Origin: an uncultured Chloroflexota bacterium
GTDB lineage: Bacteria; Chloroflexota; Anaerolineae; Anaerolineales; Anaerolineaceae
Direction of reading: 5' to 3'
Length of the DNA stretch: 64,000 bases
Assembly: GCA_902774215.1 (NCBI GenBank)
Contig: CACYHU010000058.1
Coordinates: 14,987-78,986 of the forward strand
The translations under genes and the position numbers were made by a program. The notes under the pieces were generated by a model. It worked only from the letters and a program-made list of their open reading frames with translations. It was not told where the DNA came from and did not search any database. This document shows, one piece after another, positions 1 to 64,000 of this stretch; positions within the stretch are counted from its first letter, which is position 1, and the number at the start of each line of letters is the position of its first letter.

Positions 1-294
1 ATCCGGTTTCAGTGAAAGGATCCTTTCGGCGTTTTCATCAACAATTATGGGAAGTTTATTCTCCCCCCAGACATCGTTGATGTTATTTATGTCCTGGACA
101 AGGATGCCTTCCGCGTTTTCAACCTTTGCGCTGCCGTCAAAAACGGCGCTGGAAAAAGCTATGGTTCTGCGTATACACAGCGGTACCGGAAGTTCTGACA
201 TGATGATCCGATAACCGCTGCGCCATAAACGCAGCGCAATGCCGGATGCAAGATCTCCGGCACCTTTGATGGCGATCAGTTGTTCCCGTTTCAT
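1..294 (-). CDS. yqeB: Selenium-dependent molybdenum hydroxylase system protein YqeB (5' part only; continues beyond window start)
   Basis: ATG at 294..292 is preceded by AAGGAG. The frame runs open to position 1. Translation MKREQLIAIKGAGDLASGIALRLWRSGYRIIMSELPVPLCIRRTIAFSSAVFDGSAKVENAEG matches the YqeB-family N-terminus (IRGAGDLA..G.A.RL, P..IRR.VAFSEAV.DG). Confidence 0.75.
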   Translation of the reverse strand, partial: MKREQLIAIKGAGDLASGIALRLWRSGYRIIMSELPVPLCIRRTIAFSSAVFDGSAKVENAEGILVQDINNINDVWGENKLPIIVDENAERILSLKPD

Positions 295-306
295 TTCAAC
301 TCCTTG

Positions 307-1014
307 TTAATGGATACATATAAAGTCGTAATGCTGCAAAAGCTCTGATATGGCTTTTCCAACGGTAATTCGTTCTTTTGTGTCCGCGTGTGTGAGATAA
401 GCAATGCGAAGTGCATTTGCAGGTATATTTTTCAGCCCGCCTTGTGGATCATCCAGAAGCTTCGCAATAGTTTCTGATGTGATCGTGTTATTTGGTTCAA
501 GGCCTGTTATTCTGGAGAAAACCTCAGGCCGGTGTACATATTCTGTGTTCAGCGGTTGGTTTATCACATCCAGCCCTGCCAGATAAAAGCACACATTGCA
601 TTCCTGCGGAATAACCGGTTCGTGTGCTGAAGGAGCTTTGATGTGGCGATTTGCTGCACCGTCAGTTTCTGCTATCAAAGACCAATTTTTATCCAGGCAT
701 ATTTTCGAAAGATGAGTGAATTCTTCGAAACCACAGCCTATGATTTTTTTGTTTTGCGGCTTCAATGTTGGGGAAACCCAGATGACCTTATCCGTTTTTT
801 CAGGCGGGAAGCCGTTGAGAGCGAAAATCTGATCCGCTGCTCTTATCTGATTCTCGCCTACTTTCGTGGTTGTCGTTGTAATAACAGAACCAGGAATAAT
901 TTTTGCAAGGCTGAACATCAATGTGGTTTTTCCGCCTGCTCCAGCTATGGAAATGACAGGATGTTCCGGTAGTAAGCCTGGAATGTCACTTAATTGAATT
1001 CGTTCAGGTTTCAT
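307..1014 (-). CDS. yqeC: Selenium-dependent molybdenum hydroxylase accessory protein YqeC (P-loop)
   Basis: Start is the internal ATG at 1014 (MKPERIQLSDIPG...) of track ORF 307..1110. Walker A motif ISIAGAGGKTTLM is present. The gene sits immediately downstream of yqeB. Confidence 0.75.
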   Translation of the reverse strand: MKPERIQLSDIPGLLPEHPVISIAGAGGKTTLMFSLAKIIPGSVITTTTTKVGENQIRAADQIFALNGFPPEKTDKVIWVSPTLKPQNKKIIGCGFEEFTHLSKICLDKNWSLIAETDGAANRHIKAPSAHEPVIPQECNVCFYLAGLDVINQPLNTEYVHRPEVFSRITGLEPNNTITSETIAKLLDDPQGGLKNIPANALRIAYLTHADTKERITVGKAISELLQHYDFICIH

Positions 1015-1234
1015 CGTCGGATATGATTCCCTGAATATCAAAAGGAAGTGTCTGGATGAATGTTTCAACCTTTTGACGATCATTTGGGTCAAAACGCACA
1101 CAGATCCCACAATCAGAGCTTACCTTCCTCGGTATCGGTGTAAGCCGGCAGCTGATGTCCCGTTTCTTCAGCGCTTTTTCGATACTGAAAGCGTGCCCGG
1201 AGGTGTGAACCAGCATGATCAATTCTTTGCCCAT
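1004..1234 (-). CDS. DUF3343-family small protein (putative Se/S carrier)
   Basis: 77-aa product MGKELIMLVHTSGHAFSIEKALKKRDISCRLTPIPRKVSSDCGICVRF. Size and Cys pattern are typical of DUF3343 proteins found in selenium clusters. It overlaps both neighbours by a few bp, consistent with an operon. Confidence 0.6.
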   Translation of the reverse strand: MGKELIMLVHTSGHAFSIEKALKKRDISCRLTPIPRKVSSDCGICVRFDPNDRQKVETFIQTLPFDIQGIISDDET

Positions 1235-2370
1235 GATTCCTCTGCAAGTGTTTTGCATGCTGTGATGCATATCCGGATATCTTCTTCAGTTGTGAACGGA
1301 GAAACGGCGAAACGGATCGTTCCATCGGGAAATGTGCCGAGTGTACGGTGCGCAAGAGGTGCACAGTGCAGCCCGATGCGGGTCATGATACCCCAGCGCT
1401 CTTCCAACTCCGAAGCTGCGGTCCCGTTGTCAAGGCCATCAATGGTGATGGAAAGTACCTGGCCTTCTCCGGAATATAAATGGATGCCAGGATGCTCCTG
1501 CAGACCGCTGCGGAGATTTCCAATCAGTTCGCTTCCATGCCGCGACAGGTTTTCGATGCCCTTTTCTTCTATCCATTGTAATCCCGCATTCAGCCCGGCA
1601 AGGCCGCAGATGTTTTGGGTCCCGCTTTCAAAACGGTCGGGAAGAAAGTCGGGCTGATCATAGCTTTCTGAAAGGCTCCCGGTTCCGCCCCGGATCAGAG
1701 GCATGACCTGATCTGTATCTACACGGGAACTGAAAATAACTCCACCGGTTCCTGTTGGCCCGTATAATCCTTTGTGACCGGTGAAGCAGAGAAAGTCAAT
1801 ATTGTCTTTTTCTATATTCAGCGGAAAATGTCCGGCAGATTGTGCGCAGTCTGCCAAAAGAAGAAGATTATTTTTATGTGCGATCCGCCCGATCTCACGC
1901 AACGGCTGTACGATACCGTTCACATTGGATTCATGACATATAACGATGAGCCTGGTGCTGCTTTGAATCTTGTTTGCTATTTCGGCTGGATTGATTTTTC
2001 CATCAGTTCCACCCGGCAAAATGTCACAGCTGATACCCATTGCTTTCAGCGGTCTCATAACGGCATTGTGTTCCATGGGGCTTATGAGAACATGGTCCCC
2101 CGGATGAAGTAAACCCCGCAGAATCAGGTTGATCGCCATTGTAATGTTTTGAGTGTAGCTTACGTGAAATGGATCTTTGCATCCGAAAAAAGATGCGGTC
2201 CGTTCACGTACCTCATAGAGCAGTTCACCTGCTGCCAAAGCCAGCCGATGTCCTCCGCGTCCCGGGTTTCCGCCGCAGCGATTTATTGCATTGCTTATGG
2301 CTTCTGAAACACTTTCCGGTTTAGGCCATGTTGTAGCTGCATTATCTAAGTAAATCATATCCGGTATCAT
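1219..2370 (-). CDS. Class V aminotransferase (cysteine desulfurase / selenocysteine-lyase-like), EF2568-type family that co-occurs with yqeB/yqeC
   Basis: MIYLDNAATTWPKP N-terminus. The PLP-lysine region reads FTGHKGLYGPTGTGG. The start is uncertain: the track starts at a TTG (2442), and in-frame ATGs lie at 2370 and 2358. Confidence 0.75.
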   Translation of the reverse strand: MIPDMIYLDNAATTWPKPESVSEAISNAINRCGGNPGRGGHRLALAAGELLYEVRERTASFFGCKDPFHVSYTQNITMAINLILRGLLHPGDHVLISPMEHNAVMRPLKAMGISCDILPGGTDGKINPAEIANKIQSSTRLIVICHESNVNGIVQPLREIGRIAHKNNLLLLADCAQSAGHFPLNIEKDNIDFLCFTGHKGLYGPTGTGGVIFSSRVDTDQVMPLIRGGTGSLSESYDQPDFLPDRFESGTQNICGLAGLNAGLQWIEEKGIENLSRHGSELIGNLRSGLQEHPGIHLYSGEGQVLSITIDGLDNGTAASELEERWGIMTRIGLHCAPLAHRTLGTFPDGTIRFAVSPFTTEEDIRICITACKTLAEESWAKN

Positions 2371-2451
2371 AAGGTTTGCCTGTATGAATTCCCGGGAGAA
2401 GGAATTCAAATCGAGAATTATTATACCTTTATCTGTGGTCAAACAGAAAAA

Positions 2452-2481
2452 CCTCCCCGAAAACGGGGAGGCTGTTTTTTT
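2452..2481. terminator. Hairpin CCTCCCC-gaaaac-GGGGAGG flanked by an A-run and a T-run, between tusA-like and the aminotransferase gene. It may terminate in both directions.
   Basis: Perfect 7-bp GC-rich stem, followed by CTGTTTTTTT on the plus strand and a T-rich tract on the minus strand. Confidence 0.5.
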
Positions 2482-2484
2482 GCT

Positions 2485-2712
2485 TTATTTTGAGATCGTA
2501 AGGATGATGTCTTCGCCTTGTTCCTCAATATTAACGTTGAATTTTTTACCCTGAGCCATGCGGCGGATATTTGCTTTTGCTGTTGCATTGTCAACAGTGA
2601 CCTGAATCGGGAAATTTCCCTCTTCAATGGCTTTCAGTGTCAAAAAAACCGGTTGAGGGCAGGAAAGTCCGCGTGCATCGATTGCCTTTGCTGCTTTTGT
2701 ATTATTTGCCAT
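2485..2712 (-). CDS. TusA-like sulfurtransferase domain protein (YedF N-domain-like)
   Basis: 75-aa product with the CPQP (CPxP) motif near the N-terminus (ARGLSCPQPVFLTLKA). Adjacent to yedE. Confidence 0.7.
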   Translation of the reverse strand: MANNTKAAKAIDARGLSCPQPVFLTLKAIEEGNFPIQVTVDNATAKANIRRMAQGKKFNVNIEEQGEDIILTISK

Positions 2713-2723
2713 TTTATTCCTCC

Positions 2724-3848
2724 TCAGTCAATTTTATCGCGGTTGGTGAGACCAATGATGATGCAAACGATCAGTCCCAGAATAACGGCTGCCATTGTCT
2801 GAGTGTTTGGCTGCCAGACTTTTGTTACGCCGTCGACGACACTGTTAGCTGCACCAGCCAAACCAAAGTTATGGCTGAATGCGGCGCCGGTGATCATTCC
2901 CAGTACAAAGATGCCTGCATCCATATCACCTTCACCACCGAGGAAAAGCTGACGTCCGGCACAGCCGCCGGCCAGTGTATATGCAAGGCCGGAAAGGATC
3001 ATGCCAAGCAGATTCCAAAGAAGGTTGCTGTGAGCGATCGGCATGTTGCTGTATCCGGGGTTGAACTGGCCAAGGACGAGATTGGTCAGAAATGCAAATA
3101 CACCAAGTGCAAGAACACCACTGACGAGATGCGTATCCTTGAACATAACCACATCACGGATCGCACCGACTGTGCAGAAACGGGTTCTCTGGGCAATAAA
3201 TCCAATAATCAATCCTGCACACAGCGAGATAATGAGAGGAGCGTGCATGGAGCCGGGACCGGATTCGCTGTTGAAGATCGGACCTGTTCCATCAGCGCCG
3301 AAACGCGGCTGCATGATTGCCAGAACAAGAAGTGCGATCATAATGCCGGGAAATGCCCATCCGGCAGCTTTTTTGCAGGTGTGACTTCTTCCGAGGTTAT
3401 ACCCGTTTTTCAGGAAGAAAATACCAATCAGGATACCGATTGCCAAGCCGATCAAACCAACCAGCCCATTCAGGTCTCCGCCGGCGAGACGGAACCATGC
3501 TCTCCATGGACAGCCAAGGAAAACCAGCGCACCGGTCATGGCAAAGAAACCAAGAATGAAGCGGACGATCGGAGCGGATCCGCCGCGTGCTTTGAACTCG
3601 TTAAAAAGCAACGCTGCTATCAGGGAACCGAGTACGAAGCCGATAATTTCCGGACGGATATATTGTACGACTGGTGCACGGTGCAGTCCCAGCGCACCTG
3701 CGATGTCACGTTCGAAACATGCAACACAAACCCCCATATTTTTGGGGTTGCCAAATTTTTGGAGCAGCGGCCCCAATATGCCGATCAATGCACCTGTGAC
3801 AACAATACCGACACGTGAACTAAAAAAATCAGTAATTTTATCTTTCAT
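2724..3848 (-). CDS. yedE: YedE/YeeE family membrane protein (putative selenium/thiosulfate transport)
   Basis: Polytopic protein of 374 aa with conserved Cys-containing loops (GVCVACF, LCAGLIIG, GGCAGRQ). It lies in a selenium gene context. Confidence 0.7.
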   Translation of the reverse strand: MKDKITDFFSSRVGIVVTGALIGILGPLLQKFGNPKNMGVCVACFERDIAGALGLHRAPVVQYIRPEIIGFVLGSLIAALLFNEFKARGGSAPIVRFILGFFAMTGALVFLGCPWRAWFRLAGGDLNGLVGLIGLAIGILIGIFFLKNGYNLGRSHTCKKAAGWAFPGIMIALLVLAIMQPRFGADGTGPIFNSESGPGSMHAPLIISLCAGLIIGFIAQRTRFCTVGAIRDVVMFKDTHLVSGVLALGVFAFLTNLVLGQFNPGYSNMPIAHSNLLWNLLGMILSGLAYTLAGGCAGRQLFLGGEGDMDAGIFVLGMITGAAFSHNFGLAGAANSVVDGVTKVWQPNTQTMAAVILGLIVCIIIGLTNRDKID

Positions 3849-3903
3849 AAAAGGATCCTTTCTTTTTTTACTCTATCAATTAAATATTTATTTTATAAGT
3901 ATT

Positions 3904-3931
3904 TTGAAATAATTCAAGTGATTGGTATAAT
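3904..3931 (+). promoter_or_regulatory. Candidate sigma70-type promoter for selD (TTGAAA -16 nt- TATAAT) in the divergent yedE/selD intergenic region
   Basis: TTGAAA at 3904-3909 and TATAAT at 3926-3931. This lies about 55 nt upstream of the selD RBS AGGAG (3977-3981). Confidence 0.4.
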
Positions 3932-3988
3932 TATCACAAAAATAATAATTGTGATTCGTTGTGTTTTGGATCAACAAGGAGAAAAAGC

Positions 3989-4975
3989 ATGAGCATAAAA
4001 TTGACAGAATTGGCCTTTTGTGCAGGTTGTGCTGCAAAATTAAGAGCGGAAGTTCTGATGGATGTGATCAATCCTTTCGGATCAGTTTTTAATCAGGAGG
4101 ATTATCCGGAATTACTGATTGGGCTGGAAAAAGCTGATGATGCGGCGGTATTGAAATTGAATGACGAGCAGGCTCTGGTTTTTACAACGGATTTTTTCCC
4201 ACCTCCAGTAGATGATCCTTATGATTACGGTGCGGTCGCGGCTGCGAACAGCATATCCGATATTTTTGCCATGGGCGGAAAACCTTTAATGGCACTGAAT
4301 GTTACCGCTTTGCCTGCTGATCTACCGAAGGATGTGATCTCGGAAATTTTTCGTGGCGGCGCTGAAAAAGCAAAAGAAGCCGGATGCCCGATCGTTGGCG
4401 GGCACACGATCCGCGATAATGAACCGAAGTACGGGCTTGCTGTAGTCGGTATGGTTCATCCGGATAAGATCCTCTATAAGGGGCATCTCAGCATTGGTGA
4501 TAAAATGGTTCTGTCCAAGCCTATCGGCTTTGGTGTGACGGTGACGGCCTCAAAAGTCGGACTGGCCGAGGAAGAAGACCTGCAGGCTGTGATCAAATGG
4601 ATGAAAACATTGAACAGGACTGCCTCTGAACTGGCGGTGGAGTTTGGCAGTCATTCCGGTACAGATGTGACAGGATTCAGTCTGATGGGACACAGCTGGG
4701 AGATGATCCGCGGGACGGATCTCGGATTGCGTTATGCCTATGATGACATTCCGTTCGTGCCGAATTACGAGAAATATATGGAAATGGGAATGTTCTCTGC
4801 CGGTGCCGATGAAAATCATCAGATGATGCTATTTGATCCCCAGACCAGCGGCGGACTGCTGCTGGGCATTCATCCGGATAAAATAGATGCCTTTATGCAG
4901 AAGGCTGATCGTTTGGGTCAGTTTGCACGTGTAATAGGAGAAGTGGTGCCAGAAAATGGAATAACTGTGGAATAA
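3989..4975 (+). CDS. selD: Selenide, water dikinase (selenophosphate synthetase), Cys-type active site
   Basis: MSIKLTELAFCAGCAAKL N-terminus (Cys rather than Sec at the catalytic position) with AIR-synthase-like fold motifs. RBS AGGAG lies 7 nt upstream of the ATG at 3989. Confidence 0.85.
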   Translation: MSIKLTELAFCAGCAAKLRAEVLMDVINPFGSVFNQEDYPELLIGLEKADDAAVLKLNDEQALVFTTDFFPPPVDDPYDYGAVAAANSISDIFAMGGKPLMALNVTALPADLPKDVISEIFRGGAEKAKEAGCPIVGGHTIRDNEPKYGLAVVGMVHPDKILYKGHLSIGDKMVLSKPIGFGVTVTASKVGLAEEEDLQAVIKWMKTLNRTASELAVEFGSHSGTDVTGFSLMGHSWEMIRGTDLGLRYAYDDIPFVPNYEKYMEMGMFSAGADENHQMMLFDPQTSGGLLLGIHPDKIDAFMQKADRLGQFARVIGEVVPENGITVE

Positions 4976-5087
4976 CTGTGGTTTGATGCCGTGTTATTTA
5001 CTGTATATTCATATTTTCAAACACAAATTTCATAAAAAAAGTATAATACGACAGGTTGAATGATTTTTGAAAGGAGATAATGATATT

Positions 5088-5636
5088 ATGAAAAAAATCA
5101 TTTTTGTTGTATTGGCTGTTTTTTTACTCAGCTTTGGTGTAATCTTTGCCCAGGAAACTGAAACAGAAGCAGCAAGTCTCACGTTCGCAACGATCGGGGA
5201 TATGATTTCATGGACAACCAAACCTCAGGAGATTTATGACCTGCTGAAGGAATATGATATTGAAGTCACTGCTGAGCAGGATGAGAAGTATGGAAAGACT
5301 ATAACCGCAGAAAAGGAATCAGAAGATGAATATTTTGGGTACGTCTTCTATTTCGATAATGAAACCGAAGCTCTGTGGGAAGTTGAATGTGTTTCTGTTT
5401 TGTATGATGGTGATATGGTTTTGCCTGCATTTGAAAAACTGTATAACGAATATGGTTTTGAAAATGCCGAACCCTATGAAAATGAAATACTGGCAAAATA
5501 TGCAGAAGATTTTGATGCGTCCTTTACCGCAGCAGGAGACAGTACGATTGCTTTGATTGCAGCAAGTGACGAGACTGAAGAATCATACGGAAAAGTTGCA
5601 TTGGTCCTGATCAATCGGGAATATTTCGAAAAATAA
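5088..5636 (+). CDS. Hypothetical secreted acidic protein
   Basis: Signal peptide MKKIIFVVLAVFLLSFGVIFAQE. RBS AAGGAG lies 11 nt upstream. No recognisable domain. Confidence 0.5.
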   Translation: MKKIIFVVLAVFLLSFGVIFAQETETEAASLTFATIGDMISWTTKPQEIYDLLKEYDIEVTAEQDEKYGKTITAEKESEDEYFGYVFYFDNETEALWEVECVSVLYDGDMVLPAFEKLYNEYGFENAEPYENEILAKYAEDFDASFTAAGDSTIALIAASDETEESYGKVALVLINREYFEK

Positions 5637-5656
5637 AAAATTAGAATAATCACCAT

Positions 5657-5688
5657 AAAAAAAACAGGCCAGCCAGCCTGTTTTTTTG
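5657..5688. terminator. Bidirectional rho-independent terminator (A-run, CAGGC-cagcca-GCCTG, T-run) between convergent genes
   Basis: AAAAAAACAGGCCAGCCAGCCTGTTTTTTT. Confidence 0.6.
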
Positions 5689-5701
5689 TGTCTAAGATGA
5701 T

Positions 5702-6712
5702 TTAATCTTCATCCTCATCTTCATCGGAGTCATACCCGTCATCCCAGTCATCATCGCTTCCATATTCGTCGATATCATCTTCGAAATTTCTTCCGTTCAA
5801 ATCATTGGGATCCAGATAAGCGAGATTATCGAAATCGTCATCTTCCGGTTCCGGTTCATATTCATCTTCAGAAGGCATGCCATATTGAGCAATGACCTGC
5901 TTGTAGATCCAGATCAGATTTCTTTTATGCAGATTTTCTGCCAGTCCACCAAGATAGACACGGCTTTTTCCACAGTCTTCCACATGAATGGTAGAAAGAA
6001 ATTCACCGGGATTCCGCTTGATACGTGCTTTTTCCCCGACTTCCTTCAGTTTATTCAGGTAATTGATATTTTCGCGCATAGCTTCTTCAATTTCACCGCG
6101 AAGAATGATATCTCCATGTCCCTGAATAATATTCTCAAGGCCCAGCGCGTCAATTTTTGTGTAAGTGTTCAAGGTATCGACAAAATTACCTTCAGAAAGA
6201 GCCGGAATCGGCATGAAAGCATCTCCGGCGAAGAGTATCCGGTCTTCTTCAACAAAAACGGAAATTCCATCATCAGTATGTCCCGGTGTGAGCATGATGA
6301 TCAGGTTTTTCTTGCCAACTTTCAGTGTGAGCTCTCCATCATTAAAAGTCAAATGAGGCAAAACAATATGAGAGTTTGCAAAGGAAGGGTTTTCCTGCTT
6401 TGTGGCTTCCAATGCGGCTGCACCGGATGTTGCAAGGTATTGCGCGCATTTTGTATGAGCAATTATTGTAGCTTCGGGAAAGAAGCAGTTCCCCCATGCA
6501 TGATCAGCATGTGAATGCGTGTCAATCAAATATCGAACGGGAACCTTAAGATCATTATCGATAAATTCCCGCATCTGTTGGGTTTCTTCAGGGAGGGCAA
6601 GGGTGTCAACTACAATCGCCCATTGAGGGCCAACAATAACACCCGCAGTAACTTGTGCATAGAGTTCGCTTTGCAGCCAATAAACGTTATCAGAAATCCG
6701 CTCTCTTTGCAT
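5702..6712 (-). CDS. MBL-fold metallo-hydrolase with a roughly 45-residue poly-acidic C-terminal tail
   Basis: THSHADHAWG metal-binding motif. The C-terminus reads DDDFDNLAYLDPNDLNGRNFEDDIDEYGSDDDWDDGYDSDEDEDED. Confidence 0.75.
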   Translation of the reverse strand: MQRERISDNVYWLQSELYAQVTAGVIVGPQWAIVVDTLALPEETQQMREFIDNDLKVPVRYLIDTHSHADHAWGNCFFPEATIIAHTKCAQYLATSGAAALEATKQENPSFANSHIVLPHLTFNDGELTLKVGKKNLIIMLTPGHTDDGISVFVEEDRILFAGDAFMPIPALSEGNFVDTLNTYTKIDALGLENIIQGHGDIILRGEIEEAMRENINYLNKLKEVGEKARIKRNPGEFLSTIHVEDCGKSRVYLGGLAENLHKRNLIWIYKQVIAQYGMPSEDEYEPEPEDDDFDNLAYLDPNDLNGRNFEDDIDEYGSDDDWDDGYDSDEDEDED

Positions 6713-6860
6713 TGATCAAAAACTCCGTACTCGTAATCGGTATTACAACCGCTTCCGTAAAAAACAAGATATAGGATAGCACAAATAATTAAAAAATGTG
6801 AGAAAAAGTGATAGTCATTTATTATACGGGTGATGTTTGTCAGTGATCAGAAGATAATAA

Positions 6861-6886
6861 TCAAAAAATCCGCCTTTCAGCGGATT
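6861..6886 (-). terminator. Rho-independent terminator downstream of the tRNA-Glu pair (minus strand)
   Basis: The minus strand reads GAATCCGC-tgaaag-GCGGATT followed by TTTTTG. Confidence 0.55.
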
Positions 6887-6889
6887 CAG

Positions 6890-6962
6890 CACCTCCAGAG
6901 AGATTCGAACTCTCGTTTTAACCTTGAAAGGGTTGCGTCCTGGTCCCCTAGACGATGGAGGC
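6890..6962 (-). tRNA. tRNA-Glu (anticodon UUC), copy 1
   Basis: Reverse complement GCCTCCATCGTCTAGGGGACCAGGACGCAACCCTTTCAAGGTTAAAACGAGAGTTCGAATCTCTCTGGAGGTG shows a cloverleaf with the CTTTCAA anticodon loop and the GTTCGAATC T-arm. It closely resembles E. coli tRNA-Glu. CCA is not encoded. Confidence 0.85.
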
Positions 6963-7002
6963 TCAATAATGAAATATTGTAAAAATCGTTTTCACGATTC
7001 AG

Positions 7003-7075
7003 CACCTCCAGAGAGATTCGAACTCTCGTTTTAACCTTGAAAGGGTTGCGTCCTGGTCCCCTAGACGATGGAGGC
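7003..7075 (-). tRNA. tRNA-Glu (anticodon UUC), copy 2 (identical tandem duplicate after a 40-nt spacer)
   Basis: Identical 73-nt sequence to copy 1. Confidence 0.85.
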
Positions 7076-7179
7076 TCAATTACTTAACGGTCAATATTCT
7101 ATCAGATATCCATATGTCCGTCAAGATATTGGATGAAATTTGTGATTATTATGTTCCCGTTATGTTTTGTGTTATACCC

Positions 7180-7812
7180 TCATAGTGTTTGATCTGTTTT
7201 TCTCAGAAGCAAATCTGCCGGCAGATTTTTCAGCTCGGGCGGAAGAAGATACTGTAATGTTTGCTGCAAAGAATATAGCTGAGTCAGTGAATCCCGTACA
7301 AGTGTCGAAGAGAAATCCTTGTAAACAGGAGGAACATGAATAACTGTCATGTGAAGAGAAGTCAGAAACGGGCTGTTCCTGATCACTTCCTCGCAATTAA
7401 TTTCTCCCCGATCCATACAGACAATACCAAATTCTTCTGCGATTTCAGGAATATTTTTCCATAGATGTTCCAGCTCCTGAAGCTTATCCGCACCAAGCAG
7501 CAGCGATGGTTCCTCACCAAGATCTCTCAGCATACAGAGCGTTTTATATGTTTTGGGCTGTTCTTTTTGTCTCATTTCAATATCGGTATATCGCATCCAG
7601 GATCGATTCTGTGCGATCTGCCTGAGCATATCAATCCGGTCCTGATCTGAAAACGCGAAGCTTTTATTCTGATCAAATGTGATATAGGTTGATTTAGATG
7701 GAACAAAGAGTACATCTCTTGCCTCTGTTGCCTGAAGAGTGATTTCTGCCAGATCGATATGTGCACGGGTCGGCGGGTTAAACGCTCCGAAAAAAGCAAG
7801 TGTTCGGGACAT
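7180..7812 (-). CDS. nadD: Nicotinate-nucleotide adenylyltransferase
   Basis: FFGAFNPPTRAHIDLAE (the G-x-F-N-P-x-H-x-x-H nucleotidyltransferase motif). Its start overlaps the nadE stop (ATGATG). Confidence 0.7.
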   Translation of the reverse strand: MSRTLAFFGAFNPPTRAHIDLAEITLQATEARDVLFVPSKSTYITFDQNKSFAFSDQDRIDMLRQIAQNRSWMRYTDIEMRQKEQPKTYKTLCMLRDLGEEPSLLLGADKLQELEHLWKNIPEIAEEFGIVCMDRGEINCEEVIRNSPFLTSLHMTVIHVPPVYKDFSSTLVRDSLTQLYSLQQTLQYLLPPELKNLPADLLLRKTDQTL

Positions 7813-8585
7813 CAATCCTCCGGAAAGGGATCAATGACAGGAGGTTTGACTCTTTTATGTGCTGAAGATGCTTCTTTGGACTTGATTTTTGCATCTGTTT
7901 CCGCATCACCGCTTGAGCCCAGACGGATATAATCGTGGATCGCCTGGTAGGTGATCCCAAGTTTTTCCTCATCACTCATGCCGGATAGTCCGTCTGTCGG
8001 TGTTTTCTTTACCAGGTGTCTGGGAAGTTCCGGCAAAGTCAAACCAACTTCGACTACTTCAATGCTTGTCAGATCAAGCAGAAGTGCGAAATCGCAGGAA
8101 GTGTCCCCATCCTTTGTGCAGTAACCGACTGTAGATTCTGAGAGATTACCTGTGCCTACAAGGCGTGCACCAAGATATTGTGCAATATAGCGCAGTGTAG
8201 TCATACGCAGACGAGGCCCGACATTAACATTACTTTCTTTATCAAAGCTGACATTAAATTCGCTGTCTGCCGGATCATTGAAGCAAAGATTTTCCAAAAG
8301 GGCTTCATGCATTTTTCCGATATTGACAGTCTTTTTATTGATGCCGAGCACCTTACAAACTTCGATGGAATCCGCAATATCTTTTTGTTCTCCGTCCGGC
8401 AGCATAACGCCGTAAACATTTTCTTTTCCAAGTGCTCTTGCGCAGATTGCAGCACAAACCGTGGAGTCTTTGCCGCCGGATATGCCAATAACAACCTTGG
8501 AGAAGTTTTGTTTCTCTGCCAGTTCCGCGACACCTTTTACAAGATTATCCCGTGCAAGTTCTGCGTTGAATGAATATTTTTTCAT
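7812..8585 (-). CDS. nadE: NH3-dependent NAD+ synthetase
   Basis: PP-loop GISGGKDS, about 257 aa. Confidence 0.8.
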   Translation of the reverse strand: MKKYSFNAELARDNLVKGVAELAEKQNFSKVVIGISGGKDSTVCAAICARALGKENVYGVMLPDGEQKDIADSIEVCKVLGINKKTVNIGKMHEALLENLCFNDPADSEFNVSFDKESNVNVGPRLRMTTLRYIAQYLGARLVGTGNLSESTVGYCTKDGDTSCDFALLLDLTSIEVVEVGLTLPELPRHLVKKTPTDGLSGMSDEEKLGITYQAIHDYIRLGSSGDAETDAKIKSKEASSAHKRVKPPVIDPFPED

Positions 8586-8611
8586 ATTATTTCTTCCTTT
8601 TGTTAAAAATC

Positions 8612-10072
8612 TCAGGAATGGCTCAGCATATGCATCTTCATCTCATAGTAGGCCGGGCTCATATCCAAAAAGTGCAGATGTGGGTTCTCAAAACGCTGTT
8701 CCTCCGGCCATATTTCGTTGTGAAGCTGGTGTTTCACACGATCTGCGATTACGGATACATCTTCAGTTACAAAAGTTCGTTTTCCGCTGATCACCATGGG
8801 CTTCTGCATAAGTTTCGCTGTGCAGTTCTCGTAATTATATTTTTTCCAGGGCCTTTCCGGCGAAATAAAATGATAAGGTTTTGTAAGATCCGGATTTTCT
8901 CCTTTCTTTGTAATCAAATCCGCCACTGCTCTGCCATGTTCATCAAAAATACGGTACACATCTTTCAGCCCCGGGTTAGTAGTTTTTTCAACATTATCCG
9001 AAATCTTGATCCTTGGTTCCCATTCTCCGTTTTCGTTAACAGCACAAAGCTTGTAAACTCCTCCGAAAACAGGTTCGGATTTAGCGGTGATCATACGTTC
9101 ACCAACACCGAATACGTCTACAGGACCTCCCTGTTTGAGAATAGACGAGATGCTGTATTCATCAAGACTATTGGATATGACGATTTTTGCATCAGTGAAA
9201 CCTGCTGCATCCAGTGATTTCCGTGCCTTTTTTGAAAGATAAGCGAGGTCACCGCTGTCCAGCCGGATTCCGTAATTTTTTGACTGGATCCCTTTTTCTT
9301 TCATTTCTTTGAAAACCTTAATCGCATTTGGCACACCTGATCCCATAACATCATATGTATCGACAAGCAGAATACAGTTATGCGGATATACCGATGCAAA
9401 TTTTCGAAAAGCAGTAAGTTCATCTCCAAACAGCATTACCCAGCTGTGAGCCATAGTACCGCTGACAGGAATGCCAAACTTCTGGCCTGCCAAAACAGTA
9501 GCTGTTCCGTGAACGCCGCCGATTGCACAGGCACGGGCTCCAAAAACTGCCGCGTCATTATTGTGAGCACGCCGTGCGCCAAAATCTGAAACGATCCTGC
9601 CATCGGCTGCGTGAACTACACGCTGTGCTTTTGTTGCAATCAGGCTCTGATGGTTGAATTGTGCAAGTATCTCTGTTTCGACAATCTGAGCTTCAACTAT
9701 ATCTGCAATGACGGTGATAACAGGCTCATTGGGATATATTATCGAACCTTCTTCAAAAGCATAAACATCACCATGAAAGCGAAAGGTTTCAAGATATTCC
9801 AAAAAGTCCTCTTCGTATAAATTCAGACTTCGGAGATAGTCCACATCTTCTTTATTAAAATGGAGATTAGTGATGTAGTCTATTATTTGTTCCAACCCTG
9901 CAAAGATTGCAAAACCGCCGCTATCGGGAACTTTGCGAAAAAAAACGTCAAAAGCGACCTTTGAATTTTTCACTTCAGAATCATGAAAATAACCGTTTGC
10001 CATTGTTAATTCATAAAGATCCATTACCATGGCCGGATTGTGGGCTTTAAGGTTTATGTAATTCATGGACAT
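8612..10072 (-). CDS. pncB: Nicotinate phosphoribosyltransferase
   Basis: MSMNYINLKAHNPAMVMDLYELTMANGYF N-terminus typical of PncB. The track start at 10084 is a TTG, so the start is probably the ATG at 10072. Confidence 0.8.
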   Translation of the reverse strand: MSMNYINLKAHNPAMVMDLYELTMANGYFHDSEVKNSKVAFDVFFRKVPDSGGFAIFAGLEQIIDYITNLHFNKEDVDYLRSLNLYEEDFLEYLETFRFHGDVYAFEEGSIIYPNEPVITVIADIVEAQIVETEILAQFNHQSLIATKAQRVVHAADGRIVSDFGARRAHNNDAAVFGARACAIGGVHGTATVLAGQKFGIPVSGTMAHSWVMLFGDELTAFRKFASVYPHNCILLVDTYDVMGSGVPNAIKVFKEMKEKGIQSKNYGIRLDSGDLAYLSKKARKSLDAAGFTDAKIVISNSLDEYSISSILKQGGPVDVFGVGERMITAKSEPVFGGVYKLCAVNENGEWEPRIKISDNVEKTTNPGLKDVYRIFDEHGRAVADLITKKGENPDLTKPYHFISPERPWKKYNYENCTAKLMQKPMVISGKRTFVTEDVSVIADRVKHQLHNEIWPEEQRFENPHLHFLDMSPAYYEMKMHMLSHS

Positions 10073-10088
10073 ATCTTCTTTCAATGAT

Positions 10089-10637
10089 TTATATTATTTC
10101 TATCTGACAGGAACGCATGGTTTCCAAGGCAGCGAGATGTTTTTCAGGCGTGACTCCTGCACAGCATGAAGCATCTGCGCAGATATCGGTTTCAGGAAAA
10201 CGAGCTTTGAGAATTAAAGCGTTAGAAATTACGCAAATATCTGTACAGAGCCCGATGAGTTCAATTTCTGCATCTTTTGGTGCAATTCCCCTGATTTGCA
10301 ATTCCTCTGCAATCACATCCGGCAGTGAAAGACTGCCAAAGGAATATTTTTCGATAATCGCGGCATCTCCCAGTGCCTCCGCAACTTTGTTATTAATCTG
10401 CCAGCCTTCTGTTCCTTTGATACAGTGTTTTACGGGTAAGAATCTCCCTTCCCTTGTTTCAAGATAATTCACTGTGTGCGTATCTTTGGTCGCGAAGACC
10501 ATTGCTTTTTCTTTTGTTCTGGCTTCATTGATTTTTTTGCAAACTGAAGAAACAATGGATTCAGCTTCTTTTGTTCCCAGTGAACCATCAACAAAATCAT
10601 TTTGCATATCGACTACAACGAGAATCTTTTGTTTCAT
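10089..10637 (-). CDS. pncA: Nicotinamidase / isochorismatase-family hydrolase
   Basis: MKQKILVVVDMQNDF with a catalytic Cys in the LIGLCTDICV context. It sits in a NAD-salvage operon with pncB. Confidence 0.75.
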   Translation of the reverse strand: MKQKILVVVDMQNDFVDGSLGTKEAESIVSSVCKKINEARTKEKAMVFATKDTHTVNYLETREGRFLPVKHCIKGTEGWQINNKVAEALGDAAIIEKYSFGSLSLPDVIAEELQIRGIAPKDAEIELIGLCTDICVISNALILKARFPETDICADASCCAGVTPEKHLAALETMRSCQIEII

Positions 10638-10698
10638 TTAAAAATCCTTCCTAATATAACCAGATTATGTAATACAAATTACGTCATCTGGTGAGCAA

Positions 10699-12057
10699 CT
10701 AAATTTCAGATTCGATATCGGACTCTGATGTATTACCTATGAAAAAAGGCTGATAGGATGTCAGATAACGGGTCGGAATCGTTCCTTCGATGATAACACT
10801 GCTTCGTCCGCTTTCAATATATTCTACAACACCCTGATCATGGAAAAGCGCAATCAGAGCACCTTCTGTGTATGGAAGCTGAACCCGTATCTGAACCATC
10901 TTTTCAAACAATGTTTCTACGATGGAAATTTTTAATTCTTCAATTCCTTCTCCTGTTTTCGCAGAAATAAGGCAGGCATCCGGGTCGGTTTCAGCAAGAA
11001 GTTTTCTGGTTTCCTCTATATCTCCATCGAGTAAATCAGCTTTATTAAATACATTAATGGTCGGAATGTTATCAGCTTCAATCTCTGCAAGTGTCTGTTT
11101 AACTGATTCAAATTGCGCTCCGGCATTGTAATGAGATACATCTATTACATGAAGCAGCAGATCAGCCTCGTTAATTTCCTCAAGGGTAGATTTAAATGCA
11201 GCAATAAGGTCTGTCGGGAGCTTCTGGATAAAACCAACTGTATCGGTAAATAGACATACGCGTTCACCCGGCAGGATCACTCTTCTTGTTGTCGGGTCAA
11301 GTGTTGCAAAAAGCTGATCTGCCGCATAAACGTCAGATTTTGATAAACAGTTTAACAGCGTTGATTTACCCGCATTTGTGTAGCCAACCAAAGCTATAAC
11401 CGGAATCCGGGATCGTTTACGCTGGACACGATATCGGCGCCGGTGTTCAGACAATGATTCAATTTCCCGTTTTAAAATGGTTATACGCTTGCGGATTTCC
11501 CTCTTATCTACTTCGAGCTGAGTTTCACCCGGACCGCGAAGCCCAACACCTCCGACACTTCCGGAACGTCCGGAGGCTCCACCGGTCTGCCGTCCGAGAT
11601 GCCCCCATGCATGTGAAAGTCGGGGAAGACGATATTCGTTTTGAGCCAGTTCAACCTGCAGGCGCCCTTCTTTTGTGCTTGCATGCTGGGCAAAAATATC
11701 GAGAATCAGCGCAGTGCGGTCTAATACCCGGACTTTATCTCCAAAGCGTTTGGAAAGTTCCCTCAGATGGCGGGGTGTCAATTCATCATCGAAGATGATC
11801 ACATCTGCAAGTGTTTCTTCAGCCAGTGCTGCAATTTCCTCAACTTTTCCGGATCCGACATATGTTGCGACATTTGGATGGTCAAGCTTTTGAGATGTTT
11901 CTCCGACTACTTCCAGCCCTGCTGTATCTGCTAACAAAGCCAGCTCTTCAAGGCTGTCTTCAGTGTCTAATAACTGCTCGGAATTCTTTATTTCTGCAGT
12001 TACCAGAAAAGCCCGCTCTTTTGGCGGTTTGGTTGATATTAATTCATTCGAACTCAT
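10699..12057 (-). CDS. hflX: GTPase HflX
   Basis: G1 motif GYTNAGKSTLLN, G3 motif DTVGF, and an HflX-type N-terminal domain. Confidence 0.85.
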   Translation of the reverse strand: MSSNELISTKPPKERAFLVTAEIKNSEQLLDTEDSLEELALLADTAGLEVVGETSQKLDHPNVATYVGSGKVEEIAALAEETLADVIIFDDELTPRHLRELSKRFGDKVRVLDRTALILDIFAQHASTKEGRLQVELAQNEYRLPRLSHAWGHLGRQTGGASGRSGSVGGVGLRGPGETQLEVDKREIRKRITILKREIESLSEHRRRYRVQRKRSRIPVIALVGYTNAGKSTLLNCLSKSDVYAADQLFATLDPTTRRVILPGERVCLFTDTVGFIQKLPTDLIAAFKSTLEEINEADLLLHVIDVSHYNAGAQFESVKQTLAEIEADNIPTINVFNKADLLDGDIEETRKLLAETDPDACLISAKTGEGIEELKISIVETLFEKMVQIRVQLPYTEGALIALFHDQGVVEYIESGRSSVIIEGTIPTRYLTSYQPFFIGNTSESDIESEI

Positions 12058-12071
12058 GTGACTAATTATAT

Positions 12072-13703
12072 ATGAATTTTGTCCGGATGGGATATAATCC
12101 AGTTATGGGAACGATTATTGATCTTTCTACACCATTGCAAAAAAAAAGTTCCGCTGAGGAGGAGTTTTCCCGATCCCGTTTTGATACAGAAATTATTCAT
12201 TTACAGAACTATGATAATTTTTACAGTCTGATGGATCGGCTTCAGCAATGGGATGCTTCGGGAGAAGATTGCCACAGGCTTCTGCTTTTATGGCCTGCCA
12301 GGGGGAAAATTCTTGAGTCTCCGCTTGATTTTAGCCGTATGCGCAGTTGGGCTAAGCAGAACCATTATGAGATTGCGCTTGTGATTCCCGGAGATAAAAT
12401 AAAGCGTGAAATTGCAGCGGAGGAGGGAGTTTCTGCTTTTGAAAGCATAAAAGAAGCTGAAGAAAAAGATTGGAAATCCTTTGAAAATAGTATTCCCATT
12501 ACTGAAGAACATCAAAGACTGCGGAATCTTATTATTCTGAAGGAGAACGTAGAAAAAACACAACACACGCGGTCATCATTCGGGATCAGTATATGCTCAT
12601 TTCTCCTGACGATAGCTGTATTATTGGGCGTTTGTTACGCAATATTACCGCAAGCCCGGGTCGTAATTACACCTTATCTCACAAGGAAAAGTATAAACAT
12701 GACGATCTGGACAGATGACCGATTAGATATCCCTACCATAGCCGGCGGTATTCCAACGGAGGAAAGAGTTTATGAGTTGTATTTATCTGCAGAGGTACCT
12801 GCCAGCGGTGTGGTTCAGACAGTACCCGGTGTTGCGGTTGGTGAAATACTTGTTCAAAATAGCTGCAGCCGTATAGTCTCTTCTCCGGCAGGAGTACTGG
12901 TAGGAACTGATGAAGATTTTGAGAGTGGTGTTAATTTTATAACGCTTGAAGATATTTCTCTTCCCCCTGATACCCAAAAGACAGTCCGAATTGAAGCTGT
13001 GAATGGCGGAGAATCGGGTAATCTGAACGCAGGAAGGATATTATTCGCGGAATACCCCGAATCATTGTGCTGGAATATTACACAAATACAACCCACACAT
13101 GGCGGAACATCCGGTACGTATAAATCTCCGAATGAAAATGATTTGGAAAAAGCGCGGAAACAGATAGAATCACAAATTCCGGAAGCTGCATATATGGCAT
13201 TAGAAAATGATCCGGATGGGCATGATCTTCTTCCGCTTGGTGATGCGGTTGTTACGGCAGTAAAAAGCATTAACTATTCTCCTGAAATGGGATTTGCCGC
13301 TGATATGCTGAATGTGAGAGAGTCGTTAGAAGTAACCTATAAAACGATTCGGAAATCTGATATGGAAATGATTGTGGAGGGTCAGGCTTCACGTATGAAT
13401 ATTCAGGCTGTCAGCTTTACAGGATATGAAATCCTTTCCGAGCCAAAAGAGAAGAATGGTTTGCTGACATGGGATGTTCGTGCCGATTATCTCGTTTATG
13501 AGCCGCAATCAAATGAGGAAGCTTTGCAGATCATGCTGCGGGGAAAAACCCTGGAACAGGCAGATTCGATTTTAAAAACGCTCGATCATGTGAAATCTTC
13601 CAAAATAACGCTTTTTCCATCGATTTTAAAACGAATGCCTCTCACTGCACAGAATATTAAAGTGATCATTTATCCGGCTGTTGAGGTGGAGAAGGAAAAA
13701 TGA
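12072..13703 (+). CDS. Hypothetical protein with one TM segment (543 aa; start uncertain)
   Basis: Long ORF with an internal TM helix (ICSFLLTIAVLLGVCYAILP) and no recognisable motif. A TATAAT lies at 12099-12104, so the true start may be the downstream MGTIIDL. Confidence 0.4.
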   Translation: MNFVRMGYNPVMGTIIDLSTPLQKKSSAEEEFSRSRFDTEIIHLQNYDNFYSLMDRLQQWDASGEDCHRLLLLWPARGKILESPLDFSRMRSWAKQNHYEIALVIPGDKIKREIAAEEGVSAFESIKEAEEKDWKSFENSIPITEEHQRLRNLIILKENVEKTQHTRSSFGISICSFLLTIAVLLGVCYAILPQARVVITPYLTRKSINMTIWTDDRLDIPTIAGGIPTEERVYELYLSAEVPASGVVQTVPGVAVGEILVQNSCSRIVSSPAGVLVGTDEDFESGVNFITLEDISLPPDTQKTVRIEAVNGGESGNLNAGRILFAEYPESLCWNITQIQPTHGGTSGTYKSPNENDLEKARKQIESQIPEAAYMALENDPDGHDLLPLGDAVVTAVKSINYSPEMGFAADMLNVRESLEVTYKTIRKSDMEMIVEGQASRMNIQAVSFTGYEILSEPKEKNGLLTWDVRADYLVYEPQSNEEALQIMLRGKTLEQADSILKTLDHVKSSKITLFPSILKRMPLTAQNIKVIIYPAVEVEKEK

Positions 13704-14173
13704 AGGTAATTTTAGCTGTAGATCCCGGAGAAAAGAATATCGGGTTAGCAAAATCAGATCCGTTGGGCATAGGGGCTTCAGCGCTTTGTGTGATCCATCA
13801 TGTTCAGCAGGAAAAAGATGCACAGGTAATAGCGGAAAAAGCTCGGGAATGCGGTGCATCCTCTATACTGATTGGTCAGCCATTGAACGCTGATGGAACA
13901 GAGAACCCGAAAACCCGGCATTCTGCAAAGCTCGCTGAAGCGGTCAGCCGCTATTTTGATGGTGAGGTATTCCTATATGATGAATATGGCAGTACTATTG
14001 CGACACGGGAACGATTTAAGGAAATGGGCGTACGCCGTTCAAAACGTCTTGGCCATTTAGATGCACATGCTGCCCAGACTATTTTGCAGAACTATCTGGA
14101 TGAGCAATACGAAAAAAGGTACTGGGGCGGAGATACTGAATTGTCTGATAAAGATGGAGAAACCCTTGAATAG
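13700..14173 (+). CDS. ruvX: Holliday-junction resolvase-like RuvX/YqgF
   Basis: MKVILAVDPGEKNIGLAKSD N-terminus. It overlaps the upstream stop (ATGA). Confidence 0.85.
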   Translation: MKVILAVDPGEKNIGLAKSDPLGIGASALCVIHHVQQEKDAQVIAEKARECGASSILIGQPLNADGTENPKTRHSAKLAEAVSRYFDGEVFLYDEYGSTIATRERFKEMGVRRSKRLGHLDAHAAQTILQNYLDEQYEKRYWGGDTELSDKDGETLE

Positions 14174-15275
14174 AAAATGGCTTTTAATTATCGTCGGGAT
14201 CATTATTATTCTTTTGCTATTTGCGGCCTTTTTATCTATTCGGACAAGAATAAGCCGAACAGAAGAAATACTTGGACCGGTATCTGAAAATTTAGGAGCG
14301 GTTCAACGCATTCGTACTGCTCTGCGATGCTCTGATGTTTTGGATCGATTTACTGAATCAGTTAATCCATCGGCAAGCCGTTACCTTTTAGAAATCGAAA
14401 CAGGTGAAGGTGTGAATTCAATTATTGAAAAAATTGCCGTTGGACTTGATGCGGATCCTGAAATTCTGCGCCTGTATCTGGTGTATACCGGCGCAGACAG
14501 ACAGATAAAACCGGGACGGTATGCACTCAGCGGTTCTTTATCGATCCCGCAGATAACGGATTTGATCACAGCGGCTGGTAAATCTCTTGTACGTTTTGTT
14601 TTTTTCTCAGGAATGCGTTTGGAAGAGATCGCAGAGTTGATTGACAGCTATGAATTTAGTTTCAGCGGCAGTGACTTTCTTGAACTTGCAAACAATTATC
14701 CTGCTGCGCTTCATCCGGCTGGATTGACTTCTTTGGAAGGTTATTTTGTCCCCGGAACTTATGAAATGAGCCGCGGTATCTCTCTTGAAGATTTCCTTGG
14801 AAATTTTGTGAATGTCTTCCGGAGACGAGTTCAGGAACCTTTTGAGACTAAGTTCCGCTCCAATGGACTGTCACTGCATCAGGCAGTGATACTTGCTTCT
14901 ATGATTGCCCGGGAGGCTATGTCGGAATCGGAGTACGGGAAAATAGCTTCTGTTTTTTATAACCGTATCAGGGCGGGTATGAAATTCGAAAGTGATCCAA
15001 CGGCTCAATATGCTATTGGATTTGATAAATACAGCAATTCCTGGTGGAAAATGCCGCTGACAGCAGCTGATGTAGCTGTGATTTCACCTTATAATACCTA
15101 TCTGGTGGATGGATTCCCTCCGGGACCGATCTGCAGTCCTTCTGCTGCGATATTTGAGGCAGTGGCACAACCGGAACAAACAGATTATTATTATTTTCGT
15201 GCCCGCTGCGACAACACACCATATCATAATTTTTCCCGGACTTTTGCTGAACATGAAGCTTACGGGTGTAATTAG
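14154..15275 (+). CDS. mltG: Endolytic murein transglycosylase MltG (YceG-like)
   Basis: N-terminal TM helix followed by a YceG-like domain (ASVFYNRIRAGMKFESDPTAQYA... YNTY.. GFPPGPICSPS). The internal ATG at 14154 is used as the start. Confidence 0.8.
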   Translation: MEKPLNRKWLLIIVGIIIILLLFAAFLSIRTRISRTEEILGPVSENLGAVQRIRTALRCSDVLDRFTESVNPSASRYLLEIETGEGVNSIIEKIAVGLDADPEILRLYLVYTGADRQIKPGRYALSGSLSIPQITDLITAAGKSLVRFVFFSGMRLEEIAELIDSYEFSFSGSDFLELANNYPAALHPAGLTSLEGYFVPGTYEMSRGISLEDFLGNFVNVFRRRVQEPFETKFRSNGLSLHQAVILASMIAREAMSESEYGKIASVFYNRIRAGMKFESDPTAQYAIGFDKYSNSWWKMPLTAADVAVISPYNTYLVDGFPPGPICSPSAAIFEAVAQPEQTDYYYFRARCDNTPYHNFSRTFAEHEAYGCN

Positions 15276-15289
15276 ACAGGAATTTATTT

Positions 15290-16882
15290 ATGAATAAATT
15301 ATTAATGGGTCATGAACGGGATATCCCTATGCGGGAAAACCGGAAAGCTTTAAATATTATTTTCAGTATCTTATTTATCCTGTTGATCCTTTTCAGTGCT
15401 TATATTTTTATCCGCTGTACACCGGATGGAGTCGGGCTGGTCAGTGATTCCGTGAATTATATCAATGGCGGCAGATCTATTGCCGCAGGGAACGGATACT
15501 ATCGTCAGAGCGGCGGAGGTGAACTGAAGCCGATAACAAATTTTCCCCCTCTCTATTCTATTTGCCTGGCACTGCCATTCCTTTTCAACATGGACTGGCA
15601 GCTTGCAGTCTGGTGGGTGAGCTTGTTTTTCTTTGTGTTGAACACTGCGCTGCTTATACGTCTGATATGGCTTGCAAGCGGAAATCGCTGGGCAGGGTTG
15701 CTTGGTACGGTAATGCTGCTGATGATGAGACCTTATCTTTATTATCAGTTTTATGCTATGTCCGAACCTGTATATTATTTCTGCACGCTGCTTGCATTTG
15801 TTTGTATGCTGCGTGGTTATCGCAGCGGCAGATTCCCGTGGTGGTTTGGATGCGGGATAGCCTGTGGCGGAGCCTTTTTAGCTCGTTATATCGGGATAGT
15901 CTCTCTATGTGCGATATTTGGAGCTGTAATTATTTTCTGCCGAGAGAAGCGGAGACATTCAATACTTGGGTTGTTTGGCGGTTCGCTTCCATTGATCGCT
16001 GCATGGCTGATCCGGAATGCATTGATCACGGGAAATGCTTCAAACCGTCAGATTCTTTTCCATTGGGTTACAATTGATGATTTGCGGCATGGAGTGATGA
16101 TTCTCTGGCGATGGATCTATCCGTCGCGCTATGGCGGAATGGAAGAACCGGTTGGCTGGATGGTTTGGGCAACCGCAGGATTTATGATCTTTGCTTTGAT
16201 TTTTTGTGTTGTCATTATGATCGCTGCATCCAGACGAAAAAAACTATTACCGGAGCCAATCGTCAGTATCTGGACCTGGATGCTTTTTATCCTCGGGTAT
16301 AATCTGTCTGTTATACTTACAATTTCTCTCTTTGATGCTTCGGTTAATATTGAGGAACGAATTCTTTTCCCTGCATTTATGATTTTTTTCCTGATCCCTT
16401 CTGTTATTTTTGGATGGCTGCTGAACCGTCGTGATTATCTTCCGGCTTTGCTGCCTTTAGCTCTGATTCTTTTCTTTACCTTCAATTTTGCCAAAGATAC
16501 GGAACCTCATCTTTCCGATATGGCGGAACATGGTTATGGCTGGGGATGGGAAGGCTGGAATACTTCTCCCGCAATGCAGATCATTCGGGAATTACCGGAA
16601 GAAAAGATCATCTATTCCAACCAGATTGAAGCAGTCAGTCTGTGGACAGGACGCGGAGCATATGCATTACTGGATCCGGTCGATCCTTCCAGTAATCAGG
16701 TAAGAGAAGGATATCAGGATGCATTAAATGAGATCCGCCGCCAGGTGAATGACGGCGAATCAGTGTTGGTTTTCTTTGGAATCACGAGCTGGGTAGCGGA
16801 CGGTGATAATTGGATCACACAGCTTTGTGAAGGACTTCCCTTTATATACCGCGACACCAGCGAATGGGTTTTAGGTAAATAA
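15290..16882 (+). CDS. Polytopic membrane protein, GT-C (ArnT/PMT, GT39/83)-like glycosyltransferase
   Basis: About 12 predicted TM helices with a periplasmic loop after TM1, the overall architecture of GT-C transferases. Assignment is from architecture only. Confidence 0.4.
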   Translation: MNKLLMGHERDIPMRENRKALNIIFSILFILLILFSAYIFIRCTPDGVGLVSDSVNYINGGRSIAAGNGYYRQSGGGELKPITNFPPLYSICLALPFLFNMDWQLAVWWVSLFFFVLNTALLIRLIWLASGNRWAGLLGTVMLLMMRPYLYYQFYAMSEPVYYFCTLLAFVCMLRGYRSGRFPWWFGCGIACGGAFLARYIGIVSLCAIFGAVIIFCREKRRHSILGLFGGSLPLIAAWLIRNALITGNASNRQILFHWVTIDDLRHGVMILWRWIYPSRYGGMEEPVGWMVWATAGFMIFALIFCVVIMIAASRRKKLLPEPIVSIWTWMLFILGYNLSVILTISLFDASVNIEERILFPAFMIFFLIPSVIFGWLLNRRDYLPALLPLALILFFTFNFAKDTEPHLSDMAEHGYGWGWEGWNTSPAMQIIRELPEEKIIYSNQIEAVSLWTGRGAYALLDPVDPSSNQVREGYQDALNEIRRQVNDGESVLVFFGITSWVADGDNWITQLCEGLPFIYRDTSEWVLGK

Positions 16883-16888
16883 GTGATA

Positions 16889-18046
16889 TTATGGTTCGGA
16901 ATTAAGAACGTTTGCTGTGGGAATCACGTCTTTACCGAGAACCAGCTGCGGCATGGCACCTTCCGGAACAATGATGAACTTATCCGTACCCTTGATAGCT
17001 GAAGCATTCATTTCCGAAACCTTCAGCTGGTAATATCCCGGGTTTTCTTCATAGATTTGAGCCATCAGCCGTTCTTTCGCCAGATCCGCCTGTGCCTCAA
17101 GTTCTGCGGCTTTTGCCTTTTCCGCATTTAATTCCTGTTCAAGGATCGCGTTTTCCTTTTCCGCCTTCAAGACTTCTCTCCGGGCAATCAATTCCTTTTC
17201 TTCCAGTTCTGCAAGCGTGACTTTCTGACGTGCAGTTTCCTGCTGTGCAGCCTGTTGGACGCGGATTTCTGCTTCTTTCTGAACGGCGTTGGCTTTCCCT
17301 TCTTCCTCGAGCTTTTGTGCCTGAGCTTTAGCTTTTTCAGCATCGAGCAGATATTGGTTGGTTTCATTGATGACCTGCATTGCCTGTTCAGAAGCCTGGA
17401 CATCTGTCACAACTACATTATTTACGTACATGCCGATTTCATTCGTAAGTTTTTCCAGTTCATTTTCGATGCAGTTTCGCAGTGTATCTCGGCCTTCCGC
17501 AACAGCGTTCCCGCGCAAGTCATTTTGCCCGACACAGACCTTCATCGCCTGGCGTGAGAAGCCATCCATTTGATCCTTCAGCACATTATTGTCTACATAA
17601 CTTTGACGATAATTAACATAATGGCGGGCGATTTCATCCTTAGTGAAATAGCTGATGGTTCCGTCAGATTTCACAGATTTGATGGATGTCAGCGAAGGAC
17701 GGAATACCTGACCGCGGATCTCAACATAAACAGGCTGCATATCCTTGGTGAAAACTTCGTCATCGGCAACGTCGAATGTCACGCCTTCAATATTGTAATT
17801 TTCAAGCTTGACATAAAGTCCAAAGTCATTGTAAATACCGCCGGGACCGACAATATCAACGATCTCTCCTGCGCGTATCTTGACACCCATTTCCTGCTGT
17901 TCGAGCCCTTTCATCAAATAGACCGGCTTGAAGATAATAAATGCCGCTGCAAGAATCAGTATGATGATAACAATCAGGATACCTGTTCGTGAGCTCTTTT
18001 TTAAACTTTTGTTTGAATAATTATTTTCCGGCTGATAGTTTTCCAT
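16889..18046 (-). CDS. SPFH/band-7 domain membrane protein with a C-terminal coiled coil
   Basis: N-terminal TM helix, SPFH core, then an EA/K-rich coiled coil. A strong RBS (AAAAGGAGGT) precedes the ATG at 18046. Confidence 0.75.
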   Translation of the reverse strand: MENYQPENNYSNKSLKKSSRTGILIVIIILILAAAFIIFKPVYLMKGLEQQEMGVKIRAGEIVDIVGPGGIYNDFGLYVKLENYNIEGVTFDVADDEVFTKDMQPVYVEIRGQVFRPSLTSIKSVKSDGTISYFTKDEIARHYVNYRQSYVDNNVLKDQMDGFSRQAMKVCVGQNDLRGNAVAEGRDTLRNCIENELEKLTNEIGMYVNNVVVTDVQASEQAMQVINETNQYLLDAEKAKAQAQKLEEEGKANAVQKEAEIRVQQAAQQETARQKVTLAELEEKELIARREVLKAEKENAILEQELNAEKAKAAELEAQADLAKERLMAQIYEENPGYYQLKVSEMNASAIKGTDKFIIVPEGAMPQLVLGKDVIPTANVLNSEP

Positions 18047-18322
18047 GTTTACCTCCTTTTAGCGAAATGAGACAGATTACGTATTATTAATTAATTTGTA
18101 AAATAGCTTACCGTATTTTGGTAAAATCTGCAAATACCGATACAGATTAATTGATGTTTATGAGAATTATTCGTAAGAAGTGTTTGTTATTTGGAAAACA
18201 AGTTTTTAAACATCATTCCTTCCTCTGATCCGAAAATTTTCAGTTTCAGAATTCATGTTATTATTATATTGAGATACTTATGTTAATATGGAATTGAAAA
18301 ATAAATAGAAAAGACAGGAACT

Positions 18323-19781
18323 ATGAACAAAAACGAAAAACAACGATGCGTGATGATCAGTGCCGACCATGGATTGGCGATCGTCTATTTTTTACAGACA
18401 GATGTAGTACAAACCATGCTTGATGCAGGGATAAGGGTTGTTGTTCTGACAGATGACGGGGTCGTATGTTGAAGGTCTTCGCCTGGAACAATGTAAAAAG
18501 TATTTCAATGATGTTGACCATACTGACCAATACTGGCTTCATTTTCTGCGATGGATGGGCGGATCTGATAAAGTGAATACCACTGCGATAGACTGTCATC
18601 TTCGGCAGCGCGGGCATGAATCTGCAATGACGGAAAAGCTTATCCGGATGCCGGTGATTCGTTCAAAGGTGAAGCAGCTTCGCAAATCGGCTGATGCGCG
18701 TAAAGCATTGGTAAAAAGTCAGATGAAATATACGACGCAGATTTATGGCGATTTGTTCGAAAAATACCAGCCCGATCTGGTTATTGCCAGTACTGCCGGA
18801 TGGCGGCTTGACCGCTATTTGCTACGTGAAGCAGCTGCAGCAGGAATTGAGACCTGTCTGGCTGTTATCGGTTGGGACAATCCAAGCAGTTACCGACTGC
18901 CGGGGGCACCAATGCAGTGGGCGAACTGTTGGTCCGGTGAACAGAAACGGGAATTGGTCGATGGCGCGGATTGGCTTCCGGAGCGGGTCAACATCGGTGG
19001 CATTCCGACATACGATGGCTATTTCCGTAATACCTGGCGTATGAGCCGGGAGGATTATTTCAAACTTCATGATCTGGACCCGGATCGTAAGCTGATTTCT
19101 TTTGCCTGCAGTTTTATCACTTTCTCACCGAATTATCAGGATATTGAGGCATTGGTAAAACTGGTTTCGGAAGATCAGCTTTGTGAACCTTCTCAGCTGC
19201 TTATCCGGCTGCATCCAAATCATTTTATAAAAGATTCCCTATTTGAAGAGGAAGCGATTAGAATTCGGGAACTGATCAGGGATAAACCGCATGTACATCT
19301 GATTGAACCGGTAGCACTGGGTGGTGATTTGGGTTTTTACTCGGGAGAAGATATGCCTGAAAAGGATTCAATGATGGCATGGTCGGATGTTTTTTGTACT
19401 GTTTATTCCACGATGGTGGTAGAGACAGCAATTCATGACCGCCCAATCATTGCTGTCTGTATTGATGCACCGGGCGGATGGAATAAGCCGGAAAAGTTCT
19501 GCCTTTCTCTTTCCGAAATTGGAGAATGGCCTACGCATGAGCGATATCGTAATGCCGGAGCAGGACGTGTGGTTTATAACATAGATGAATTGCGGGAGAC
19601 ACTGGATCTTTATCTCTCACATCCGGAAACTGATCATGAGGAACGGATGAAGTTCATTATTGATGAATGTACCTTTACTGACGGTACATCCGGAAGACAT
19701 ACCGGTGAATATTTTGTGAAACTTGCCAGACAGGCAAAGCATCACGAACATCCTGTTTACCAGTTTGATCTGATTGAATAA
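18323..19781 (+). pseudogene. GT-B-like/capsule-synthesis-like protein interrupted by a +1 frameshift in a GGGG run (near 18462-18467)
   Basis: A 50-codon ORF (MNKNEKQRCVMISADHGLAIVYFLQTDVVQTMLDAGIRVVVLTDDGVVC*) starts at 18323. Removing one G of GACGGGGTCG joins it to the 442-aa ORF (…LTDDG-SYVEGLRLEQ…) with no intervening stop. Confidence 0.55.
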
Positions 19782-19874
19782 AACATAAATACAGACAGGC
19801 ACCGGTGTGCTGTAAAAAAACAGTTCATCATTGCCTGTCTTTATTTTAAAATAATAATAATAATAAATCAGACT

Positions 19875-20546
19875 TTACATGATGACCAGCATGAATTCGG
19901 CTTTTTTACCGCCATTTTTTTTCAGTACTTCTTCAACGCTGGCAGTGATGATAGTTTCTCCGGGAAGTGTCAGATCACAGCAGAGTGTTACACGCTGACC
20001 TTTGCCGAAAACTTTCTTAACGTCCTCCAGCAGGTTTGTCAATCTGTATGGCGTATCCATCAGGATGATCGGAAGACGCATCATCTTCAGCTTTTTTAGC
20101 TCATTGATACGATCTTGCGGCGCGCGAGGCATGAAACCGCCGAAAACATAGCGGGTAAGTTTCTGCGGAGTAACGGAGATGGCTGTTGTAAGGGCAGAGA
20201 CTCCGGGAACCGGAATGATTTGGAAACCGGCAGAGATGACTTCCTCAACTAATCTGTGCCCCGGATCGGAGAAGAGTGGTGTACCACAGTCTGAAACCAG
20301 GGCAAGACTTTTCCCTTGTGCTAATTCTATCAGCAGTGTGTCGATCTGCTGGGTTTCGTTATGCTCATTGGTGGTGATGATCTGCTTTTCTTTGATTCCG
20401 AGCTGTTTCATCAGACGGCTGCCATTGCGGTATTCTTCGCATACAAGAATGTCGACGTCGGTCAGTACTTTTATTGCGCGCAGTGTGATGTCATCTGGAT
20501 TCCCGATTGGGATGGATACAATATAAAGTGCATTTTTTAGATTCAT
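19875..20546 (-). CDS. rsmI: 16S rRNA (cytidine1402-2'-O)-methyltransferase
   Basis: LYIVSIPIGNPDDITLRAIKVL tetrapyrrole-methylase-type N-terminus. The internal ATG at 20546 is used. Confidence 0.8.
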   Translation of the reverse strand: MNLKNALYIVSIPIGNPDDITLRAIKVLTDVDILVCEEYRNGSRLMKQLGIKEKQIITTNEHNETQQIDTLLIELAQGKSLALVSDCGTPLFSDPGHRLVEEVISAGFQIIPVPGVSALTTAISVTPQKLTRYVFGGFMPRAPQDRINELKKLKMMRLPIILMDTPYRLTNLLEDVKKVFGKGQRVTLCCDLTLPGETIITASVEEVLKKNGGKKAEFMLVIM

Positions 20547-20743
20547 TCTTATAATTATAAAGCAATTTATCACAGCTAAAACCAGACAAGTCAAAATTGG
20601 TAGTCAACCTTATAATTGTCTGACAAATGACATTCATGTGACAAATGACACGATACTTTTATTTTGGTTTCGGCTAAAATAAATAATAATAAAAAATAAA
20701 CGGTAAGCAGGATTCTGCTTGTTCAAAAACAGGAGGTTATGTT

Positions 20744-21811
20744 ATGAAGAAACACAATTTCAATGCCGGTCCGGCAGTTTTGCCGGATTACGCGATCAAT
20801 GAAACCATCAAAGCTATTCAGGATTTCGGCGGTCTTTCGATTCTTTCGATTTCCCATCGGACTAAGGATTTTGATGCGGTGATGGATGGCGCGGTTGCGG
20901 CAACGAAACGGCTGTTGGATATTCCGGATGATTACCATGTGATTTTCCTCGGTGGTGGTGCGAGCACCCAATTCTATGTGATCCCCTATAACTTTTTGAA
21001 AACCAAAGCCGCTTATCTGGATACCGGCACCTGGGCTCTCGGCGGTATAAAAGAGGCAAAGCTTTATGGTGAAGTGGATGTTGTTGCTTCCTCCAAAGAT
21101 AAGAATTACAGCTATATTCCGAAGAATTACACCATTCCGACTGATGCGGATTATTTCGAGATTTGCTGCAACAATACAATTGAAGGTACCGAAATCCGCA
21201 AGGATATTGACAGCCCGGTTCCTTTGATTGCTGACATGTCATCCGATATCTTCAGTCGTCCGGTGGATGTTTCCAAGTATGCCATGATTTTTGGCGGTGC
21301 CCAGAAAAACTTTGCTCCTGCCGGTGTGACGATGGTTATCATTAATGACAAATTCATGAATGAAGCTGTCTGCCGTCCGGTTCCGACCATGGCGGATTAC
21401 CGTGTCCATGCCAAGAAGAACTCCATGAATAATACACCTCCGGTATTGCCGATTTTCACTGCTTTGAAGACCATGGAGTGGATGGAAGCCGAAGGTGGTG
21501 TGAAAGAAATGGAAAAACGTGCTATCGCCCGTTCCACGAAAGTTTATGACTGCCTCGAGAATTCAAAGACCTTCTATCCTACTGTTGCAGATCCGGAAGA
21601 CCGCAGCCGTATGAATATCTGCTTCCGCCTGAAGGAAGAATATGCGGATCTGGAAGCGGACTTCCTTGAGTTGGCAAAAGCCCGCGGTCTGGTCGGTGTC
21701 AAAGGCCATCGTTCGGTCGGTGGTTTCCGCGCGTCCTGTTATAATGCGCTGCCGATGGAAAGCGTTGATGCGCTGATAGAAACGATCCATGATTGGGATG
21801 CTGCACATTAA
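20744..21811 (+). CDS. serC: Phosphoserine aminotransferase
   Basis: [15 protein letters not shown]-terminus. PLP fold, 355 aa. Confidence 0.85.
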
Positions 21812-21858
21812 TTGATCAGAGATTGTTGGTCAGTGATCAGATCATGAAGGAGAATAAA

Positions 21859-22785
21859 ATGGCGAAAGTTTTGATTGCAACGGAAAAACCGTTTTCTAAA
21901 ACTGCTGTTGAAGGAATTACGAGCATTCTGACCGCGAAAGGTCATGAAGTCGCGAAGCTGGAAAAATACACAGATTCTGCTCAGTTGCTGGAAGCTGTCG
22001 CGGATGCGGAAGCATTGATTATCCGATCCGACAAGATTACTGCGGATGTGATGGCACATGCGCCAAAATTGAAGCTGGTCGTTCGGGCCGGTGCCGGTTA
22101 TGATAATGTTGATCTCGAGGCAGCGACTGCCCGAGGAATCGTTGTGGAAAATACACCGGGGCAGAATGCGAATGCAGTCGCAGAACTTGTGATGGGGATG
22201 ATGGTCTATAAAGCACGCAATTTCTTTGACGGTTCCACCGGTAAGGAACTGCGCGGCAAGAAGATCGGTCTCCATGGTTTTGGTGCAGTAGCCCGCTGTG
22301 TGGCTCCGATAGCCAAAGGCTTTGGTATGGATGTTTATGCTTTTGACATCCCGCAGGTACCGGATTCTGTATTTGAAGATGCCGGTGTGAAACGAATCAC
22401 TGACATTCCGGAACTGTATAAAACTTGTGACTATGTTTCTCTGCATTTCCCGGCTCTGCCGAACCTGATCAAGTCTATCAATTATGATCTTCTCTCCAAC
22501 CTGCCGAAAAACGGCTGCCTTATCAACGCTGCCCGTGCTGAGGTGGTGGATGAAGACGGAATAATGGAAATGTTTGAAAAACGAGATGATTTTGTATATC
22601 TTGCAGATGTCGCTCCGAAGAATAAGGCTGAAATAGCTGAAAAATTCCCGGGCCGCTTCTTCTTTACACCGAAGAAAGCCGGTGCCCAGACCGCTGAGGC
22701 AAATGCTAATGCCGGTTTCGCAGCTGCCCGTCAGATTTGTGACTTTTTCGAAACCGGATGTACAAAATTCCAGGTAAATAAGTAA
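21859..22785 (+). CDS. serA: D-3-phosphoglycerate dehydrogenase-like 2-hydroxyacid dehydrogenase
   Basis: NAD-binding GxGxxG region (GLHGFGAVA). It follows serC. RBS AAGGAGAA lies before the ATG at 21859. Confidence 0.7.
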   Translation: MAKVLIATEKPFSKTAVEGITSILTAKGHEVAKLEKYTDSAQLLEAVADAEALIIRSDKITADVMAHAPKLKLVVRAGAGYDNVDLEAATARGIVVENTPGQNANAVAELVMGMMVYKARNFFDGSTGKELRGKKIGLHGFGAVARCVAPIAKGFGMDVYAFDIPQVPDSVFEDAGVKRITDIPELYKTCDYVSLHFPALPNLIKSINYDLLSNLPKNGCLINAARAEVVDEDGIMEMFEKRDDFVYLADVAPKNKAEIAEKFPGRFFFTPKKAGAQTAEANANAGFAAARQICDFFETGCTKFQVNK

Positions 22786-22817
22786 AATCTTTAGCAAATT
22801 TGCCGGCAACCTTACCT

Positions 22818-22855
22818 AAAAAAAAACAGGAAACATCCGCGTTTCCTGTTTTTCG
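22818..22855. terminator. Bidirectional terminator between serA and the convergent DHH gene
   Basis: AAAAAAAAACAGGAAAC-atccgc-GTTTCCTGTTTTT. Confidence 0.65.
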
Positions 22856-22905
22856 TTAAATATAGGGTGAAAAGAAATTTAATTCAGACTGTCAAATTTC
22901 GACAG

Positions 22906-23841
22906 CTAACTTCTATTCAATTCCTCAATAATATCAGGGAGCTGTTGGTCTACAGTATCATTTTCGAGTTGGCAGGTACCGGCATTACGATGGCCGCCTC
23001 CGCCATACTTCAGACAAAGCGCGCCAATATCAGCGTTGGAACCTTTGTTAACGATTGACTTTCCGATCATGACAGCCGTGTTCTGTTTTTTGAAGCCCCA
23101 GGCGACATGTATGGAAATTTGTGCTTCAGGGAAGAGTGCATAGATCATGAAACGGTTTCCGGCATGGATCACTTCTTCATTGCGGAGGTCCAGGACGACG
23201 ACTTTATCATATACTTTTGCAAGGCGCAGCAGCTGTTTCTTGAAAAGGTCAGCCTGTTCGAAATAGAGATCAACGCGTTCTTTTACATCGGGCAGTTCAA
23301 GAATTTCGTCAATGTCATGTTCCAGACAGTAGTCGATGAGTTCCATCATCAGAGCATAGTTTGAGATGCGGAAGTCATGGAAGCGGCCGAGGCCGGTCCG
23401 GGCATCCATCAGATAATGAAGCAGTACCCAACCGGTAGGATTGAGGATTTCATCCATGCTAAAGTCTGCACTGTCGCCTTTATCTACTGCAGCCATGAGA
23501 TCATCGGAGATACGCGGAAAAGCTTCTTTTCCACCGTAATAGTCATATACGACGCGGGCTGCGCTGCGGGCTTTCGGATCAATGATGAGTTTTCCACCTG
23601 TTTCGATAGCCTTAAGTCGTTCTTCTTCAGATTCGTGATGATCAAAAGCAATGGATACACGCGGATCATATGGCAGATTTGTGGTAATATCGTTTTTACT
23701 CAGCTCAATCTTGCCATCCTGGACATCTTTGGGATGGACAAATTTGATTTCGTCTATGAGTCCCTTCTCTTTGAGCATCATGGCGCAGGCAAGTCCATCA
23801 AAATCGCTTCTTGTTACAAGTCTTCTTGTTTGCTGTTCCAT
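22906..23841 (-). CDS. DHH-family phosphoesterase (NrnA-like)
   Basis: DHH motifs SDFDG and AFDHH, plus the DHHA1 GGGH motif (KYGGGGHRNAG). Confidence 0.7.
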   Translation of the reverse strand: MEQQTRRLVTRSDFDGLACAMMLKEKGLIDEIKFVHPKDVQDGKIELSKNDITTNLPYDPRVSIAFDHHESEEERLKAIETGGKLIIDPKARSAARVVYDYYGGKEAFPRISDDLMAAVDKGDSADFSMDEILNPTGWVLLHYLMDARTGLGRFHDFRISNYALMMELIDYCLEHDIDEILELPDVKERVDLYFEQADLFKKQLLRLAKVYDKVVVLDLRNEEVIHAGNRFMIYALFPEAQISIHVAWGFKKQNTAVMIGKSIVNKGSNADIGALCLKYGGGGHRNAGTCQLENDTVDQQLPDIIEELNRS

Positions 23842-23939
23842 AGTCTTTCCTTTCGTGATATATGATAATATGAGTATAACACAAAACTGAGATGGTTCAA
23901 TATCAGCTGTAAAAATCCAATCTTAAGATAAGAATTGTT

Positions 23940-25013
23940 TTAGTAAAAACCGTGAACAAGGAAAGGAAGATTTCTTTCAACAAGCATTACAACGACGTAA
24001 TCGGGATCTTCTTCGTCGAGGTTGATTCGATACAATTCTCCGTAAGTCACGAAGTGAATCTCCGTGATGTCGTGGATGGCAGACTGCATGAAATATTCTG
24101 AAAACGAATCTCCGATGAGCAGCATCTTTTTTTGTACCGGAGCATCAGACATGAAGCGCTGAAGTTTTCCGTGATCGACTGTTTCAGGTTTCCAAACGCT
24201 GATACCGTCATTGTAATCGATTGCAACTCCGTTCTGTTCGGGAATTTGTTCGGAGAGTCCCAGCATACCTGCGAGATCCTTTCCTTCGCTTTTGTAATAA
24301 TGGAATTGCGGCATGTTCTTTGGCAGCGGTGCACCGGTAAAGGCTGTCCGGACCTGTGCAGCGGCGATCCATCCGCCCAGATTATTCCAGTGTGTGTCTG
24401 TTGTGTAATAGACCGGATCTGTCAGACTGAGTTCTGTCAGATGACGCTTTGGATAAAGCACCGGAAAACTGACTTTATCTGTAAGGTAACTGACGACCTG
24501 ATCCCCTTTGCTTTCTTCGGATATTCTTTGTATTCTTGCCGGCATTAATGAAGGATAAACCTGTTCCTTATCCGGTGCTATATAAAGAAGGCACTCCGCT
24601 CCGTGCCTGCTCAGCGGATCGAACAGTTCTTCCAGATTATGCCGGATTTTTTCCAACTCATTATCTGTAAATCTATCGATTCCCTTATAATTCTCAATTG
24701 TTTTGCGGTAGAAAAGATGATTATCTATACCCCGAATCACGTCTGATTGTACGAAATCCTGTTCGCTATGCAGCTGAAAACCGCGATAAAGCTCAATGAA
24801 TTGTGTTTTGAATGGCAGTACATCCAGAAACCACTCCTCGAAGCGTTTGGTCCAGGTTGAATAGTTTTCTGCGGTCAGCTCCGGAAATTCACTTTGTGCT
24901 TTATTTTCTGTGTTTTTATATCCGATCTGTTCGCGGAATAGAAAAAAAACTGGAACCGGGACAAAAACAAGGATAATGAAACAGATTAGAAAGATGATGC
25001 CGTGATTTTTCAT
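23940..25013 (-). CDS. AlgX/AlgJ-like (DHHW family) SGNH-type protein, polysaccharide O-acetylation partner
   Basis: N-terminal TM helix. DTHW motif (YYTTDTHWNNLGG). It lies directly downstream of an MBOAT gene. Confidence 0.7.
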   Translation of the reverse strand: MKNHGIIFLICFIILVFVPVPVFFLFREQIGYKNTENKAQSEFPELTAENYSTWTKRFEEWFLDVLPFKTQFIELYRGFQLHSEQDFVQSDVIRGIDNHLFYRKTIENYKGIDRFTDNELEKIRHNLEELFDPLSRHGAECLLYIAPDKEQVYPSLMPARIQRISEESKGDQVVSYLTDKVSFPVLYPKRHLTELSLTDPVYYTTDTHWNNLGGWIAAAQVRTAFTGAPLPKNMPQFHYYKSEGKDLAGMLGLSEQIPEQNGVAIDYNDGISVWKPETVDHGKLQRFMSDAPVQKKMLLIGDSFSEYFMQSAIHDITEIHFVTYGELYRINLDEEDPDYVVVMLVERNLPFLVHGFY

Positions 25014-25021
25014 AGCTGGTC

Positions 25022-26422
25022 CTAAAACCTGAAATAAATAAAAGGATTATGCGCTGCGTTTGCAAGCATCACAATAGAAAAGAACAGGCAAAGGATAGCT
25101 GCAGCACCGCTGACAACTTCCCGCATTTTAGTTGTAGTGAGCAAAGTAAATCTCTCTTTGTAATTGCCCAAAGAAAGAATCAGCCCTATTACAAAGATGC
25201 ATATTGTGACCGGATCTACGATTTCCCAAAAGTTCCAATAACCGTTTCCTGTAGGGAAAAACATTTGACGTAACTGAGTAAGGGCAGATGAAAGATCATC
25301 GGCTCGGAACAATACCCAGCCAATACATACGATAAACAGCGTATAGATATGTTTGAGCAGCATACCAAATCGGGTGGGTATCCTATCGGATGGCAGCAGC
25401 CGTTCTATGATCAGGAAGATTCCGTGGTAAAGGCCCCATAAGACAAAAGTCCATTGCGCACCGTGCCATAATCCGGTTGCGAAAAAGACGATGCATAGGT
25501 TGATTATTGTTCGTAAAGTTCCTTTACGATTTCCTCCGAGCGGGATATAAAGGTAATCGCGGAACCAGGTGGAAAGAGAAATATGCCAGCGCCGCCAGAA
25601 TTCACGGATAGAAGAAGAAGTATATGGGAGGTTGAAGTTCTCCCGAAAATGAAAACCAAGGACTTTTGCTAAACCGATAGCCATATCAGAATAACCGGAA
25701 AAGTCAAAATAGATTTGAAGCGTATAAAAAACAGCTGCGGTCCAACACAGCAATGAAGAAAGTTCACTGATTGGATGTCGGAGAATCTCATCAACCGTAT
25801 ACCCGAGTGTATTGGCAATCAGAACCTTTTTTGCCAACCCAAAGCAAAAACGTTTCAATCCGATGACCGTTTCACTAAAGTGCATCTCCCGATGGTGAAG
25901 TGATGCTGCAATATCTTTATATTTTACGATCGGACCTGCGACCAGCTGAGGAAAAAAAGAAATATAAAGTGCTAAATTTATCCAGGAACGCTGGACTTCG
26001 ATCGTCCCTCTCCAGAGATCTGTTATATATGAAATTGATTGGAAAGTGTAAAAGGAAATACCGATTGGTAATGCAATTTTTTGCAGCGGGATTGCTTCAA
26101 AATTTAAAAGATCGTTAAGTGTTTCGGCGAAGAAATTGAAATATTTAAAATATGCCAGTAAAAGCAGATTCATTGAGATGACTGCAATTAGCAACAGATT
26201 ACGCAGAAATTTACCGCTTACCATATTGATAAGCAGTCCTCCAGCATAATTCATTGTAATTGAAAAGAGCAGCAGGACGATGAATTTCGGTTCACCCCAT
26301 GCGTAAAAAACCAGGCTCATGATGAGCAGAAACAGATTGCTGCCTTTTTTTCGTGTAATTAGTGCACCAATCAGAGTGATTGGAAGAAAAATCCATAAAA
26401 AAGGAAACGAACTGAATACCAT
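25022..26422 (-). CDS. MBOAT-family O-acyltransferase (AlgI/DltB-like)
   Basis: 466-aa polytopic protein with a conserved His in the WHISLSTWFRDYLYIPLGG context. Confidence 0.8.
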   Translation of the reverse strand: MVFSSFPFLWIFLPITLIGALITRKKGSNLFLLIMSLVFYAWGEPKFIVLLLFSITMNYAGGLLINMVSGKFLRNLLLIAVISMNLLLLAYFKYFNFFAETLNDLLNFEAIPLQKIALPIGISFYTFQSISYITDLWRGTIEVQRSWINLALYISFFPQLVAGPIVKYKDIAASLHHREMHFSETVIGLKRFCFGLAKKVLIANTLGYTVDEILRHPISELSSLLCWTAAVFYTLQIYFDFSGYSDMAIGLAKVLGFHFRENFNLPYTSSSIREFWRRWHISLSTWFRDYLYIPLGGNRKGTLRTIINLCIVFFATGLWHGAQWTFVLWGLYHGIFLIIERLLPSDRIPTRFGMLLKHIYTLFIVCIGWVLFRADDLSSALTQLRQMFFPTGNGYWNFWEIVDPVTICIFVIGLILSLGNYKERFTLLTTTKMREVVSGAAAILCLFFSIVMLANAAHNPFIYFRF

Positions 26423-26430
26423 GTACCGGA

Positions 26431-27858
26431 TTATAATCCGCTATCCGGTATAATGCAGCGGAAACCGAGAAAATAATTCGGTTTTGAAGCATGCCCGCGA
26501 TAATCAGTACGCAGCATGAACATAGTCTCCTCTGCTTCTAATGGGGATGCGGAACCACCGCGAATGACATATTCCGCTGCGGATGAGTCTGATTTACTTC
26601 CGTCTGTTTCCGGTTCATACAGCGTTGACGTCCATTCCCATACATTTCCTGCCATGTCCAATACACCGAAAGGACTTTCACCATCTGGGAAAGACCCTAC
26701 TGAAAGCAAATCACTTGTTTCTCCCGGTACATTGGCGTAGATTGTTGATTCTTCCGGAAATTCATTTCCCCATGGATATATGTTCCCGCTGATACCGCGT
26801 GCTGCCTTTTCCCATTGAAGTTCTGTAGGAAGTTTTCCTCCAATCCATTTGCAGAACCGCTGTGCCTGTTTGTAAGTAACGTAATTTGCCGGCTGATCAG
26901 CGGTTTCTGTGTTCATAATATCCATCGTCAGGGATTCTTCACAAAGACCGGCTTCCACACATTTGCGGAATTGTGCATTGGTGACTTCAGTTTTTCCGAT
27001 CCAATATCCATCAATGCTAACTTCTTTTAGCTCTTCTGCAGGACCGAAAAGGAAGGATCCTGTAGGAATGTAAACCATTTCTATTCCACTCAGTGGTTCA
27101 ATAATAATTTTTCGAATCTTAGATTCAGAGCTTTCTTCATTTCCAGGTTCAGCTCCTGAGATTTCCTTTGTTTCATCATTTAATGGTTCTGTCTGTAAAT
27201 TTGAAAGATTTGTAAGTAATATCTGTTCATCTTCATCTGATTTATCGTTTTCAGCTTGTTCCGATGAGTCCATTAATAATATCTGATTTTCCAAATCAGT
27301 GTCTGTCAGATCGCTGTTGCTGGATTCATTGTCATTATTTTCTGAATTTATTTCTTCTTCTGTTGATGACATTGTAATGAGTGTCTCGTCTTCATCCGGT
27401 TTAATTAGCTGTTCATCTTTTTCATCAGCCAGGGATGTTTTTGTTGTATCAGAGTCTGAAAGCTTTTTCTCTAATACTTCCTTCTCATTGCTCAGGGATA
27501 TGATGACAGCGTCTGCTTCGGTGAGTTTTGCCTGCAGTTCATCTTTTTCACCGGTCAGGGATGTGACAGAAGCGTTTGATTCAGCGAGTTGTGCCTGTAG
27601 TTCATCTTTCTCGCCGCTGAGGAACGTGACAGCAGCGTTTGCTTCGGTGAGTTTTGCCTGCAGTTTATCTTTTTCACCGGTCAGGGAAGTGACAGCAGCG
27701 TTTGCTTCAGCGAGTTTTGCCTGCAGTTCATCTTTTTCACCAGTCAGGGATGTGACAGAAGCGTTTGCTTCGGTGAGTTTTGCCTGCAGTTCATCTTTTT
27801 CACCGGTCAGGGATGTGACAGAAGCGTTTGCTTCAGCGAGTTTTGCCTGCAGTTCATC
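26431..27858 (-). pseudogene. FGE (formylglycine-generating-enzyme/SUMF1) domain protein. Its reading frame continues upstream, without a stop, through the 63-bp tandem repeats to 27858. It is the C-terminal part of a gene split by a frameshift.
   Basis: FGE-domain motifs are present (YPWGNEF, RGGS..., GFRCI). Manual minus-strand translation of 27373-27858 in the FGE frame gives ...DELQAKLAEANASVTSLTGEKDELQ... repeats with no stop until TGA at 27859-27861. Confidence 0.6.
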
Positions 27859-28140
27859 TCAGGGATGTGACAGAAGCGTTTGCTTCGGTGAGTTTTGCCT
27901 GCAGTTCATCCTTTTCGCCGGTCAGTGTAGGAACAGCATTGTTTGCTTCGGTGAGTTTATTCTGCAGTTCATCCTTTTCGATAGTGAGCGAAGTGACAGC
28001 ATTGTTTGCTTCCGTGAGTTTATTTTGCAGTTCATCCTTTTCGATAGTGAGCGAAGTGACAGCATTGTTTGTATCGGTGAGTTTTGCCTGTAGTTCATCC
28101 TTTTCGCCAGTCAGGGATGTGACATTTTTTTGTAATGAGG
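27486..28140. repeat. About ten 63-bp tandem repeats encoding a 21-aa coiled-coil unit (AKLTEANASVTSLTGEKDELQ). One unit near 27855-27865 is truncated by 11 bp.
   Basis: Period 63 nt, e.g. 27721->27784. The unit at 27841-27870 reads ...gcagttcatctcagggatgtgac..., whereas the canonical unit reads ...gcagttcatctttttcaccggtcagggatgtgac... Confidence 0.85.
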
Positions 28141-28816
28141 TTATTATGATTTTGTTCTCTTTATTTTCCTGTGATAAAGTGTCTCTTTCTTCTGTCATTG
28201 TTTCCAATAAATTGTTCATTTCAACGATTTCAGTTTCTTTCCCGTTAATCTTTGTCTCTAAATCAGCCTGCTTATCTATAAGACTCGTGATATTATCCTG
28301 TGTATTTTTTAATTCTGATTGGAGACTGTCATTTTCGAGATTGATAGAAGTTATTACACCGGAAGCGTTTTTCAGCTCGTAATCTTTTCCCTTGATGGCA
28401 GCTTGTAAATTATTTAATTCGTCAGTTTGTTCATTGATAAGAGAAGTGCTTTCCGCAAGTTTTTTTGTGATTGAATTTTTCTCTTCAGTCAGCGTTGTGT
28501 TGGTTCTCAGCTCATCCTCAAGAGCTGTTGTTTTTTCATCGAGCTGGGTTTTTGTTTCAGAAAGATTATCAGATAATTCTGTGATCTTTTCATTCGCTTT
28601 GGTTAATTCTGAAACTTTTTCTTCCAAATTTTTTTGGATGGATTCATTTTCTCCTGTGAGTTTTTGAATTTGATCATTTGATTCTGTGATTTGGGAAGTC
28701 AAGGCTTCTTTTTCCTCGTTGAAGGATTTTTCAAGTAATGCGAATTTCCGGGCACTGCAGCCGGTACAAAACAAGATAAGTATTATGGTGAAAATGATAA
28801 TGGCTTGTTTTTTCAT
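27854..28816 (-). pseudogene. Coiled-coil repeat lipoprotein, the N-terminal part of the disrupted FGE-fusion gene
   Basis: Signal/lipobox-like N-terminus MKKQAIIIFTIILILFCTGCS, then heptad-rich sequence and the 21-aa repeats. It ends at TGA created by the 11-bp gap in the repeat. Confidence 0.6.
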
Positions 28817-29017
28817 ATGAAAACCCCTTCCTGCAGTAGAAAAAGTAAATATGATTCAAGTATAACATATTATTCTTTGAATAAAACCGGATGATTTTAC
28901 GACGGTTCATAGTTTTTTTACACCTGAAATGTTAGATATGTGTAAGAAATTTGTCACAAATTGCAGAAAATCAGCTGATTTTATTTGACATATTACGGTA
29001 GTTATAGTAGAAATTGA

Positions 29018-30413
<1,396 letters not shown>

Positions 30414-30527
30414 ATGTGAACCGGGAAAAAGAGGATGAGGACAGCGGATTTTATCTCATGTTTTTATTGCATGTGTTCGACGATTTTGCTGTCTGCATCC
30501 TGTCATCTATAACCTGTATTCTGTATT

Positions 30528-30890
30528 CTAAAAATTGTCCCCATCAGTCAGATTCCTGATATAATCCAACTCGCTCATCACGGGTATTCCTTCTACAAGC
30601 AGGATATCTGTGAAAATCCCGTTCCCTTCAACTAATCCGCCATCAAATTTCCCGTTATGGATGATACCTGAACCGCAGGAAGGGCTTTTTGATTTCAAAA
30701 TGGCAGATGTGCATCCTGTTTCGCGACAGATGCGAAGTGCTTCCATTGCTCCTTTCCGATACTGTTCAGTTACATCTTCACCAAGCCGGTTGATCACTTT
30801 GCCGTCAGGCTGGATCTCACTTGGTTCGCGCGGCGTTGGCATCCCCATTCGGCATGGAATGCCCAATAAACATTTGCTCACAAGAATCAT
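30528..30890 (-). CDS. DUF523-family protein
   Basis: MILVSKCLLGIPCRMGMPTPREP; the CLLG.PCR signature is typical of DUF523. Confidence 0.55.
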   Translation of the reverse strand: MILVSKCLLGIPCRMGMPTPREPSEIQPDGKVINRLGEDVTEQYRKGAMEALRICRETGCTSAILKSKSPSCGSGIIHNGKFDGGLVEGNGIFTDILLVEGIPVMSELDYIRNLTDGDNF

Positions 30891-31423
30891 TTGTCGGTCT
30901 CCGCTATAGCGAGTAATGAATTTATCTATAAGTTAGAAGAAAATTTTACGAGTCAGAAGTCGTATGAAGAACGAGCTTTGACGATTGTATAAAAACGGAT
31001 CAATAGATAAAAAAAACTCATTTATTCCATTTGAAAGAGCACAAAAGACATCTATTAAAAACATTGTATCATTACTAAATAAAAATATTAATAATATCAA
31101 CGGTTTTTCTGAGTCAGTGCGTCTGCCAATAATAAATACACAACGTAATGTTGGCGGATCTATATTCTAAATTTGGCAAAAAATAACTCTGGTAGAATGA
31201 AAAAAATTAGTAAAATCATTAAAAAGAATAAAAAGAATAAGTGATTGTATAATAAAGTTAGGTTATGAATCTAAAAATGGATTTTGACCTTCTGACTGGA
31301 AAAGAGTTCTGTAACTTACAATAAAGAATGTTTACAATGACAATCTATGTACAGTCCTAAATATATTCGAGAAAGAACAAATAACTAAACAATGTTGTTT
31401 TTGAAAAATAAATAGGAGATAAG

Positions 31424-32971
31424 ATGAACTATATATCATATAAGTGGGAGTCAATTGATAAAAAATATAAATATACTATTTTAGGATCGCTGCTTTTTGG
31501 GGTTTTTGCTCATGGAATGGGACTTTTTAATAAATATTCCATGAATGATGATCTCAATTATTTTTTTAATTACGACTATCCACTTGAATATGGCCGTTGG
31601 ATGGAATATTACCTGATAAAAGTAGAAAAGTTGATTTTTGGTACAGGAAGCTTTTCCTTGCCGATAATCAATGGTTCTGTCTGTCTTCTGTTTATTGGTA
31701 TAACCTTATGTCTTTTGGTCAATCTATTGGAAATAAAATCAATAGTTTCATGTATTCTGCTTAGTGGTTTTTTTGTTTCTGTACCGAGTATTGTGCATTT
31801 GTTCGGTGATATGTATTTATCTCATTTCTATTCCATTGCTCTTTTCCTTTCAGTGTTGGGCCCATATTTCATACTAAAATATAATAAATGGTATTCTATA
31901 GCAGTGGGAATTATCCTGATGATACTTTCAACTGCGATATATCAGGGCTTTATCCCTGTCATGCTTTCGACTTTTCTATTTACAACAATAAAAATGATTA
32001 CAGGTATAAAAGAAAACAGGGAAAGAATTGAACTGTATCGAAAAATTTGTATTATGATTTTCAGTTGTTTGATGTTTATTTCTCTTTATTTTGTTATAAC
32101 GTTTACATACAACGATTTTTATGGAGTGAAATTGATAAATTACAAAGGTGTGGATCAGATGGGTAAAACACCTTTATCAGTTTATTTGTCAAGAGTATAT
32201 GTTGCCTATAAAGATTTTTTCTTTCCTTCCAAAAATGTAAATTTTTCGATACTTCCCGGCAATACATATTATCTGTACTATGTATGTTTATTCTTATTTG
32301 CCTTTTTCTATGGAAAGCTTTTATATTCCCGAAGAAAAGTTGCTGCTGATTTTGTGATGTTGATGTGTTCAATGCTTCTCATTCCGTTATCTGTAAATTT
32401 TTTATTGGTAATGGTTGATCAGTCCTTTTTTTATATGCTCATGCTTTACAGTAAAGTAATGTTTTTTGTTATTCTTGTCTGGATTATTGAATATAACCTG
32501 AATGATAATATTCTCCGGATTGCGAGGATGGAGCAGATCTTTTGTTTTGCTGCTTTGAGTTTATTCCTTTTTATGTATTGCAGATTTGATAATATTTGTT
32601 ATGTGAGGATTGAGTTACTGCAATCAGAAGCAACCCGTTATTTTTCGACATTAATTACCCGTATGCAAAGTATGGAAGGATATGATTCATATAAATATGT
32701 ATCATATATAGGGGAGCCGAGAATTTATCGTAATGATAATTCAATAGAACCTATTTATGAATTTGATGATATTTTGTTTTATCCGTACAATGAATTGAAA
32801 AATGCGTTGAATGGTCCTTGGCGAGTATATTTGAAATTTTGGTGCGGTTATAGTGCACATGAAATTGACCAGTCATATTTTAAAGATTTACCTGAAGTTC
32901 AGGAGATGTCTCATTATCCGGCAGATGGATCCATTAAAATAATCAATGATACATTAGTTGTAAAATTTTAA
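31424..32971 (+). CDS. AT-rich polytopic membrane protein (possible GtrC/YfhO-like surface-glycan modification enzyme)
   Basis: 515 aa with at least 10 TM helices and a soluble C-terminal domain. Local GC (about 28-30%) is far below the window average. Confidence 0.4.
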   Translation: MNYISYKWESIDKKYKYTILGSLLFGVFAHGMGLFNKYSMNDDLNYFFNYDYPLEYGRWMEYYLIKVEKLIFGTGSFSLPIINGSVCLLFIGITLCLLVNLLEIKSIVSCILLSGFFVSVPSIVHLFGDMYLSHFYSIALFLSVLGPYFILKYNKWYSIAVGIILMILSTAIYQGFIPVMLSTFLFTTIKMITGIKENRERIELYRKICIMIFSCLMFISLYFVITFTYNDFYGVKLINYKGVDQMGKTPLSVYLSRVYVAYKDFFFPSKNVNFSILPGNTYYLYYVCLFLFAFFYGKLLYSRRKVAADFVMLMCSMLLIPLSVNFLLVMVDQSFFYMLMLYSKVMFFVILVWIIEYNLNDNILRIARMEQIFCFAALSLFLFMYCRFDNICYVRIELLQSEATRYFSTLITRMQSMEGYDSYKYVSYIGEPRIYRNDNSIEPIYEFDDILFYPYNELKNALNGPWRVYLKFWCGYSAHEIDQSYFKDLPEVQEMSHYPADGSIKIINDTLVVKF

Positions 32972-33179
32972 TGTGATTTTTTTTCGGTGTTATAATTCCC
33001 ATGTAGAATATTTTGTAGGGACGTCATATTTTATCTGGCAGCCTGCGGCAACGGGCTGCCTTTTCCTTTTTCCAATCCTTTTTATTTGTTTTTTTATAAG
33101 TTTCTATATGGTTTATTTCCTTACTTTTCTTTAAGATTAATTATCCCATATATATTCTCATTTGTCAATCAAACCAGAA

Positions 33180-33214
33180 GGCTGCCCCTAATTTTGGGAC
33201 AGCCTCCTTTTTTC
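33180..33214 (+). terminator. Hairpin plus T-run downstream of the AT-rich membrane-protein gene
   Basis: GGCTGCCCCTAATTTTGGGACAGCC followed by TCCTTTTTTCG. Confidence 0.4.
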
Positions 33215-33283
33215 GATAATTATTGGGGTTTTATTTTGTGATATGCCCCTTCTGTTTAAAACTTTTGCCTGCCATGTGAAAAT

Positions 33284-34615
33284 TTATTCATTTTTCGGCA
33301 TTGCTTTGTTTACCAATCCCTGAATATCGAGCCCGACGCCTTCGGAGATTTGATTGACGGTAGTCATGACGTCCTTGACGAGACGGGTGCTGTTACCGTC
33401 GCCGTACATCGTGATGGAACCGACCTTATTGAGCGGATCGCTTGCAGCTTTGACGATATCCGGCAGGGCTGAGAGAATCATTTCGAGTTTCCCTGCCTCG
33501 TTCAATTTAGCCATCGCTGCCGCTTTCAATTCCAGCGCACGGGCTTCTGCGATGCCTATTGCTTCAATACCCTTTGCTTCTTCTTCCATGGCAATGCGTT
33601 TCGCTTCCGCAGCCTGTGCTTCCTCGTACTTCTTTGCCTCAGCTGCCTGTTCTGCTGCATAGCGCTCAGCTTCAGCTTTCTTTCGGATGTTGGCATCCAG
33701 TTCGCGTTCTTTGAGCTGGACTTCTTTCTCGCGAAGTTCGATCTCTTTTTCACGACGGGCAATGTCTGCTTCCACGCTTGCGGTTTCAATGGATCGGCGT
33801 TCTGCTTCTTCCTGAATCTTATAAGCGGCGTCAGCGGCTGCTCTTTTCTGGTCTTCTTCGATCTTGAACTGTGCCTGTCTGATGACAAGATCCTTGTTTT
33901 GTTCGGCAATACTGACCTGTGCGGCAACTTTCGCTTTGTTGCTCTGATCCGAAGCCTGAGCCTGGGCAATTGCTACATCACGTTCCGCATTTGCCTTCGA
34001 GATCGCGGCATCTTTACGGATTTGGCTGATATTTTCGATCCCGAGATCCGTGATGACGGAATTGTCATCGATGAAGTTCTGAATGGTCAGGTTGACCACT
34101 TCCAGACCCATTCGAGCCATTTCTTCTTGTACAGAGGATTGTACCTTCTGGGCGAAGATGTCACGTTTCTGGATCAATTCGCTGAGCTTCATCTGGCCGA
34201 TGATCTCACGCATGTTACCCTCAATGACCTGCTGGGCAACATAACCGATGTGGTCCGCGTCCTTGTTTAAAAAATTTTCTGCAGCCCGGACAACTGACTC
34301 CGGATTGGAGGCTACCTTTACATTTGCAACAGCATCCACATTGATGTTGATATATTCCGAAGTTGGGACTGATGAACTGGTCTTGATATCTACCTGAATC
34401 AAGTCCAGTGCAATTTCATCTACCCGTTCCAGGAACGGAATTCGAATGGTACTGCCGCCAATAACAACCCGCGGTTTTCCTGATGATTTCCGGAAACCGG
34501 AAATTATCAGCGCCTTGTTTGGCGGTGCCGTCAGGTAGGTTGATTTAAAGAATATTGCAATAGCCAACAGTAAAACAACACAAATTATCGGAATAATAAT
34601 ATTTGTAAACTCCAT
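33284..34615 (-). CDS. Flotillin-like SPFH protein (FloT/YqiK-like)
   Basis: N-terminal TM helix, SPFH domain, then a long EA-repeat coiled coil (AEAERYAAEQAAEAKKYEEAQAAEAKRIAMEEEAKGIEA). RBS AGAGGAAGG precedes the ATG. Confidence 0.8.
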   Translation of the reverse strand: MEFTNIIIPIICVVLLLAIAIFFKSTYLTAPPNKALIISGFRKSSGKPRVVIGGSTIRIPFLERVDEIALDLIQVDIKTSSSVPTSEYININVDAVANVKVASNPESVVRAAENFLNKDADHIGYVAQQVIEGNMREIIGQMKLSELIQKRDIFAQKVQSSVQEEMARMGLEVVNLTIQNFIDDNSVITDLGIENISQIRKDAAISKANAERDVAIAQAQASDQSNKAKVAAQVSIAEQNKDLVIRQAQFKIEEDQKRAAADAAYKIQEEAERRSIETASVEADIARREKEIELREKEVQLKERELDANIRKKAEAERYAAEQAAEAKKYEEAQAAEAKRIAMEEEAKGIEAIGIAEARALELKAAAMAKLNEAGKLEMILSALPDIVKAASDPLNKVGSITMYGDGNSTRLVKDVMTTVNQISEGVGLDIQGLVNKAMPKNE

Positions 34616-34787
34616 GACATACCTTCCTCTCTTTTACAAAATTCAGTTATTCAATGTTTCTATGATAACTGAGTGAGAAAAAACCTGCAAGGATGAAATA
34701 TACAAAATAAGATCGTTTATTTTGCCTTTCGATAAAAAAAAGTGCGGCTTTTCGTTGTATAATAAAAAAATATACTGCGGAGGCTGG

Positions 34788-36683
34788 ATGAAAAAATTAT
34801 TTTTATTTTTAATTTGTTTACTGGTGATATTTGCAGCTCAGGCTGCCTCGGCGCAGGACAATGAACCGGTTCGTAAGCTATATGGCGATTGGGATGTGCT
34901 TTCAAATGATACAGGCTGGACAGTGACGGCATATCGAGGAACAGAGAAAAATGTAGTGATCCCAAATGATTTTGATAATATCCTTGTTACTCAGCTGGCA
35001 GCAGAACTGTTCATGAATGATATTTATCTGGAAAGCATTGTAATTCCGGGAAATGTATCGGTAATTGGAAGAAATGCTTTTAATGGGTGCATCTCTTTGA
35101 AGGAAGTAAGGCTGCCATATAATATCAAAACGGTACCGGAAGGTGCTTTTAAGGGATGCAAATCACTGGAGAGTATTGCGTTCCCTGCTGCATTGACCAG
35201 TATCGGAAAAGAAGCCTTTGCGGATTGTACCGGATTGCGTCAAATTAGTCTGACAAGACGAATCAGTACACTTAATGAGTCTGCTTTTGATGGCTGTACA
35301 AATCTTTCAAGCGTAATTGTACAGCGCAGTCTTTCAACCCTGGGCGCGAATGTTTTCAGGGGGACAGCCTGGCTCGAGAGACAGACGGATGAATTCGTCA
35401 TTCTCGGACGTGGCCTGCTGGTGAAATATAACGGTAACGATGCAAATGTTGAAGTCCCTTATGGAACTATAGCGATAGCCGATGTTTTTGCTGATAACAA
35501 GACAGTAGAATCGGTAAAACTTCCTGATACGGTTCGCCGGATCATGCAGAACGCCTTTAAAGGAGCTGAAAACCTTCATACAGTGAATATTCCGCCATGG
35601 CTGACAACGATTGGCGCAGGTGCGTTTTCAGGCTGTGGACAGATTACTTCTCTGGAACTCCCTGTTACGCTTACTTCCATCGGTGCTAATGCCTTTGAAA
35701 ACTGCGGTAAACTGACTGAATTGGAAATCCCTGACCGGGTTAAATCAATTCCTGCCAATCTGGCTGTGAACAGCGCGTCCCTGACAGATATCCGCATTCC
35801 TGAAGTTGTCACTTCGATCAATAAAAATGCATTTATCGGACTGTCCGGTGTGCATGTTTTTGTATTCCCCGGTTCAGAGGCCGAGAATATTCTAAAGGGG
35901 TATAAATATCCGTATTCTTATATACAATACAAAACCGAAGATTACATTTACTCTAAAAGTCTGACCGGTGTTCAAATTATCCGTTATCTCGGAAATTCAG
36001 CGATCGTTGATATACCTGAAACGATTGACGAACTTCCCGTTACCGGGATAAGTACGGCTGCTTTCCAGAATAACTCATTTGTCAGGATTATAAATCTTCC
36101 GGAAACACTGCAGAATATCGGAGACTGGGCTTTCTCGTATATGGAAAATCTTGAATATGTAAATATGCCGGACAGTTTGCGCAGGATCGGTAATTATGTA
36201 TTTAAAGGATCTCCCATGCTCAGATCTCTATATTTCCCGCCAAAGCTGGTACACGTCGGTGATGATATATTTGATAATCAGTCCGGTTTTGCTGTCTGTG
36301 CTAAAGAAAAAACAAAGGTAGAGATTTATCTGATCGAAAAGGGATATGTTGTTTACAGCGAAGACTATTGCCGGATGGACGATCGGATGTATGATAATAT
36401 CAGCGTTGATTTTGATAATACAAGTAATGTTTGTGATAGCGCGGAAGAGAATCAATTGATTCAAATCCCGGATGGATTAAAAACGGTTACATCAGATTTG
36501 TTCGCAAATGCGGAAAAAGATATTGTGCTTTCTGTTCCCGCAGGCGTGGAGGAAATTGACCCCGGCATATTGGATGGCAGAAATACAACTATTATTTCTG
36601 ACTCCCATACCGCTGCCGAAAAATTTGCGCTTGAGCACGGTTTGAAGTTTCTTGTCCGTGTTGATTTATGGACTGAAAATTAG
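34788..36683 (+). CDS. Secreted BspA-type leucine-rich-repeat protein
   Basis: Signal peptide MKKLFLFLICLLVIFAAQAASAQD. Multiple repeats of about 23 aa of the form ..I.IP..V..IG..AF..C..L..I. Confidence 0.75.
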   Translation: MKKLFLFLICLLVIFAAQAASAQDNEPVRKLYGDWDVLSNDTGWTVTAYRGTEKNVVIPNDFDNILVTQLAAELFMNDIYLESIVIPGNVSVIGRNAFNGCISLKEVRLPYNIKTVPEGAFKGCKSLESIAFPAALTSIGKEAFADCTGLRQISLTRRISTLNESAFDGCTNLSSVIVQRSLSTLGANVFRGTAWLERQTDEFVILGRGLLVKYNGNDANVEVPYGTIAIADVFADNKTVESVKLPDTVRRIMQNAFKGAENLHTVNIPPWLTTIGAGAFSGCGQITSLELPVTLTSIGANAFENCGKLTELEIPDRVKSIPANLAVNSASLTDIRIPEVVTSINKNAFIGLSGVHVFVFPGSEAENILKGYKYPYSYIQYKTEDYIYSKSLTGVQIIRYLGNSAIVDIPETIDELPVTGISTAAFQNNSFVRIINLPETLQNIGDWAFSYMENLEYVNMPDSLRRIGNYVFKGSPMLRSLYFPPKLVHVGDDIFDNQSGFAVCAKEKTKVEIYLIEKGYVVYSEDYCRMDDRMYDNISVDFDNTSNVCDSAEENQLIQIPDGLKTVTSDLFANAEKDIVLSVPAGVEEIDPGILDGRNTTIISDSHTAAEKFALEHGLKFLVRVDLWTEN

Positions 36684-36784
36684 AATATGGATACGGTATT
36701 CTGGTATGATATTTGTTGTATGTCATAAAACTGTAATATAGTATCTTGACTTTTTTGAAATTGATGCTATTATTATAGTGTCGA

Positions 36785-36856
36785 TGCGGGGTAGAGCAGA
36801 GGCAGCTCGTCGGGCTCATAACCCGGAGGTCATTGGTTCGAATCCAATCCCCGCTA
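36785..36856 (+). tRNA. Initiator tRNA-fMet (anticodon CAU)
   Basis: TGCGGGGTAGAGCAGAGGCAGCTCGTCGGGCTCATAACCCGGAGGTCATTGGTTCGAATCCAATCCCCGCTA. The anticodon stem has three consecutive G:C pairs (GGG/CCC). Positions 1 and 72 form a U x U mismatch, the initiator hallmark. It closely resembles E. coli tRNA-fMet. Confidence 0.8.
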
Positions 36857-37158
36857 CTTTTTTTTGCCTGTTTTACGAGTGAATGGATCGGAAAACAGGC
36901 TTTTTTTACGGTTTCCACGATTTCGATATTTTATATTCCCTGTGTATGAAGTCCGGGTATTCAATACACATTTTCAAACGACAGGAAGAGGAGATCCGGG
37001 AGGCTTTGGTCAGCTGACGGTGATAAGATGTGAAGCGGGGCGGAATCCCGAATTACGTATTCCGAACTCCGCATTCTGAAGAATGGGTGCCGTGACCCCG
37101 ATTGACGGTTCCGCGTGCCGAACAGCGGCTGTGACGATGAGAGGCCGTCCGCGCACGC

Positions 37159-38823
37159 CTAACCGTCCTCCTGAATTTGTGCGAGGATTTTCCGCATTTG
37201 AGCTGCCTGGTCGGGATAGAAGGCGGCAAAGTCCGGGTCGCAGGCGAGGTAAATGATCTCTTCTTCGGTGAAGGTGATGGCTCCCTCTTCATTCGGACTG
37301 CTCCGATCGAAGGCATGCCGCAGGACCTCCAGATAGAAAGGTATATTAGGATCCGCGGTCATATGGTCCGGCGGATCATCCGGCGGCGGGTCTTCTACGT
37401 ATATTTGTTCTTCCGGAACAGGGTCAGGAATAGGAACCGTATCCGAAATTTCGGTTAATTGATCTGCTGCGTGTATATGTTCTTCCGGCATGGGATCAGG
37501 CTCCGGGTTTTCGGGCTGCCGCTCCTGACCGGGAACGGTATCCCCGCGTGCGGAGCGGCAGCGTGGGCGAAGCTCCCGCTCTGTATCTGAATCAGGCGAA
37601 GCCTGTACTTCTCGGAGCGGGTTTCGGACCGCCGACGGAGGAGGACTATCAGCGCTAAAGTTCGGCGTTAATTTTGAGGATCGATCTTCTTCCGGTAATT
37701 TACTTTCAGTGGTGGAGTTATCGGGAGAGCTGTTCTCCGCTTGTGCTTCCTCTGCAGGAGTGGTGTTTTCGGAAGAACTGATCTCCGGTTGTGATTCCTC
37801 TGTGGGAGCGGCGGTATCGGGAGAACTGATTTCCGCTTGTGATTCCTTTGCGGGAGTGGTGGTATTGGGGAGACTGATCTCTGGTTGTGATTCCTCTGCA
37901 GGGGTGGTGGTATTGGCGGGACGTACACAGCTGACCCGCTCGCGGTTCAGGCTGCATACGTCCCGGTGACCCGCTTGCGGGTCACCGCATACTTCGTTTG
38001 TTTCTTCCTTGCTTGATTTTTCAGAACTGATGGATTTCGAATTCCGAATTGCGTTTTTGCTCTTGCTTCCGCATTCGCGTGAGCCATCAAGGGCGGAAAG
38101 TGCGCGGGGCGCGGAAAAAGCGCCGGGTTCGAAGATCGCGGCGACATCGGGCAGCGGACGGCCGGAAACAGCGGAAATCATCGGTTTCCCCTGATCATCG
38201 TCGCTGAAAGGATCGGAAATCATCTGATTCCCCTGATCTCCGGCGCAGTTCGGGCGGCTGTTTCCGAGAGCTTCCGCATTCAATCTGACCACTGACCCCT
38301 GACTACTGACCGCTTTCTCAAGCTTGTCCTTCGTCTTATACAGCCTGAACAGCATATTCGTCCAGCTGAGCTGATTGATGAGCAGACGCTCGCTGATCTC
38401 CGGATGGGACTGAGCGGTCTGGATGACGCCGAGATAGCTCTTCCGGAAATGGTAGGAGGAAACGCTGATGAGGTCCCCGATCTGCATCGGGGCCTGAGCG
38501 AGATCCTCGCCCCGGTTGTGCAGGGCGACCAGTCCGCGGCCCATGGTCATGACGCCTTTCATCACTAATTTGGACAAATCTGTAAATTTCTTGGAAAAAT
38601 AGTTGGCTTTCTTTGCCTCGTCGATCCAGGTAATCAGGGAGTTATAGGCGAAGCCCATGATCTGGTGCGGGTCGACATCCTGTGAGACGAAGGGATCGAC
38701 GATATCGGTCGGCAGCGGAGCCCTGGCGAGGATCTCGCGTTCATGCGGCATCACCGCGCCGTTGTAAAGAGAATTCAGCGCGTTCTGGTACATCATGTTT
38801 TTTATCGCGGATCTGGTTGACAT
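37159..38823 (-). CDS. Hypothetical protein in a GC-rich segment, with a long Pro/Glu/Ser/Thr-rich repetitive linker
   Basis: 554 aa. Residues about 300-380 carry repeats of about 17 aa (NTTTPAEESQPEISSP...). Local GC is visibly higher than the neighbours. Confidence 0.5.
   Translation of the reverse strand: MSTRSAIKNMMYQNALNSLYNGAVMPHEREILARAPLPTDIVDPFVSQDVDPHQIMGFAYNSLITWIDEAKKANYFSKKFTDLSKLVMKGVMTMGRGLVALHNRGEDLAQAPMQIGDLISVSSYHFRKSYLGVIQTAQSHPEISERLLINQLSWTNMLFRLYKTKDKLEKAVSSQGSVVRLNAEALGNSRPNCAGDQGNQMISDPFSDDDQGKPMISAVSGRPLPDVAAIFEPGAFSAPRALSALDGSRECGSKSKNAIRNSKSISSEKSSKEETNEVCGDPQAGHRDVCSLNRERVSCVRPANTTTPAEESQPEISLPNTTTPAKESQAEISSPDTAAPTEESQPEISSSENTTPAEEAQAENSSPDNSTTESKLPEEDRSSKLTPNFSADSPPPSAVRNPLREVQASPDSDTERELRPRCRSARGDTVPGQERQPENPEPDPMPEEHIHAADQLTEISDTVPIPDPVPEEQIYVEDPPPDDPPDHMTADPNIPFYLEVLRHAFDRSSPNEEGAITFTEEEIIYLACDPDFAAFYPDQAAQMRKILAQIQEDG
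37690..37930. repeat. Imperfect tandem repeats of about 51 bp inside the hypothetical gene (they encode the P/E/S/T-rich units)
   Basis: Repeated ...ctgatytccgstgtgattcctctg.gggagtggtggtattgg... units. Confidence 0.6.
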
Positions 38824-39510
38824 CGTTAGCTCCTCTTCTTTAGGGTGTAGGTGGCAGGTGTTGGGTATCAGGTTTCAGGTGCCAGGTGTTAGTGGAACAG
38901 GAAGCGGCTTCGCCGCATTCTATTTATACTAACTGCTGCCTGCTGGCGACTGTTTGCTAATACTGCCGGCTGGCTGACCACTGATTCTATAACCTGTACC
39001 CAGTGACCTATAACCTGCACATTCTACATCCAACATCCTGCTTTCTGCCGACTGCCGACTGCCTGCTGCATACTGTCTGCTATAACAAACAGTCTACCCC
39101 ATAATTTAAAAAAAGAAAACCGCCAATATTGGCGGTTGACAAATGTTCGATTTTGTGGTAAAGCCCGAGTTTGCCACTTTAAAACATGAAAAAAGGACCG
39201 ATTTGGCCCCTTTTACGACAAAAGAATGAAAAAGTGCGTAAATTTATTTTGAATTTATGTGCCTTCCATTATAGCCCTGCAAGAAAATCTTTATTCCCGT
39301 TTTTCTTGATTTAAAATCCGTCCATCGATAAAGCTTCGGAGGAATATCAATTACAAAATCTTTCAATATCAAAGAAGGAACAGGATCATCTATATCCATA
39401 AACCGATAAAAATCATTAGGACACAGAAAAATGGTTTGCTGATTTTTGTCAAGGACTGTTTCCCTTAGGATATTTTATTTTGCATCATAATCAAACATTT
39501 CATATATATC

Positions 39511-39539
39511 TTGAAATAAGATTACATCTGTAATACAAT
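39511..39539 (+). promoter_or_regulatory. Candidate sigma70 promoter (TTGAAA -17 nt- TACAAT) for the RHH/SPFH/TIR operon. An A/T palindrome lies nearby and is a possible operator.
   Basis: TTGAAA at 39511-39516 and TACAAT at 39534-39539, about 35 nt upstream of the RBS AAGGAG at 39563. Confidence 0.4.
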
Positions 39540-39575
39540 ATTATAAAATAATTGATCAAACTAAGGAGCATTACA

Positions 39576-39764
39576 GTGAGTGACAAAAAGCTGGTCATTC
39601 AAAAACAGAAATACACGGGGGAAACCATTGTGACATCGATGCGGATTCCCAGGGATCTGCTGGCGGATCTTGATAAAGCTGCCAAAGAATCCAACAGGAC
39701 ACGAAACGAAGTTCTGATGATGTGTCTTGAGTTTGCTCTGGAAAATATGGAAATCGAAAAATAA
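39576..39764 (+). CDS. Ribbon-helix-helix (CopG/Arc-like) DNA-binding protein
   Basis: A GTG start lies 7 nt after AAGGAG. ...IVTSMRIPRDLLADLDKAAKESNRTRNEVLMMCLEFAL is the beta-strand plus two-helix RHH pattern. Confidence 0.6.
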   Translation: MSDKKLVIQKQKYTGETIVTSMRIPRDLLADLDKAAKESNRTRNEVLMMCLEFALENMEIEK

Positions 39765-39778
39765 AGGGGACGTTGAAG

Positions 39779-41551
39779 ATGGGTAAGTTTGTGATCGAAT
39801 GTCCGAGATGCGGAAAATTTACTGAGGCCTCAACCGGCTTCTTCGCCAAAAGGAAAATCATGTGTTCCTGTGGGTACACGATTGATGTTAGAACCGATAA
39901 AATGTCATCTCGTGTCTGTCAGCACTGCGGCAATACGGTGATTTTTGACCAGAGCAAAGGCGCTGATGCCCGATGCCCGGTTTGCGGCCAGCCGATCAAC
40001 ACGATGTCCGAGCAGTCAAAGATGGAAGAGATCTCCTGCGAACAATGCGGGGTCCGTTTTACCGTAAACAAAGCAGTTCCTACCTATGTCTGTCCTGTCT
40101 GCGACCATGTCAATGATGTTGCGGAAAGGGTCGCAAAGGAAAAGATCAGAAAAGACGGGCTCGCCAGCATCATCAAATATGAGGGCAGCGGAGATACACT
40201 GGTCTGGAAACACCCGATCGAGGATTTCAACTACGGTTCACAGCTCATCGTCCATGAAAGTCAGGAGGCTGTCTTTTACCGGGACGGTCAGGCACTGGAT
40301 CTTTTCGGTCCGGGACGCTATACGCTGGAAACACAGCAGCTGCCCATGCTTGAAAAGATCTACAAGCTGCCGACTGACACTGAAGGAACCTTCCATTCCG
40401 AAGTTTACTATATCAACCTTGCTACGGTCATGGGGATCAAATGGGGCACGGATTCCAAGGTCAGGATGTTTGATCCAAGCTCCGGAATGCATGTGGAACT
40501 CGGTGCCTGCGGGGAATTCAATATCCGTGTGATCAACTCCCGAAAGCTGCTTGCCAAACTCGTCGGGACGGGCGGCGTATTGAAACAGGAGCAGCTCATC
40601 GGGATGGGAGACGGCAAGGGATATTTTCGCGGAATGATCATGACCCAGGTCAAGAGTTATCTGGCTCAGGCGATCAAAGCTGCGAATATCAGCGTTCTCG
40701 AAATCGACGAGCGTCTGATGGATCTTTCCGCTGAACTGCGTAATCGGCTGAATAGTTTCCTTGCGGATTATGGCTTGGAAATGCCTGAATTCTTCGTCAC
40801 AAGAGTCATGACTCCTGATGATGATCCGAATTTCCGCCGAATGAAAGAACAGTATGCTCAGCAGTTTCTTCTCGTCCGTCAGGAACAGATACGCAAGCAG
40901 GAAGCGGAAGCTGCTGCCGCACGCAAGGAAGTTGAGGCTGCGACAGCTGCGCGCATGAAAATAATTGGTGCTCAGGGAGATGCGGAAGCCCTTCGGGCGA
41001 AGGCACAGGCGGAAGCTGACGCCTACCGTATGCAGGCGGAAGCTGAAGCGCTCGAAATGAAGATGAAAGGTTATACATACCAGCAAGAAACAGCACGCCA
41101 GGTTGGTATGGAAGCAATGAAGAATGGTATCTCCGGCGGAGCAGGCGCGGGTGCGCTGGGTGACCTCGCCGGGTTGGGAATCAGTCTTGGTGCGATGGGC
41201 AGCGTGATCGGCATGACAAAAGATGCCTTGCAGCCTGCGGCTGAAACCGCGAAAGGTCTTGGTCAAATGGTCGGTGCCTCTATCACAGATAACGCCGGTT
41301 GGGACTGCGAATGCGGACAGAAAGGAAATACAGGAAACTTCTGTATGAACTGCGGCGCAAGAAAACCTCAGCAGAAGGCTGCTTCAGACACCTGGAATTG
41401 TGAATGCGGTGCGAAGGGCAACACCGGAAAATTCTGTCCGAATTGTGGCGCAAAACGTCCAGAAATCAATACCGGATGGGATTGCAGCTGCGGTCAGAAG
41501 AACAACACAGGAAAGTTCTGCGCTAATTGTGGAAAGAAACGGGAGGAATAA
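39779..41551 (+). CDS. Zinc-ribbon / SPFH (band-7) / zinc-ribbon fusion protein
   Basis: The N-terminus has three CxxC...CxxC ribbons (CPRCG..CSCG; CQHCG..CPVCG; CEQCG..CPVCD). An SPFH core follows (…YINLATVMGIKWGTDSKVRMFDP…), then an EA-rich coiled coil and a Gly-rich segment. The C-terminus carries three repeats of WDCxCGxKxNTGxFCxNCGxKR. Confidence 0.7.
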   Translation: MGKFVIECPRCGKFTEASTGFFAKRKIMCSCGYTIDVRTDKMSSRVCQHCGNTVIFDQSKGADARCPVCGQPINTMSEQSKMEEISCEQCGVRFTVNKAVPTYVCPVCDHVNDVAERVAKEKIRKDGLASIIKYEGSGDTLVWKHPIEDFNYGSQLIVHESQEAVFYRDGQALDLFGPGRYTLETQQLPMLEKIYKLPTDTEGTFHSEVYYINLATVMGIKWGTDSKVRMFDPSSGMHVELGACGEFNIRVINSRKLLAKLVGTGGVLKQEQLIGMGDGKGYFRGMIMTQVKSYLAQAIKAANISVLEIDERLMDLSAELRNRLNSFLADYGLEMPEFFVTRVMTPDDDPNFRRMKEQYAQQFLLVRQEQIRKQEAEAAAARKEVEAATAARMKIIGAQGDAEALRAKAQAEADAYRMQAEAEALEMKMKGYTYQQETARQVGMEAMKNGISGGAGAGALGDLAGLGISLGAMGSVIGMTKDALQPAAETAKGLGQMVGASITDNAGWDCECGQKGNTGNFCMNCGARKPQQKAASDTWNCECGAKGNTGKFCPNCGAKRPEINTGWDCSCGQKNNTGKFCANCGKKREE

Positions 41552-41554
41552 GTC

Positions 41555-42241
41555 ATGAAAAGCCAATTACGGATCGGTATCATTTTATTGATAGTATTGG
41601 CTGTATTTACGGTGATTGCCTTTGCTGTACCGTTTGAACATACAGCTGTTTTCTGGATTTCCTATGCCATGGGAGTTTTCGCTCTGCTGGTATTGGGTGT
41701 TGTCCTTTTGTCCATGTTTGGAAAAGAAACAACGGTCAGAAGCAAATTCTACAGATTCCCGATCACCCGAATCGCCTGGTGTTATGGAGCGACACAATTG
41801 ATTCTGAGCCTGATCTTTATGATCTTCTCAGCGAAGATACCGGTTTGGATTCCTGTGATTGTTTATGTTGTTTTATTCGCTGTTGCGGCGATTGGTTTAA
41901 TTAGCGCGGATGCCATGCGCGATGAGATTGTCCGTCAGGATGCAAAACTGAAAACTGATATTTCCTGCATGACAACGCTGCGCTCTATCGTTTATCCATT
42001 GGCGGATCAATGTCCTGATCTAAACGCAAAAAAGGCACTGCAAAAACTGGCTGAGGATTTTCGTTATAGTGATCCTGTCAGCAGCGAAGCTCTGAAACCG
42101 GTCGAAAATGAACTTGAGGACCTTGTTTCCGAGCTCCAGAATGCTGTCAGCAGCGGAAACATTACTCAGGTCGCTGCGCTTTGCAGTAAGATCAGTACAG
42201 TTCTGACAGAACGGAATCGACTGTGTAAATTGAACAAATAA
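41555..42241 (+). CDS. 4-TM membrane protein with a cytoplasmic helical C-terminal domain
   Basis: Its start lies 3 nt after the upstream stop. Four hydrophobic helices in the first 120 aa. No known motif. Confidence 0.55.
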   Translation: MKSQLRIGIILLIVLAVFTVIAFAVPFEHTAVFWISYAMGVFALLVLGVVLLSMFGKETTVRSKFYRFPITRIAWCYGATQLILSLIFMIFSAKIPVWIPVIVYVVLFAVAAIGLISADAMRDEIVRQDAKLKTDISCMTTLRSIVYPLADQCPDLNAKKALQKLAEDFRYSDPVSSEALKPVENELEDLVSELQNAVSSGNITQVAALCSKISTVLTERNRLCKLNK

Positions 42242-42255
42242 CTCCGGGAGGAATT

Positions 42256-44127
42256 ATGGCGATATTTCGATGCAAAATGTGTGGCGGAGATTTGGAAATT
42301 CAGGATGGGGCGACTTCCTGTGTATGTGAGTTCTGCGGGACACGGCAGACGCTGCCGACCAATCAGGATGAAAACCTGCAGGGACTGTTTAATCGGGCGA
42401 ATGTGCTGCGGATAAAGTCCGAATTTGACAAGGCCGCGGATATTTATGAAAAGATCCTGCAGGCGGACCAGACCGAAGCGGAAGCCTATTGGGGACTGAT
42501 CCTCTGCAAATACGGCATCGAATATGTCGAAGATCCCGCGACTTACAAACGGATACCGACCTGCCACCGGGCATCCTATGACGCTGTGACGACTGATGAA
42601 GACTACAAAAACGCACTGAAATATGCCGATGCCGTCCAGCGGGAGATCTATGAAACCGAAGCGGCGAAGATCGAAGAGATTCAGAGAGGTATCCTTGCAA
42701 TTGCACAAAAGGAATCTCCATATGATGTCTTCATCTGCTACAAAGAAACTGATGACAGCGGAAACCGAACACAGGACAGCGTGATCGCCAATGACATTTA
42801 CTATCAGCTGAAGAATGAGGGTTTCAAGGTCTTTTATGCCGCGATCTCCCTGGAAGACAAACTCGGCTCGGAATATGAACCGGTAATCTTTTCAGCGCTG
42901 AATACCGCAAAGGTTATGCTGGTGCTGGGTACAAAGCCGGAATATTTCAATGCCGTGTGGGTAAAAAACGAGTGGTCCCGCTTTCTGAAGATCATGAAAA
43001 AGGATCGAACCCGCTTGATGATCCCCTGTTACAAAGATATGGATCCATATGAACTTCCGGAAGAATTCGCTCATCTGCAGGCTCAAAATATGGGGAAGAT
43101 CGGTTTTATTAATGACTTGGTTCGCGGAATAAAGAAGGTTATCGGAAACGACCAGCCCCAGCAGGCAGCTGCACCCATGCCTGTTACTGCGGCAACTCCG
43201 GTTCATACAAGCAATGTGAACGCACTTTTGAAACGTGGAAACATGGCTCTTGAAGATGGCGAATGGGAAAAGGCCGATGATTTCTTCGAACAGGTTCTGA
43301 ACCAGGATGCAGAATGTGCGGAGGCTTATTGGGGAAAATATCTCGCTGCAAATCATCAACATAATGCAGAAGCTTTATACTCTTCATTGACTAACCAATA
43401 TAAAGAAGTTGCCTTTGTAAAAAAAGAGGCTTTTCCGCCTAATACCGCATATATTGAAAATGCTGTAAAGAATTTTGGTAAGGTTGGTATTTATTCCGAA
43501 GAGAAAATAAGAAGATATTATCAAAATTTTGACAGATATTTCGATTCGGAAATGGAAATAAGAAAAAAGCAGAAGGCAGAATTGATTCAGGCTACAGAGA
43601 CGGATAAATTATTTATTCGTGCGCAGCAATACGCCAAAGGAAATACAAAAGAAGCTATTGATCAATTTCTTGATTCGATCAATCGGGCCATGGATTCCAA
43701 AATACAGGAGGCTACGAATAGCGATGCTCAAAAGATTGCTGATAAGGTTGCAGCTTACCAGCAATATCTATCAGAAACAGATTCAAGATTATATAACGAA
43801 ATTAAGAAACTTTGGGATGAGAATGAACCTGAATATCAAAGGCTCCTTCAAGAATTTAATAACGCAAATACCGAAATTAAATTTATATCCTTACAAACAG
43901 ATTTTCAAAGACTTGGGGAATATAAAGATTCCAAAGTGCTTGCTCAGAGATGTTGGTCAGAATACTTAAAACTTCAGAAACAATTCTTGCAGGAGCAAGA
44001 ACAGCAAATGAAAAATAAAAACAAAGAAGAAGCACAAAAGAAAGAAAAAATATTCAAATTATCAATTATTTTAATTGTTATTGTACTTTTAGGAATTATA
44101 GTAGGGCTGATTATCACGTCCAAATAA
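42256..44127 (+). CDS. TIR-domain protein 1 (Zn-ribbon, TPR-like region, TIR, divergent helical C-terminal region, C-terminal TM anchor)
   Basis: N-terminal zinc ribbon MAIFRCKMCGGDL...CEFCG. TIR signatures YDVFICYKETDD ... AVWVKNEWSRF (S..W...E, the catalytic-Glu motif). C-terminal TM helix LSIILIVIVLLGIIVGLII. RBS GGGAGG precedes the start. Confidence 0.75.
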   Translation: MAIFRCKMCGGDLEIQDGATSCVCEFCGTRQTLPTNQDENLQGLFNRANVLRIKSEFDKAADIYEKILQADQTEAEAYWGLILCKYGIEYVEDPATYKRIPTCHRASYDAVTTDEDYKNALKYADAVQREIYETEAAKIEEIQRGILAIAQKESPYDVFICYKETDDSGNRTQDSVIANDIYYQLKNEGFKVFYAAISLEDKLGSEYEPVIFSALNTAKVMLVLGTKPEYFNAVWVKNEWSRFLKIMKKDRTRLMIPCYKDMDPYELPEEFAHLQAQNMGKIGFINDLVRGIKKVIGNDQPQQAAAPMPVTAATPVHTSNVNALLKRGNMALEDGEWEKADDFFEQVLNQDAECAEAYWGKYLAANHQHNAEALYSSLTNQYKEVAFVKKEAFPPNTAYIENAVKNFGKVGIYSEEKIRRYYQNFDRYFDSEMEIRKKQKAELIQATETDKLFIRAQQYAKGNTKEAIDQFLDSINRAMDSKIQEATNSDAQKIADKVAAYQQYLSETDSRLYNEIKKLWDENEPEYQRLLQEFNNANTEIKFISLQTDFQRLGEYKDSKVLAQRCWSEYLKLQKQFLQEQEQQMKNKNKEEAQKKEKIFKLSIILIVIVLLGIIVGLIITSK

Positions 44128-44244
44128 AAAATATTCTTTGTATGATGAGTAGCGCATCTTACTCCGAAGCTTTAGTATAAGTGATGTTGGAAACAGATAA
44201 TAATGAAATGTTGAAGATTATTTCAGGATAGTTAAGAGGATATT

Positions 44245-46065
44245 ATGGCGATGTATCGATGCAAGATGTGCGGCGGAGACCTGAAAATTCAGGACGGGGC
44301 GACCTCCTGTGTATGTGAATTCTGTGGGACGCAGCAGACGCTTCCGACCAATCAGAATGAGAATCTCCAGGGACTGTTTAATCGGGCGAATGTGTTGCGG
44401 ATAAAGTCCGAATTTGACAAGGCCGCGGATATTTATGAGAAGATCCTGCAGGAGGACCAGACCGAAGCGGAAGCTTACTGGGGACTGATCCTCTGCAAAT
44501 ACGGCATCGAATATGTTGAAGATCCAGCCATCTATAAGCGCATCCCGACCTGCCACCGGGCGTCCTATGAGGCGGTGACCACCGATGAAGACTACAAAAA
44601 CGCGCTGAAATATGCCGACGCGGTCCAGCGGGAGATCTATGAGACCGATGCGGCGAAGATCGAAGAGATCCAGAAGGGCATCATTGCCATTTCTCAAAAG
44701 GAATCACCCTATGATGTCTTCATCTGCTACAAAGAGACCGACAACAGCGGGAACCGAACCCAGGACAGCGTGATCGCCAATGATATTTACTACCAGCTGA
44801 AGAATGAAGGATTCAAGGTATTTTACGCAGCGATATCGCTTGAAGATAAGCTTGGCTTGGAATATGAACCGGTGATCTTTTCTGCGCTGAATACCGCGAA
44901 GGTGATGCTGGTCCTGGGAACAAAACCGGAATATTTCAATGCGGTCTGGGTGAAAAACGAATGGTCCCGCTTCCTGAAGATCATGAAAAAGGACCGTACC
45001 CGCTTGATGATCCCCTGTTACAAAGACATGGATCTCTATGAGCTTCCCGAAGAATTTGCTCATCTGCAGGCACAGAACATGGAGAAAATCGGCTTCATCA
45101 ACGATCTTGTCCGCGGCATAAAGAAAGTTATCAGAAAGGATCAGCCCCAGCCGGCAGTAAAGCCTATGCCTGTTGCCGCAGCAGCTCCGGTTTATACAAG
45201 CAACGTAAACGCGCTCTTGAAACGCGGAAACATGGCTCTGGAAGATGGCGAATGGGAAAAAGCCGATGATTTCTTCGAACAGGTTTTGAACCAAGATGCA
45301 GAATGTGCGCAAGCTTATTTTGGAAAATTTTTAGCTGCTAATAAACAACCTGGTCGCAATGTAATGATTGATCCTTTGATTGATAATTTTTGTGGAGATA
45401 TTGAGAAAGAAACCGTGGAAGCTTTTCCTCTTGATGAAGATCATATTCAGAAAATTATTCATAAATTTTCTATTCCCGAGTACCTTCCCGAAAAGACAAT
45501 AATTGATTATTATCATTTTTCCAGTCATTACCAATCAGAAGTAAAGTATCTTAAAGAACAGAGATTTCAATTATTGACTTATCTTGCTGCAGATAAATTC
45601 CTGATTCGAGCAAAAAAATATGCGAATGAAAAGGAAAAAGAACTTTTTAAAAACTGGATGAATTCTGTAGAAAATGCCATGGATCATCGTATCATTCAAG
45701 CGCTGGAAGAAGATCAGCAAAAAGAAGAAGAATTGAAAAAAAGTTATGTTTTTTTTCTTAAAGAAAAAGATTATCAGATTCAAAAACTTTGGCAGCAGGC
45801 ATCCATAAAGCGTGAACAAGACTATCAAAAAATAATCAGAGATATGAGGTCAGCAGGCTCTAAAGGAAGTTCATTAAAGAGTGATTTGTATAGAGCAAAA
45901 ATGAATTTCAGTACTCCCGGCATGAAAGACTATAAGGAAGCTGCAAAATATGCTGAATTATGCAAAATACAAATAAGCCGTTTTGAATCTTATGAACGAA
46001 GAAAAATCGAAGAATCCAAAATAGAAAATCAGTTATCAGAAGAAATACGGCATCGATTCCACTGA
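44245..46065 (+). CDS. TIR-domain protein 2 (paralog of TIR-1, no C-terminal TM)
   Basis: Same Zn-ribbon/TPR/TIR module as TIR-1, about 90% identical at nucleotide level for the first 1.1 kb. The C-terminal third is unrelated and AT-rich. Confidence 0.75.
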   Translation: MAMYRCKMCGGDLKIQDGATSCVCEFCGTQQTLPTNQNENLQGLFNRANVLRIKSEFDKAADIYEKILQEDQTEAEAYWGLILCKYGIEYVEDPAIYKRIPTCHRASYEAVTTDEDYKNALKYADAVQREIYETDAAKIEEIQKGIIAISQKESPYDVFICYKETDNSGNRTQDSVIANDIYYQLKNEGFKVFYAAISLEDKLGLEYEPVIFSALNTAKVMLVLGTKPEYFNAVWVKNEWSRFLKIMKKDRTRLMIPCYKDMDLYELPEEFAHLQAQNMEKIGFINDLVRGIKKVIRKDQPQPAVKPMPVAAAAPVYTSNVNALLKRGNMALEDGEWEKADDFFEQVLNQDAECAQAYFGKFLAANKQPGRNVMIDPLIDNFCGDIEKETVEAFPLDEDHIQKIIHKFSIPEYLPEKTIIDYYHFSSHYQSEVKYLKEQRFQLLTYLAADKFLIRAKKYANEKEKELFKNWMNSVENAMDHRIIQALEEDQQKEEELKKSYVFFLKEKDYQIQKLWQQASIKREQDYQKIIRDMRSAGSKGSSLKSDLYRAKMNFSTPGMKDYKEAAKYAELCKIQISRFESYERRKIEESKIENQLSEEIRHRFH

Positions 46066-46098
46066 CATAAAATGTTTAGGAAAAAACAAAAATCATTA

Positions 46099-46236
46099 AT
46101 AGATAGCTTCCATAAAACCATTCCATTCAGAAAAATCACATTGTCTATATTGGTTATTTCCAATAGCTACAACAGTGCCATCTGATTTCAACCCAACTTT
46201 ATAAATCTTCCGGTAGGAACAATTATCTAAGCGAGG
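46099..46236 (-). pseudogene. Orphan fragment of an RCC1-like repeat protein
   Basis: Minus-strand frame PRLDNCSYRKIYKVGLKSDGTVVAIGNNQYRQCDFSEWNGFMEAIY* (46 codons between stops, no start) matches the RCC1/ATS1-type repeat consensus (...GLKSDGTVVAVG.N.YGQCDVS.W...). Confidence 0.45.
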
Positions 46237-46361
46237 TTATTGGTAAAGTTTGGAAATTAATTAAGAAATTTTTACAAACAGGAGCAAAGATTTCTTAATA
46301 ATTAACAATATCAGCTTTATTTACAAACCTGAATATGGAAATATCATAAGACTGCGTAAAA

Positions 46362-47297
46362 TCAGCCGGATGCCCGATTTGCCATTTTCTTACGAGTGTC
46401 GGTGATGGCGGCCTGATAAAAGGCTTTGTAGCCGGGTTTGCCGTCGGGAGTGGTTTTTTCGGTATCGGAGAAACCCATGTCGAGGACTTCCACGTCCATG
46501 AGTTTGAGCAATTCGGTCTTTTCCCGCTGTTTTTCGGAGCGGAGCTCGTAGAAATATACTCTGCCGTGTTCGGCGCGTTCCCGCTGTTTTCGGTTCAGCA
46601 GCCACCAGAGGTCGACTTCGGACAGGCCGAAACCGAAGCCGAGAACATAGACATCGCCCAGGATGAAGGAATCCATCCAGCTGTTCAGTTCGATCAGTTT
46701 TCCCTCTTTCTGATTGCGGGCATAACGATCTTTATTCTTTTCCGATTCCTCGATGATCTTATAGAGCAGCTTCCCGTACCAGTAGTGGCCGAGGATCATG
46801 CTGTCGGTTTTGCGGATCTCACCGTGAACATGCCAGATACGGTTTTCCGTATTCCCGCACTTTACCTGATTATAGGTGTGCAGCAGGTAATTCCTTTCCG
46901 GGTTTTTTGAAGTGTACCGCATGAGTTTTGCGACCTGTTGGTCTGTGAGTTCATATTTCCCGAGAGCCGCTTCTTCCAGTTCATAGCTGTAATTCGTCGT
47001 AAGGATATCATCAAATCCCATGGTCAGAAGGTCCCGCAGGACTTCCATCTGCCGGTCGTTCCGGATCTTCCCCCTGAAATCCTCCTTTGCTGATTTCAGA
47101 GATGTCCGGATCTGGTTGTCCGATGCAAGGATCGCCTGCAGCGGCATCGGCATTTCGGATCTCGACCAGTCAAAGTCATTCCGTTTCGCGATCTTCCCGA
47201 TCAGATCCGCCCATGAGATACCGCTGTACGCCAGATTGAGCCCGTTGCCGAGAAACAAAATTTGTGGAATTGTAAAATTATTACATATATTTACCAT
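46362..47297 (-). CDS. Standalone SIR2-family protein (SIR2_2 / ThsA-type sirtuin-like NADase domain, no SLOG or other sensor domain)
   Basis: LFLGNGLNLA (GxG), ILTTNYSYELE (TTNYD-like, catalytic Asn), IWHVHGE (HxHG, catalytic His) and VLGFGFGLSEVDLWW. The ATG at 47297 lies 6 nt after the TIR-3 stop and has no SD of its own, suggesting translational coupling. Confidence 0.7.
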   Translation of the reverse strand: MVNICNNFTIPQILFLGNGLNLAYSGISWADLIGKIAKRNDFDWSRSEMPMPLQAILASDNQIRTSLKSAKEDFRGKIRNDRQMEVLRDLLTMGFDDILTTNYSYELEEAALGKYELTDQQVAKLMRYTSKNPERNYLLHTYNQVKCGNTENRIWHVHGEIRKTDSMILGHYWYGKLLYKIIEESEKNKDRYARNQKEGKLIELNSWMDSFILGDVYVLGFGFGLSEVDLWWLLNRKQRERAEHGRVYFYELRSEKQREKTELLKLMDVEVLDMGFSDTEKTTPDGKPGYKAFYQAAITDTRKKMANRASG

Positions 47298-47303
47298 ATA
47301 TTT

Positions 47304-49136
47304 TTATTTTTTAGAATTGATAGCAATGAGTAAAATCAAACTCATTATCAGAATTACAACCAAAAGGATAATAGTTTCTCTTGTCTTTTTTGTTTTTTCT
47401 TGTTGTTCAAGACGTCTTTGTTCTTCTTGATATATTTCTTTTTTCCTTTTGTGTAATTCATCTATTCTTTTGCTAATATCTTTATATCCCGTCCCGATTT
47501 TTTCGAATAAAAAAATAGCTGTATCACAGGCACTAATAGTTTCTGCTTTATCTGCTTGTGAACATGCTAATTGAAAATAATTTTCTCGTTTTTGAAATGT
47601 TGCTTGATAAAGCTGATTTGCTTTTTCATATGAATCAAAAAATTCTTGAGAATACTCCTCATTTATCCTTTTGAAATTTTCATCATCCTTGCTTCGTTCA
47701 TTTTCCAAGTGTAATTGCCAATTCGTTAGTATTCTTTTTTTTGCTTTGATTATGAAATCATTATTATTAGCGAATCGAATGGCACGATTAAAATATTTAT
47801 TTCTATTAAGTTTTTCAGTTTCGTTTTCTATTATTTGTGATATAGAAGCCGTTTCGCTTGAAAATGATTTCTCGTTTTGATTGAAAAGTTTTCGGATTGT
47901 TTTGCTATCTAAATAATTTTCTATCGTAAATTTCTCGGCAACAAGATCAACATCTTTCATGTTACGGGGAACAGTAATCTGTTGAATTTTACTGTTTTTT
48001 ATGAGGTTTTGCGATTTCCCTATCAGTTCCTCTATATTTTTGCATTGATAAAATGCTAATAATTTTCCAATGTAAGCATCTGAAGATTCAGGATCGATAT
48101 CCAATGCCTTGTCAAAATAAATATCTGCGGTAGAAAAGTCCCCGTCCTGTAATTCAATGTTTCCGCGCTTGAGAAACGAATTTATATTTGTTTGTTCTGA
48201 AATTTCTTGAACAAATTTTCCTTCTTTTTCTTCATGAGGTTTCAATTCAAGCACTTTGGTGATTCCGCGGATCAGGTCCTGGATAAAGCCGATGCGGCTC
48301 ATGTCGTAACTCTGCAGGATGGAAAGCTGTTCCGGCATGTCGTAGGGATCCATGTCGCGGTAGCAGGGGATCAGCAGCCGGCTGCGGTCATTTTTCATGA
48401 GGGCGAGGTAGCGGCTCCATTCGTTCTTCACCCAGACCGCGTTCATATATTCGGGACGAGTCCCGATGACGATCATAACTTTGGAAGAATGCAGGGCGGT
48501 AAAGATATAGGGCTCATACTGCTGCCCGGGTTTGTCTTCGAGGGTGATGCGGGAGAAAAAGACACGGTATCCCTGATCAGTCAGGCGGTAATAGATGTCC
48601 TGCGCCAGGGTGCTGTCGAGGGTACGCTGTCCGCGGTCATCGCTTTCCTTGTAGCAGATGAAAACATCGAAGGGAGCTTCTTTGTTGACGGTTTCGATGA
48701 TGTTCCGCTGGACTTCGGCGATAACTCTGCCGTCGTGCTCATACTGTTCCCGTGCGATCGGATCAGCGTTAGCGACAGCTGCCTGATAGTCTACGTCCTC
48801 CAGAAAGTTCGTGAAAGAAGCCCGGTGGCAGGTCGGGATATATTTTCCGCTGGCGGGATCCTTGACATATTCGATGCCGTACCGCGAAAGCGCCGCGCAC
48901 CAGTGTGCTTCGGCATCGGTATCATCTTCGGCGATGATGCGTTCATAGACGCTGAGCGCCTTGTCGAATTCGCTGATCCTGCGGAAATGGTCCCCGCGGT
49001 TGAAGGCGGCCGCCCGCTGTTCATCATTGATCTTAGGCAGTGTCTGCCTGGTGCCGCAATACTCGCAAACCGCGACGGTCGTCCCGTCAGCGATATTCAA
49101 ATCCCCGCCGCAAATTTTACACCGAATAATCGTCAT
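47304..49136 (-). CDS. TIR-domain protein 3 (paralog of TIR-1 and TIR-2; Zn-ribbon, TPR-like region, TIR, divergent C-terminal region, C-terminal TM anchor)
   Basis: MTIIRCKICGGDL...CEYCG. TIR motifs FDVFICYKESDD ... AVWVKNEWSRY. C-terminal TM helix IILLVVILIMSLILLIAI. RBS GGAGAAGAA. Confidence 0.75.
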   Translation of the reverse strand: MTIIRCKICGGDLNIADGTTVAVCEYCGTRQTLPKINDEQRAAAFNRGDHFRRISEFDKALSVYERIIAEDDTDAEAHWCAALSRYGIEYVKDPASGKYIPTCHRASFTNFLEDVDYQAAVANADPIAREQYEHDGRVIAEVQRNIIETVNKEAPFDVFICYKESDDRGQRTLDSTLAQDIYYRLTDQGYRVFFSRITLEDKPGQQYEPYIFTALHSSKVMIVIGTRPEYMNAVWVKNEWSRYLALMKNDRSRLLIPCYRDMDPYDMPEQLSILQSYDMSRIGFIQDLIRGITKVLELKPHEEKEGKFVQEISEQTNINSFLKRGNIELQDGDFSTADIYFDKALDIDPESSDAYIGKLLAFYQCKNIEELIGKSQNLIKNSKIQQITVPRNMKDVDLVAEKFTIENYLDSKTIRKLFNQNEKSFSSETASISQIIENETEKLNRNKYFNRAIRFANNNDFIIKAKKRILTNWQLHLENERSKDDENFKRINEEYSQEFFDSYEKANQLYQATFQKRENYFQLACSQADKAETISACDTAIFLFEKIGTGYKDISKRIDELHKRKKEIYQEEQRRLEQQEKTKKTRETIILLVVILIMSLILLIAINSKK

Positions 49137-49319
49137 TTCTTCTCCGCTAACTCTTGATAAAACACAAATTCTTTATAATTACTATTGTAACATATTTGTA
49201 TTTTTCAACTGAAATATTGTAAATCACAATTTGAAATATCCATTTGGATTTGAACTCTTAGTGAGAAAAAAAATCGCCGAAAAGACGGCGAATTTGCTTT
49301 CTGAAGGGTTATGTGTGTA

Positions 49320-50057
49320 TTATCCAATACCGTAGGTGACGGTTTTCCAGTAGCCTTTGTCGGAACGGCCGAGGTACCATGTCCATACGTAAAGCGTATC
49401 CGCTTCCCAGGCGCCATAGGCTTCCTTCGGTGACATGAACCAGACTTCGTAAACTGCGCATTCATCGAACTCGCCTCTTTCAAGGCTGTTGATATAATCC
49501 AGATTCTCTTCACTGAAATCGTCATCTGTATAGCTGATGTTGAGCTGCTTCACACCTTCCATTTGGGTAAGGTCGGCACGGATGTTTTCGGAACCACCTT
49601 CCAGATCGTAAACTGAGAAATGATCAGAATTGAGGAAAGGTTCGGCCCAGCCCCAATTGCGCAGGGTCCATTCGCCGTCTTTATTGCGGACAACCGTCCA
49701 GGACCAGCAATAATCCTCATTCGCAGCCCAGGCCATCGACTCCTCTTTCGGAGAGCGGAAAGCAGACATGAAGAGCATGCATTCATCGTAAGGTTCTTCG
49801 CTGTCTGCATTTACGTTCGCGAGTTCGTTCAGTGAACGTGCATCTCCGGCGTATTGCAGCCGATAGAGCCTGCAGCCGTCCCAGGTGGAAAATTCCGCCA
49901 TAATGACATCGGCGGCAGCCACGATATCCTCATATGAAAATAATTCGGAAACACCCGGATAAAGCGGATAATCAGGCTCCTGAGCACCGGCAGCTCCGCA
50001 GACGCACAAGGCTGTGAGGATGACAGCAAAAAGTGTCAAAATGATATTTTTCTTCAT
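49320..50057 (-). CDS. Hypothetical secreted protein
   Basis: Signal peptide MKKNIILTLFAVILTALCVCGAAGAQE. No recognisable domain. Confidence 0.5.
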   Translation of the reverse strand: MKKNIILTLFAVILTALCVCGAAGAQEPDYPLYPGVSELFSYEDIVAAADVIMAEFSTWDGCRLYRLQYAGDARSLNELANVNADSEEPYDECMLFMSAFRSPKEESMAWAANEDYCWSWTVVRNKDGEWTLRNWGWAEPFLNSDHFSVYDLEGGSENIRADLTQMEGVKQLNISYTDDDFSEENLDYINSLERGEFDECAVYEVWFMSPKEAYGAWEADTLYVWTWYLGRSDKGYWKTVTYGIG

Positions 50058-50321
50058 TTCTATAAAATCCTTTTCAAAAATAATTTTTAGAAAACACCGG
50101 TTTTTATCCGGAAGCCTTCGAAAAAACTGTTGACTGCATAATTTGAAGGCGTTTCTGATAAGCGTATTTCTCAGTATTTCCTGTTCACATTCTAATAATT
50201 ATGATGAAATTCGGGGAGAAAAAGTTCCAAAAATTTCGGAGGAAAATATTCCGTTCCGGTCAGTGTGCTTATGTTCCCGGCAATCATATAAAATGTTTGA
50301 CAAATAAAAAAATAACTATAT

Positions 50322-50440
50322 GGAGCTGCCGCAAATTAGAATTTTGAAAAGCCATCGGGAGGGAGTGCTTCGCAGGGACGCGGAATAAACGTCAGCAGCC
50401 TGCGAAAGTGATCCCCGCGTCCCGGTTAATTCAGTCGGAG
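50322..50440. repeat. Dispersed element of about 115 nt, copy A (candidate structured ncRNA or small repeat). A second copy lies at 63587-63702.
   Basis: ggagctg...aatta.aa.tttgaaaagccatYgggagggagtgcttcgcagggacRcggaataaWcgtcagcWgcctgYgaaagtgatccccgcgtcccggttaattcagtcgg is shared by the two copies at about 90% identity. Internal complement GGGACGCGG...CCGCGTCCC. Confidence 0.6.
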
Positions 50441-50560
50441 GGCTCTTTTTCTGATTTACCCGTAAAAAAAGCAATGGGTACTTTTTGATGGTATTTCTGA
50501 AAAAAGCTGTCGTACATCTTTTATGGTGTACGACAGCTCCTGATTCATATATAACAGGTA

Positions 50561-51484
50561 TTATTCTTCGGCAACCTTGACGATGACCGGTTTCTTTGCT
50601 TTTCCGACGGCTGTCCAGGAAAGAGCGTTTTTCGGACAGACCTTTACACATTCTCCGCAGCGAATACATTCAGCGCTGTTGGGATTTTTCATCGGGTCAA
50701 CACCCATCTTGCACTGGCGGGAACAGGCGCCGCAGTTAACACAGGAGCTCTCATCAAAGCTCATGCGGAGAATGCTGACCTTCTGGAACAGGGCATAGAA
50801 GGCACCCAACGGGCAGACGTATTTACAGAAGGGACGGTAAATAAAAATCGAAGCTGCCACGCAAAGGATCAGCAGGATAAATTTCCAGCGGAAAAGTGCC
50901 CCGGCTGCCGCCCGCATACCGCTGTTCAAAAGGACCAGCGGAATCCCGCCTTCCAGTGTGCCGACCGGGCAGATATATTTACAGAACCACGGCATGCCGA
51001 CATTGACCTCATTGCGGTAAAAGAATGAGAGTCCGAAGACAAATACGAACAGCATTATATATTTCAGATACCGAAGAATTTTATCTGCTTTTTCCGGTAC
51101 TGTGATTTTGGGAGTCGGGATCTTATACAAAAGCTCCTGGATCAGGCCGAAGAGGCACAGCCAGCCGCAGATAAAACGTCCGACCAGCATTCCAATAGCA
51201 GCCAGGTAGCCGACGACATAAAATGCGAATTTCCGTTTTCGTGCGTCAAACAATGCCTGCATCGATCCGATGGGGCAGGCACCGACAGCACCGGGGCAGG
51301 AATAACAGTTCATGCCCGGGACGCAGAACTTCTTCAATGGGCCCTGATAAATTTGACCGGTGATAAATCCTGCCAAATGCGCGTTGTGCAGAAGTCCCCA
51401 GCCGCCCTGTACCGCTTTGCGGATGCGGGTATGCTTGATCAAATCCTGTTTAGCCAATGCCGATACACTCCATGCAGATGGCAA
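50561..51484 (-). CDS. Polytopic 4Fe-4S ferredoxin-type membrane protein (NapH/NosR-like)
   Basis: Cys clusters CYSCPGAVGACP, CPVGTLE and CVNCGACSRQCK...CIRCGECVKVCP, with several TM helices. The track start is a TTG. Confidence 0.7.
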   Translation of the reverse strand: MPSAWSVSALAKQDLIKHTRIRKAVQGGWGLLHNAHLAGFITGQIYQGPLKKFCVPGMNCYSCPGAVGACPIGSMQALFDARKRKFAFYVVGYLAAIGMLVGRFICGWLCLFGLIQELLYKIPTPKITVPEKADKILRYLKYIMLFVFVFGLSFFYRNEVNVGMPWFCKYICPVGTLEGGIPLVLLNSGMRAAAGALFRWKFILLILCVAASIFIYRPFCKYVCPLGAFYALFQKVSILRMSFDESSCVNCGACSRQCKMGVDPMKNPNSAECIRCGECVKVCPKNALSWTAVGKAKKPVIVKVAEE

Positions 51485-51599
51485 CAGCCTTCCGCATCAC
51501 ATCCTTCCACTCCCCGCGATATACGCCATACGCGCACATGGCGATCGCGAGCACCAGAAGTACATAGGTTACCCAGGCGGGTATTTCTTTCCGGTTCAT
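51450..51599 (-). CDS. Small CXXC-motif membrane protein (CD1871A-like) upstream of the NapH-like gene. It is absent from the ORF track because it is shorter than 60 aa.
   Basis: Manual translation MNRKEIPAWVTYVLLVLAIAMCAYGVYRGEWKDVMRKAVAICMECIGIG (49 aa). RBS GGAGGAG lies 4 nt upstream. One TM helix plus the C-terminal CMEC motif. Confidence 0.55.
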   Translation of the reverse strand: MNRKEIPAWVTYVLLVLAIAMCAYGVYRGEWKDVMRKAVAICMECIGIG

Positions 51600-51970
51600 G
51601 ATTACTCCTCCTTGTGTATTTATTTTCTAAATATTTCGCCATACGGTCCTGACAGGCAGAAATTATTGCGTCCATAAGTAGTATACCATTTTGTCTCAAA
51701 TTCAGATAAATAAAATATGCATATCGGTGAAAATTATTTTTCTTTTGAATAAATCAGTGCTTTCCTGCAGAATTGGTACAGTGTACAATATATTATGAAT
51801 CCTATCTGCTTATTTAATAAACTTGTGGTAGGATAAATGAAAAAGATGTCTTGAGTCAGTGAAATTTTTAAATTGTCGAAATTTGTATCATATTTTTGAA
51901 ATCGATATGGAAGGCTGCCGCTTTTCACTGATAGAAAAAGCTTGTGAATAAAATAAGGAGTAATGTAATA

Positions 51971-53125
51971 ATGATCGATCAACAGTTGGTTAAATGGGGA
52001 AAAAGCGGAAACATCATCCGCGAGATTGCGGAGTATTGTGATGAACAGGCAAAAATTGTAGGCGAGGACCATGTTTATAATTTCACTATCGGCTCTCCGA
52101 GCATTGATCCGCCGGCTCGCGTTTTTGAAGTAATGAATAAGCTGATGTCTTCCGTTCCTCCCGCCCGGCTTCACACTTATGCCCCCGCGATCGGTTTTCC
52201 CGAGGTTCGGGAAAAAGCCGCGGAATATCTGGAAAAAACATTCGGAATACCTTACCGCAAGCAGGATGTCATCATCACCTGCGGCACATCTACCTGTCTG
52301 GCTGCGCTGACAAAGGTCCTTCTTTCCGGCGGCGGCAGGGCTATGACCTTTACTCCGTACTTTATGGACTATAAATATTACGCTGAGGCTTATGGCAGCG
52401 GACTGACAGAATGTCCTACCACCCCGGACACCTTCCAGCTTGACCTCGAGGCTGCAGAGAAGGCACTGACAAGTGATACCATGATGATCATCATAAACTC
52501 GCCGAATAATCCCTCCGGCGTGGTGCTGAAACGGGAAGGACTTGAGGAATTGGCCAGGCTGTTATACAAGAAGCAGGCTGAGTACGGACATCCAATCTAC
52601 ATCGTTGCTGATGAGCCATACCGTGACCTGGTTTATGACGGGCAGGAAGTTGTATTTCTACCTTCCATTTATAAAAATACGATCTATTGTTATTCCTTTA
52701 GTAAATCCATTTCTCTCCCTGGTGAGCGCGTCGGCTTTATGGCTTTTACGCCGGAACTTGATGATTATTTCGATATATACTCAGCTGCCATAGCCGTCAT
52801 CCGTGCTTTCGGGTATATCTGTGTGTCAAGCATGTGGCAGCGGATCTGTATTGAATGTCTTGGTGAAACGAGTGACATTTCGATTTACAAAGGAAACAGA
52901 GACCTGCTGTATGGCTCGCTCACGGAGATGGGGTATCAGTGTGTTTATCCTGACGGAGCGTTCTATCTTTTCATGAAAACACCGGAACCTGACGCGATGG
53001 TTCCCGGGGATAGTTTCGGAACACCCGGATATGTCCGCATTGCCTATTGTGTCAGCAGAGAAGTGATCGAGCGTGCCCTTCCTGTTTTTCGCAAACTTGC
53101 GGAAGAATACAGGATCGCCCGGTAA
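51971..53125 (+). CDS. Class I/II PLP-dependent aminotransferase (aspartate/aromatic aminotransferase-like)
   Basis: 385 aa. Lys in the SFSKSISLPGERVG context (the PLP site). RBS AAGGAG precedes the ATG at 51971. Confidence 0.7.
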   Translation: MIDQQLVKWGKSGNIIREIAEYCDEQAKIVGEDHVYNFTIGSPSIDPPARVFEVMNKLMSSVPPARLHTYAPAIGFPEVREKAAEYLEKTFGIPYRKQDVIITCGTSTCLAALTKVLLSGGGRAMTFTPYFMDYKYYAEAYGSGLTECPTTPDTFQLDLEAAEKALTSDTMMIIINSPNNPSGVVLKREGLEELARLLYKKQAEYGHPIYIVADEPYRDLVYDGQEVVFLPSIYKNTIYCYSFSKSISLPGERVGFMAFTPELDDYFDIYSAAIAVIRAFGYICVSSMWQRICIECLGETSDISIYKGNRDLLYGSLTEMGYQCVYPDGAFYLFMKTPEPDAMVPGDSFGTPGYVRIAYCVSREVIERALPVFRKLAEEYRIAR

Positions 53126-53178
53126 AATGCCGGTCAAAAGACTGATTTAAAAGTATTCAAAAAGCATTGGAAAGACTT

Positions 53179-53589
53179 ATGATCCGTCCGATTGTCCATG
53201 ATCCGTTTTTTCTTGTACAAAAATCCGAACCGGCAGAGGCGTCCGATAAAGCTGTCATAACTGATTTGCTTGATACACTTCGTGCGAATCTGGACGGATG
53301 TGTCGGTATGGCAGCGAATATGATCGGGATAAAGAAACGGATCATCGTCTTTTGCAGGGGCTCAAAACAATATGTGATGGTCAACCCTCAAATCACCTCA
53401 GGTTTTGAGCCATATGAGACAGAAGAAGGTTGTTTATCTCTTACCGGGGTAAGAAAAACAAAACGTTACCGCAAAATAACAGTGAAATATCTGGATCAGG
53501 ATTTCCGAAGCAAAACAGGTACCTATGACGGATATACCGCGCAGATCATCCAGCATGAAATCGATCACTGTGATGGAATTTTGATTTAA
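53179..53589 (+). CDS. def: Peptide deformylase
   Basis: Motifs GVGMAANMIG, EGCLS and QHEIDHCDG. Confidence 0.85.
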   Translation: MIRPIVHDPFFLVQKSEPAEASDKAVITDLLDTLRANLDGCVGMAANMIGIKKRIIVFCRGSKQYVMVNPQITSGFEPYETEEGCLSLTGVRKTKRYRKITVKYLDQDFRSKTGTYDGYTAQIIQHEIDHCDGILI

Positions 53590-53735
53590 GCAGCGGGACT
53601 ATAAATAAGAATATTTCAGGACAGACAAAAGGTTTATACAGGTACTGTCCGCAGTCATATGTCTATCCATCAGGCAAACTTGTTGAAAAACTGTATTTGT
53701 GTTATATTCTCTGTATGTTGAAAGGAAAGACCGAA

Positions 53736-54659
53736 ATGAAGAAAATTTCTTTTATGCTGATTACCATTTTTACAGTCCTTTTTTCAGTGAATCCGATTTT
53801 CGCTCAGAAGACTGTTACGCTTGAAATGATCAAATATGTCGATGATCTTGATCGTGAAGTCAGTATACCGGAAACGGTGACCTCTGTTGTTACCCTCGCA
53901 CCGTCTTTGACCGAGACAATTTATTTCCTCGGCGGAGAAAACCTGATAAAAGGTACCGATATCAATTCTGATTATCCTGAAACCATTTCGAAGGTAAAAA
54001 GGGTAATCGGTTGGGATATGACACCGGATTATGAAATGCTTCTGGCACTTGCCCCGGATGTTATTTTTGCTTCGGAAATGACGAGCTTTGCCGAAATCAG
54101 CAACATGGAAAAGCTTGGCCTGACGGTTTATTGTGTAAAAAATCCCGCGGATTTTGACGAACTTTTTGAATCTATCCTGACGATCGGCAATGTGATTGGC
54201 AAGACAGATGAAGCTGTTGAATTGGTGGAATCGTTGAATGAACGCGTTGAAGCTGTAACAGATGCGATGAAAAAATGTGATGATAAAAATCTTGTTTTTT
54301 ATGAATTGGATGCAACTGATCCCACTAAACCCTGGACAGCGGGAAAGAATACCTTTATTTCCGGTATTATCGCTTTATCCTGCGGGGAAAATCTTGGCGA
54401 CGAGCTGGAAGGGGAATGGGCGCAAATCGGGTTGGAAGCGCTGATTAAAGCTGATCCGGATATTATTTTGCTTGGCGACGCTGCTCACGGCAATTCGCCG
54501 GAAGCAGTGGCGGCAAGGACAGGGTGGAATGAGCTTTCTGCCGTAAAAAACGGAAAACTTTTTGAATTCGATGACAATCTTGTTTCCCGTCCCGGACCGC
54601 GTCTGGTGAAAGGGCTTGAAGTGATCGCCGGGCTTCTTCATCCGGAATGTTTTAAGTAA
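53736..54659 (+). CDS. ABC-transporter periplasmic binding protein, cobalamin/iron-siderophore class (BtuF-like)
   Basis: Signal peptide MKKISFMLITIFTVLFSVNPIFAQ. Class III SBP fold signatures. It neighbours the FecCD permease, the ABC ATPase and cobT. Confidence 0.7.
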   Translation: MKKISFMLITIFTVLFSVNPIFAQKTVTLEMIKYVDDLDREVSIPETVTSVVTLAPSLTETIYFLGGENLIKGTDINSDYPETISKVKRVIGWDMTPDYEMLLALAPDVIFASEMTSFAEISNMEKLGLTVYCVKNPADFDELFESILTIGNVIGKTDEAVELVESLNERVEAVTDAMKKCDDKNLVFYELDATDPTKPWTAGKNTFISGIIALSCGENLGDELEGEWAQIGLEALIKADPDIILLGDAAHGNSPEAVAARTGWNELSAVKNGKLFEFDDNLVSRPGPRLVKGLEVIAGLLHPECFK

Positions 54660-54687
54660 CTTAAGAAAACGATGATCAATAGCCCTT

Positions 54688-54790
54688 CTCATAGAAAATG
54701 AGTCGAAGCAACCTGTTCTGTTGACTCATTTTGAGTCAACGAAAACAGGTCACCTTCGACTCAGATCGAATAAATCAGCGTTTTCCTAAA
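54688..54790. repeat. Long-hairpin dispersed element, copy 1 (GAGTCGAAG...CTTCGACTC outer stem around an inner TGACTCA/TGAGTCA palindrome), 29 nt after the btuF-like stop
   Basis: Nested inverted repeats of about 65 nt. A second copy lies at 58938-59040 with compensatory changes (gTtg/caAc in copy 1, gCtg/caGc in copy 2). Confidence 0.65.
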
Positions 54791-55203
54791 CCTGACGTTG
54801 TTCTTTCGGTGAATAAGCCAAAAAACTGATCAAACAGGAAATTGCCCGCCGGCGTTTAAGCTGCTGCGCAGCAGGTGCGGAGCGGGCGTCAGCCGGGGAC
54901 AGAAAAAACTTCCCGCGCCTGAGTTCTCAGTCGGGGGCGCGGGCTGACCTTCGGTCACCCGCTGCCCCCGACGCCCCCATTTTCGACAGATGTTCTTCCG
55001 GGTGATCTTATTCAGAACAAAGCTAATAACTGTGGAACTCCCGCTCCGAGTTTTAACCGGGCGCAGCTCATACATTACAATCCAGACTGATACTGATACC
55101 GCATAGTTGTCGAAGCACAATATCTGCCGGTAATTTTTGAATTATAAATATTCTTATATTTTCCGATTATTTTATCGGGGCTGCATATGTCAAGTATAAA
55201 TTA

Positions 55204-55983
55204 CTAACTGATGCCGGTGCGCGGAATGATGATCAGGCCTTCATCCGGATCATGTAAAACACGTACCGGTATATCATATACTTCGGAAAGCAGATCCTCC
55301 CGAAGCACTTCTGACGGTGTTCCGACGGCCCGGATCTCTCCATTATGCAGGATGGCTATGCGGTCCGCAAAACGGGCGGCAAGGTTCAGGTCATGAATAA
55401 TGAAAATTGCAGCGATACCTTCTTTTCTGCAGATCCCGCGCTCCAGTTGGAGAAGCGCGACCTGATAATGGATATCAAGTGAGCTGGTCGGCTCATCAAG
55501 GATCATGATCGGGGCATTTTGAACCAGTGCCCGCGCGAGGATTACGCGCTGTTGTTCTCCGCCGGAAAGGGTGGAGATTTCTTTCTCTGTCAGGGCAGAC
55601 AATCCGGTCAGCGCGACCGCATGGTCGATGATTTTCCTGTCTGTTTCACTCAGTTTTCCATACCAGTTGAGATACGCGGTACGGCCGTGAGAGATCGTTT
55701 CATAGACAGTGTAACCCGCGGGCAGGGAAATTGCCTGCGGTACGACAGAAATCATCTGAGCCCGTTCCCGTGTGCTCAGTGATGCCAGATCTTTATCATT
55801 GCAGGTGATTTTGCCGGAACGAAGCGGCAGAAGCCCGGTCAATCCGCGCAGCAGCGTTGTTTTTCCCGCCCCGTTTTTCCCGATCAGCGCCAGCATTTCA
55901 GCCTTGTTGATCTCGATGGATATGTTATGGAGCGTATCCGGATGGCCGTCATAGCCCAATGAAACATTTGTGAGCTTCAGCAT
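55204..55983 (-). CDS. ABC transporter ATP-binding protein (FecE/BtuD-like)
   Basis: Walker A GKNGAGKTTLL, signature LSGGEQQRV, Walker B ILDEPTS. Confidence 0.8.
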   Translation of the reverse strand: MLKLTNVSLGYDGHPDTLHNISIEINKAEMLALIGKNGAGKTTLLRGLTGLLPLRSGKITCNDKDLASLSTRERAQMISVVPQAISLPAGYTVYETISHGRTAYLNWYGKLSETDRKIIDHAVALTGLSALTEKEISTLSGGEQQRVILARALVQNAPIMILDEPTSSLDIHYQVALLQLERGICRKEGIAAIFIIHDLNLAARFADRIAILHNGEIRAVGTPSEVLREDLLSEVYDIPVRVLHDPDEGLIIIPRTGIS

Positions 55984-55984
55984 G

Positions 55985-57013
55985 TTACACCTTCGCCTGA
56001 TTTGTCCTGTTCAGGATCCACAGGAAAAACGGGGCACCGGTCATCGCGGTGATGATGCCGACAGGGATCTCCTGCGGCGCAAGGATCACACGGGCAAGAA
56101 TATCGGAAATTGTGAGCATCACAGCGCCGCCCAGCAGGGAAAGCGGAAGCATCCTGCGGTAATCACTACCAACAGCGATGCGGATCAGGTGGGGAACAAT
56201 GAGCCCGACAAATCCGATCACACCGGTACAGGCGATGGCTGCGGCAGTTGTCAGCGTCGCATAGATGATCAGTCGGATACGGACTTTGTTTACAGGTATT
56301 CCCAACTGGAGCGCCTGGTCTTCTCCGTATTGCAGGATGTTCAATGGATAGGCATATCTGATTTGTCCGGCAACGCCGATAAGGATCATCGGCGCTGTGA
56401 CAAAGATGCGGTCCCATCCGGCAATTCCCCCGCCTCCGAGCATCCAGCTGAATGAACGTTTAAGTTCCAAACCGCTGACGAGGATCCAGACCGAGCTTAA
56501 TGCCGATGTGAAGGCATTGACAGCTACACCTGCCAGCAGAAGCCCTGTAATATTTAAGTAGCCGCCCATTCGCCCGAGATTGAAAACCAGAAAAACAGCT
56601 GCTAAGGCAAAGATAAAAGCAAAAAGCGGTACCGCAAACGCGGAAAATCTGCTGTACTTCCAGAAAAAAGACAATGCGATAACAGCTCCGAGCCCGGCAC
56701 CGGAAGAAACACCAATCAGATAGGGATCCGCCAGCGGATTGCGGAACAGCCCCTGATAACTTGCTCCGCTGATCGCCAGCGCTGCCCCTGTCAGCATCAT
56801 CATAACTGTGCGCGGGATCCGCAGCATGAACAGGATGGTGCCGATACTTTTCATGTTTGGCGGGATTTCAATTCCGGACAGCCGGAATCTGATAATTGCT
56901 GTCAGGTCCTGAATGGAAATGGGGACACTTCCCAGCAGCATTCCGAGCAATCCGGATGTTGCCAGCGCTGAGAGTAGAATAATGATAATGTCCTTATTTT
57001 TTTTCATTTTCAT
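55985..57013 (-). CDS. FecCD-family ABC permease (BtuC-like)
   Basis: About 9 TM helices and a typical FecCD pattern. It lies 2 nt upstream of the ATPase gene. Confidence 0.8.
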   Translation of the reverse strand: MKMKKNKDIIIILLSALATSGLLGMLLGSVPISIQDLTAIIRFRLSGIEIPPNMKSIGTILFMLRIPRTVMMMLTGAALAISGASYQGLFRNPLADPYLIGVSSGAGLGAVIALSFFWKYSRFSAFAVPLFAFIFALAAVFLVFNLGRMGGYLNITGLLLAGVAVNAFTSALSSVWILVSGLELKRSFSWMLGGGGIAGWDRIFVTAPMILIGVAGQIRYAYPLNILQYGEDQALQLGIPVNKVRIRLIIYATLTTAAAIACTGVIGFVGLIVPHLIRIAVGSDYRRMLPLSLLGGAVMLTISDILARVILAPQEIPVGIITAMTGAPFFLWILNRTNQAKV

Positions 57014-57101
57014 TCTGATCCCTGATAAAATTGGAACCGGTCAAAATTATACTGCAATAATTTTGACTCTGTTGTTTTATTATTCTAATACAAGAGGATA
57101 A

Positions 57102-58142
57102 GTGATGAGATTTCCAGTAATACCGCCAATCAATGAAGATAAACGAAAAGAAGCAGCAGATCGTCAGAATCTTCTGACAAAACCGACAGGAAGCATGGGT
57201 CGGCTTGAGGATCTGTCTATCGATATAGCCGGGATGACCGGAATTGTTGCGCCGGAGCTGAAAAAACGGTCGGTGTTCCTGATGGCTGCCGATCATGGCA
57301 TAACCAGGGAGGGTGTCAGTCCGTATCCGGCAGAAGTCACTCCGCAGATGGTGATGAATTTTCTGAATCATGGCGCGGCTGTCAATGTTCTGACCAGACA
57401 GTCTCACAGCGATGTGGTGATTGTGGATATCGGTGTGAATTATAAATTCCCTGATTTACCCGGCCTGTTATCCAGAAAAGTTGCAATGGGAACTGAAAAC
57501 ATGCTTGAAGGTCCTGCAATGTCACATGAACAGGCGGAAAAGGCTTTGCAGACAGGAATGGATGTGCTGAATGAAGCAGCTGACCGTGGTCTGGAGCTGG
57601 CCGCAACCGGTGAAATGGGTATCGGCAATACGACTTCCGCTGCCGCGATAACGGCTGTTTTATGTGGAAGGGCTCCTGTAGAGGTTACCGGACGGGGAAC
57701 CGGTTTGGATGATGCAGGCCTTGTCCGGAAGATTGCCATAATTGAGGAGATTTTGAAAGAAAGGAAACCCGATCCTGACGACCCGATGGATATTCTCTGC
57801 AAAATCGGCGGCTTTGAAATCGCCGGTATGGCAGGTGTGACGATTGCGGCGGCCTCACGCAAGATCCCGCTGGTGATGGATGGATTGATCTCAACCGCGG
57901 CGGCAGCACTGGCTGCTGCGTTCGTTCCGGAAGTTAGAAATTATCTGATCGCAGGACATCGATCACCTGAGAACGGTCATCGTTTTCTTCTGGAAAAGCT
58001 TGGAAAATATCCGCTGCTGCAGTTAGATATGCGTGTAGGCGAAGGAACAGGGGCTGCGCTGGCTTTTAATCTGGTGGACGCAGCCAATAACATCCTGAGA
58101 GAGATGGCGACTTTTGACTCGGCCGGTATTTCAAACCGGTAG
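57102..58142 (+). CDS. cobT: Nicotinate-nucleotide--dimethylbenzimidazole phosphoribosyltransferase
   Basis: 346 aa. GEMGIGNTT motif and overall CobT pattern. Transcribed divergently from the btuCD-like operon. Confidence 0.8.
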   Translation: MMRFPVIPPINEDKRKEAADRQNLLTKPTGSMGRLEDLSIDIAGMTGIVAPELKKRSVFLMAADHGITREGVSPYPAEVTPQMVMNFLNHGAAVNVLTRQSHSDVVIVDIGVNYKFPDLPGLLSRKVAMGTENMLEGPAMSHEQAEKALQTGMDVLNEAADRGLELAATGEMGIGNTTSAAAITAVLCGRAPVEVTGRGTGLDDAGLVRKIAIIEEILKERKPDPDDPMDILCKIGGFEIAGMAGVTIAAASRKIPLVMDGLISTAAAALAAAFVPEVRNYLIAGHRSPENGHRFLLEKLGKYPLLQLDMRVGEGTGAALAFNLVDAANNILREMATFDSAGISNR

Positions 58143-58273
58143 GATATCCGCAGTTTGAATGAAAAACTGTAAGAAATAACTGATTTTGTGTGATGAAAGT
58201 CATAAATTCTATGCTAAAATAAGTGAAATTGATTTGAAGTCCGAATCCAAATATTTCTGAACAGAGGTGAATC

Positions 58274-58849
58274 GTGAAACTGCTGCAGGATCGTATCAGC
58301 CGGGATGGAAAGGTTTTACCGGGGAATATCATCAAGGTTGATGGTTTTTTGAACCATCGGGTGGATGTCAGTCTGCTGAAAGAATTAGCAGATGAATTTT
58401 ATACCGTGTTTGAAAAGGATAAACCGACTCTTATTATGACAGTCGAAGCATCCGGCATCGCTTTGGCAACCGTAACCGCAGAACGGTTTGGTTTGCCGAT
58501 GCTTTTTGCAAAGAAAGCAAAATCAGACAATATTGAAGGCGGCCTTTATAAGAGCGAAATTTTTTCTTTCACTTACAAGAAAACGGTCAATCTTATTGTG
58601 TCCGCCGAGTGGCTTGGCCCGAATGAGCGTGTCCTTGTGATCGATGATTTCCTTGCCAATGGTGAAGCGCTGCGCGGTGTGATCGATATTGTGCATCAGG
58701 CAGGTGCTGAACTGGTCGGTGTCGGTATCGCGGTTGAAAAAGGTTTCCAGCCCGGCGGTCAAAGATTGCGTGATGCCGGTTACAAGCTGCATTCGCTGGC
58801 AATAATTGAGCAGGCGGATGATAACGGGATCGTATTCCGTGAAGAATAG
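58274..58849 (+). CDS. xpt: Xanthine phosphoribosyltransferase
   Basis: GTG start after AGAGGTGA. MKLLQDRISRDGKVLPGNIIKVDGFLNHRVD. PRPP-binding motif VLVIDDFLANGEA. Confidence 0.85.
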   Translation: MKLLQDRISRDGKVLPGNIIKVDGFLNHRVDVSLLKELADEFYTVFEKDKPTLIMTVEASGIALATVTAERFGLPMLFAKKAKSDNIEGGLYKSEIFSFTYKKTVNLIVSAEWLGPNERVLVIDDFLANGEALRGVIDIVHQAGAELVGVGIAVEKGFQPGGQRLRDAGYKLHSLAIIEQADDNGIVFREE

Positions 58850-58865
58850 TTTTTGAAAATGTATA

Positions 58866-58907
58866 AAAAGCCCGCGGGAGGATTTGCGAACCGCGGGCTT
58901 TCTTTGA
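58866..58907 (+). terminator. Rho-independent terminator after xpt
   Basis: AGCCCGCGG-gaggatttgcgaa-CCGCGGGCT followed by TTCTTTG. Confidence 0.6.
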
Positions 58908-58937
58908 TTTAAGGTAATATTCGGTTATTGGCTGTTT

Positions 58938-59040
58938 CACAGAGAATGAGTCGAAGCTGCCTGTTCTGCTGACTCAGTTTGAGTCAGCGAAAACAGGTCA
59001 CTTTGACTCAAGCTGAATAAATCAGCGCTTTCTTATAATT
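58938..59040. repeat. Long-hairpin dispersed element, copy 2
   Basis: See copy 1. About 85% identical, with stem-preserving substitutions. Confidence 0.65.
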
Positions 59041-59126
59041 CAGAGTGTTTTGTTAATAATTCATAAAATTGTCAAACAAATACGCTGAACGTTTTAAAAT
59101 CGGATATAATTCTAATTTGAGGTAAC

Positions 59127-59591
59127 ATGGAAGAAGCAAAAACAACGAACGCATCTGAAAAGATGGCCAATTCTTCTGAAAAGGTTTCAGCTGAAGTGAA
59201 AACCGAAGAGAACTCTTCCGGCGGTTCCAAAATTCCGTTGATCATTGCAGCTGTTTTGATCGTTCTGGCAGGTTTGACGGCTCTGTTCATCTGGCTCGGG
59301 CCTGAAACTACCGGAATGATCCGTGATATTATGCTGATTGTTTTTGCTTTGGAAAGTGTTGTTACCGTTGCTGCGGTAACTGTTCTTTGTATCAATACCG
59401 CGAAGCTGGTCAATTTTGTCAAATATGAGGTCGAACCGATTTTGAATACTACAGGCAAAACCGTGAAGAAATTTTCAGGAACGGTTTCATTCCTGTGTGA
59501 AAATGCCGTTGAGCCCACTGTGGAAACTGTGTCCACAATTTCCGGTGTGATGAACGCGGCGAATTCGGTTTTATCGATATTTAAAAAATAG
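59127..59591 (+). CDS. DUF948-family (YtxG-like) membrane protein
   Basis: Acidic N-terminal tail, one TM helix (IPLIIAAVLIVLAGLTALFIWL), then a helical domain. It is followed by a YtxH-like gene. Confidence 0.55.
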   Translation: MEEAKTTNASEKMANSSEKVSAEVKTEENSSGGSKIPLIIAAVLIVLAGLTALFIWLGPETTGMIRDIMLIVFALESVVTVAAVTVLCINTAKLVNFVKYEVEPILNTTGKTVKKFSGTVSFLCENAVEPTVETVSTISGVMNAANSVLSIFKK

Positions 59592-59639
59592 AGTTTTGAA
59601 TCCGGCTGTTGAACCGGATAGTATCAAAGGAGAGAAGAA

Positions 59640-60056
59640 ATGTCTGAACGAAGTGGTTTTGGTTCATTTTTTGTTGGATTTTTAGCCGGAGCTATCGCCG
59701 GTGCCATCGCTACTGTTTTGTATGCCCCCAATTCAGGGGATGAAACGCGTGCCTCATTGAAGGGCAAAAAGGATGAAATTCTCGGCAAGGCTAATATTTC
59801 TGTTGATGATGCCTATAAACAGGCCGAGTCAGCTGCCCGTGAAGCCCGCGACCGGTTTGAAACACTGGCTTCTACAACCCGCCAGCGTGCCGAAGATATC
59901 ACCCGGCGCGGTCAGGTGATTCTGGAAGAGCAGATCGGGAATTTCAAAAAAACCGCTGAACGCACGGAAAACGCTGAAGCTGAAGAAATCCTGATGCCGA
60001 AGGACGAGCCTGAAGATGAAGATACAGCGGCAGATAATCCTGAAAATGAAGAGTAA
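59640..60056 (+). CDS. YtxH-domain protein
   Basis: N-terminus GFGSFFVGFLAGAIAGAIATVLYAP followed by a charged helical region. RBS AAAGGAGAG. Confidence 0.6.
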   Translation: MSERSGFGSFFVGFLAGAIAGAIATVLYAPNSGDETRASLKGKKDEILGKANISVDDAYKQAESAAREARDRFETLASTTRQRAEDITRRGQVILEEQIGNFKKTAERTENAEAEEILMPKDEPEDEDTAADNPENEE

Positions 60057-60102
60057 GACGCTAAAAGCAATTCTCTTTTCTGTTTTTGAATATAAATAAT
60101 GG

Positions 60103-60135
60103 CACAGGGCTTTACAAAAAGCCCTGTGTTTTTAT
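60103..60135 (+). terminator. Rho-independent terminator after ytxH-like
   Basis: CACAGGGCTTT-acaaaa-AGCCCTGTG followed by TTTTTA. Confidence 0.6.
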
Positions 60136-60377
60136 CAGGAAATGCTGATCAGCTATATATTGCACTGCGGACTGCCGTTTTATGAAGCATAACCCATAAA
60201 ACAAAATAATAATTGTTATACTTTTTACCCAAATCTATGATTTTCAGGTACAATGTATATAGGTTGGAATTGTTATTTTGAAAATAAGATTTTTGGGATT
60301 ATTGGAAAAATAGCATTTTCATCAAGAATTAATTCAGTTTCGCTGAACTCATTTAATACCTACTTAGGAGGATGGTG

Positions 60378-62450
60378 ATGAGTAATACTACTTTGTGGCT
60401 GGTCATTGGCCTGGTTTGCGGTATCGCATCTCTGGCTGTTGGCCTTTATTACTTCTTCTGGGTGAAGAAGCAGGATGATGGCAATGCCCGTTCCCGGGAA
60501 GTTGCCGGATGGATTCGTGATGGCGCCCGCGCCTATCTGAAGAAGCTGTATATGGCGCTCATTATTGTCGCCGGTGCCATGGCTGTTATTCTGGCTGTTG
60601 TTTACTCCATTGAAGGCCAGCGTGGAGTTCCGACTGCTCTTTGTTTCCTCTTTGGTGCCTGCTGCTCAGCGGTAGCCGGTTACCTTGGGATGGAAGTTGC
60701 TGTTCTGGCGAATGTTCGTTCCGCCGTTGCTGCTTCTAAAGATCTGAACACTGCATTCAACGTCGCTTTCAAAGCCGGTGCTGTTATGGGCTTTGCAGTT
60801 GTCGGTGTTGCAACCATCGGTATGTGTCTGATTTATCTGATCAGCGGTGATGCACAGCTTGTTCTTGCTTACTCACTCGGTTGTTCCTCCCTGGCTCTGC
60901 TGGCTAAGGCCGGCGGTGGTATCTACACCAAGACAGCTGATATCGCAGCTGACCTGGTCGGTAAGGTTGAAGTCGGTATTCCTGAAGACGATCCGCGCAA
61001 CCCGGCTGTTGTCGCAGATAACGTCGGTGACAACGTTGGTGATGTTGCCGGTATGGGCGCTGATATTTTCGACTCCTATGTAGCTTCCGCAGTCGCGGCA
61101 ATGCTGCTTGGTGCCGCTTTCGGTACTTCAGCGGATCCTGTGATCTCAGCCAATGCTCCGCTTTATACGGTACTCCCCCTGATCCTTTGTGCTCTGGGTA
61201 TTCTTGCTTCTCTGGTCGGTGTGTATTTCGTCCGTGTCGGTGAAAACGGAAAACCGGGTAAAGCCCTGAACATGGGTACTTACATCACCTGCGGTATTTT
61301 TGTTGTCCTGATGGCTGTTGTGATCCTTTTGATCCCCGGCATCAACAACGGACTTATCTGGGCAATTCTTGCCGGTACCGCTGTGGGTGTTGTGATTGGT
61401 CAGACAACTGAATTCTTTACCTCAGATGAGTACAAACCGGTTCAGCTCACTGCTGAATACTCCGGATCCGGTGCTGCGATCACCATCATCTCCGGTATGA
61501 GCTACGGTCTGATTTCCATTGTTCCGTCTATCGTAGGTATTGTTATAGCAATGATGGTTGCCTACTTTGTCGTTGGCGGCGGAGATTTGGGGCTTTATGG
61601 TATCGCTATCGCTGCTGTGGGTATGCTTGCAACTTCCGGTATGATCGTATCTTCCGATGCGTACGGTCCGATCGTTGACAATGCCCGCGGTATTGCTGAA
61701 ATGTCCGGTATGGATGAAGAAGTCATCGACCGCGCTGACGTCCTTGACTCTGCGGGTAACACCGCGAAAGCCATTACAAAGGGCTTCTCCATTGCTGCTG
61801 CAGCTCTGACAGTACTGGGCTTGTTCGTTGCCTTTGTGAGTGAGATCGACGCTGCTACTGAGGCAGGTTTCTTATTCAGCGAAATTTCTCTGATGGATCC
61901 GATCGTGCTGGCCGGCATTTTCCTCGGTTCCATGTGCCCTCCGCTGTTCTCCGCGCTGACCATGCTCTCTGTGACTGAAAACGCATTCAAGATGATCGAA
62001 TACATCCGTGGTGTTTTCAAGAAGAACCCGAAGATCCTGGAAGGCAAAGCTACTCCGGATTACAGCGAATGCGTTTCTCTGGCTGCTGACGGTGCTCTGA
62101 AGTCACTGGTCCTGCCGGCGATCATCGCAATTGTTTTCCCGCTCATTGTTGGTTTCATTTTTGGGCCTAAGGGTTTGACCGGTTTCCTCGGCGGTGCCAT
62201 TGTTACCGGTGTTCTGTTCGCCCTGTTCATGTCCAATGCCGGCGGTCTGTGGGATAATGCCAAGAAGTATGTTGAAGCCGGTCATTTCGGCGGCAAGGGT
62301 TCTGAAGCCCACAAGGCTGCAGTTATCGGTGATACCGTTGGTGATCCTTTCAAAGATACAGCCGGTCCGTCATTGAACACACTGATCACTGTTATGTCCC
62401 TGGTGGCTTCCACCTTCGCTCCGGTGATCGCGATCTGGCATCTTTTCTAA
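60378..62450 (+). CDS. hppA: Membrane-bound (H+/Na+)-translocating pyrophosphatase
   Basis: About 690 aa with 15-16 TM helices and signature motifs [24 protein letters not shown] and GDTVGDP.KDT.GPS.N. The ATG at 60378 lies 6 nt after AGGAGG. Confidence 0.9.
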
Positions 62451-62470
62451 GATATTAGATTAAAGTAATA

Positions 62471-62505
62471 AAAGCCCTGCGGAAACTTCCTGCGGGGCTT
62501 TTTCG
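62471..62505 (+). terminator. Terminator-like hairpin after hppA
   Basis: AAAGCCCTGCGG-aaacttcc-TGCGGGGCTTTTT (imperfect stem, T-run). Confidence 0.45.
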
Positions 62506-62546
62506 TATTTAATTTATATACAGAGTGAAAGATGTTGGAGGTTCTT

Positions 62547-63515
62547 ATGAAAAAACAGGTTCAGGTAATGATCATCCTGATCGTAATCGTTTCTTTGCTT
62601 ACAGCCGGCTGTGCCGGTAAATCTTCCAGAAAATCACCTGAAAGCGGTGCATATGAAGCTGCGGACAGTTATGTGGTGAATTATGATGAAGATATCATAA
62701 TGGATTATGCCTACGCTGCGGAAGATTCAGCCCTGGCAAATTCTAAAGCGGTACCTGCATATGCGAACGACAGTAATCAGGGCCAGAAAAGAATGATCCA
62801 GAAGTCAGCAAGTATTAAAATACAGGTGATGGATCCCCTGGATGCGGCGGAAAAGCTGATCACGCTGACGGAACAGTCCGGAGGTTTTGTTGTTTCTTCA
62901 TCTGCCAGTCAGGATTATTATAATGGTGATATATATCTGCCGAAAGCGAATCTGACGATCCGTGTTCCCGCGGAAAAACTGAATGATACACTTGCATTTA
63001 TAGAAAGCCTGACCAGCGATCCGGCGAAATACGTGTCAAATAAAATGATCCATGGTGTTGATATTACTTCAGATTATGTTGATACAAATTCCCGCCTGAC
63101 AAGTCTGGAAAAGACACTTACGAAGCTTTATGAAATACTTGAAACCGCTGAAAATGCTGAAGAAGCACTGGAAGTTTACAACGAAATAGCGAGAGTTGAA
63201 TCCGATATTGAGGTGTATAAAGGTCAGATCAAATATATGGAAGAAAGTGTTGCACTGTCTTCCATAGATGTTGTGATTGCCTCTATCCGTCCCGCTCCTA
63301 TCCAGACAGTTTCTTCCTGGAATATCGGTGATGTTATCAAGGACGCTTTCGAGAGCCTGCTGGATGGCGGCAAGAGCGTGATCGAAGCCATTATTTACTT
63401 TATCATCGTCGTTATTCCGATCCTGATCCTGATCGCAATTCCTGTTGTACTGGTTATTTTCATCATCCGCAAGGTTATTCGCGACAGAAAAGCGAAAGAA
63501 GTAAAAAAGAACTGA
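62547..63515 (+). CDS. DUF4349-type lipoprotein with a C-terminal TM anchor
   Basis: Lipobox LLTAGC. A coiled-coil middle region. C-terminal TM helix IIYFIIVVIPILILIAIPVVLVIFII. RBS GGAGG. Confidence 0.6.
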   Translation: MKKQVQVMIILIVIVSLLTAGCAGKSSRKSPESGAYEAADSYVVNYDEDIIMDYAYAAEDSALANSKAVPAYANDSNQGQKRMIQKSASIKIQVMDPLDAAEKLITLTEQSGGFVVSSSASQDYYNGDIYLPKANLTIRVPAEKLNDTLAFIESLTSDPAKYVSNKMIHGVDITSDYVDTNSRLTSLEKTLTKLYEILETAENAEEALEVYNEIARVESDIEVYKGQIKYMEESVALSSIDVVIASIRPAPIQTVSSWNIGDVIKDAFESLLDGGKSVIEAIIYFIIVVIPILILIAIPVVLVIFIIRKVIRDRKAKEVKKN

Positions 63516-63586
63516 TCTGTTTTTTCGGTACTGCAGAGCTGAATGATCTGCAGTACCCGGGTTCCCGATTTTTCAGGTCATAACCG

Positions 63587-63702
63587 GAGCTGTTGTGAAT
63601 TATAAATTTGAAAAGCCATTGGGAGGGAGTGCTTCGCAGGGACACGGAATAATCGTCAGCTGCCTGTGAAAGTGATCCCCGCGTCCCGGTTAATTCAGTC
63701 GG
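63587..63702. repeat. Dispersed element of about 115 nt, copy B. It is followed by a perfect 15-bp hairpin (GTCGGGGAACACGCG...CGCGTGTTCCCCGAC).
   Basis: About 90% identity to copy A at 50322-50440. Confidence 0.6.
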
Positions 63703-63856
63703 GGAACACGCGCTGAGCAAGCTCACGCGTGTTCCCCGACACCGCTGTTTAAGCTGTTGAATCACTCCGTTGAGAATACGATTATTCAGATGATTCCCAA
63801 AAACAAAAGATGAGAAGAGTATAATATAGAATGATTTTTGAAAGAAGGAATAAAAG

Positions 63857-64000
63857 ATGATCGGAATCGGAACATTGATCAACACGGGTGCGATCGCTGC
63901 CGCCGGGGTTATGGGCTATTATTTGGGAAAGGTATTTAAACAGGACCAGCAGGAAGCAATAATAAAGGCCAATGGAATCGCGGTGCTGTTTATTGCGATC
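63857..64000 (+). CDS. DUF554-family membrane protein (5' part; continues beyond window end)
   Basis: MIGIGTLINTGAIAAAGVMGYYLGKVFKQDQQEAIIKANGIAVLFIAI. Confidence 0.5.
   Translation, partial: MIGIGTLINTGAIAAAGVMGYYLGKVFKQDQQEAIIKANGIAVLFIAI

What the first reader, a model, noticed from the sequence alone, without database searches (positions are those of the whole stretch)
26431..28816. FGE-domain gene fused in frame to a 63-bp tandem-repeat coiled-coil lipoprotein, split by an 11-bp gap inside one repeat unit
Manual translation shows the FGE ORF frame stays open upstream through every 63-bp repeat (…GEKDELQAKLTEANASVTSL…) up to TGA at 27859-27861. The upstream lipoprotein ORF ends at the overlapping TGA at 27854-27856, one frame away.

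The only irregular repeat unit (27841-27870) lacks 11 nt, reading catc[tttttcaccggt]caggg. The original gene would encode an 800-aa lipoprotein made of a signal, a coiled-coil stalk and a C-terminal FGE/SUMF1-like domain.

There are three readings. It may be a genuine pseudogene. It may be a repeat-slippage ON/OFF switch for a surface protein. It may be an assembly collapse within the repeat array.
Basis: seen in the sequence. Interest (0 to 1): 0.6.

Follow-up and report, generated by a model that had tools for sequence, protein, structure and literature searches.

The report
Repeat-stalk lipoprotein split by record-specific gap
The "split" gene is really one conserved surface lipoprotein gene (signal, repeat coiled-coil stalk, FGE-like head), and the 11-base gap that breaks it is absent from another assembly of the same strain, so it is most likely an assembly defect rather than biology.

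Summary
On the minus strand, a 63-bp tandem array (about 10 units, 27481-28124) contains one 52-bp unit (27859-27910). This unit lacks ACCGGTGAAAA. A 320-aa lipoprotein ORF therefore stops at 27854. The FGE-domain frame is open from 27858, but its first start codon is at 27372.

The inferred ancestral gene is also correct. Relatives encode single ORFs of 575-877 aa with the same signal, 21-aa-repeat coiled coil, acidic linker and FGE-like domain. In every fetched orthologous locus that extends downstream, MBOAT and AlgX-type genes follow.

The split itself is private to this record. An independent public scaffold of the same strain has no substitutions in the flanks. It carries the full 63-bp unit and reads on in frame until a 100-N gap in the array.

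Over about 34 kb compared, the window lacks five more segments (39-83 nt). It has no private insertions. Three of the six losses shift the frame of genes that are intact in the other scaffold.

The best reading is an assembly or consensus defect (about 0.6). A real recent null allele is the main rival (about 0.3). A slippage ON/OFF switch is not supported, because the unit length is a multiple of three.

The FGE-like head lacks the catalytic cysteine pair. Interest is low.

The parts
27854..28816 (-). 5' fragment ORF of 320 aa. It comprises a signal peptide with a lipobox-like ...LFCTGC, a non-repeat coiled coil, and the first repeat units. In the window it ends at TGA 27854-27856.
   Evidence: The N-terminus is 88% identical to L005 and 58% identical to the intact P0123.
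28757..28816 (-). Signal peptide and lipobox-like motif: MKKQAIIIFTIILILFCTG-C.
   Evidence: Read from the sequence. Orthologues have LSGC, VTGC, LTGC or CTGC at the same place. No signal-peptide predictor was run.
27481..28124 (-). 63-bp (21-aa) tandem repeat array of about 10 units. The unit consensus is GEKDELQAKLTEANASVTSLT, three heptads per unit.
   Evidence: TRF. Unit table.
27859..27910 (-). The single 52-bp unit. The junction lies between 27860 and 27859. ACCGGTGAAAA is missing, which puts the downstream sequence in the +1 frame.
   Evidence: The full unit is present in L001.
26431..27858 (-). 3' fragment. It is open from just after TGA 27859-27861, and its first possible start is ATG 27372. 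It holds repeats, an acidic linker (about 27082-27396) and the FGE-like domain.
26452..27081 (-). FGE-sulfatase (C-type-lectin-like) domain. It lacks the catalytic Cys pair of true FGEs.
   Evidence: Pfam E=2.5e-41. AF2 pLDDT 91. Foldseek TM about 0.75 to FGE, EgtB, CalU17 and PvdO. The positions of human C336 and C341 align to Pro and Glu.
25022..26422 (-). MBOAT membrane O-acyltransferase. It starts 8 nt after the FGE stop codon and is a conserved neighbour.
   Evidence: Synteny.
23940..25013 (-). AlgX-type SGNH acetyltransferase-like protein, a conserved neighbour.
   Evidence: Synteny.
22906..23841 (-). 311-aa protein with no family match. It is a conserved neighbour in the closer relatives.
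29353..30845 (.). Three further window-private deletion junctions. A 59-nt loss at 29353/29354 and a 45-nt loss at 29786/29787 both fall in the alpha-amylase gene. An 83-nt loss at 30845 falls in a PF04463 gene.
50438..52998 (.). Two more window-private deletion junctions. A 45-nt intergenic loss lies at 50438/50439. A 39-nt in-frame loss in an aminotransferase gene lies at 52997/52998.

Best explanation
The two ORFs are halves of one conserved gene.

**The protein (inferred).** It is a membrane-anchored lipoprotein. About 450 residues of coiled coil form its stalk, partly built from a copy-number-variable 21-aa (63-bp) repeat. The stalk carries an acidic linker and a non-catalytic FGE-fold (C-type-lectin-like) head. 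The head is probably a binding module.

**The operon.** The gene is first in an operon with an MBOAT and an AlgX-type SGNH protein. Together these form a two-component glycan O-acyltransferase module. The organism is a rumen Anaerolineaceae-like bacterium.

**The 11-nt gap.** It is a private feature of this sequence record. Most likely it is a small unassembled or mis-joined stretch inside a repeat array that short reads cannot resolve. It is not a programmed or long-standing feature of the organism. The true array probably holds more units than the window shows.

**Shown versus inferred.**
- Shown: the single-ORF architecture in relatives; the intact unit in another assembly of the same strain; the deletion-only differences between the two assemblies; purifying selection; the FGE fold without the catalytic cysteines.
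- Inferred: that the cause is an assembly defect, and the protein's surface or glycan-related role.
For: 1. **Independent assembly has the full unit.** L001 is ENA scaffold_43 of sample SAMEA5383888. It is 100% identical to the window over 7,390 nt downstream and in the upstream blocks. At the site it reads ...CCCTGACCGGTGAAAAAGATGAAC.... Its lipoprotein frame stays open for 354 codons through the site, up to a 100-N scaffold gap in the array. The FGE frame is open from just after that gap.
2. **Five more private losses.** The window lacks five further segments present in that scaffold: 59, 45, 83, 45 and 39 nt. There are no private insertions. Outside one 300-nt SNP cluster there are no substitutions.
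3. **The losses damage conserved genes.** The two amylase segments are conserved in the sister species and include the DIVLNH motif. A real lineage with this many disruptive deletions and almost no point changes is implausible.
4. **The array defeats short-read assembly elsewhere.** L002 is a contig that ends in it. L003, L006 and L007 have N gaps in it.
5. **Unit number differs between records.** The window has 10 units, while the 92%-identical relative L005 has about 14.
6. **Relatives encode one ORF** of 575-877 aa.
7. **Purifying selection.** For the FGE part, dN/dS is 0.28 against L005 and 0.08 against L008.
8. **No independent expression signals.** There is no start codon in 162 open codons upstream of ATG 27372, and promoter-like sites do not exceed chance.
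Against: - No reads could be examined.
- De Bruijn contigs cannot normally contain a junction k-mer that is absent from the reads. If this record is a plain contig rather than a gap-closed or N-stripped scaffold, some reads must carry the junction, and it would then be a real minority or strain allele.
- Other relatives carry independent disruptions of the same gene. L005 has a 1-nt loss in an A-run just after the array, while L006 is in frame at that site. L004 has TTA>TAA, while L089 and L090 are intact. Real null alleles of this gene may therefore circulate.
- The source and assembly method of the window's record are unknown to me.
Confidence: 0.6

Rival explanations
1. The 11-bp deletion is real. 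It would be a recent null allele (a nascent pseudogene) of the lipoprotein gene in the strain or sub-population that dominated this assembly. It could revert by loss of the 52-bp direct repeat.
For: - The junction exists in the record, and de Bruijn assemblers do not invent k-mers.
- Independent disruptions of the orthologue occur in other populations: a 1-nt A-run deletion in L005 and a TAA nonsense codon in L004, which is a distinct strain 98.6% identical to the intact L089.
- Surface proteins are often lost under phage or host pressure (general knowledge).
- Deleting one copy of the 52-bp direct repeat at 27807-27910 (96% matches) would give a net loss of 63 nt and restore the frame.
Against: - The same strain assembled independently has the intact unit.
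- The allele would sit in a lineage with five more deletions in about 34 kb and essentially no SNPs. Three of the six losses shift the frame of genes that are intact in the other scaffold.
- dN/dS well below 1 shows the gene is under purifying selection.
Confidence: 0.3
2. The split is a programmed, reversible ON/OFF phase-variation switch driven by slipped-strand mispairing in the repeat array.
For: - A long tandem repeat sits in a surface-protein gene.
- Copy number differs between relatives.
- OFF-to-ON reversion by a 52-bp deletion is mechanistically easy.
Against: - The unit is 63 bp, a multiple of three, so gain or loss of units never changes the frame.
- The 11-nt loss has only 1 nt of flanking microhomology and no 11-nt periodicity, so there is no regular ON-to-OFF route.
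- No other locus carries this junction.
- The other disruptions seen are of unrelated kinds at unrelated sites.
Confidence: 0.04
3. The two ORFs are meant to be separate, or they are joined at the ribosome by a programmed +1 frameshift at AGA-UGA.
For: The downstream frame is +1 relative to the upstream one, and the shift site abuts a UGA stop codon, which superficially resembles prfB.
Against: - All relatives with a resolved array encode one continuous ORF.
- There is no slippery P-site codon: AGA would have to re-pair on GAU.
- The site is not conserved, and L001 lacks it.
- The downstream fragment has no start codon for 162 codons and no signal peptide of its own.
Confidence: 0.02

Closest known systems
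Formylglycine-generating enzyme (SUMF1/FGE) and the wider PF03781 superfamily (EgtB, OvsA, PvdO, CalU17, ToxD)
   Same: - The C-terminal domain matches PF03781 with E=2.5e-41.
- The AF2 model superposes on human, S. coelicolor and T. curvata FGE, and on EgtB, CalU17 and PvdO, with TM about 0.73-0.78.
   Different: - The two catalytic, copper-binding cysteines (human C336 and C341) align to Pro and Glu. No Cys lies between the RGGS and GFRC motifs in the window protein, although some family members read RGGSCAP one residue after GGS, not at either catalytic position.
- No gene in the tabled neighbourhoods has a sulfatase Pfam hit.
- The domain sits at the end of a lipoprotein coiled-coil stalk.
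FGE-fold lipoproteins used as structural or binding modules: the T9SS ring lipoprotein PorK/GldK and Treponema denticola TvpA (PDB 2y3c)
   Same: - These are lipoproteins carrying a non-catalytic FGE or C-type-lectin-like fold at the cell envelope.
- Both appear among the sequence or fold matches.
   Different: - Scores are far below the GldK cutoff (55 against 350 bits).
- No T9SS genes appear in the tabled neighbourhoods.
- There is no DGR template repeat, and the C-terminal segment is conserved, not hypervariable, between orthologues.
- The long repeat coiled-coil stalk and the MBOAT/AlgX operon context are specific to this family.
Fibrillar surface proteins with tandem-repeat coiled-coil stalks whose repeat number varies (for example streptococcal M and M-like proteins; from general knowledge)
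   Same: - An N-terminal export signal is followed by a long heptad-based coiled coil built from in-frame tandem repeats.
- Copy number differs between strains, for example 10 units against about 14.
   Different: - The anchor is at the N-terminus (lipid) rather than a C-terminal LPXTG motif.
- A globular FGE-fold head sits at the distal C-terminus.
- There is no sequence relationship.
Two-component glycan O-acyltransferase modules: MBOAT plus an SGNH partner (AlgI/AlgJ/AlgX, PatA/PatB, DltB/DltD)
   Same: The two genes immediately downstream hit MBOAT (E=1.6e-32) and ALGX (E=1.4e-14). In every fetched orthologous locus that extends downstream they are syntenic with the lipoprotein gene.
   Different: - The DltB equivalog score (162 bits) is far below its cutoff of 375.
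- A coiled-coil, FGE-fold lipoprotein partner was not found described: a full-text search for 'FGE-sulfatase' together with 'MBOAT' returned no papers.

Membership tests
Pfam PF03781 FGE-sulfatase domain superfamily | Profile match above the gathering score, and the FGE or C-type-lectin-like fold. | tested here: met
   142.5 bits against a cutoff of 23.3. AF2 pLDDT 91.1. Foldseek TM 0.73-0.78 to FGE, EgtB, CalU17 and PvdO.
Canonical aerobic formylglycine-generating enzyme (SUMF1-type) | Pair of catalytic, Cu(I)-binding cysteines in the C-terminal CxxxxC segment (human C336 and C341). | tested here: not met
   In a BLASTP alignment to human SUMF1, the two Cys align to P195 and E200 of the domain. 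The window protein has no Cys between RGGS and GFRC; some family members read RGGSCAP one residue after GGS, not at either catalytic position.
Canonical aerobic formylglycine-generating enzyme (SUMF1-type) | A sulfatase substrate gene in the neighbourhood (a supporting feature, not strictly defining). | tested here: not met
   No gene with a sulfatase Pfam hit appears in the gene tables of L001 or L091.
Bacterial lipoprotein (SPase II substrate) | An N-terminal signal peptide ending in a lipobox with an invariant Cys. | tested here: inconclusive
   By eye only: MKKQAIIIFTIILILFCTG-C has a basic n-region, a hydrophobic core and T-G-C, but Cys at position -3. Orthologues have the canonical LSGC, VTGC and LTGC. 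No LipoP or SignalP tool was available.
Phase-variable contingency locus (slipped-strand mispairing) | A repeat tract in which gain or loss of units changes the reading frame, that is, a unit length that is not a multiple of three, or a homopolymer. | tested here: not met
   The unit is 63 bp. The frame change comes from an 11-nt loss with 1 nt of microhomology, not from a change in unit number.
Diversity-generating retroelement target (FGE-type C-type-lectin variable protein) | A template repeat homologous to the 3' end of the gene, plus a nearby reverse transcriptase. | tested here: not met
   blastn of 26431-26760 against the whole window finds only itself. The C-terminal segment is conserved between orthologues. 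No RT family appears in the gene tables.
Programmed +1 ribosomal frameshift (prfB-like) | A conserved shift-prone codon before an in-frame stop, retained in relatives. | tested here: not met
   The site is AGA UGA A. It is absent from L001 and from all orthologues, which are in frame.
MBOAT plus SGNH glycan O-acyltransferase operon | An adjacent MBOAT gene and an AlgX/AlgJ/PatB-type SGNH gene on the same strand. | tested here: met
   Pfam MBOAT E=1.6e-32 and ALGX E=1.4e-14. The order is conserved in L002-L005, L007, L008 and L089. Activity and substrate cannot be tested with these tools.

The most novel reading that the evidence does not exclude
The coiled-coil, FGE-fold lipoprotein is the exposed, ligand-binding component of an undescribed envelope-glycan O-acylation system (lipoprotein, MBOAT, AlgX-like protein) in rumen Anaerolineaceae. 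Natural populations would keep a mixture of intact and null alleles of it as a population-level ON/OFF polymorphism of a surface structure, for example under phage or host pressure. The candidate null alleles are the 11-nt deletion here, the 1-nt A-run deletion in L005 and the TAA codon in L004.
Probability: 0.12. Interest if true: 0.4.

Novelty: new member of a known kind. Interest (0 to 1): 0.15.

Why it matters
As flagged, it matters little. The frameshift is most probably a defect of one metagenome-derived record. It should not be annotated as a pseudogene, a phase switch or two genes.

Two practical points follow.
- This record carries several silent, deletion-only defects of 11-83 nt. 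They break neighbouring genes (an alpha-amylase, a PF04463 gene and an aminotransferase). Other apparent pseudogenes in the window should therefore be distrusted.
- The repaired gene defines a small, conserved and uncharacterised family of rumen Anaerolineaceae-like bacteria: a lipoprotein with a repeat-length-variable coiled-coil stalk and a cysteine-less FGE-fold head, always followed by an MBOAT/AlgX pair wherever the contig extends downstream. It is a reasonable but not urgent target for envelope biology of a poorly known phylum.

Tried and rejected
- **Word-indexed homologue search with the repaired 798-aa protein.** 8000 candidates, none scored; presumably swamped by coiled-coil words.
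- **Same search with the 235-aa N-terminus.** Nothing found.
- **JGI metagenome scans.** Neither the N-terminal alignment nor a pattern matching both the deleted and the intact unit gave any hit.
- **GTDB genome scan with the FGE fragment.** Only distant FGE-domain genes (46% identity or less), mostly Anaerolineae. No orthologous locus was found.
- **Junction 26-mer in all fetched loci.** Absent.
- **Exact look-ups.** The 320-aa ORF and a window ORF at 12072-13703 are not on record. The last look-up, with the MBOAT protein, returned only the same scaffold. Its block list shows a 0.2-1 Mb contig that carries the MBOAT protein but not the 313-aa product. That contig might hold the intact allele, but I could not fetch it.
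- **DGR hypothesis.** Prompted by the TvpA fold hit; rejected because there is no template repeat.
- **Programmed +1 frameshift and genuine two-gene readings.** Rejected on comparative grounds.
- **Promoter and terminator scan.** Counts are at the chance level, and there is no site between 27860 and 27372 on the minus strand.
- **Rfam scan of L091.** Run to explain the 45-nt GC-rich intergenic segment missing from the window; it found only a tRNA elsewhere.
- **Nanopore indels as the cause.** The Stewart 2019 methods (PMC6785717) do not explain the deletions. There are no 1-2-nt indels in 18 kb of alignment.
Full report
**Observation**

The minus strand of 26431-28816 was read and translated. 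TRF reports a 63-bp tandem array at 27492-28124 with 10.2 copies, 83% matches and score 697.

In the GATGAACT register, the units start at 28099, 28036, 27973, 27910, 27858, 27795 and so on. All are 63 bp except 27910..27859, which is 52 bp. That unit reads ...GTCACATCCCTG|AGATGAACTG..., so ACCGGTGAAAA (or, equivalently, CCGGTGAAAAA) is missing. Only 1 nt of flanking microhomology is present.

The upstream ORF (28816..27854, 320 aa) starts MKKQAIIIFTIILILFCTGCSARK... and ends ...ASVTSLR* at TGA 27856-27854. The +1 frame opens immediately after TGA 27861-27859. It reads the repeats in register (DELQAKLAEANASVTSLTGEKDELQ...) for 162 codons with no ATG, GTG or TTG until ATG 27372. It then continues through an acidic linker to a C-terminal domain.

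Re-inserting the 11 nt gives one 798-aa ORF. Residues 583-792 match Pfam FGE-sulfatase PF03781 (E=2.5e-41, 142.5 bits against a cutoff of 23.3).

**Is the fused gene the natural state?**

Yes. The closest relatives of the FGE fragment and their cluster members include two intact proteins:
- P0123 (731 aa). Its N-terminus, MKKQTIVLFTIILVLFCTGCSARKLALLEK..., is nearly the same as the window's 5' ORF. It continues through 21-aa repeats (TGEKDELQTKLTEAETAVTAL), an acidic linker and the FGE-like domain in a single ORF on a 49-kb contig (L008).
- P0125 (695 aa). It has the same architecture and was seen in two independent samples (L089, L090).

An exhaustive HMMER search with the 320-aa 5' ORF found further diverged full-length members: P0127 (877 aa), P0128 (607 aa) and P0140 (575 aa). 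Each has a lipoprotein-type signal (CTGC, VTGC or LTGC), its own 21-aa tandem repeats, a low-complexity linker and the same C-terminal domain.

In every fetched orthologous locus that extends downstream, the gene is followed by an MBOAT gene and an AlgX-type SGNH gene. In the closer relatives a 311-aa unknown gene follows as well.

dN/dS for the FGE fragment is 0.28 against the 92%-identical relative L005 and 0.08 against L008. The N-terminal part gives 0.32. For comparison, the MBOAT gene gives 0.12 and 0.07. This is a gene under purifying selection, not an old pseudogene.

**Is the 11-nt gap real?**

The exact 313-aa FGE product led to a public scaffold, L001 (ENA ERZ28613750, STEW19-1_SAMEA5383888 scaffold_43, 191,776 bp). 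L001 is not the same record as the window.

It is 100% identical to the window over L001 5553-12942 (window 27820-20431) and in the upstream blocks. The window, however, lacks four segments that L001 has:
- the 11 nt of this finding;
- 59 nt at window 29353/29354;
- 45 nt at window 29786/29787;
- 83 nt at window 30845.

At the site of the finding, L001 reads ...GTCACATCCCTGACCGGTGAAAAAGATGAACTGCAGG..., a regular 63-bp unit. Its lipoprotein frame stays open for 354 codons through that site, up to a 100-N scaffold gap inside the array. The FGE frame is open from immediately after that gap.

A second stretch of the same scaffold, L091, covers window 32256-54043. It shows two more window-private losses: 45 nt at 50438/50439 and 39 nt at 52997/52998. 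There are no window-private insertions. The only substitutions are 21 SNPs, all within 38566-38882.

The two amylase segments missing from the window are conserved in the sister species. One includes the DIVLNH motif, and its loss shifts the amylase frame. The 83-nt loss disrupts a PF04463 gene that is intact in L001.

In total there are six clean, microhomology-free, deletion-only differences in about 34 kb, with essentially no point differences. Three of the six are frame-shifting losses in genes that are intact in the other scaffold. This pattern does not look like divergence of a living lineage. It looks like small unassembled stretches closed up without Ns, or a similar consensus defect.

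One junction (50438) lies 12 nt beyond the end of an independent MEGAHIT contig, L092, which is 100% identical to the window at 39014-50426. This suggests these sites are places where assembly graphs break.

The repeat array also defeats short-read assembly in four other loci: a contig end in L002, and N gaps in L003, L006 and L007. Unit number differs between records as well: 10 in the window against about 14 in L005.

The source study used Illumina IDBA-UD and MEGAHIT assemblies plus one polished nanopore assembly (PMC6785717). The absence of any 1-2-nt indels in 18 kb of alignment argues against nanopore error. I could not identify which assembly the window comes from.

**Counter-evidence**

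De Bruijn contigs do not contain k-mers that are absent from the reads. If the record is a plain contig, some reads must carry the junction, and it would then be a real (perhaps minority) allele.

Independent disruptions of orthologues also exist:
- L005 has a 1-nt loss in an A-run (GAAGAAAATT to GAAG-AAATT) just after an otherwise intact array. L006, from the same BioSample series, is in frame at that site.
- L004 has TTA>TAA in a strain 98.6% identical to the intact L089 and L090.

A real recent null allele therefore remains a serious rival (about 0.3).

**Why this is not a slippage switch**

The unit length is a multiple of three, so unit gain or loss is frame-neutral. An 11-nt loss is not a slippage product of this array. 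The junction is absent from all 92 other fetched loci and from JGI metagenomes.

The only 'switch-like' property is one-way. The truncated unit creates a 52-bp direct repeat (27807-27910, 96% matches). Losing one copy would give a net loss of 63 nt and restore the frame.

A programmed +1 frameshift (AGA UGA A) and a true two-gene arrangement are both contradicted by the in-frame orthologues and by L001. The fragment also has no start codon for 162 codons, no promoter-like site between 27860 and 27372, and no signal peptide of its own.

**What the protein is**

The AF2 model of the C-terminal 231 residues is confident (pLDDT 91.1, pTM 0.89). It has the FGE or C-type-lectin-like fold. TM is 0.73-0.78 to CalU17, EgtB, human, S. 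coelicolor and T. curvata FGE, and PvdO. Weaker matches go to PorK and to T. denticola TvpA (sequence-level matches).

No cysteine lies between RGGS and GFRC in the window protein. Some family members read RGGSCAP, with a Cys one residue after GGS, which is neither catalytic position. The domain is therefore not a formylglycine-generating enzyme.

Non-catalytic FGE-fold domains are known as envelope structural modules (PorK/GldK). They are also known as ligand-binding or sensor modules, including DGR targets and conflict-system proteins (PMC7159879). A DGR is excluded here, because there is no template repeat and the C-terminus is conserved.

My inference, at low-to-moderate confidence, has three parts:
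- The protein is lipid-anchored to the membrane.
- It projects its FGE-fold head on a coiled coil of roughly 450 residues. That would be about 65 nm if fully extended at about 0.15 nm per residue, a figure from general knowledge.
- The head binds an envelope or external glycan related to the substrate of the co-transcribed MBOAT/AlgX O-acyltransferase pair.

The organism is probably a rumen Anaerolineaceae. The sister-species MAG carries that label, the nearest genome hits are Anaerolineae, and all orthologous contigs whose study I could identify come from ruminant gut studies.

**Verdict**

The split itself is most likely an artefact of this record (0.6), or at most a very recent null allele (0.3). 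It is not a designed switch.

The gene family is an uncharacterised but unsurprising combination of known parts. Interest is low (0.15).

Noticed in passing
window 29048-30413 (+), junctions 29353/29354 and 29786/29787: The alpha-amylase gene is broken in the window by private 59-nt (frameshift, removes the DIVLNH region) and 45-nt (in-frame) losses. It is an intact gene of 489-490 aa in L001, L007 and L008.
   Followed up: yes
window ~30845; also 50438/50439 and 52997/52998: Three more window-private losses relative to ENA scaffold_43: 83 nt in a PF04463 (2-thiouracil desulfurase-like) gene, 45 nt of GC-rich intergenic sequence, and 39 nt in frame in an aminotransferase gene. An independent MEGAHIT contig (L092) ends 12 nt before the 50438 junction. 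Other apparent pseudogenes in this window should be distrusted.
   Followed up: partly
window 39773-49136: A candidate anti-phage defence island. It holds two Band_7/flotillin-like genes and three TIR_2-domain proteins (42256-44127 and 44245-46065 are about 87% identical over 1.1 kb; 47304-49136 also has TPR). It also holds an AbiH/SIR2-like 311-aa gene (46362-47297). The Pfam labels come from the L091 gene table.
   Followed up: no
window 38566-38882: All 21 substitutions between the window and ENA scaffold_43 over 18 kb fall within this ~300-nt stretch. L092 starts just downstream at 39014. This looks like a strain-variable or recombined patch.
   Followed up: no
L005 ~2140-2150 versus L006 ~815-825: In a 92%-identical relative the repeat array is intact (about 14 units). 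A 1-nt loss in an A-run just after the array (GAAGAAAATT to GAAG-AAATT) splits the gene into 535-aa and 313-aa products. A contig from the same BioSample series is in frame at that site.
   Followed up: partly
L004 271-273 versus L089/L090 5876-5878: In a more distant orthologue, one strain (98.6% identical) carries TTA>TAA inside the non-repeat coiled coil. Two other samples have the intact 695-aa gene. This is a possible real null allele.
   Followed up: partly
The look-up of encoding contigs block list: A 0.2-1 Mb contig in the collection carries the identical MBOAT protein but not the 313-aa FGE product. It may hold the uninterrupted lipoprotein gene of this species. Look-ups were exhausted before I could fetch it.
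   Followed up: no

Follow-up and report, generated by a model that had tools for sequence, protein, structure and literature searches.

A TIR–SIR2 locus with SPFH and four-TM partners in an uncultured Anaerolineaceae bacterium: a possible membrane-based, NAD-centred conflict module

Introduction

Several described systems share parts with the locus considered here. In Thoeris, a TIR protein (ThsB) is paired with a SIR2-SLOG protein (ThsA). AbiH of Lactococcus is a sirtuin-like Abi protein that works as a single gene (PMC13064643), and KomC of Kongming (KomABC) is a standalone SIR2 NADase of ~265–277 aa whose activating signal comes from a partner protein. In Bacillus subtilis, YdjI, an SPFH protein of the Band_7_1 type, is soluble and relies on two membrane proteins, YdjH and YdjG, the latter with Zn ribbons at its N-terminus and a TM segment at its C-terminus (PMC8581546, PMC11237479). 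In conflict systems of multicellular bacteria, C-type-lectin-like regions hypermutated by a diversity-generating retroelement (DGR) are tied to TIR-type effector domains; these systems are STAND or MoxR NTPase-based, and most targets are predicted to be cytoplasmic (PMC10907252).

The locus is a block of seven ORFs within a 64,000-nt stretch of DNA (the window) from an uncultured member of the Anaerolineaceae. A preliminary description, made from the sequence alone, had read it as TIR plus SIR2 on the logic of Thoeris. As in Thoeris, a TIR domain with a conserved catalytic-type Glu is found beside a SIR2 NADase (predicted here). Unlike ThsB, however, the TIR proteins of this family are membrane proteins of ~600 to 1,000+ aa with a Zn ribbon and TPR, with no match to the ThsB model, and their obligate partners, an SPFH protein and a four-TM (4TM) protein, are missing from Thoeris. 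The combination had also not been recognised as a described system, and this stands: the only matches were weak ones to the SIR2 core in PADLOC, with none above cut-offs in NCBIfam, and a literature search found no paper on an RHH–SPFH–4TM–TIR(–SIR2) combination.

Results

Gene content of the block

All seven ORFs were confirmed (Table 1), and the same calls are found on two public contigs. The ORFs, domains, motifs, TM tails and short gaps of the preliminary description were borne out, as were the TIR, SIR2 and SPFH identities and intact catalytic motifs (Pfam profiles, homologue alignments). From the RHH-like ORF through TIR1 the plus-strand genes are tightly spaced, as claimed, with gaps of 14, 3 and 14 nt (from coordinates and likely starts); TIR2 follows TIR1 after 117 nt. 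A promoter scan of the block overall gave no enrichment relative to shuffled sequences. The plus-strand promoter-like site coincides with the start coordinate previously given for the block.

Table 1. Features of the block, with coordinates in the window.
Feature	Coordinates	Strand	Basis
Promoter-like site TTGAAA-17-TACAAT, upstream of plus-strand operon	39511..39539	+	10/12 consensus matches; consensus only
Small RHH/CopG-like ORF, 62 aa from GTG 39576	39576..39764	+	AAGGAG 7 nt upstream; head of operon
SPFH/Band_7_1 protein, 590 aa, no TM segment, cytoplasmic (predicted)	39779..41551	+	Band_7_1 E 5e-38 (Pfam)
4TM membrane protein, 228 aa	41555..42241	+	Four hydrophobic segments
TIR1, 623 aa: Zn ribbon, TPR, TIR, TPR, long helices, C-terminal TM tail anchor	42256..44127	+	Profiles, motif/TM scan
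TIR2, 606 aa: TIR1-like N-terminal module, other helical C-terminus, no TM segment	44245..46065	+	Profiles, TM scan
Standalone SIR2 (AbiH-like, KomC-like), 311 aa, predicted NADase, no sensor domain	46362..47297	-	Pfam, motifs, fold
TIR3, 610 aa: Zn ribbon, TPR, TIR, TPR, helices, TM tail anchor	47304..49136	-	Profiles, TM scan
Promoter-like site TTGAAA-16-AATAGT, upstream of TIR3	49181..49208	-	9/12 consensus matches; weak, consensus only

The small ORF at the head of the operon had been called an RHH regulator. Listed from TTG 39552 (39552..39764), it more likely starts at the GTG used in the public contig calls. Its leading position was confirmed, but its match to Pfam RHH_1 is below the cut-off (E 0.0033; 17.8 vs 20.5 bits). 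Homologous small ORFs head the operon in 10 other loci, and ORFs of 64–76 aa occupy this position in L093, L095 and L097; it is probably a transcriptional regulator.

The SPFH protein has CxxC motifs at residues 8, 47, 66, 87 and 105, which appear to form three N-terminal Zn ribbons, and three CxC...CxxC Zn-ribbon repeats at its C-terminus. Homologues number ~7,988, the best 120 of which are 67–96% identical to the window protein; identity across families is ~70%. The 4TM protein has no match among Pfam, NCBIfam or PADLOC profiles. Its hydrophobic segments span residues 7–25, 38–56, 73–91 and 99–117, and in 48 homologues the C-terminal tail past TM4 is conserved (R170-Y-S-D-P174, E184, R220-N, C224, K228). 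Because the number of TM segments is even and the partner is soluble, this tail is probably on the cytoplasmic side, and the 4TM protein is presumed to anchor the SPFH protein.

The three TIR proteins match Pfam TIR_2 at residues ~158–280 (E 1.7e-10, 2.4e-9 and 2.8e-13 for TIR1, TIR2 and TIR3), with CxxC at residues 6 and 24 and TPR matches at ~40–85 and ~316–375, in agreement with the Zn ribbon, TPR-like region and TIR domain first described. W235-x-x-x-E239 is invariant in 30 family members and aligns with W204/E208 of AbTir, where E208 is the known catalytic Glu. TIR1 and TIR2 share 69% identity overall and are nearly identical across the first ~370 aa, with 90% DNA identity over the first 300 nt of TIR2. 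TIR3 is 41% identical to TIR1, and its sequence is identical on four public contigs; its AF2 model has low confidence across the TIR core (pLDDT 44–57 at residues 230–280). The TIR region also has weak matches to TLR15/TLR2 and plant L6 TIR sequences. As described, the C-termini are helical and diverge from one another, and two of the three end in a TM tail (TIR1, 602–620; TIR3, 588–606), with none in TIR2. All three, tail-anchored or TM-less, lack an ectodomain. The membrane association proposed earlier is borne out.

A conserved operon and its context

Dozens of unrelated contigs show this gene order, which is therefore not a product of chance. Its conserved core consists of four gene types: the RHH-like small ORF, the Zn-ribbon SPFH (Band_7_1) protein, the 4TM protein, and one to six Zn-ribbon–TPR–TIR proteins. 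Among 80 loci sampled from the TIR side, the TIR gene is adjoined by SPFH in 58, and SPFH is immediately followed by 4TM in 53, on the same strand. SPFH and 4TM are both present in 20 of the 21 fully assessable loci, whereas just five of the 80 (~6%) have SIR2; the logic of Thoeris thus does not hold as the organising principle. All three contexts sampled from the SPFH side have the small ORF, SPFH, 4TM and TIR.

Around the operon, the 80 loci have no PspA and no further conserved gene family. Flanks vary between loci, and relatives' operons contain effector-type inserts (SIR2, HEPN-like, DUF2971, small TIR). In L097–L099, where the same SPFH is found in many samples, the operon lies among housekeeping genes (dnaE, pfk, trkAH, argF, birA, coaX, greA); this context and the ~70% SPFH identity would suit a stable cellular function better than a patchy defence island. 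The flanks in the window are housekeeping-like too. Among 2.9 million viral contigs, only 2 have a family member.

The TIR family comprises ~3,960 clusters at 50% identity, mostly from gut and rumen Clostridia. Evolution is faster in TIR and 4TM than in SPFH (~48% and ~45% vs ~70% identity; 4TM range 23–53%). The window proteins cluster at 90% identity with those of Anaerolineaceae/Flexilinea MAGs, which, in a mainly clostridial family, suggests horizontal transfer.

C-terminal domains of the TIR family

Protein lengths range from 400 to 2,329 aa, with the N-terminal module always at residues 1–297. A TM segment is predicted in 106 of the best 120 homologues, nearly always a single one at residue ~520–690, with extensions of 300–400 aa past it; of the 120, 61 have RCC1_2/WD40_RLD and 25 have DUF6273. 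Most members would thus have a cytoplasmic TIR module, one TM helix and a variable extracellular C-terminal domain (RCC1 propeller or DUF6273 lectin-like). Across the family, the divergent C-terminal domain noted earlier is this TM helix plus the variable, apparently extracellular domain, and the window copies represent the truncated form.

Animal Toll-like receptors are a topological analogue: they too cross the membrane once, between a cytoplasmic TIR and a variable domain that binds ligand on the opposite side. The orientation is reversed in this family (TIR N-terminal, ectodomain C-terminal), the ectodomains (RCC1, DUF6273) are unrelated, the catalytic Glu is kept, and the window copies have no ectodomain; homology is implied for the TIR domain only.

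In two related loci, L037 and L066, bAvd, a template repeat (TR) and a reverse transcriptase directly follow the TIR gene, and the variable repeat (VR) is its final 125 nt. In L037 all TR/VR mismatches inside the repeat are on TR adenines. In these two loci the DGR hypermutates the C-terminal domain, which is taken to be a diversified binding domain. This resembles the DGR antigen sensors mentioned above, but there is no NTPase here, the variable domain is past a TM helix, the partner is SPFH, and DGRs are found in these relatives and not in the window.

Relation to YdjGHI

The preliminary description had named a PspA/YdjGHI-like envelope-stress module as an alternative. By analogy with B. subtilis YdjGHI/SamGHI, the block would signal envelope stress or membrane integrity and not be primarily antiviral. 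Membrane partners would recruit SPFH to damaged or specialised membrane, with the Zn-ribbon/TM TIR proteins as YdjG-like partners whose TIR domains would be protein-interaction scaffolds or makers of physiological signals, not cell killers. Part of this alternative stands: in both, the SPFH protein is soluble, of the Band_7_1 type and equipped with C-terminal Zn ribbon(s), and is encoded beside membrane proteins, on which YdjI depends, and the Zn-ribbon and TM layout of YdjG resembles that of the TIR proteins. The high SPFH conservation, the surroundings in L097–L099 and the near-absence from viral contigs also favour it, as does a family member from Eubacterium eligens (EUBELI_RS07950/C4Z355), whose TIR domain, assayed in isolation as two constructs in vitro, yielded no NADase product (PMC9092222, Table S2); the TIR may thus be a scaffold, or need the full assembly. 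Other parts do not fit. PspA, or any other conserved partner, is absent from the 80 loci, the 4TM protein lacks the TPM domain of YdjH, and the Zn-ribbon/TM partner bears TPR and TIR, plus a large ectodomain in most relatives. A strictly invariant catalytic-type Glu would be needless in a scaffold, and paralog expansion, DGR hypermutation and the SIR2, HEPN, DUF2971 and small-TIR inserts are conflict-system traits, atypical of stress housekeeping. A stress role is considered unlikely.

The SIR2 gene

The SIR2 protein had been described as SIR2_2-type, and it passes that Pfam threshold (25.6 bits, cut-off 24.5) and also that of AbiH (36.0 bits, cut-off 30.9). G17-N18-G19, T100, N102 and W155-H156-x-H158-G159-E160 are invariant in 27 homologues, leaving the GxG, TTN and HxHG motifs intact as first noted. 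Neither Pfam profiles nor the AF2 model (pLDDT 85.7, pTM 0.87) gave a SLOG, Macro or other ligand-binding domain, in line with the reported absence of a sensor. The modelled fold is of defence type, its top Foldseek matches being ThsA (closest; E 4e-8), KomC (TM-score 0.61, target-normalised) and DSR2. The ATG is 6 nt past the TIR3 stop (TAA aaatat ATG) with no Shine-Dalgarno sequence, also as described.

In the operon, SIR2 is a recurrent yet optional insert. When loci are sampled by SIR2, the gene lies within the SPFH/TIR operon in 27 of the 57 metagenomic loci that could be assessed, so it is not a random neighbour. There it is almost always on the same strand directly past a TIR gene (29 SIR2-linked loci have a family TIR directly upstream) and usually an estimated 5–20 nt before SPFH, in about a dozen distinct arrangements at 42–55% identity. 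At 50% identity or more all six assessable homologues are linked to the operon, and below 40% none of 11.

It is quite unlikely, in our estimate, that the block is a juxtaposition of independent units, with SIR2 a self-sufficient AbiH-type Abi protein prone to insert at a fast-evolving locus and mechanistically independent of TIR and SPFH. Like AbiH, a single-gene system, it is standalone, ~300 aa, sensor-less and above the Pfam threshold, and distant homologues occur alone: the one at L007 lies in a GmrSD/SIR2 defence island, that at L008 beside a MoxR-type cluster and that at L010 among housekeeping genes. Unlike AbiH, it is embedded in the operon in the window and in roughly every second close homologue sampled, and the regularity of its position, the linkage of all close homologues, and a linkage tighter than usual defence-island clustering argue against simple insertion.

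Two-step signalling as in Thoeris, in which infection would lead the TIR to make a cyclic-ADPR-type signal activating the adjacent SIR2 NADase, seems quite unlikely. The 6-nt gap, the family TIR upstream in linked loci, the nearest fold (ThsA) and the precedent of KomC, a standalone SIR2 signalled via a partner, are consistent with it; KomA and KomB homologues are absent here, however, and sequence identity to KomC is only ~15%. Against it, SIR2 lacks the ligand-binding domain of ThsA, and it is so rare in TIR-sampled loci that the TIRs have to function in its absence. Solitary SIR2 homologues are also found, ThsB/ThsA models match nothing past the SIR2 core, and the family TIR domain tested in vitro gave no product. 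No TIR subclade is tied to SIR2 (median identity to TIR3 56% for adjacent TIRs, 60% for others).

Discussion

We tentatively favour, at somewhat under even chances, the reading that the block exemplifies a conflict module, undescribed but widespread, that is membrane-based and NAD-centred and has here gained an extra effector gene. The TIR module (Zn-ribbon–TPR–TIR–TPR–coiled-coil) would be cytoplasmic and held at the membrane by a single C-terminal helix. The SPFH protein, brought to the inner face of the membrane by the 4TM protein, would form an oligomeric platform keeping the TIR proteins apart or inactive, and the Zn ribbons common to both may mediate this. A trigger, either an ectodomain ligand or membrane disturbance such as phage adsorption or injection, would cause TIR clustering; clustered TIRs would cut NAD+ via Glu239, giving NAD+ depletion or a nucleotide signal. 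Optional neighbours would add killing power (the AbiH/KomC-like SIR2 here; HEPN, DUF2971 or a second small TIR elsewhere), with growth arrest or abortive infection as the outcome. The ectodomain-less TIRs of the window would have to respond to the SPFH/4TM platform itself or serve as adaptors or amplifiers.

Operon conservation sampled from both the TIR and SPFH sides counts for such a conflict module, as do the predicted TM topology and the DGR-diversified C-terminal domain of relatives. The invariant E239, SIR2 N102/H158 and the ThsA/KomC/DSR2-like fold point to catalytic potential, and TIR paralog number, fast TIR and 4TM evolution, effector inserts, variable flanks and probable horizontal transfer are conflict-system signatures. 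Counting against it are the lack of NADase product from the E. eligens TIR, of any defence-model match and, nearly, of viral carriers, together with the housekeeping-like flanks, the ectodomain-less window TIRs and the low-confidence model of the TIR3 TIR core. On the conflict-module reading, this gene cluster, which gut and rumen bacteria commonly carry, would be a membrane-based immune or alarm system not described before.

Gene content of the block

The seven ORFs that a preliminary description had placed between positions 39511 and 49136 are real, with identical gene calls on two public metagenome contigs: a small RHH-like ORF and the SPFH, 4TM, TIR1, and TIR2 genes on the forward strand, and TIR3 and SIR2 on the reverse. 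Pfam confirms the SPFH, TIR, and SIR2 domains expected there: Band_7_1 on the 590-aa SPFH protein (E 5e-38), which has three C-terminal zinc-ribbon repeats; TIR_2 at residues ~158-280 of TIR1 (E 2e-10), TIR2 (2e-9), and TIR3 (3e-13); and SIR2_2 on the 311-aa SIR2. The RHH_1 match of the small first ORF stays below threshold, and the 228-aa 4TM protein, with four hydrophobic segments, has no Pfam or NCBIfam family at E 0.01 or better. Finer points of the same description also hold. The three TIR proteins have in common a zinc ribbon (CxxC...CxxC, residues 6-27) and TPR pairs at ~40-85 and ~316-375; TIR1 and TIR3, and not TIR2, terminate in a TM helix; SIR2 starts 6 bases after the TIR3 stop with no Shine-Dalgarno sequence; and it has no sensor domain, Pfam giving SIR2_2/AbiH alone and the AF2 model a single SIR2-type domain.

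TIR1 and TIR2 are 90% identical in DNA over at least their first 300 nt (42253-42552 and 44242-44541), and the proteins are near-identical over ~370 aa, after which their C-termini diverge completely. A shared N-terminal part joined to divergent C-termini indicates that the two probably arose by recent duplication or gene conversion with C-terminal swapping.

The conserved operon

A homolog search with TIR3 gave at least 8,000 matches. With the first 300 residues of the TIR protein as query, HMMER recovered 3,962 TIR-module clusters at E 1e-30 or better from 1.84 billion cluster representatives; among the best 150 of these, proteins were 400-2,329 aa long, and in 149 the match starts at the N-terminus or a few residues into the protein. 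With one genome per GTDB species, at least 558 TIR loci were confirmed, nearly all of those listed being from gut or rumen Clostridia MAGs.

Eighty retained TIR loci were searched with the window proteins. SPFH homologs (32-73% identity) were found in 58 and 4TM homologs (23-53%) in 53, on the same strand as the TIR gene; the loci without them are mostly short contigs, and where the contig extends 5 kb or more upstream and 6 kb or more downstream, 20 of 21 loci have both. ORF clustering over the 80 loci, in counts that take in the window slice, gave TIR in 80, SPFH and 4TM in 50 each, a small RHH-like ORF in 11, and SIR2 in five, with no sixth recurring family; all other genes vary by locus. 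Reverse sampling from three SPFH homologs on long contigs gave a 64-76 aa ORF, SPFH, 4TM, and TIR in all three. Because sampling in both directions returns this operon, the conserved unit is RHH-SPFH-4TM-TIR(n), not TIR with SIR2; the RHH part of this statement is based on ORF clustering and called genes. The association of zinc-ribbon TIR proteins with SPFH that had been proposed is thus conserved, while that with SIR2 is confined to a small minority of TIR loci.

With its Band_7_1 domain and zinc ribbon, the SPFH protein is YdjI-like, and the preliminary description had offered a PspA/YdjGHI-like envelope module as an alternative reading. In B. subtilis, YdjI is membrane-anchored by YdjG/H (PMC8581546, PMC11237479). 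Other parts of the PspA-YdjGHI/SamGHI module are missing: PspA is absent from the window ORFs and is not among the five recurring families of the 80 loci, and a TPM-domain membrane protein (YdjH) is lacking, the window 4TM protein having no profile match. With both PspA and TPM absent, strict YdjGHI homology was rejected.

TIR proteins: catalytic potential

In a 30-member alignment of the TIR family, W235, N238, E239, and W240 are invariant, as are C24 and C27 of the zinc ribbon, PTCxRxS (101-107), and DVFxCYKE (157-164). Compared with reference TIRs whose NADase activity is proven (AbTir, a B. thetaiotaomicron TIR, Leptonema, and Roseburia), E239 aligns with the catalytic Glu E208 of AbTir and W235 with the conserved Trp. 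These proteins thus have the features of a putative TIR NADase, a predicted TIR fold with a Glu at the catalytic position in W-x-x-x-E. Foldseek with the full-length TIR3 model against the PDB returned TPR proteins only; the TIR core is of low confidence in the model, which makes this search uninformative on the TIR fold, so Pfam and the alignment with assayed TIRs were used.

Many TIR enzymes are active only when oligomerized, and for this reason the one published in vitro negative for the family is real but not decisive. For E. eligens EUBELI_RS07950 (C4Z355), clearly a member of the family, Weagley et al. tested two constructs of the TIR domain on its own and recorded no product (PMC9092222 Table S2). 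Similar sequences were labeled "Inactive" in that gut-microbiome NADase survey (PMC9092222, Tables S1 and S2), which is silent on SPFH/4TM context and membrane architecture. The verdict on the block comes wholly from comparative genomics, and this enzymatic result opposes what would be its simplest reading.

Residues 86-107, YGIEYV…PTCHRAS (42511-42576 in TIR1), are among the most conserved stretches of the family, with G87, I88, E89, Y90, V91, P101, T102, C103, R105, and S107 invariant. The stretch separates the first TPR pair from the TIR domain, is predicted to form a β-hairpin, and matches no known domain.

TIR proteins: membrane architecture and diversification

A TM segment is predicted in 106 of the 120 best homologs, almost always a single one at residue ~520-690, and members of 800-1,050 aa continue for 300-400 aa beyond it. 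Of the 120 proteins, 61 have RCC1_2/WD40_RLD in this C-terminal extension and 25 have DUF6273, for which one example was confirmed. Since the helix comes after the zinc ribbon, the TIR domain, and a stretch rich in Lys/Arg, we infer that the N-terminal module is probably cytoplasmic and the C-terminal domain extracellular. The three TIRs of the window all lack an ectodomain; TIR1 and TIR3 are of the short tail-anchored form, and in TIR2 the helix has been lost.

Downstream of the TIR gene, two relatives' loci (L037 and L066) carry a bAvd-like ORF, a template repeat (TR), and a reverse transcriptase-like ORF (RVT_1 at E 3e-18 by Pfam in L037; the L066 ORF is its cluster homolog), the parts of a diversity-generating retroelement (DGR). 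The variable repeat is the final ~125 nt of the TIR gene, within a DUF6273-like domain, and is 84% (L037) or 87% (L066) identical to the template; in L037 all mismatches within the repeat are at template adenines. No DGR-type TR/VR repeat is present at 39400-49300 of the window, so that DGR targets belong to the TIR family but not to the window locus. DUF6273 is the kind of domain hypermutated by gut phages in receptor-binding proteins (PMC10743442), an analogy that favors, short of proof, ligand binding by the C-terminal domain. DGR-diversified conflict sensors (PMC10907252) are echoed here, but with no NTPase.

SIR2 and its link to the operon

SIR2 scores 36.0 bits against AbiH (PF14253; gathering threshold 30.9, E 1e-8, residues 41-239) and 25.6 bits against SIR2_2 (cut-off 24.5) in Pfam. 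Its motifs G17-N18-G19, TTN102, and WHxH158GE are invariant in 27 homologs. The catalytic residues earlier read as intact, TIR E239 and SIR2 GNG, N102, and H158, are all invariant in homolog alignments. A sequence search of PDB chains with SIR2 gave zero matches, and a structural search was therefore required. With the AF2 model (pLDDT 85.7, pTM 0.87), Foldseek gave 66 matches at E 1e-3 or better, headed by ThsA, KomC, and DSR2, all of them anti-phage SIR2 NADases. A Rossmann GxG loop, catalytic Asn and His, and a modeled SIR2 fold make it a candidate defense NADase.

SIR2 is rare when sampled from the TIR side (5 of 80 loci). When metagenomes were scanned from the SIR2 side, 27 of the 57 loci that could be assessed had it within an SPFH/TIR operon, although the 80 loci collected contain near-duplicate contigs and the 27 amount to about a dozen distinct arrangements. 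The linked share follows identity to the window SIR2: 6/6 at 50% or more, 8/13 at 44-49%, 13/27 at 40-43%, and 0/11 below 40%; distant homologs occur alone. The usual order is TIR, SIR2, SPFH, 4TM, TIR, with an estimated gap from SIR2 to SPFH of mostly 5-20 nt; in 29 loci the gene immediately upstream of SIR2 is a TIR gene on the same strand. These adjacent TIRs are no nearer TIR3 than other paralogs are, and a SIR2-specific TIR subclade was rejected. In the window, the TIR3-SIR2 pair is on the opposite strand from, and convergent with, the main operon; a Flexilinea-labeled MAG has the same arrangement in another flanking context.

Equivalent slots are occupied elsewhere by DUF2971 (four loci), two HEPN-like families (three each), and a 141-aa TIR (two). 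These small accessory genes look like interchangeable effectors, and we read SIR2 as probably one of several optional plug-in effectors. An accessory family of 228-257 aa (L015, L038, and L080) has no Pfam match.

Comparison with known systems

In PADLOC and NCBIfam scans, none of the seven proteins had a match above cut-offs, so the block cannot be assigned to any catalogued system. None of the TIR proteins matches a PADLOC model at E 0.01 or better; the PADLOC ThsA match of SIR2 covers the SIR2 core only (residues 14-122, E 7e-4), and NCBIfam ThcB4 scores 23 bits on the TIR proteins against a cut-off of 220. The gene combination, unfamiliar to the preliminary description, is likewise absent from PADLOC, NCBIfam, and the literature found. 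In that literature, whose incomplete coverage makes this absence of evidence only, no paper describes the module. By its sequences, the block is probably a variant of the NAD-centered TIR/SIR2 conflict systems, with an SPFH, 4TM, and membrane TIR partnership found nowhere described.

In Thoeris, the effector ThsA is activated by a cADPR-isomer signal from the TIR protein, and its effector domain is fused to a signal-binding domain, SLOG (type I) or Macro (type II). The preliminary description was right about domains and motifs, but its reading of TIR plus SIR2 as Thoeris logic fails: the window SIR2 has neither SLOG nor Macro, ThsB models do not recognize the window TIRs, and the co-occurrence that is obligate in Thoeris is optional here, with SIR2 homologs also found alone. 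As far as its domain content and neighborhoods tell, the block is not Thoeris. SIR2 resembles AbiH, scoring above the gathering threshold. AbiH is a single-gene, sirtuin-like Abi protein (PMC13064643); some SIR2 homologs are standalone, but many are embedded in operons. That a short SIR2 can lack a sensor domain of its own has precedents in KomC and AbiH. The TIR family resembles Toll-like receptors in topology only.

Genomic setting and origin

The window SPFH and 4TM proteins fall into clusters of at least 90% identity with Anaerolineaceae and Flexilinea (Chloroflexota) MAG proteins, whereas the TIR family at large is overwhelmingly from Clostridia. GC content is 0.39-0.43 over the TIR and SIR2 genes (42001-48000), compared with ~0.45-0.50 in the flanks. 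With the different flanks in a relative's locus (L003), this points to horizontal acquisition and suggests that the block came by cross-phylum transfer in the rumen, or by mis-binning. The TIR family has two matches on viral contigs, both with SPFH beside them; with only these two, a phage-borne module was rejected.

The window flanks are ordinary (an LRR_5 surface protein, tRNA-Met, an Fe-S protein, and an aminotransferase), and in three relatives' loci (L097-L099) the operon is set among core housekeeping genes. This is not a classical defense island, which is the main ground for only moderate confidence. The tRNA-Met gene may mark a site of integration; its neighborhood shows no integrase. 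The 554-aa ORF between it and the operon has no Pfam match.

In one locus (L095:1-9558), a MoxR-type cluster of AAA_5, DUF5682, VWA_CoxE, and DUF4132 adjoins the SPFH operon, and in another (L008:9975-12887) DUF2201 and bpMoxR/AAA_5 adjoin a standalone SIR2 homolog, which LRR_5 proteins surround and near which a DUF4132 protein is encoded. Such clusters may be a second conflict system tending to co-locate.

Features of the window near the block, and accessory or DGR genes in loci of relatives (L numbers)
Feature	Position or locus	Strand	Remarks
BspA-type LRR_5 surface protein	34722-36683	+	E 5e-83; flanks block
tRNA-Met	36785-36857		~2.7 kb upstream of operon
554-aa ORF	37159-38823	-	Pro/Glu/Ser-rich near-repeats (…TTPAEESQPEIS…)
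Non-coding stretch	38824-39500		~700 nt; CTGCC/GGTG-rich short repeats
Promoter-like site	39511-39539		Consensus match; scan overall not enriched over shuffles
DUF2971 inserts	L039, L066, L075, L085		In SPFH-4TM-TIR operons
HEPN-like inserts, family one	L029, L038, L042
HEPN-like inserts, family two	L029, L071, L076
141-aa TIR inserts	L057, L082
bAvd genes	L037, L066, L077		Inside operons
DGR-targeted TIR loci	L037:10001-14535; L066:10001-14477

Possible mechanism and meaning

From the observed anatomy and conservation of the operon, its activity, trigger, and phenotype may be pictured as follows. In our best reading, a membrane platform would organize tail-anchored or receptor-like TIR proteins, the 4TM protein anchoring SPFH much as YdjG/H anchor YdjI; a trigger would cause TIR clustering and NAD+ cleavage, and optional SIR2, HEPN, or DUF2971 genes would supply extra effectors.

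To our knowledge, nearly all characterized TIR and SIR2 defenses sense infection inside the cell. It is conceivable, though rather unlikely, that the TIR proteins are the bacterial equivalent of Toll-like receptors and serve as outside-in immune sensors. The variable ectodomain, sometimes hypermutated by a DGR, would then recognize phage particles or foreign surfaces before or during adsorption, and the single TM helix would relay binding to the cytoplasmic TIR enzyme. A zinc-ribbon SPFH cage, anchored by the 4TM protein, would control when the TIRs cluster and cleave NAD+. Tail-anchored paralogs that have no ectodomain, such as the window's three TIRs, might be adaptors or amplifiers, and SIR2, HEPN, and DUF2971 plug-in executioners.

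Members targeted by a DGR provide a natural route to the ligand of the C-terminal domain, and the published "inactive" TIR domain may require its SPFH/4TM context. Poorly understood YdjI-type SPFH proteins would gain a concrete job, gating an NAD-cleaving effector. Should the module prove to be immune, dominant Clostridia of gut and rumen would have a TIR system that resides in the membrane and possibly senses at the cell surface, and bacterial immunity would gain a receptor-like logic of TLR topology. The family is large (about 3,960 TIR-module clusters at 50% identity, with thousands of SPFH partners) and absent from defense catalogues; its taxa are abundant human and ruminant gut groups, and a major component may have escaped censuses of defense in gut Firmicutes.

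Follow-up and report, generated by a model that had tools for sequence, protein, structure and literature searches.

How did neighboring genes come to share a well-conserved, GC-rich 5' part and yet continue into AT-rich 3' parts that hardly resemble each other? We addressed this question in a window of 64,000 nt on contig CACYHU010000058.1 (GCA_902774215.1) of an uncultured Chloroflexota bacterium of the Anaerolineaceae; all positions count within this window. The three open reading frames named in the original prediction were present, i.e., T1 (TIR-1, 42256-44127) and T2 (TIR-2, 44245-46065) on the plus strand and T3 (TIR-3, 47304-49136) on the minus strand. All three encode a TIR_2 domain (41.9, 38.1, and 50.8 bits, respectively, at a Pfam cut-off of 28). 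The conserved N-terminal module is here named head and the variable C-terminal cassette tail; the heads of T1 and T2 are referred to as class A and that of T3 as class B.

The locus opens with a plus-strand gene for an SPFH/Band_7_1 protein that carries Zn-ribbon repeats at its N and C termini (39773-41551; Pfam Band_7_1, E = 5e-38; homologues begin at the ATG at 39779), the first gene of a conserved neighborhood of SPFH, four-helix membrane protein, and TIR genes. It is followed after 4 nt by a gene for a 228-amino-acid membrane protein with about four predicted hydrophobic helices and a helical tail (41555-42241, plus strand), which ends 14 nt ahead of T1, matched nothing in Pfam, NCBIfam, or PADLOC, and bears no family name. 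The T1 head (42256-43339, plus strand) comprises a Zn-ribbon, TPR-like helices, the TIR domain (42727-43089), a disordered linker, and a TPR ending in the motif AYxGK. Based on the change point described below, an AF2 model, and a hydrophobic segment, the AT-rich T1 tail (T1c, 43340-44127, plus strand) is predicted to form a helical stalk with a C-terminal membrane anchor (residues 602 to 620, 44059-44115), with 3 residues past it. In T2, a head with 87.5% DNA and about 94% protein identity to that of T1 (44245-45328, plus strand) is joined to an AT-rich tail that lacks a membrane anchor (T2c, 45329-46065, plus strand). The T3 head, with Zn-ribbon, TPR, and TIR domain (48251-49136, TIR at 48297-48665, minus strand), shows 57% protein identity to class A heads, and its AT-rich tail (47304-48250, minus strand) harbors a predicted membrane anchor at residues 588 to 606 (47319-47375).

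In a codon alignment of T1 and T2, the best single change point was found at nucleotide 1085 of T1, which is codon 362 and corresponds to 43340 in T1 and 45329 in T2 (2-lnL support interval 43330-43363; 2ΔlnL = 278). Nucleotide identity is 0.875 to the left of this point and 0.515 to the right, and amino acid identity falls from about 94 to 95% to about 30% (24 to 38%). The original prediction of about 90% DNA identity over the first 1.1 kb is thus close to the value measured up to nucleotide 1085, and the predicted sharp end of similarity was found at codon 362 instead of about codon 365. The GC content changes at nearly the same places, from 0.487 to 0.323 at 43335 in T1 and from 0.498 to 0.318 at 45315 in T2, in agreement with the predicted step from about 50% to about 30%; the profile showed a sharp change coincident with the identity break and not uniform divergence. 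T3 has the same split, as expected, but with its boundary at 48250 (codon 296; GC 0.552 to 0.296) and not at about 48200. Compared to T1 and T2, the T3 protein is split about 65 codons closer to its N terminus, so the T3 tail takes in the linker and the second TPR.

The GC3 values of head and tail are 0.55 and about 0.27 in T1, 0.63 and 0.23 in T2, and about 0.70 to 0.71 and 0.22 in T3. Since the genes of the window have a GC3 of 0.46 ± 0.08, the heads exceed the mean by 1 to 3 SD and the tails fall short of it by about 2.5 SD. The GC3 change-point statistic was 52, 100, and 150 for T1, T2, and T3, compared to 0.6 to 26.6 for 22 other genes of the window. Together with their relatives in the loci L001 and L004, the genes drop in GC3 at codon ~296 (T3, L4gA), ~338 (L1g1), or ~357 (T1, T2, L1g2, L4gB), with a gradual course in L1g3, and the drop of each gene coincides with its own similarity breakpoint.

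We compared the window with eight related loci of rumen Anaerolineaceae, all on metagenome contigs; for contigs from a single sample, such as L004, a chimeric join inside the conserved head is possible. The 23 genes of these nine loci carry 13 tail types, i.e., further C-terminal variants occur on the same N-terminal module. Among 127 same-class gene pairs, head identity (0.86 to 1.0) and tail identity (mostly 0.2 to 0.4, in 102 pairs; at least 0.5 in 13 pairs) are uncorrelated (r = 0.01). The genes L1g2 and L4gB have orthologous heads (100% amino acid identity; dS 0.27, flanking genes 0.22), but L1g2 carries a T1-type tail and L4gB a T2-type tail, and these tails are 27% identical. In T1 and L1g2, which share the same tail, dS is 0.55 in head and tail alike, and dN rises from 0.005 in the head to 0.169 in the tail; in five other pairs with a head dN of 0.005 to 0.009 and a head dS of 0.27 to 0.70, tail dN amounts to 0.66 to 0.76. 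At one syntenic site the array varies in size (1+1, 2+1, or 2+2 genes), and truncated and split genes were also seen. The missing correlation, the exchanged tails of L1g2 and L4gB, and a GC boundary that tracks the breakpoint support the predicted replacement of C termini, i.e., that recombination joined heads to tails of different history.

The suggestion that this followed a recent tandem duplication did not hold. The dS between the heads of T1 and T2 is 0.69, similar to that of flanking genes between genomes (0.69 to 0.79 for the SPFH and membrane protein genes of this genome and its relatives), and the same relatives already possess both tail types. The homology of T1 and T2 extends only from 3 nt upstream of the ATG, where direct repeat D1 begins in either gene, to codon 362; the shared block is therefore the head module and does not amount to duplication of an entire gene together with flanking DNA.

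Taken as a whole, these data are best explained by reassortment of heads and tails in a receptor-like TIR family, a reading we regard as likely. The head of about 1.1 kb is under extreme purifying selection; each locus has several copies of it and all related strains possess it, by which it would become a portable homology block. Three processes may use this block to reassort, delete, and duplicate tails, namely unequal crossing-over of tandem heads, gene conversion over short tracts among heads, and homologous exchange between strains, and this would unlink the histories of heads and tails. The junction would mark the end of homology, either after the nearly invariant AYxGK (codon ~361) or, alternatively, at the end of the TIR domain ahead of the disordered linker (codon ~296). 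A larger ancestral array that lost different members by nothing but unequal crossing-over could have left the same patterns. The heads themselves are mosaic: runs of informative sites alternate between T1-like and T2-like, 58 to 60% of the pairs of informative sites are incompatible in the four-gamete test, a PHI permutation test on six genes gave p = 0.025, and dS along the T1/L1g2 head ranges from 0.2 to 1.0.

The T1 and T2 tails could also have diverged in situ after a duplication, by relaxed or diversifying selection and without recombination. Tails indeed evolve about 30-fold faster than heads in protein, even in the orthologous pair T1/L1g2, family-wide paralogue pairs show 57 to 74% identity in the head and 22 to 40% in the tail, and dS between tails of 30% identity is unreliable because such alignments are poor. 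However, with an omega of about 0.3 and the head dS of 0.27 to 0.70, a tail dN of 0.08 to 0.2 is expected and 0.66 to 0.83 was observed; tail identity does not follow head identity, the two tail types on the orthologous heads of L1g2 and L4gB both occur in the window genome as well, and GC and similarity boundaries move together from gene to gene. We thus consider purely local divergence unlikely. Fusion of unrelated sequences by a metagenome assembler via the repeated head comes to mind since the heads are repeats of 88 to 99% identity and all data stem from metagenome assemblies, but there is hardly any chance that it accounts for the locus: the arrangement of the window recurs at 100% identity over 11.4 kb in an independent contig (L086), the T1-to-T2 junction is shared by a second strain (L085, 91.6% identity), the arrangement of L001 recurs in contigs of at least three samples, open reading frames stay open across every junction, and the same mosaic is found in 9 loci.

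A conserved GC-rich part followed by GC-poor variable ends has been described for Rhs proteins (bioRxiv 10.1101/2025.05.08.652813), and polymorphic toxins of the Rhs/CdiA type, in which a delivery part carries exchangeable toxin ends, each with its immunity gene, would also match the sharp junction right after a short conserved motif, the hypervariable GC-poor C termini, and the tandem and truncated copies. This candidate is very improbable, being contradicted by the domain content: the head is preceded by no signal peptide or secretion domain and starts with a Zn-ribbon, the tails contain no Pfam toxin domain but one common fold of TPR, helical stalk, and transmembrane segment, an immunity gene downstream of them is absent, the only enzyme-like domain (TIR) sits in the constant part, the 117-nt gap between T1 and T2 holds no immunity-sized reading frame, and a search of the rest of the window turned up no orphan tails. 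The original analogy to polymorphic toxins therefore applies to the evolutionary mechanics but not to the content, and that to sensor diversification in defense proteins fits better. Just as remote as an assembly artefact is hypermutation targeted by a diversity-generating retroelement (DGR) or another local mutator as the source of the variable half. The DUF6273 ectodomains of relatives have a C-type-lectin-like fold (PMC10743442), which is commonly targeted by DGRs (PMC10743442; bioRxiv 10.1101/2024.10.15.618418), and lectin sensors diversified by DGRs have been described in conflict proteins with a TIR domain (PMC10907252). On the other hand, T1, T2, and T3 have no lectin domain, the reading frames scanned from 27.8 to 57 kb include no reverse transcriptase, and no template/variable repeat pair was detected in 39 to 50.5 kb. 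Differences include indels and span the whole 250-amino-acid domain, not just adenine-templated positions, and the equal dS of head and tail in the orthologous pair (0.55 each) indicates that the local mutation rate is not raised.

In the favored reading, the tails are discrete, old, slowly diverging types, 13 on 23 genes. T1c has an orthologue in L1g2 (gene 2 of L001, P0001; 70% protein identity, dS 0.55, omega 0.31), which, unlike T1c, runs on into a DUF6273 ectodomain; T2c has one in gene B of L004 (L4gB; 61% protein identity), and the T3 tail one in P0265/L092 (82%). Eight other proteins have heads 92 to 97% identical to that of T3 and tails only 35 to 40% identical. As DNA the tails are unalignable, as stated originally, but as proteins they can be aligned and share about 12 nearly invariant residues family-wide, among them R455 and A460 of the faint motif IRAxxYA, which had been noticed in the tails before. 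AF2 modeled residues 318 to 623 of T1 with a pLDDT of about 96 (96.2; alignment of relatives with tails ~30% identical), and omega along the tail ranges from 0.08 to 0.53, never above 1. The tails thus keep one confidently predicted fold of TPR, helical stalk, and membrane anchor under selection, which suggests that they are alternative versions of the same stalk/sensor module and not random sequence. Past the TGA of T2, a degenerate stretch of KK, hydrophobic segment, and YNSA follows in frame, as in relatives (P0007, P0112, P0009), and of the 47 tblastn alignments with an end outside T1 to T3 (40 of them listed), about 38 cross the stop to ~46143-46197; 46066-46185 (plus strand) is therefore likely a relic of an earlier 3' end of T2.

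Why the tails are AT-rich is a separate question. Flexible, horizontally exchanged DNA is generally AT-richer than core DNA. The tails appear to behave like such a pool, with the heads seemingly at the composition of local conserved genes; other variable accessory genes of the locus are AT-rich and the conserved AbiH-like gene is GC-rich. We found no tail donor; used as a query on its own, the T1 tail matched only 3 proteins, all apparently of this lineage, and import from an AT-rich pool is therefore proposed here as a hypothesis. Flanking genes are at substitutional equilibrium near GC3 0.55, and along the branches of T1 and L085, third positions of tails changed 12 times from AT to GC and 5 times from GC to AT (a small count of 17 events, with parsimony biased in that direction), which fits a slow drift to the host value. 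That orthologous tails still have a GC3 of 0.22 to 0.27 after a dS of about 0.55 is difficult to reconcile with amelioration as fast as in flanking genes. Also, head GC3 varies from 0.36 to 0.70 among relatives at an SPFH GC3 of 0.52 to 0.59 (excluding one partial gene at 0.69), so the heads are not simply host-like.

AT-richness may instead have arisen in place, which is compatible with tail reassortment and for which we see a substantial chance, albeit below even. Heads would be held GC-rich by GC-biased gene conversion among copies, codon selection, or both, and tails, lacking a recombination partner and being weakly constrained, would sit at an AT-biased mutational equilibrium. This agrees with the persistently low GC3 of orthologous tails, and all 13 tail types and the ectodomains are AT-rich (GC3 mostly 0.19 to 0.41), with values that are stable across relatives differing in head GC3. 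Family-wide, tail GC3 averages 0.13 under the head (a difference above 0.1 in 46 of 71 loci), both follow host GC (r ~0.82), the highest head GC3 tends to occur in loci with several same-class copies, and the L085 branch head shows 26 GC-to-AT versus 4 AT-to-GC changes. However, the link to copy number is confounded with phylogeny, and T3 has the highest head GC3 (~0.70) as a single-copy class B gene. Tail GC (0.32) and GC3 (0.24) also lie below intergenic DNA of the window (0.38), and the few polarized tail changes favor a flank-like process over equal flux (likelihood ratio ~3.7, binomial).

T1 to T3 belong to a very large, uncharacterized family that no PADLOC or NCBIfam model covers and that, clustered at 50% identity, falls into at least 4,199 clusters. 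Residues 1 to 360 are always taken up by the head, in proteins of 436 to 1786 amino acids. The TIR fold of the T1 head matches AbTir (7uxu, TM 0.73), and its E239, invariant across 79 relatives, corresponds in the alignment to the catalytic residue of chain 7uxr and flax L6, the Glu of their W..E motif; relative to its orthologue, the T1 head has an omega of 0.01. A TM-like segment was found in 213 of 256 relatives (median start at residue 596 among these), with at least 100 amino acids past it in 165 of 187 single-segment relatives; the ectodomain of most relatives comprises about 260 amino acids and is often a DUF6273 domain (67 of the best 120 matches listed). The predicted topology is a cytoplasmic head, a helical stalk, and a single membrane span, with an extracellular domain in most relatives; the short forms T1, T2, and T3 represent a minority state without it. 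Judged entirely by domain content and topology, they are probably receptor-like conflict or defense proteins, in which the variable stalk and ectodomain might confer specificity of recognition or pairing, with an NAD-consuming or signaling output from the constant TIR head.

At the membrane, these proteins probably work together with the SPFH and four-helix proteins, which are encoded nearby on the same strand. Of the 84 fetched loci (window excluded), 58 have an SPFH homologue that shares the strand of the TIR gene and is no more than 6 kb away from it, and 50 have a homologue of the four-helix protein; the four-helix gene ends at most 400 nt upstream of a same-strand TIR gene in 26 of 81 non-redundant loci. 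In L001 and L004, which are syntenic, the SPFH protein shows 94% identity, and tandem arrays are present in 29 of 85 loci. Located 7 nt downstream of T3, a lineage-specific minus-strand gene (46362-47297, GC3 0.64) encodes an AbiH/SIR2_2-like protein of 311 amino acids (Pfam AbiH 36 bits, cut-off 30.9; SIR2_2 25.6 bits, cut-off 24.5) with weak PADLOC matches only, to LmuA and ThsA. Among the first 84 loci it was found only in L004, plus a 30-amino-acid relic in L001 and L002, and it is also annotated beside a class B gene in L087 and L090 to L092.

Analysis of the TIR locus revealed three open reading frames, T1 (42256-44127, forward strand, 623 amino acids), T2 (44245-46065, forward strand, 606 amino acids), and T3 (47304-49136, reverse strand, 610 amino acids), which are paralogues and in each of which TPR-like Pfam matches flank a TIR_2 domain. 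Using a likelihood approach on the codon alignment of T1 and T2, a change point in identity was located at nucleotide 1085 of T1 (codon 362), i.e., at window positions 43340 in T1 (support interval, 43330-43363) and 45329 in T2. Nucleotide identity drops there from 0.875 to 0.515 (2ΔlnL = 278) and protein identity from ~95% to 24-38%. The GC breaks of T1 (43335) and T2 (45315) coincide with this position, and that of T3 is found at 48250 (codon 296), ~65 codons earlier in the protein. GC content at third codon positions (GC3) decreases from the conserved N-terminal part (here named head) to the C-terminal part (tail) from 0.55 to 0.27 in T1, from 0.63 to 0.23 in T2, and from 0.71 to 0.22 in T3, with change-point statistics of 52, 100, and 150, respectively; for 22 further window genes, this statistic is 0.6-26.6. 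Compared to the mean GC3 of the window genes (0.46 ± 0.08), heads are above and tails ~2.5 standard deviations below, and tails are lower in GC than heads at all three codon positions. These identity and GC change points confirm, far beyond chance, the predicted sharp split of the TIR genes into a GC-rich and an AT-rich part, and the breakpoint check proposed for T1 and T2 yielded a single sharp change. An assembly artifact as the source of the arrangement was ruled out by a contig with 100% identity to the window over 11.4 kb (L086) and by a second strain (L085; 91.6% identity), in which the T1-to-T2 junction has the identical arrangement.

A 246-kb contig encodes exact copies of the T1 and T3 proteins together with a T2 that is identical except for a start two codons later. 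The neighboring SPFH protein clusters at ≥90% identity with proteins named Flexilinea sp. or Anaerolineaceae MAGs. For comparison, eight related loci (L001, L004, and L087 to L092) were retrieved. In all that reach far enough, the SPFH gene and a gene for a 228-amino-acid membrane protein come first, followed by TIR genes with T1/T2-type heads (class A, forward strand), an AbiH-like or other accessory gene, and TIR genes with T3-type heads (class B, reverse strand), at class A plus class B copy numbers of 1+1, 2+1, or 2+2. Nei-Gojobori estimates for the flanking SPFH and membrane protein genes are dN 0.043 and dS 0.79 between the window genome and L001, dN 0.041 and dS 0.69 between the window genome and L004, and dN 0.011 and dS 0.22 between L001 and L004. 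T1 and the second TIR gene of L001 (L1g2), which have the same tail type, differ by a dS of 0.55 in head and tail alike, with a dN of 0.005 in the head (ω = 0.01) and 0.169 in the tail (ω = 0.31); head and tail of this pair have one single history. Five further pairs show a head dN of 0.005-0.009 and a head dS of 0.27-0.70, yet a tail dN of 0.66-0.76.

The clearest case of differing head and tail histories is the pair of L1g2 and L4gB, each the second gene of its locus in two closely related genomes (L001 and L004). Their heads are 100% identical in protein sequence (dN 0.005; dS 0.27), a divergence that matches the flanks. Their tails are 27% identical (dN 0.75; dS saturated), with a T1-type tail in L1g2 and a T2-type tail in L4gB, and both types are also present in the window genome. 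Across the lineage, 23 genes in nine loci carry 13 tail types (threshold, ≥50% identity). Head identity in 127 same-class pairs from these nine loci is 0.86-1.0, while 102 of the pairs have a tail identity of 0.2-0.4 and 13 one of ≥0.5, and head and tail identity are uncorrelated (r = 0.01). Class B behaves likewise: eight database proteins have heads 92-97% and tails 35-40% identical to those of T3, and the database protein P0265 has a tail 82% identical to the T3 tail. The lack of correlation and the swapped tails of L1g2 and L4gB support the predicted replacement of tails by recombination. In contrast, the data do not support the assumption that the tandem duplication is recent, as the heads of T1 and T2 (dN 0.025, dS 0.69; tails, dN 0.71, dS saturated) are synonymously as diverged as the genomes compared.

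The GC3 drop is located at codon ~296 in T3 and L4gA (gene A of L004), at ~338 in L1g1, and at ~357 in T1, T2, L1g2, and L4gB, and it is gradual in L1g3 (L1g1 and L1g3 being genes 1 and 3 of L001). Since the drop shifts together with each gene's own similarity breakpoint, composition belongs to the joined piece and not to a position in the protein. Two junction sites are favored, one at the end of the TIR domain, right before the sole disordered stretch (residues 299-317), and one right after the nearly invariant residues A357, Y358, G360, and K361 (AYxGK motif). The T1/T2 homology block begins 3 nt before the ATG and thus comprises exactly the head and not a duplicated gene with its flanks. 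Furthermore, the heads are mosaics themselves, with runs of informative sites alternating between T1-like and T2-like; 58-60% of informative site pairs are incompatible, and the PHI test gave modest support, with P values of 0.025 (six genes) and 0.059 (five genes), with incompatibility near saturation even between neighboring sites. Along the T1/L1g2 head, dS ranges from 0.2 to 1.0. We infer that three processes reassort the tails: tandem heads undergo unequal crossing-over, heads convert one another, and strains exchange DNA. Together, these processes would also account for differences in copy number and for the presence of decayed copies.

When the T2 frame is read past its TGA, a degenerate membrane-anchor relic extends to ~46185, which makes T2 look like a shortened derivative from which membrane anchor and ectodomain have been lost. 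At 46066-46185, within the AT-rich gap at 46066-46361, this frame encodes KK, a hydrophobic segment, and YNSA, a remnant resembling relatives. Gene decay recurs in these TIR arrays: the class B gene of L089 is split into two open reading frames (7424-8878 and 9031-10431, both reverse strand) corresponding to a head and to a tail, the latter matching the L087 class B protein at residues 516-1032, and L001 retains a 30-amino-acid AbiH relic. Using 129 tails as tblastn queries, no orphan or silent cassette was found in the window outside T1 to T3 except the read-through of the T2 stop. Scans of the locus with Rfam and for tandem repeats, promoters and terminators, and other repeats found nothing that accounts for the mosaic; the sole repeat at the locus is the head itself.

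Less certain is where the AT-richness of the tails comes from. A separate, AT-rich flexible gene pool would fit the observation that substitution in the flanking genes is in equilibrium near GC3 0.55, the window's own branch included, and that tails are AT-richer than intergenic DNA of the window (GC 0.32 versus 0.38). Other variable accessory genes of these loci are AT-rich as well, whereas the conserved AbiH-like gene is GC-rich. Polarized third-position changes in the T1 tail also point toward GC (12 versus 5), a count of only 17 events that is prone to parsimony bias. However, a search of 5.8 billion proteins with the T1 tail alone returned three matches, all apparently from this lineage, so that no AT-rich donor was identified, and orthologous tails remained at GC3 0.22-0.27 through a dS of 0.55. 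The latter argues for a compositional equilibrium reached in place, which we consider possible, if somewhat improbable. Such an equilibrium is also in line with the finding that 13 of 13 tail types are AT-rich although head GC3 spans 0.36 to 0.70 among relatives, and with a family-wide tail GC3 that averages 0.13 below that of the head, both tracking host GC.

The window lineage is the extreme case (regression residual, -0.24; z, about -2 to -3.4). The wide range of head GC3 (L088, L089, and L087 versus the window, L001, L004, and L092) occurs among heads that are 90-99% identical in protein sequence, while SPFH GC3 in those loci is 0.52-0.59 (0.69 in one partial gene); head composition therefore shifts fast and independently of the flanks. 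A relation between copy number and head GC3 was rejected as conclusive evidence for biased gene conversion, as it is confounded with phylogeny and contradicted by T3. Besides the TIR genes, just one gene of the window is strongly AT-rich (31424-32971, forward strand; GC 0.31, GC3 0.29); it encodes a GtrII-type glucosyltransferase and is probably horizontally acquired surface-modification DNA.

The AlphaFold2 model of T1 (mean pLDDT, 89) comprises a Zn ribbon, TPR-like helices, the TIR domain, a disordered linker, and a TPR in the head. In the tail, it shows a small α/β unit, a 75-residue helix, a short helix (amino acids 540-552), and a long helix running into a C-terminal hydrophobic segment. 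Modeled alone, the T1 tail reaches a pLDDT of 96.2 although its relatives are ~30% identical, so the "hypervariable" tail is predicted to be one conserved fold with variable surfaces. In agreement with a single conserved fold, sliding-window ω along the orthologous tails of T1 and L1g2 is 0.08-0.53 and thus never >1, and no positive selection was seen in this pair. No solved structure is related to the part of the tail that follows the TPR. The TIR_2 domain (PF13676) scores 41.9, 38.1, and 50.8 bits in T1, T2, and T3, respectively (gathering cutoff, 28), and is modeled in T1 with a flavodoxin-like TIR fold (pLDDT, 86-96), for which Foldseek retrieved AbTir (7uxu; probability 1.00, TM 0.73) and also MyD88 and TIRAP. 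Residue E239 (WVKNEW) is invariant in 79 relatives, and its counterparts in the alignment are the Glu of WTEYE (chain 7uxr) and that of WCLMEL (flax L6), the catalytic residues of these proteins. By this alignment, the TIR head has a conserved, putatively catalytic Glu of the type needed for NAD+ cleavage.

The mosaic TIR genes belong to a large family without a described function. Clustering at 50% identity (E ≤ 1e-30) gave at least 4,199 clusters, mostly from gut and rumen anaerobes (Clostridia and Anaerolineaceae). Heads always span residues 1-360, and total lengths range from 436 to 1786 amino acids. Among 256 relatives of ≥520 amino acids, 187 have exactly one transmembrane-like segment and 26 more than one; the single segment starts at a median of residue 596 and is followed by ≥100 residues in 165 of the 187. 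DUF6273, a C-type-lectin-like domain (PMC10743442; bioRxiv 10.1101/2024.10.15.618418), is present in 67 of the best 120 family hits (counted by hand from precomputed Pfam lists), and class B relatives mostly carry RCC1/WD40-like propellers. T1 and T3 stop right after the anchor and T2 has none, and all three represent short forms, which are a minority in the family; in L001, the orthologue of T1 keeps its ectodomain.

We defined an SPFH-4TM-TIR neighborhood, which is not a named system, as an SPFH/Band_7_1 gene and a gene for a multipass membrane protein of ~228 amino acids on the same strand, adjoining at least one head-carrying TIR gene. The window has this arrangement, with gaps of 4 nt between the SPFH gene and the four-helix membrane protein (4TM) gene and 14 nt between the latter and T1. 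In the 84 fetched loci besides the window, an SPFH/Band_7_1 gene is found near the TIR gene on the same strand in 58 and the 228-amino-acid membrane protein gene in 50. The strictly colinear triad is present in 19 of 81 non-redundant loci, and tandem arrays of two to four TIR genes in 29 of 85. PADLOC and NCBIfam have no model or name for the TIR, SPFH, or membrane protein, and no account of this system was found in the literature on SPFH proteins with TIR domains or with antiphage defense. The SPFH protein (39773-41551, forward strand) has Zn-ribbon motifs at its N terminus, as at the start of the TIR heads, and three near-identical GWDCxCGxKxNTGxFCxNCG repeats at its C terminus.

In evolutionary mechanics, Rhs/CdiA polymorphic toxins are the closest match. 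In Rhs genes, a motif demarcates the conserved GC-rich part from a variable tip that is poor in GC (bioRxiv 10.1101/2025.05.08.652813). Rhs/CdiA proteins and T1 to T3 share a long conserved GC-rich N-terminal part and a GC-poor hypervariable C-terminal part exchanged by recombination, with PxxxxDPxGL or VENN as the junction motif in the former and AYxGK in the latter; in both, tandem copies and truncated ones are found at a hotspot of rearrangement. The sharp junction to a GC-poor part is likewise present in the TIR genes (GC3 from 0.55-0.71 to 0.22-0.27, with the break at codon 362). Unlike in Rhs/CdiA, the constant part is predicted to be cytoplasmic and bears an enzyme-type TIR domain. Instead of a toxin, the variable part comprises a stalk of conserved structure, a membrane anchor, and, in relatives, an ectodomain. 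YD repeats, a secretion signal, an immunity gene, and, in the window, orphan tips are lacking. No N-terminal secretion or trafficking domain was found, as the N terminus is a CxxC...CxxC Zn ribbon, Pfam gives just TPR and TIR, and none of the 256 relatives has a hydrophobic segment in its first 400 residues. The tails contain no toxin domain by Pfam, and no immunity gene lies downstream, where 117 nt separate T1 and T2, a 296-nt relic follows T2, and the conserved AbiH-like gene follows T3. The analogy to polymorphic-toxin cassettes thus holds for the evolutionary mechanics but fails for the secretion domain, toxin domain, and immunity gene, all of which are missing.

As in Thoeris (TIR sensor ThsB and SIR2 effector ThsA), several divergent TIR copies are present per locus, a SIR2-like gene adjoins T3, and the variable non-TIR part may plausibly be a sensor. 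ThsA is a SIR2 or transmembrane effector with a SLOG/Macro signal-binding domain. That neighbor, an AbiH/SIR2_2-like gene downstream of T3 (46362-47297, 311 amino acids), is confined to this lineage and absent from most family loci. It matches ThsA weakly (E = 6.9e-4, 16 bits, residues 14-122) and AbiH and LmuA better, and it has no Pfam domains other than AbiH and SIR2_2. T1, T2, and T3 match no PADLOC family, ThsB included, at E ≤ 0.01. The locus thus fails to match Thoeris in either component. Also unlike Thoeris, the TIR proteins are ~600-1000 amino acids long and membrane anchored, with SPFH and four-helix membrane proteins as partners.

Conflict systems with hypervariable lectin sensors fused to effectors are known as diversity-generating retroelement (DGR)-diversified STAND or ternary systems (PMC10907252, PMC7159879). 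They resemble the TIR family in linking a constant effector or signaling module to a fast-diversifying recognition module, and they have TIR among their effector domains; C-type-lectin-like domains (DUF6273) are present in many TIR family members. In contrast to these systems, the TIR family lacks an NTPase and a reverse transcriptase, has the topology of a single-pass membrane receptor, and owes its diversity to discrete old cassettes that are reassorted and not to templated hypermutation. Moreover, the TIR family is found in gut and rumen Clostridia and Anaerolineaceae and not in cyanobacteria or other multicellular bacteria. Targeting by a DGR is not supported, as no reverse transcriptase domain was found in the open reading frames scanned at 27.8-57 kb and no template/variable repeat pair at 39-50.5 kb, and head and tail dS are equal. 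A site-specific shufflon or invertible cassette system would be characterized by a recombinase gene and by short inverted repeats on both sides of the variable segments. No recombinase was found among the neighboring open reading frames, and inverted repeats are confined to stretches of 65 nt, 80% matching, from the class A and class B heads themselves.

In topology only, the family resembles Toll-like receptors, in which a single membrane span likewise separates a TIR domain in the cytoplasm from a variable recognition domain outside the cell, and a sequence comparison of the T1 TIR domain with the PDB gave a Toll-like receptor TIR domain as best match (7ylf; E = 1e-4). In the TIR family, however, the TIR domain is N-terminal and the orientation reversed, the window genes have no ectodomain, and ectodomains are lectin-like, RCC1-propeller, or LysM instead of LRR; this likeness is not meant to imply common descent of the architecture.

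Judged from their sequences, the TIR proteins are probably receptor-like conflict proteins with the head as output and stalk and ectodomain conferring specificity. A bolder and rather doubtful proposal is that the SPFH-4TM-TIR module is an undescribed, widespread membrane-receptor immune or conflict system of bacteria whose cassettes are reshuffled via the head. In such a system, a constant cytoplasmic TIR head would be wired to interchangeable stalk and ectodomain cassettes and would double as the recombination handle. Populations would share a repertoire of receptor specificities reshuffled by homologous recombination, and the cassettes would form a gene pool that circulates separately, as marked by the extreme GC3 contrast inside single genes. 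If this is true, a strongly conserved enzymatic module is itself the handle by which recognition modules are reassorted, the reverse of Rhs/CdiA, whose variable part is the weapon. The family, with its predicted receptor-like topology of cytoplasmic TIR, one membrane span, and lectin-like or propeller ectodomain, has conserved gene partners, yet it is missed by current defense-system catalogues. The locus provides natural sets of identical heads with different tails, with which the stimulus sensed by a bacterial TIR protein and the path of a signal from the membrane to the TIR domain could be tested directly. Furthermore, a GC3 shift of 0.4 within ~30 nt inside one open reading frame makes the locus useful for studying causes of base composition, i.e., gene-pool origin, biased gene conversion, and selection.

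Additional features were observed around the locus. A tRNA-Met gene (36785-36857, forward strand) lies just upstream of the GC3-rich gene block at ~37.1-51.5 kb that holds the TIR locus and may be a genomic-island boundary. The context upstream of the locus differs in L001, L087, and L088. The gene at 37159-38823 (reverse strand) has an unusually high GC content of 0.55 and four copies of a 48-nt tandem repeat at 37719-37914; it encodes a Pro/Ser/Glu/Thr-rich protein of 554 amino acids with no Pfam match and no homologue in related loci. A few kilobases upstream of the locus, a second SPFH/Band_7 gene of a different type (33284-34615, reverse strand) and a gene for a BspA-type leucine-rich-repeat surface protein (34722-36683, forward strand) are found. 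In L001 (1-2424, reverse strand) and L004 (1-32, reverse strand), a Pkinase/NB-ARC (STAND-type) gene for 1033 amino acids, absent from the window, lies upstream of the SPFH operon, which suggests a broader conflict-gene neighborhood. Variable, mostly AT-rich genes without a Pfam match directly follow long-form tails in four loci (L001, 13037-14053; L089, 6290-7360; L004, 9432-9971; L088, 12653-13537) and could be cassette-linked partner genes; the respective proteins of L001 (338 amino acids) and L089 (356 amino acids) are 78% identical.
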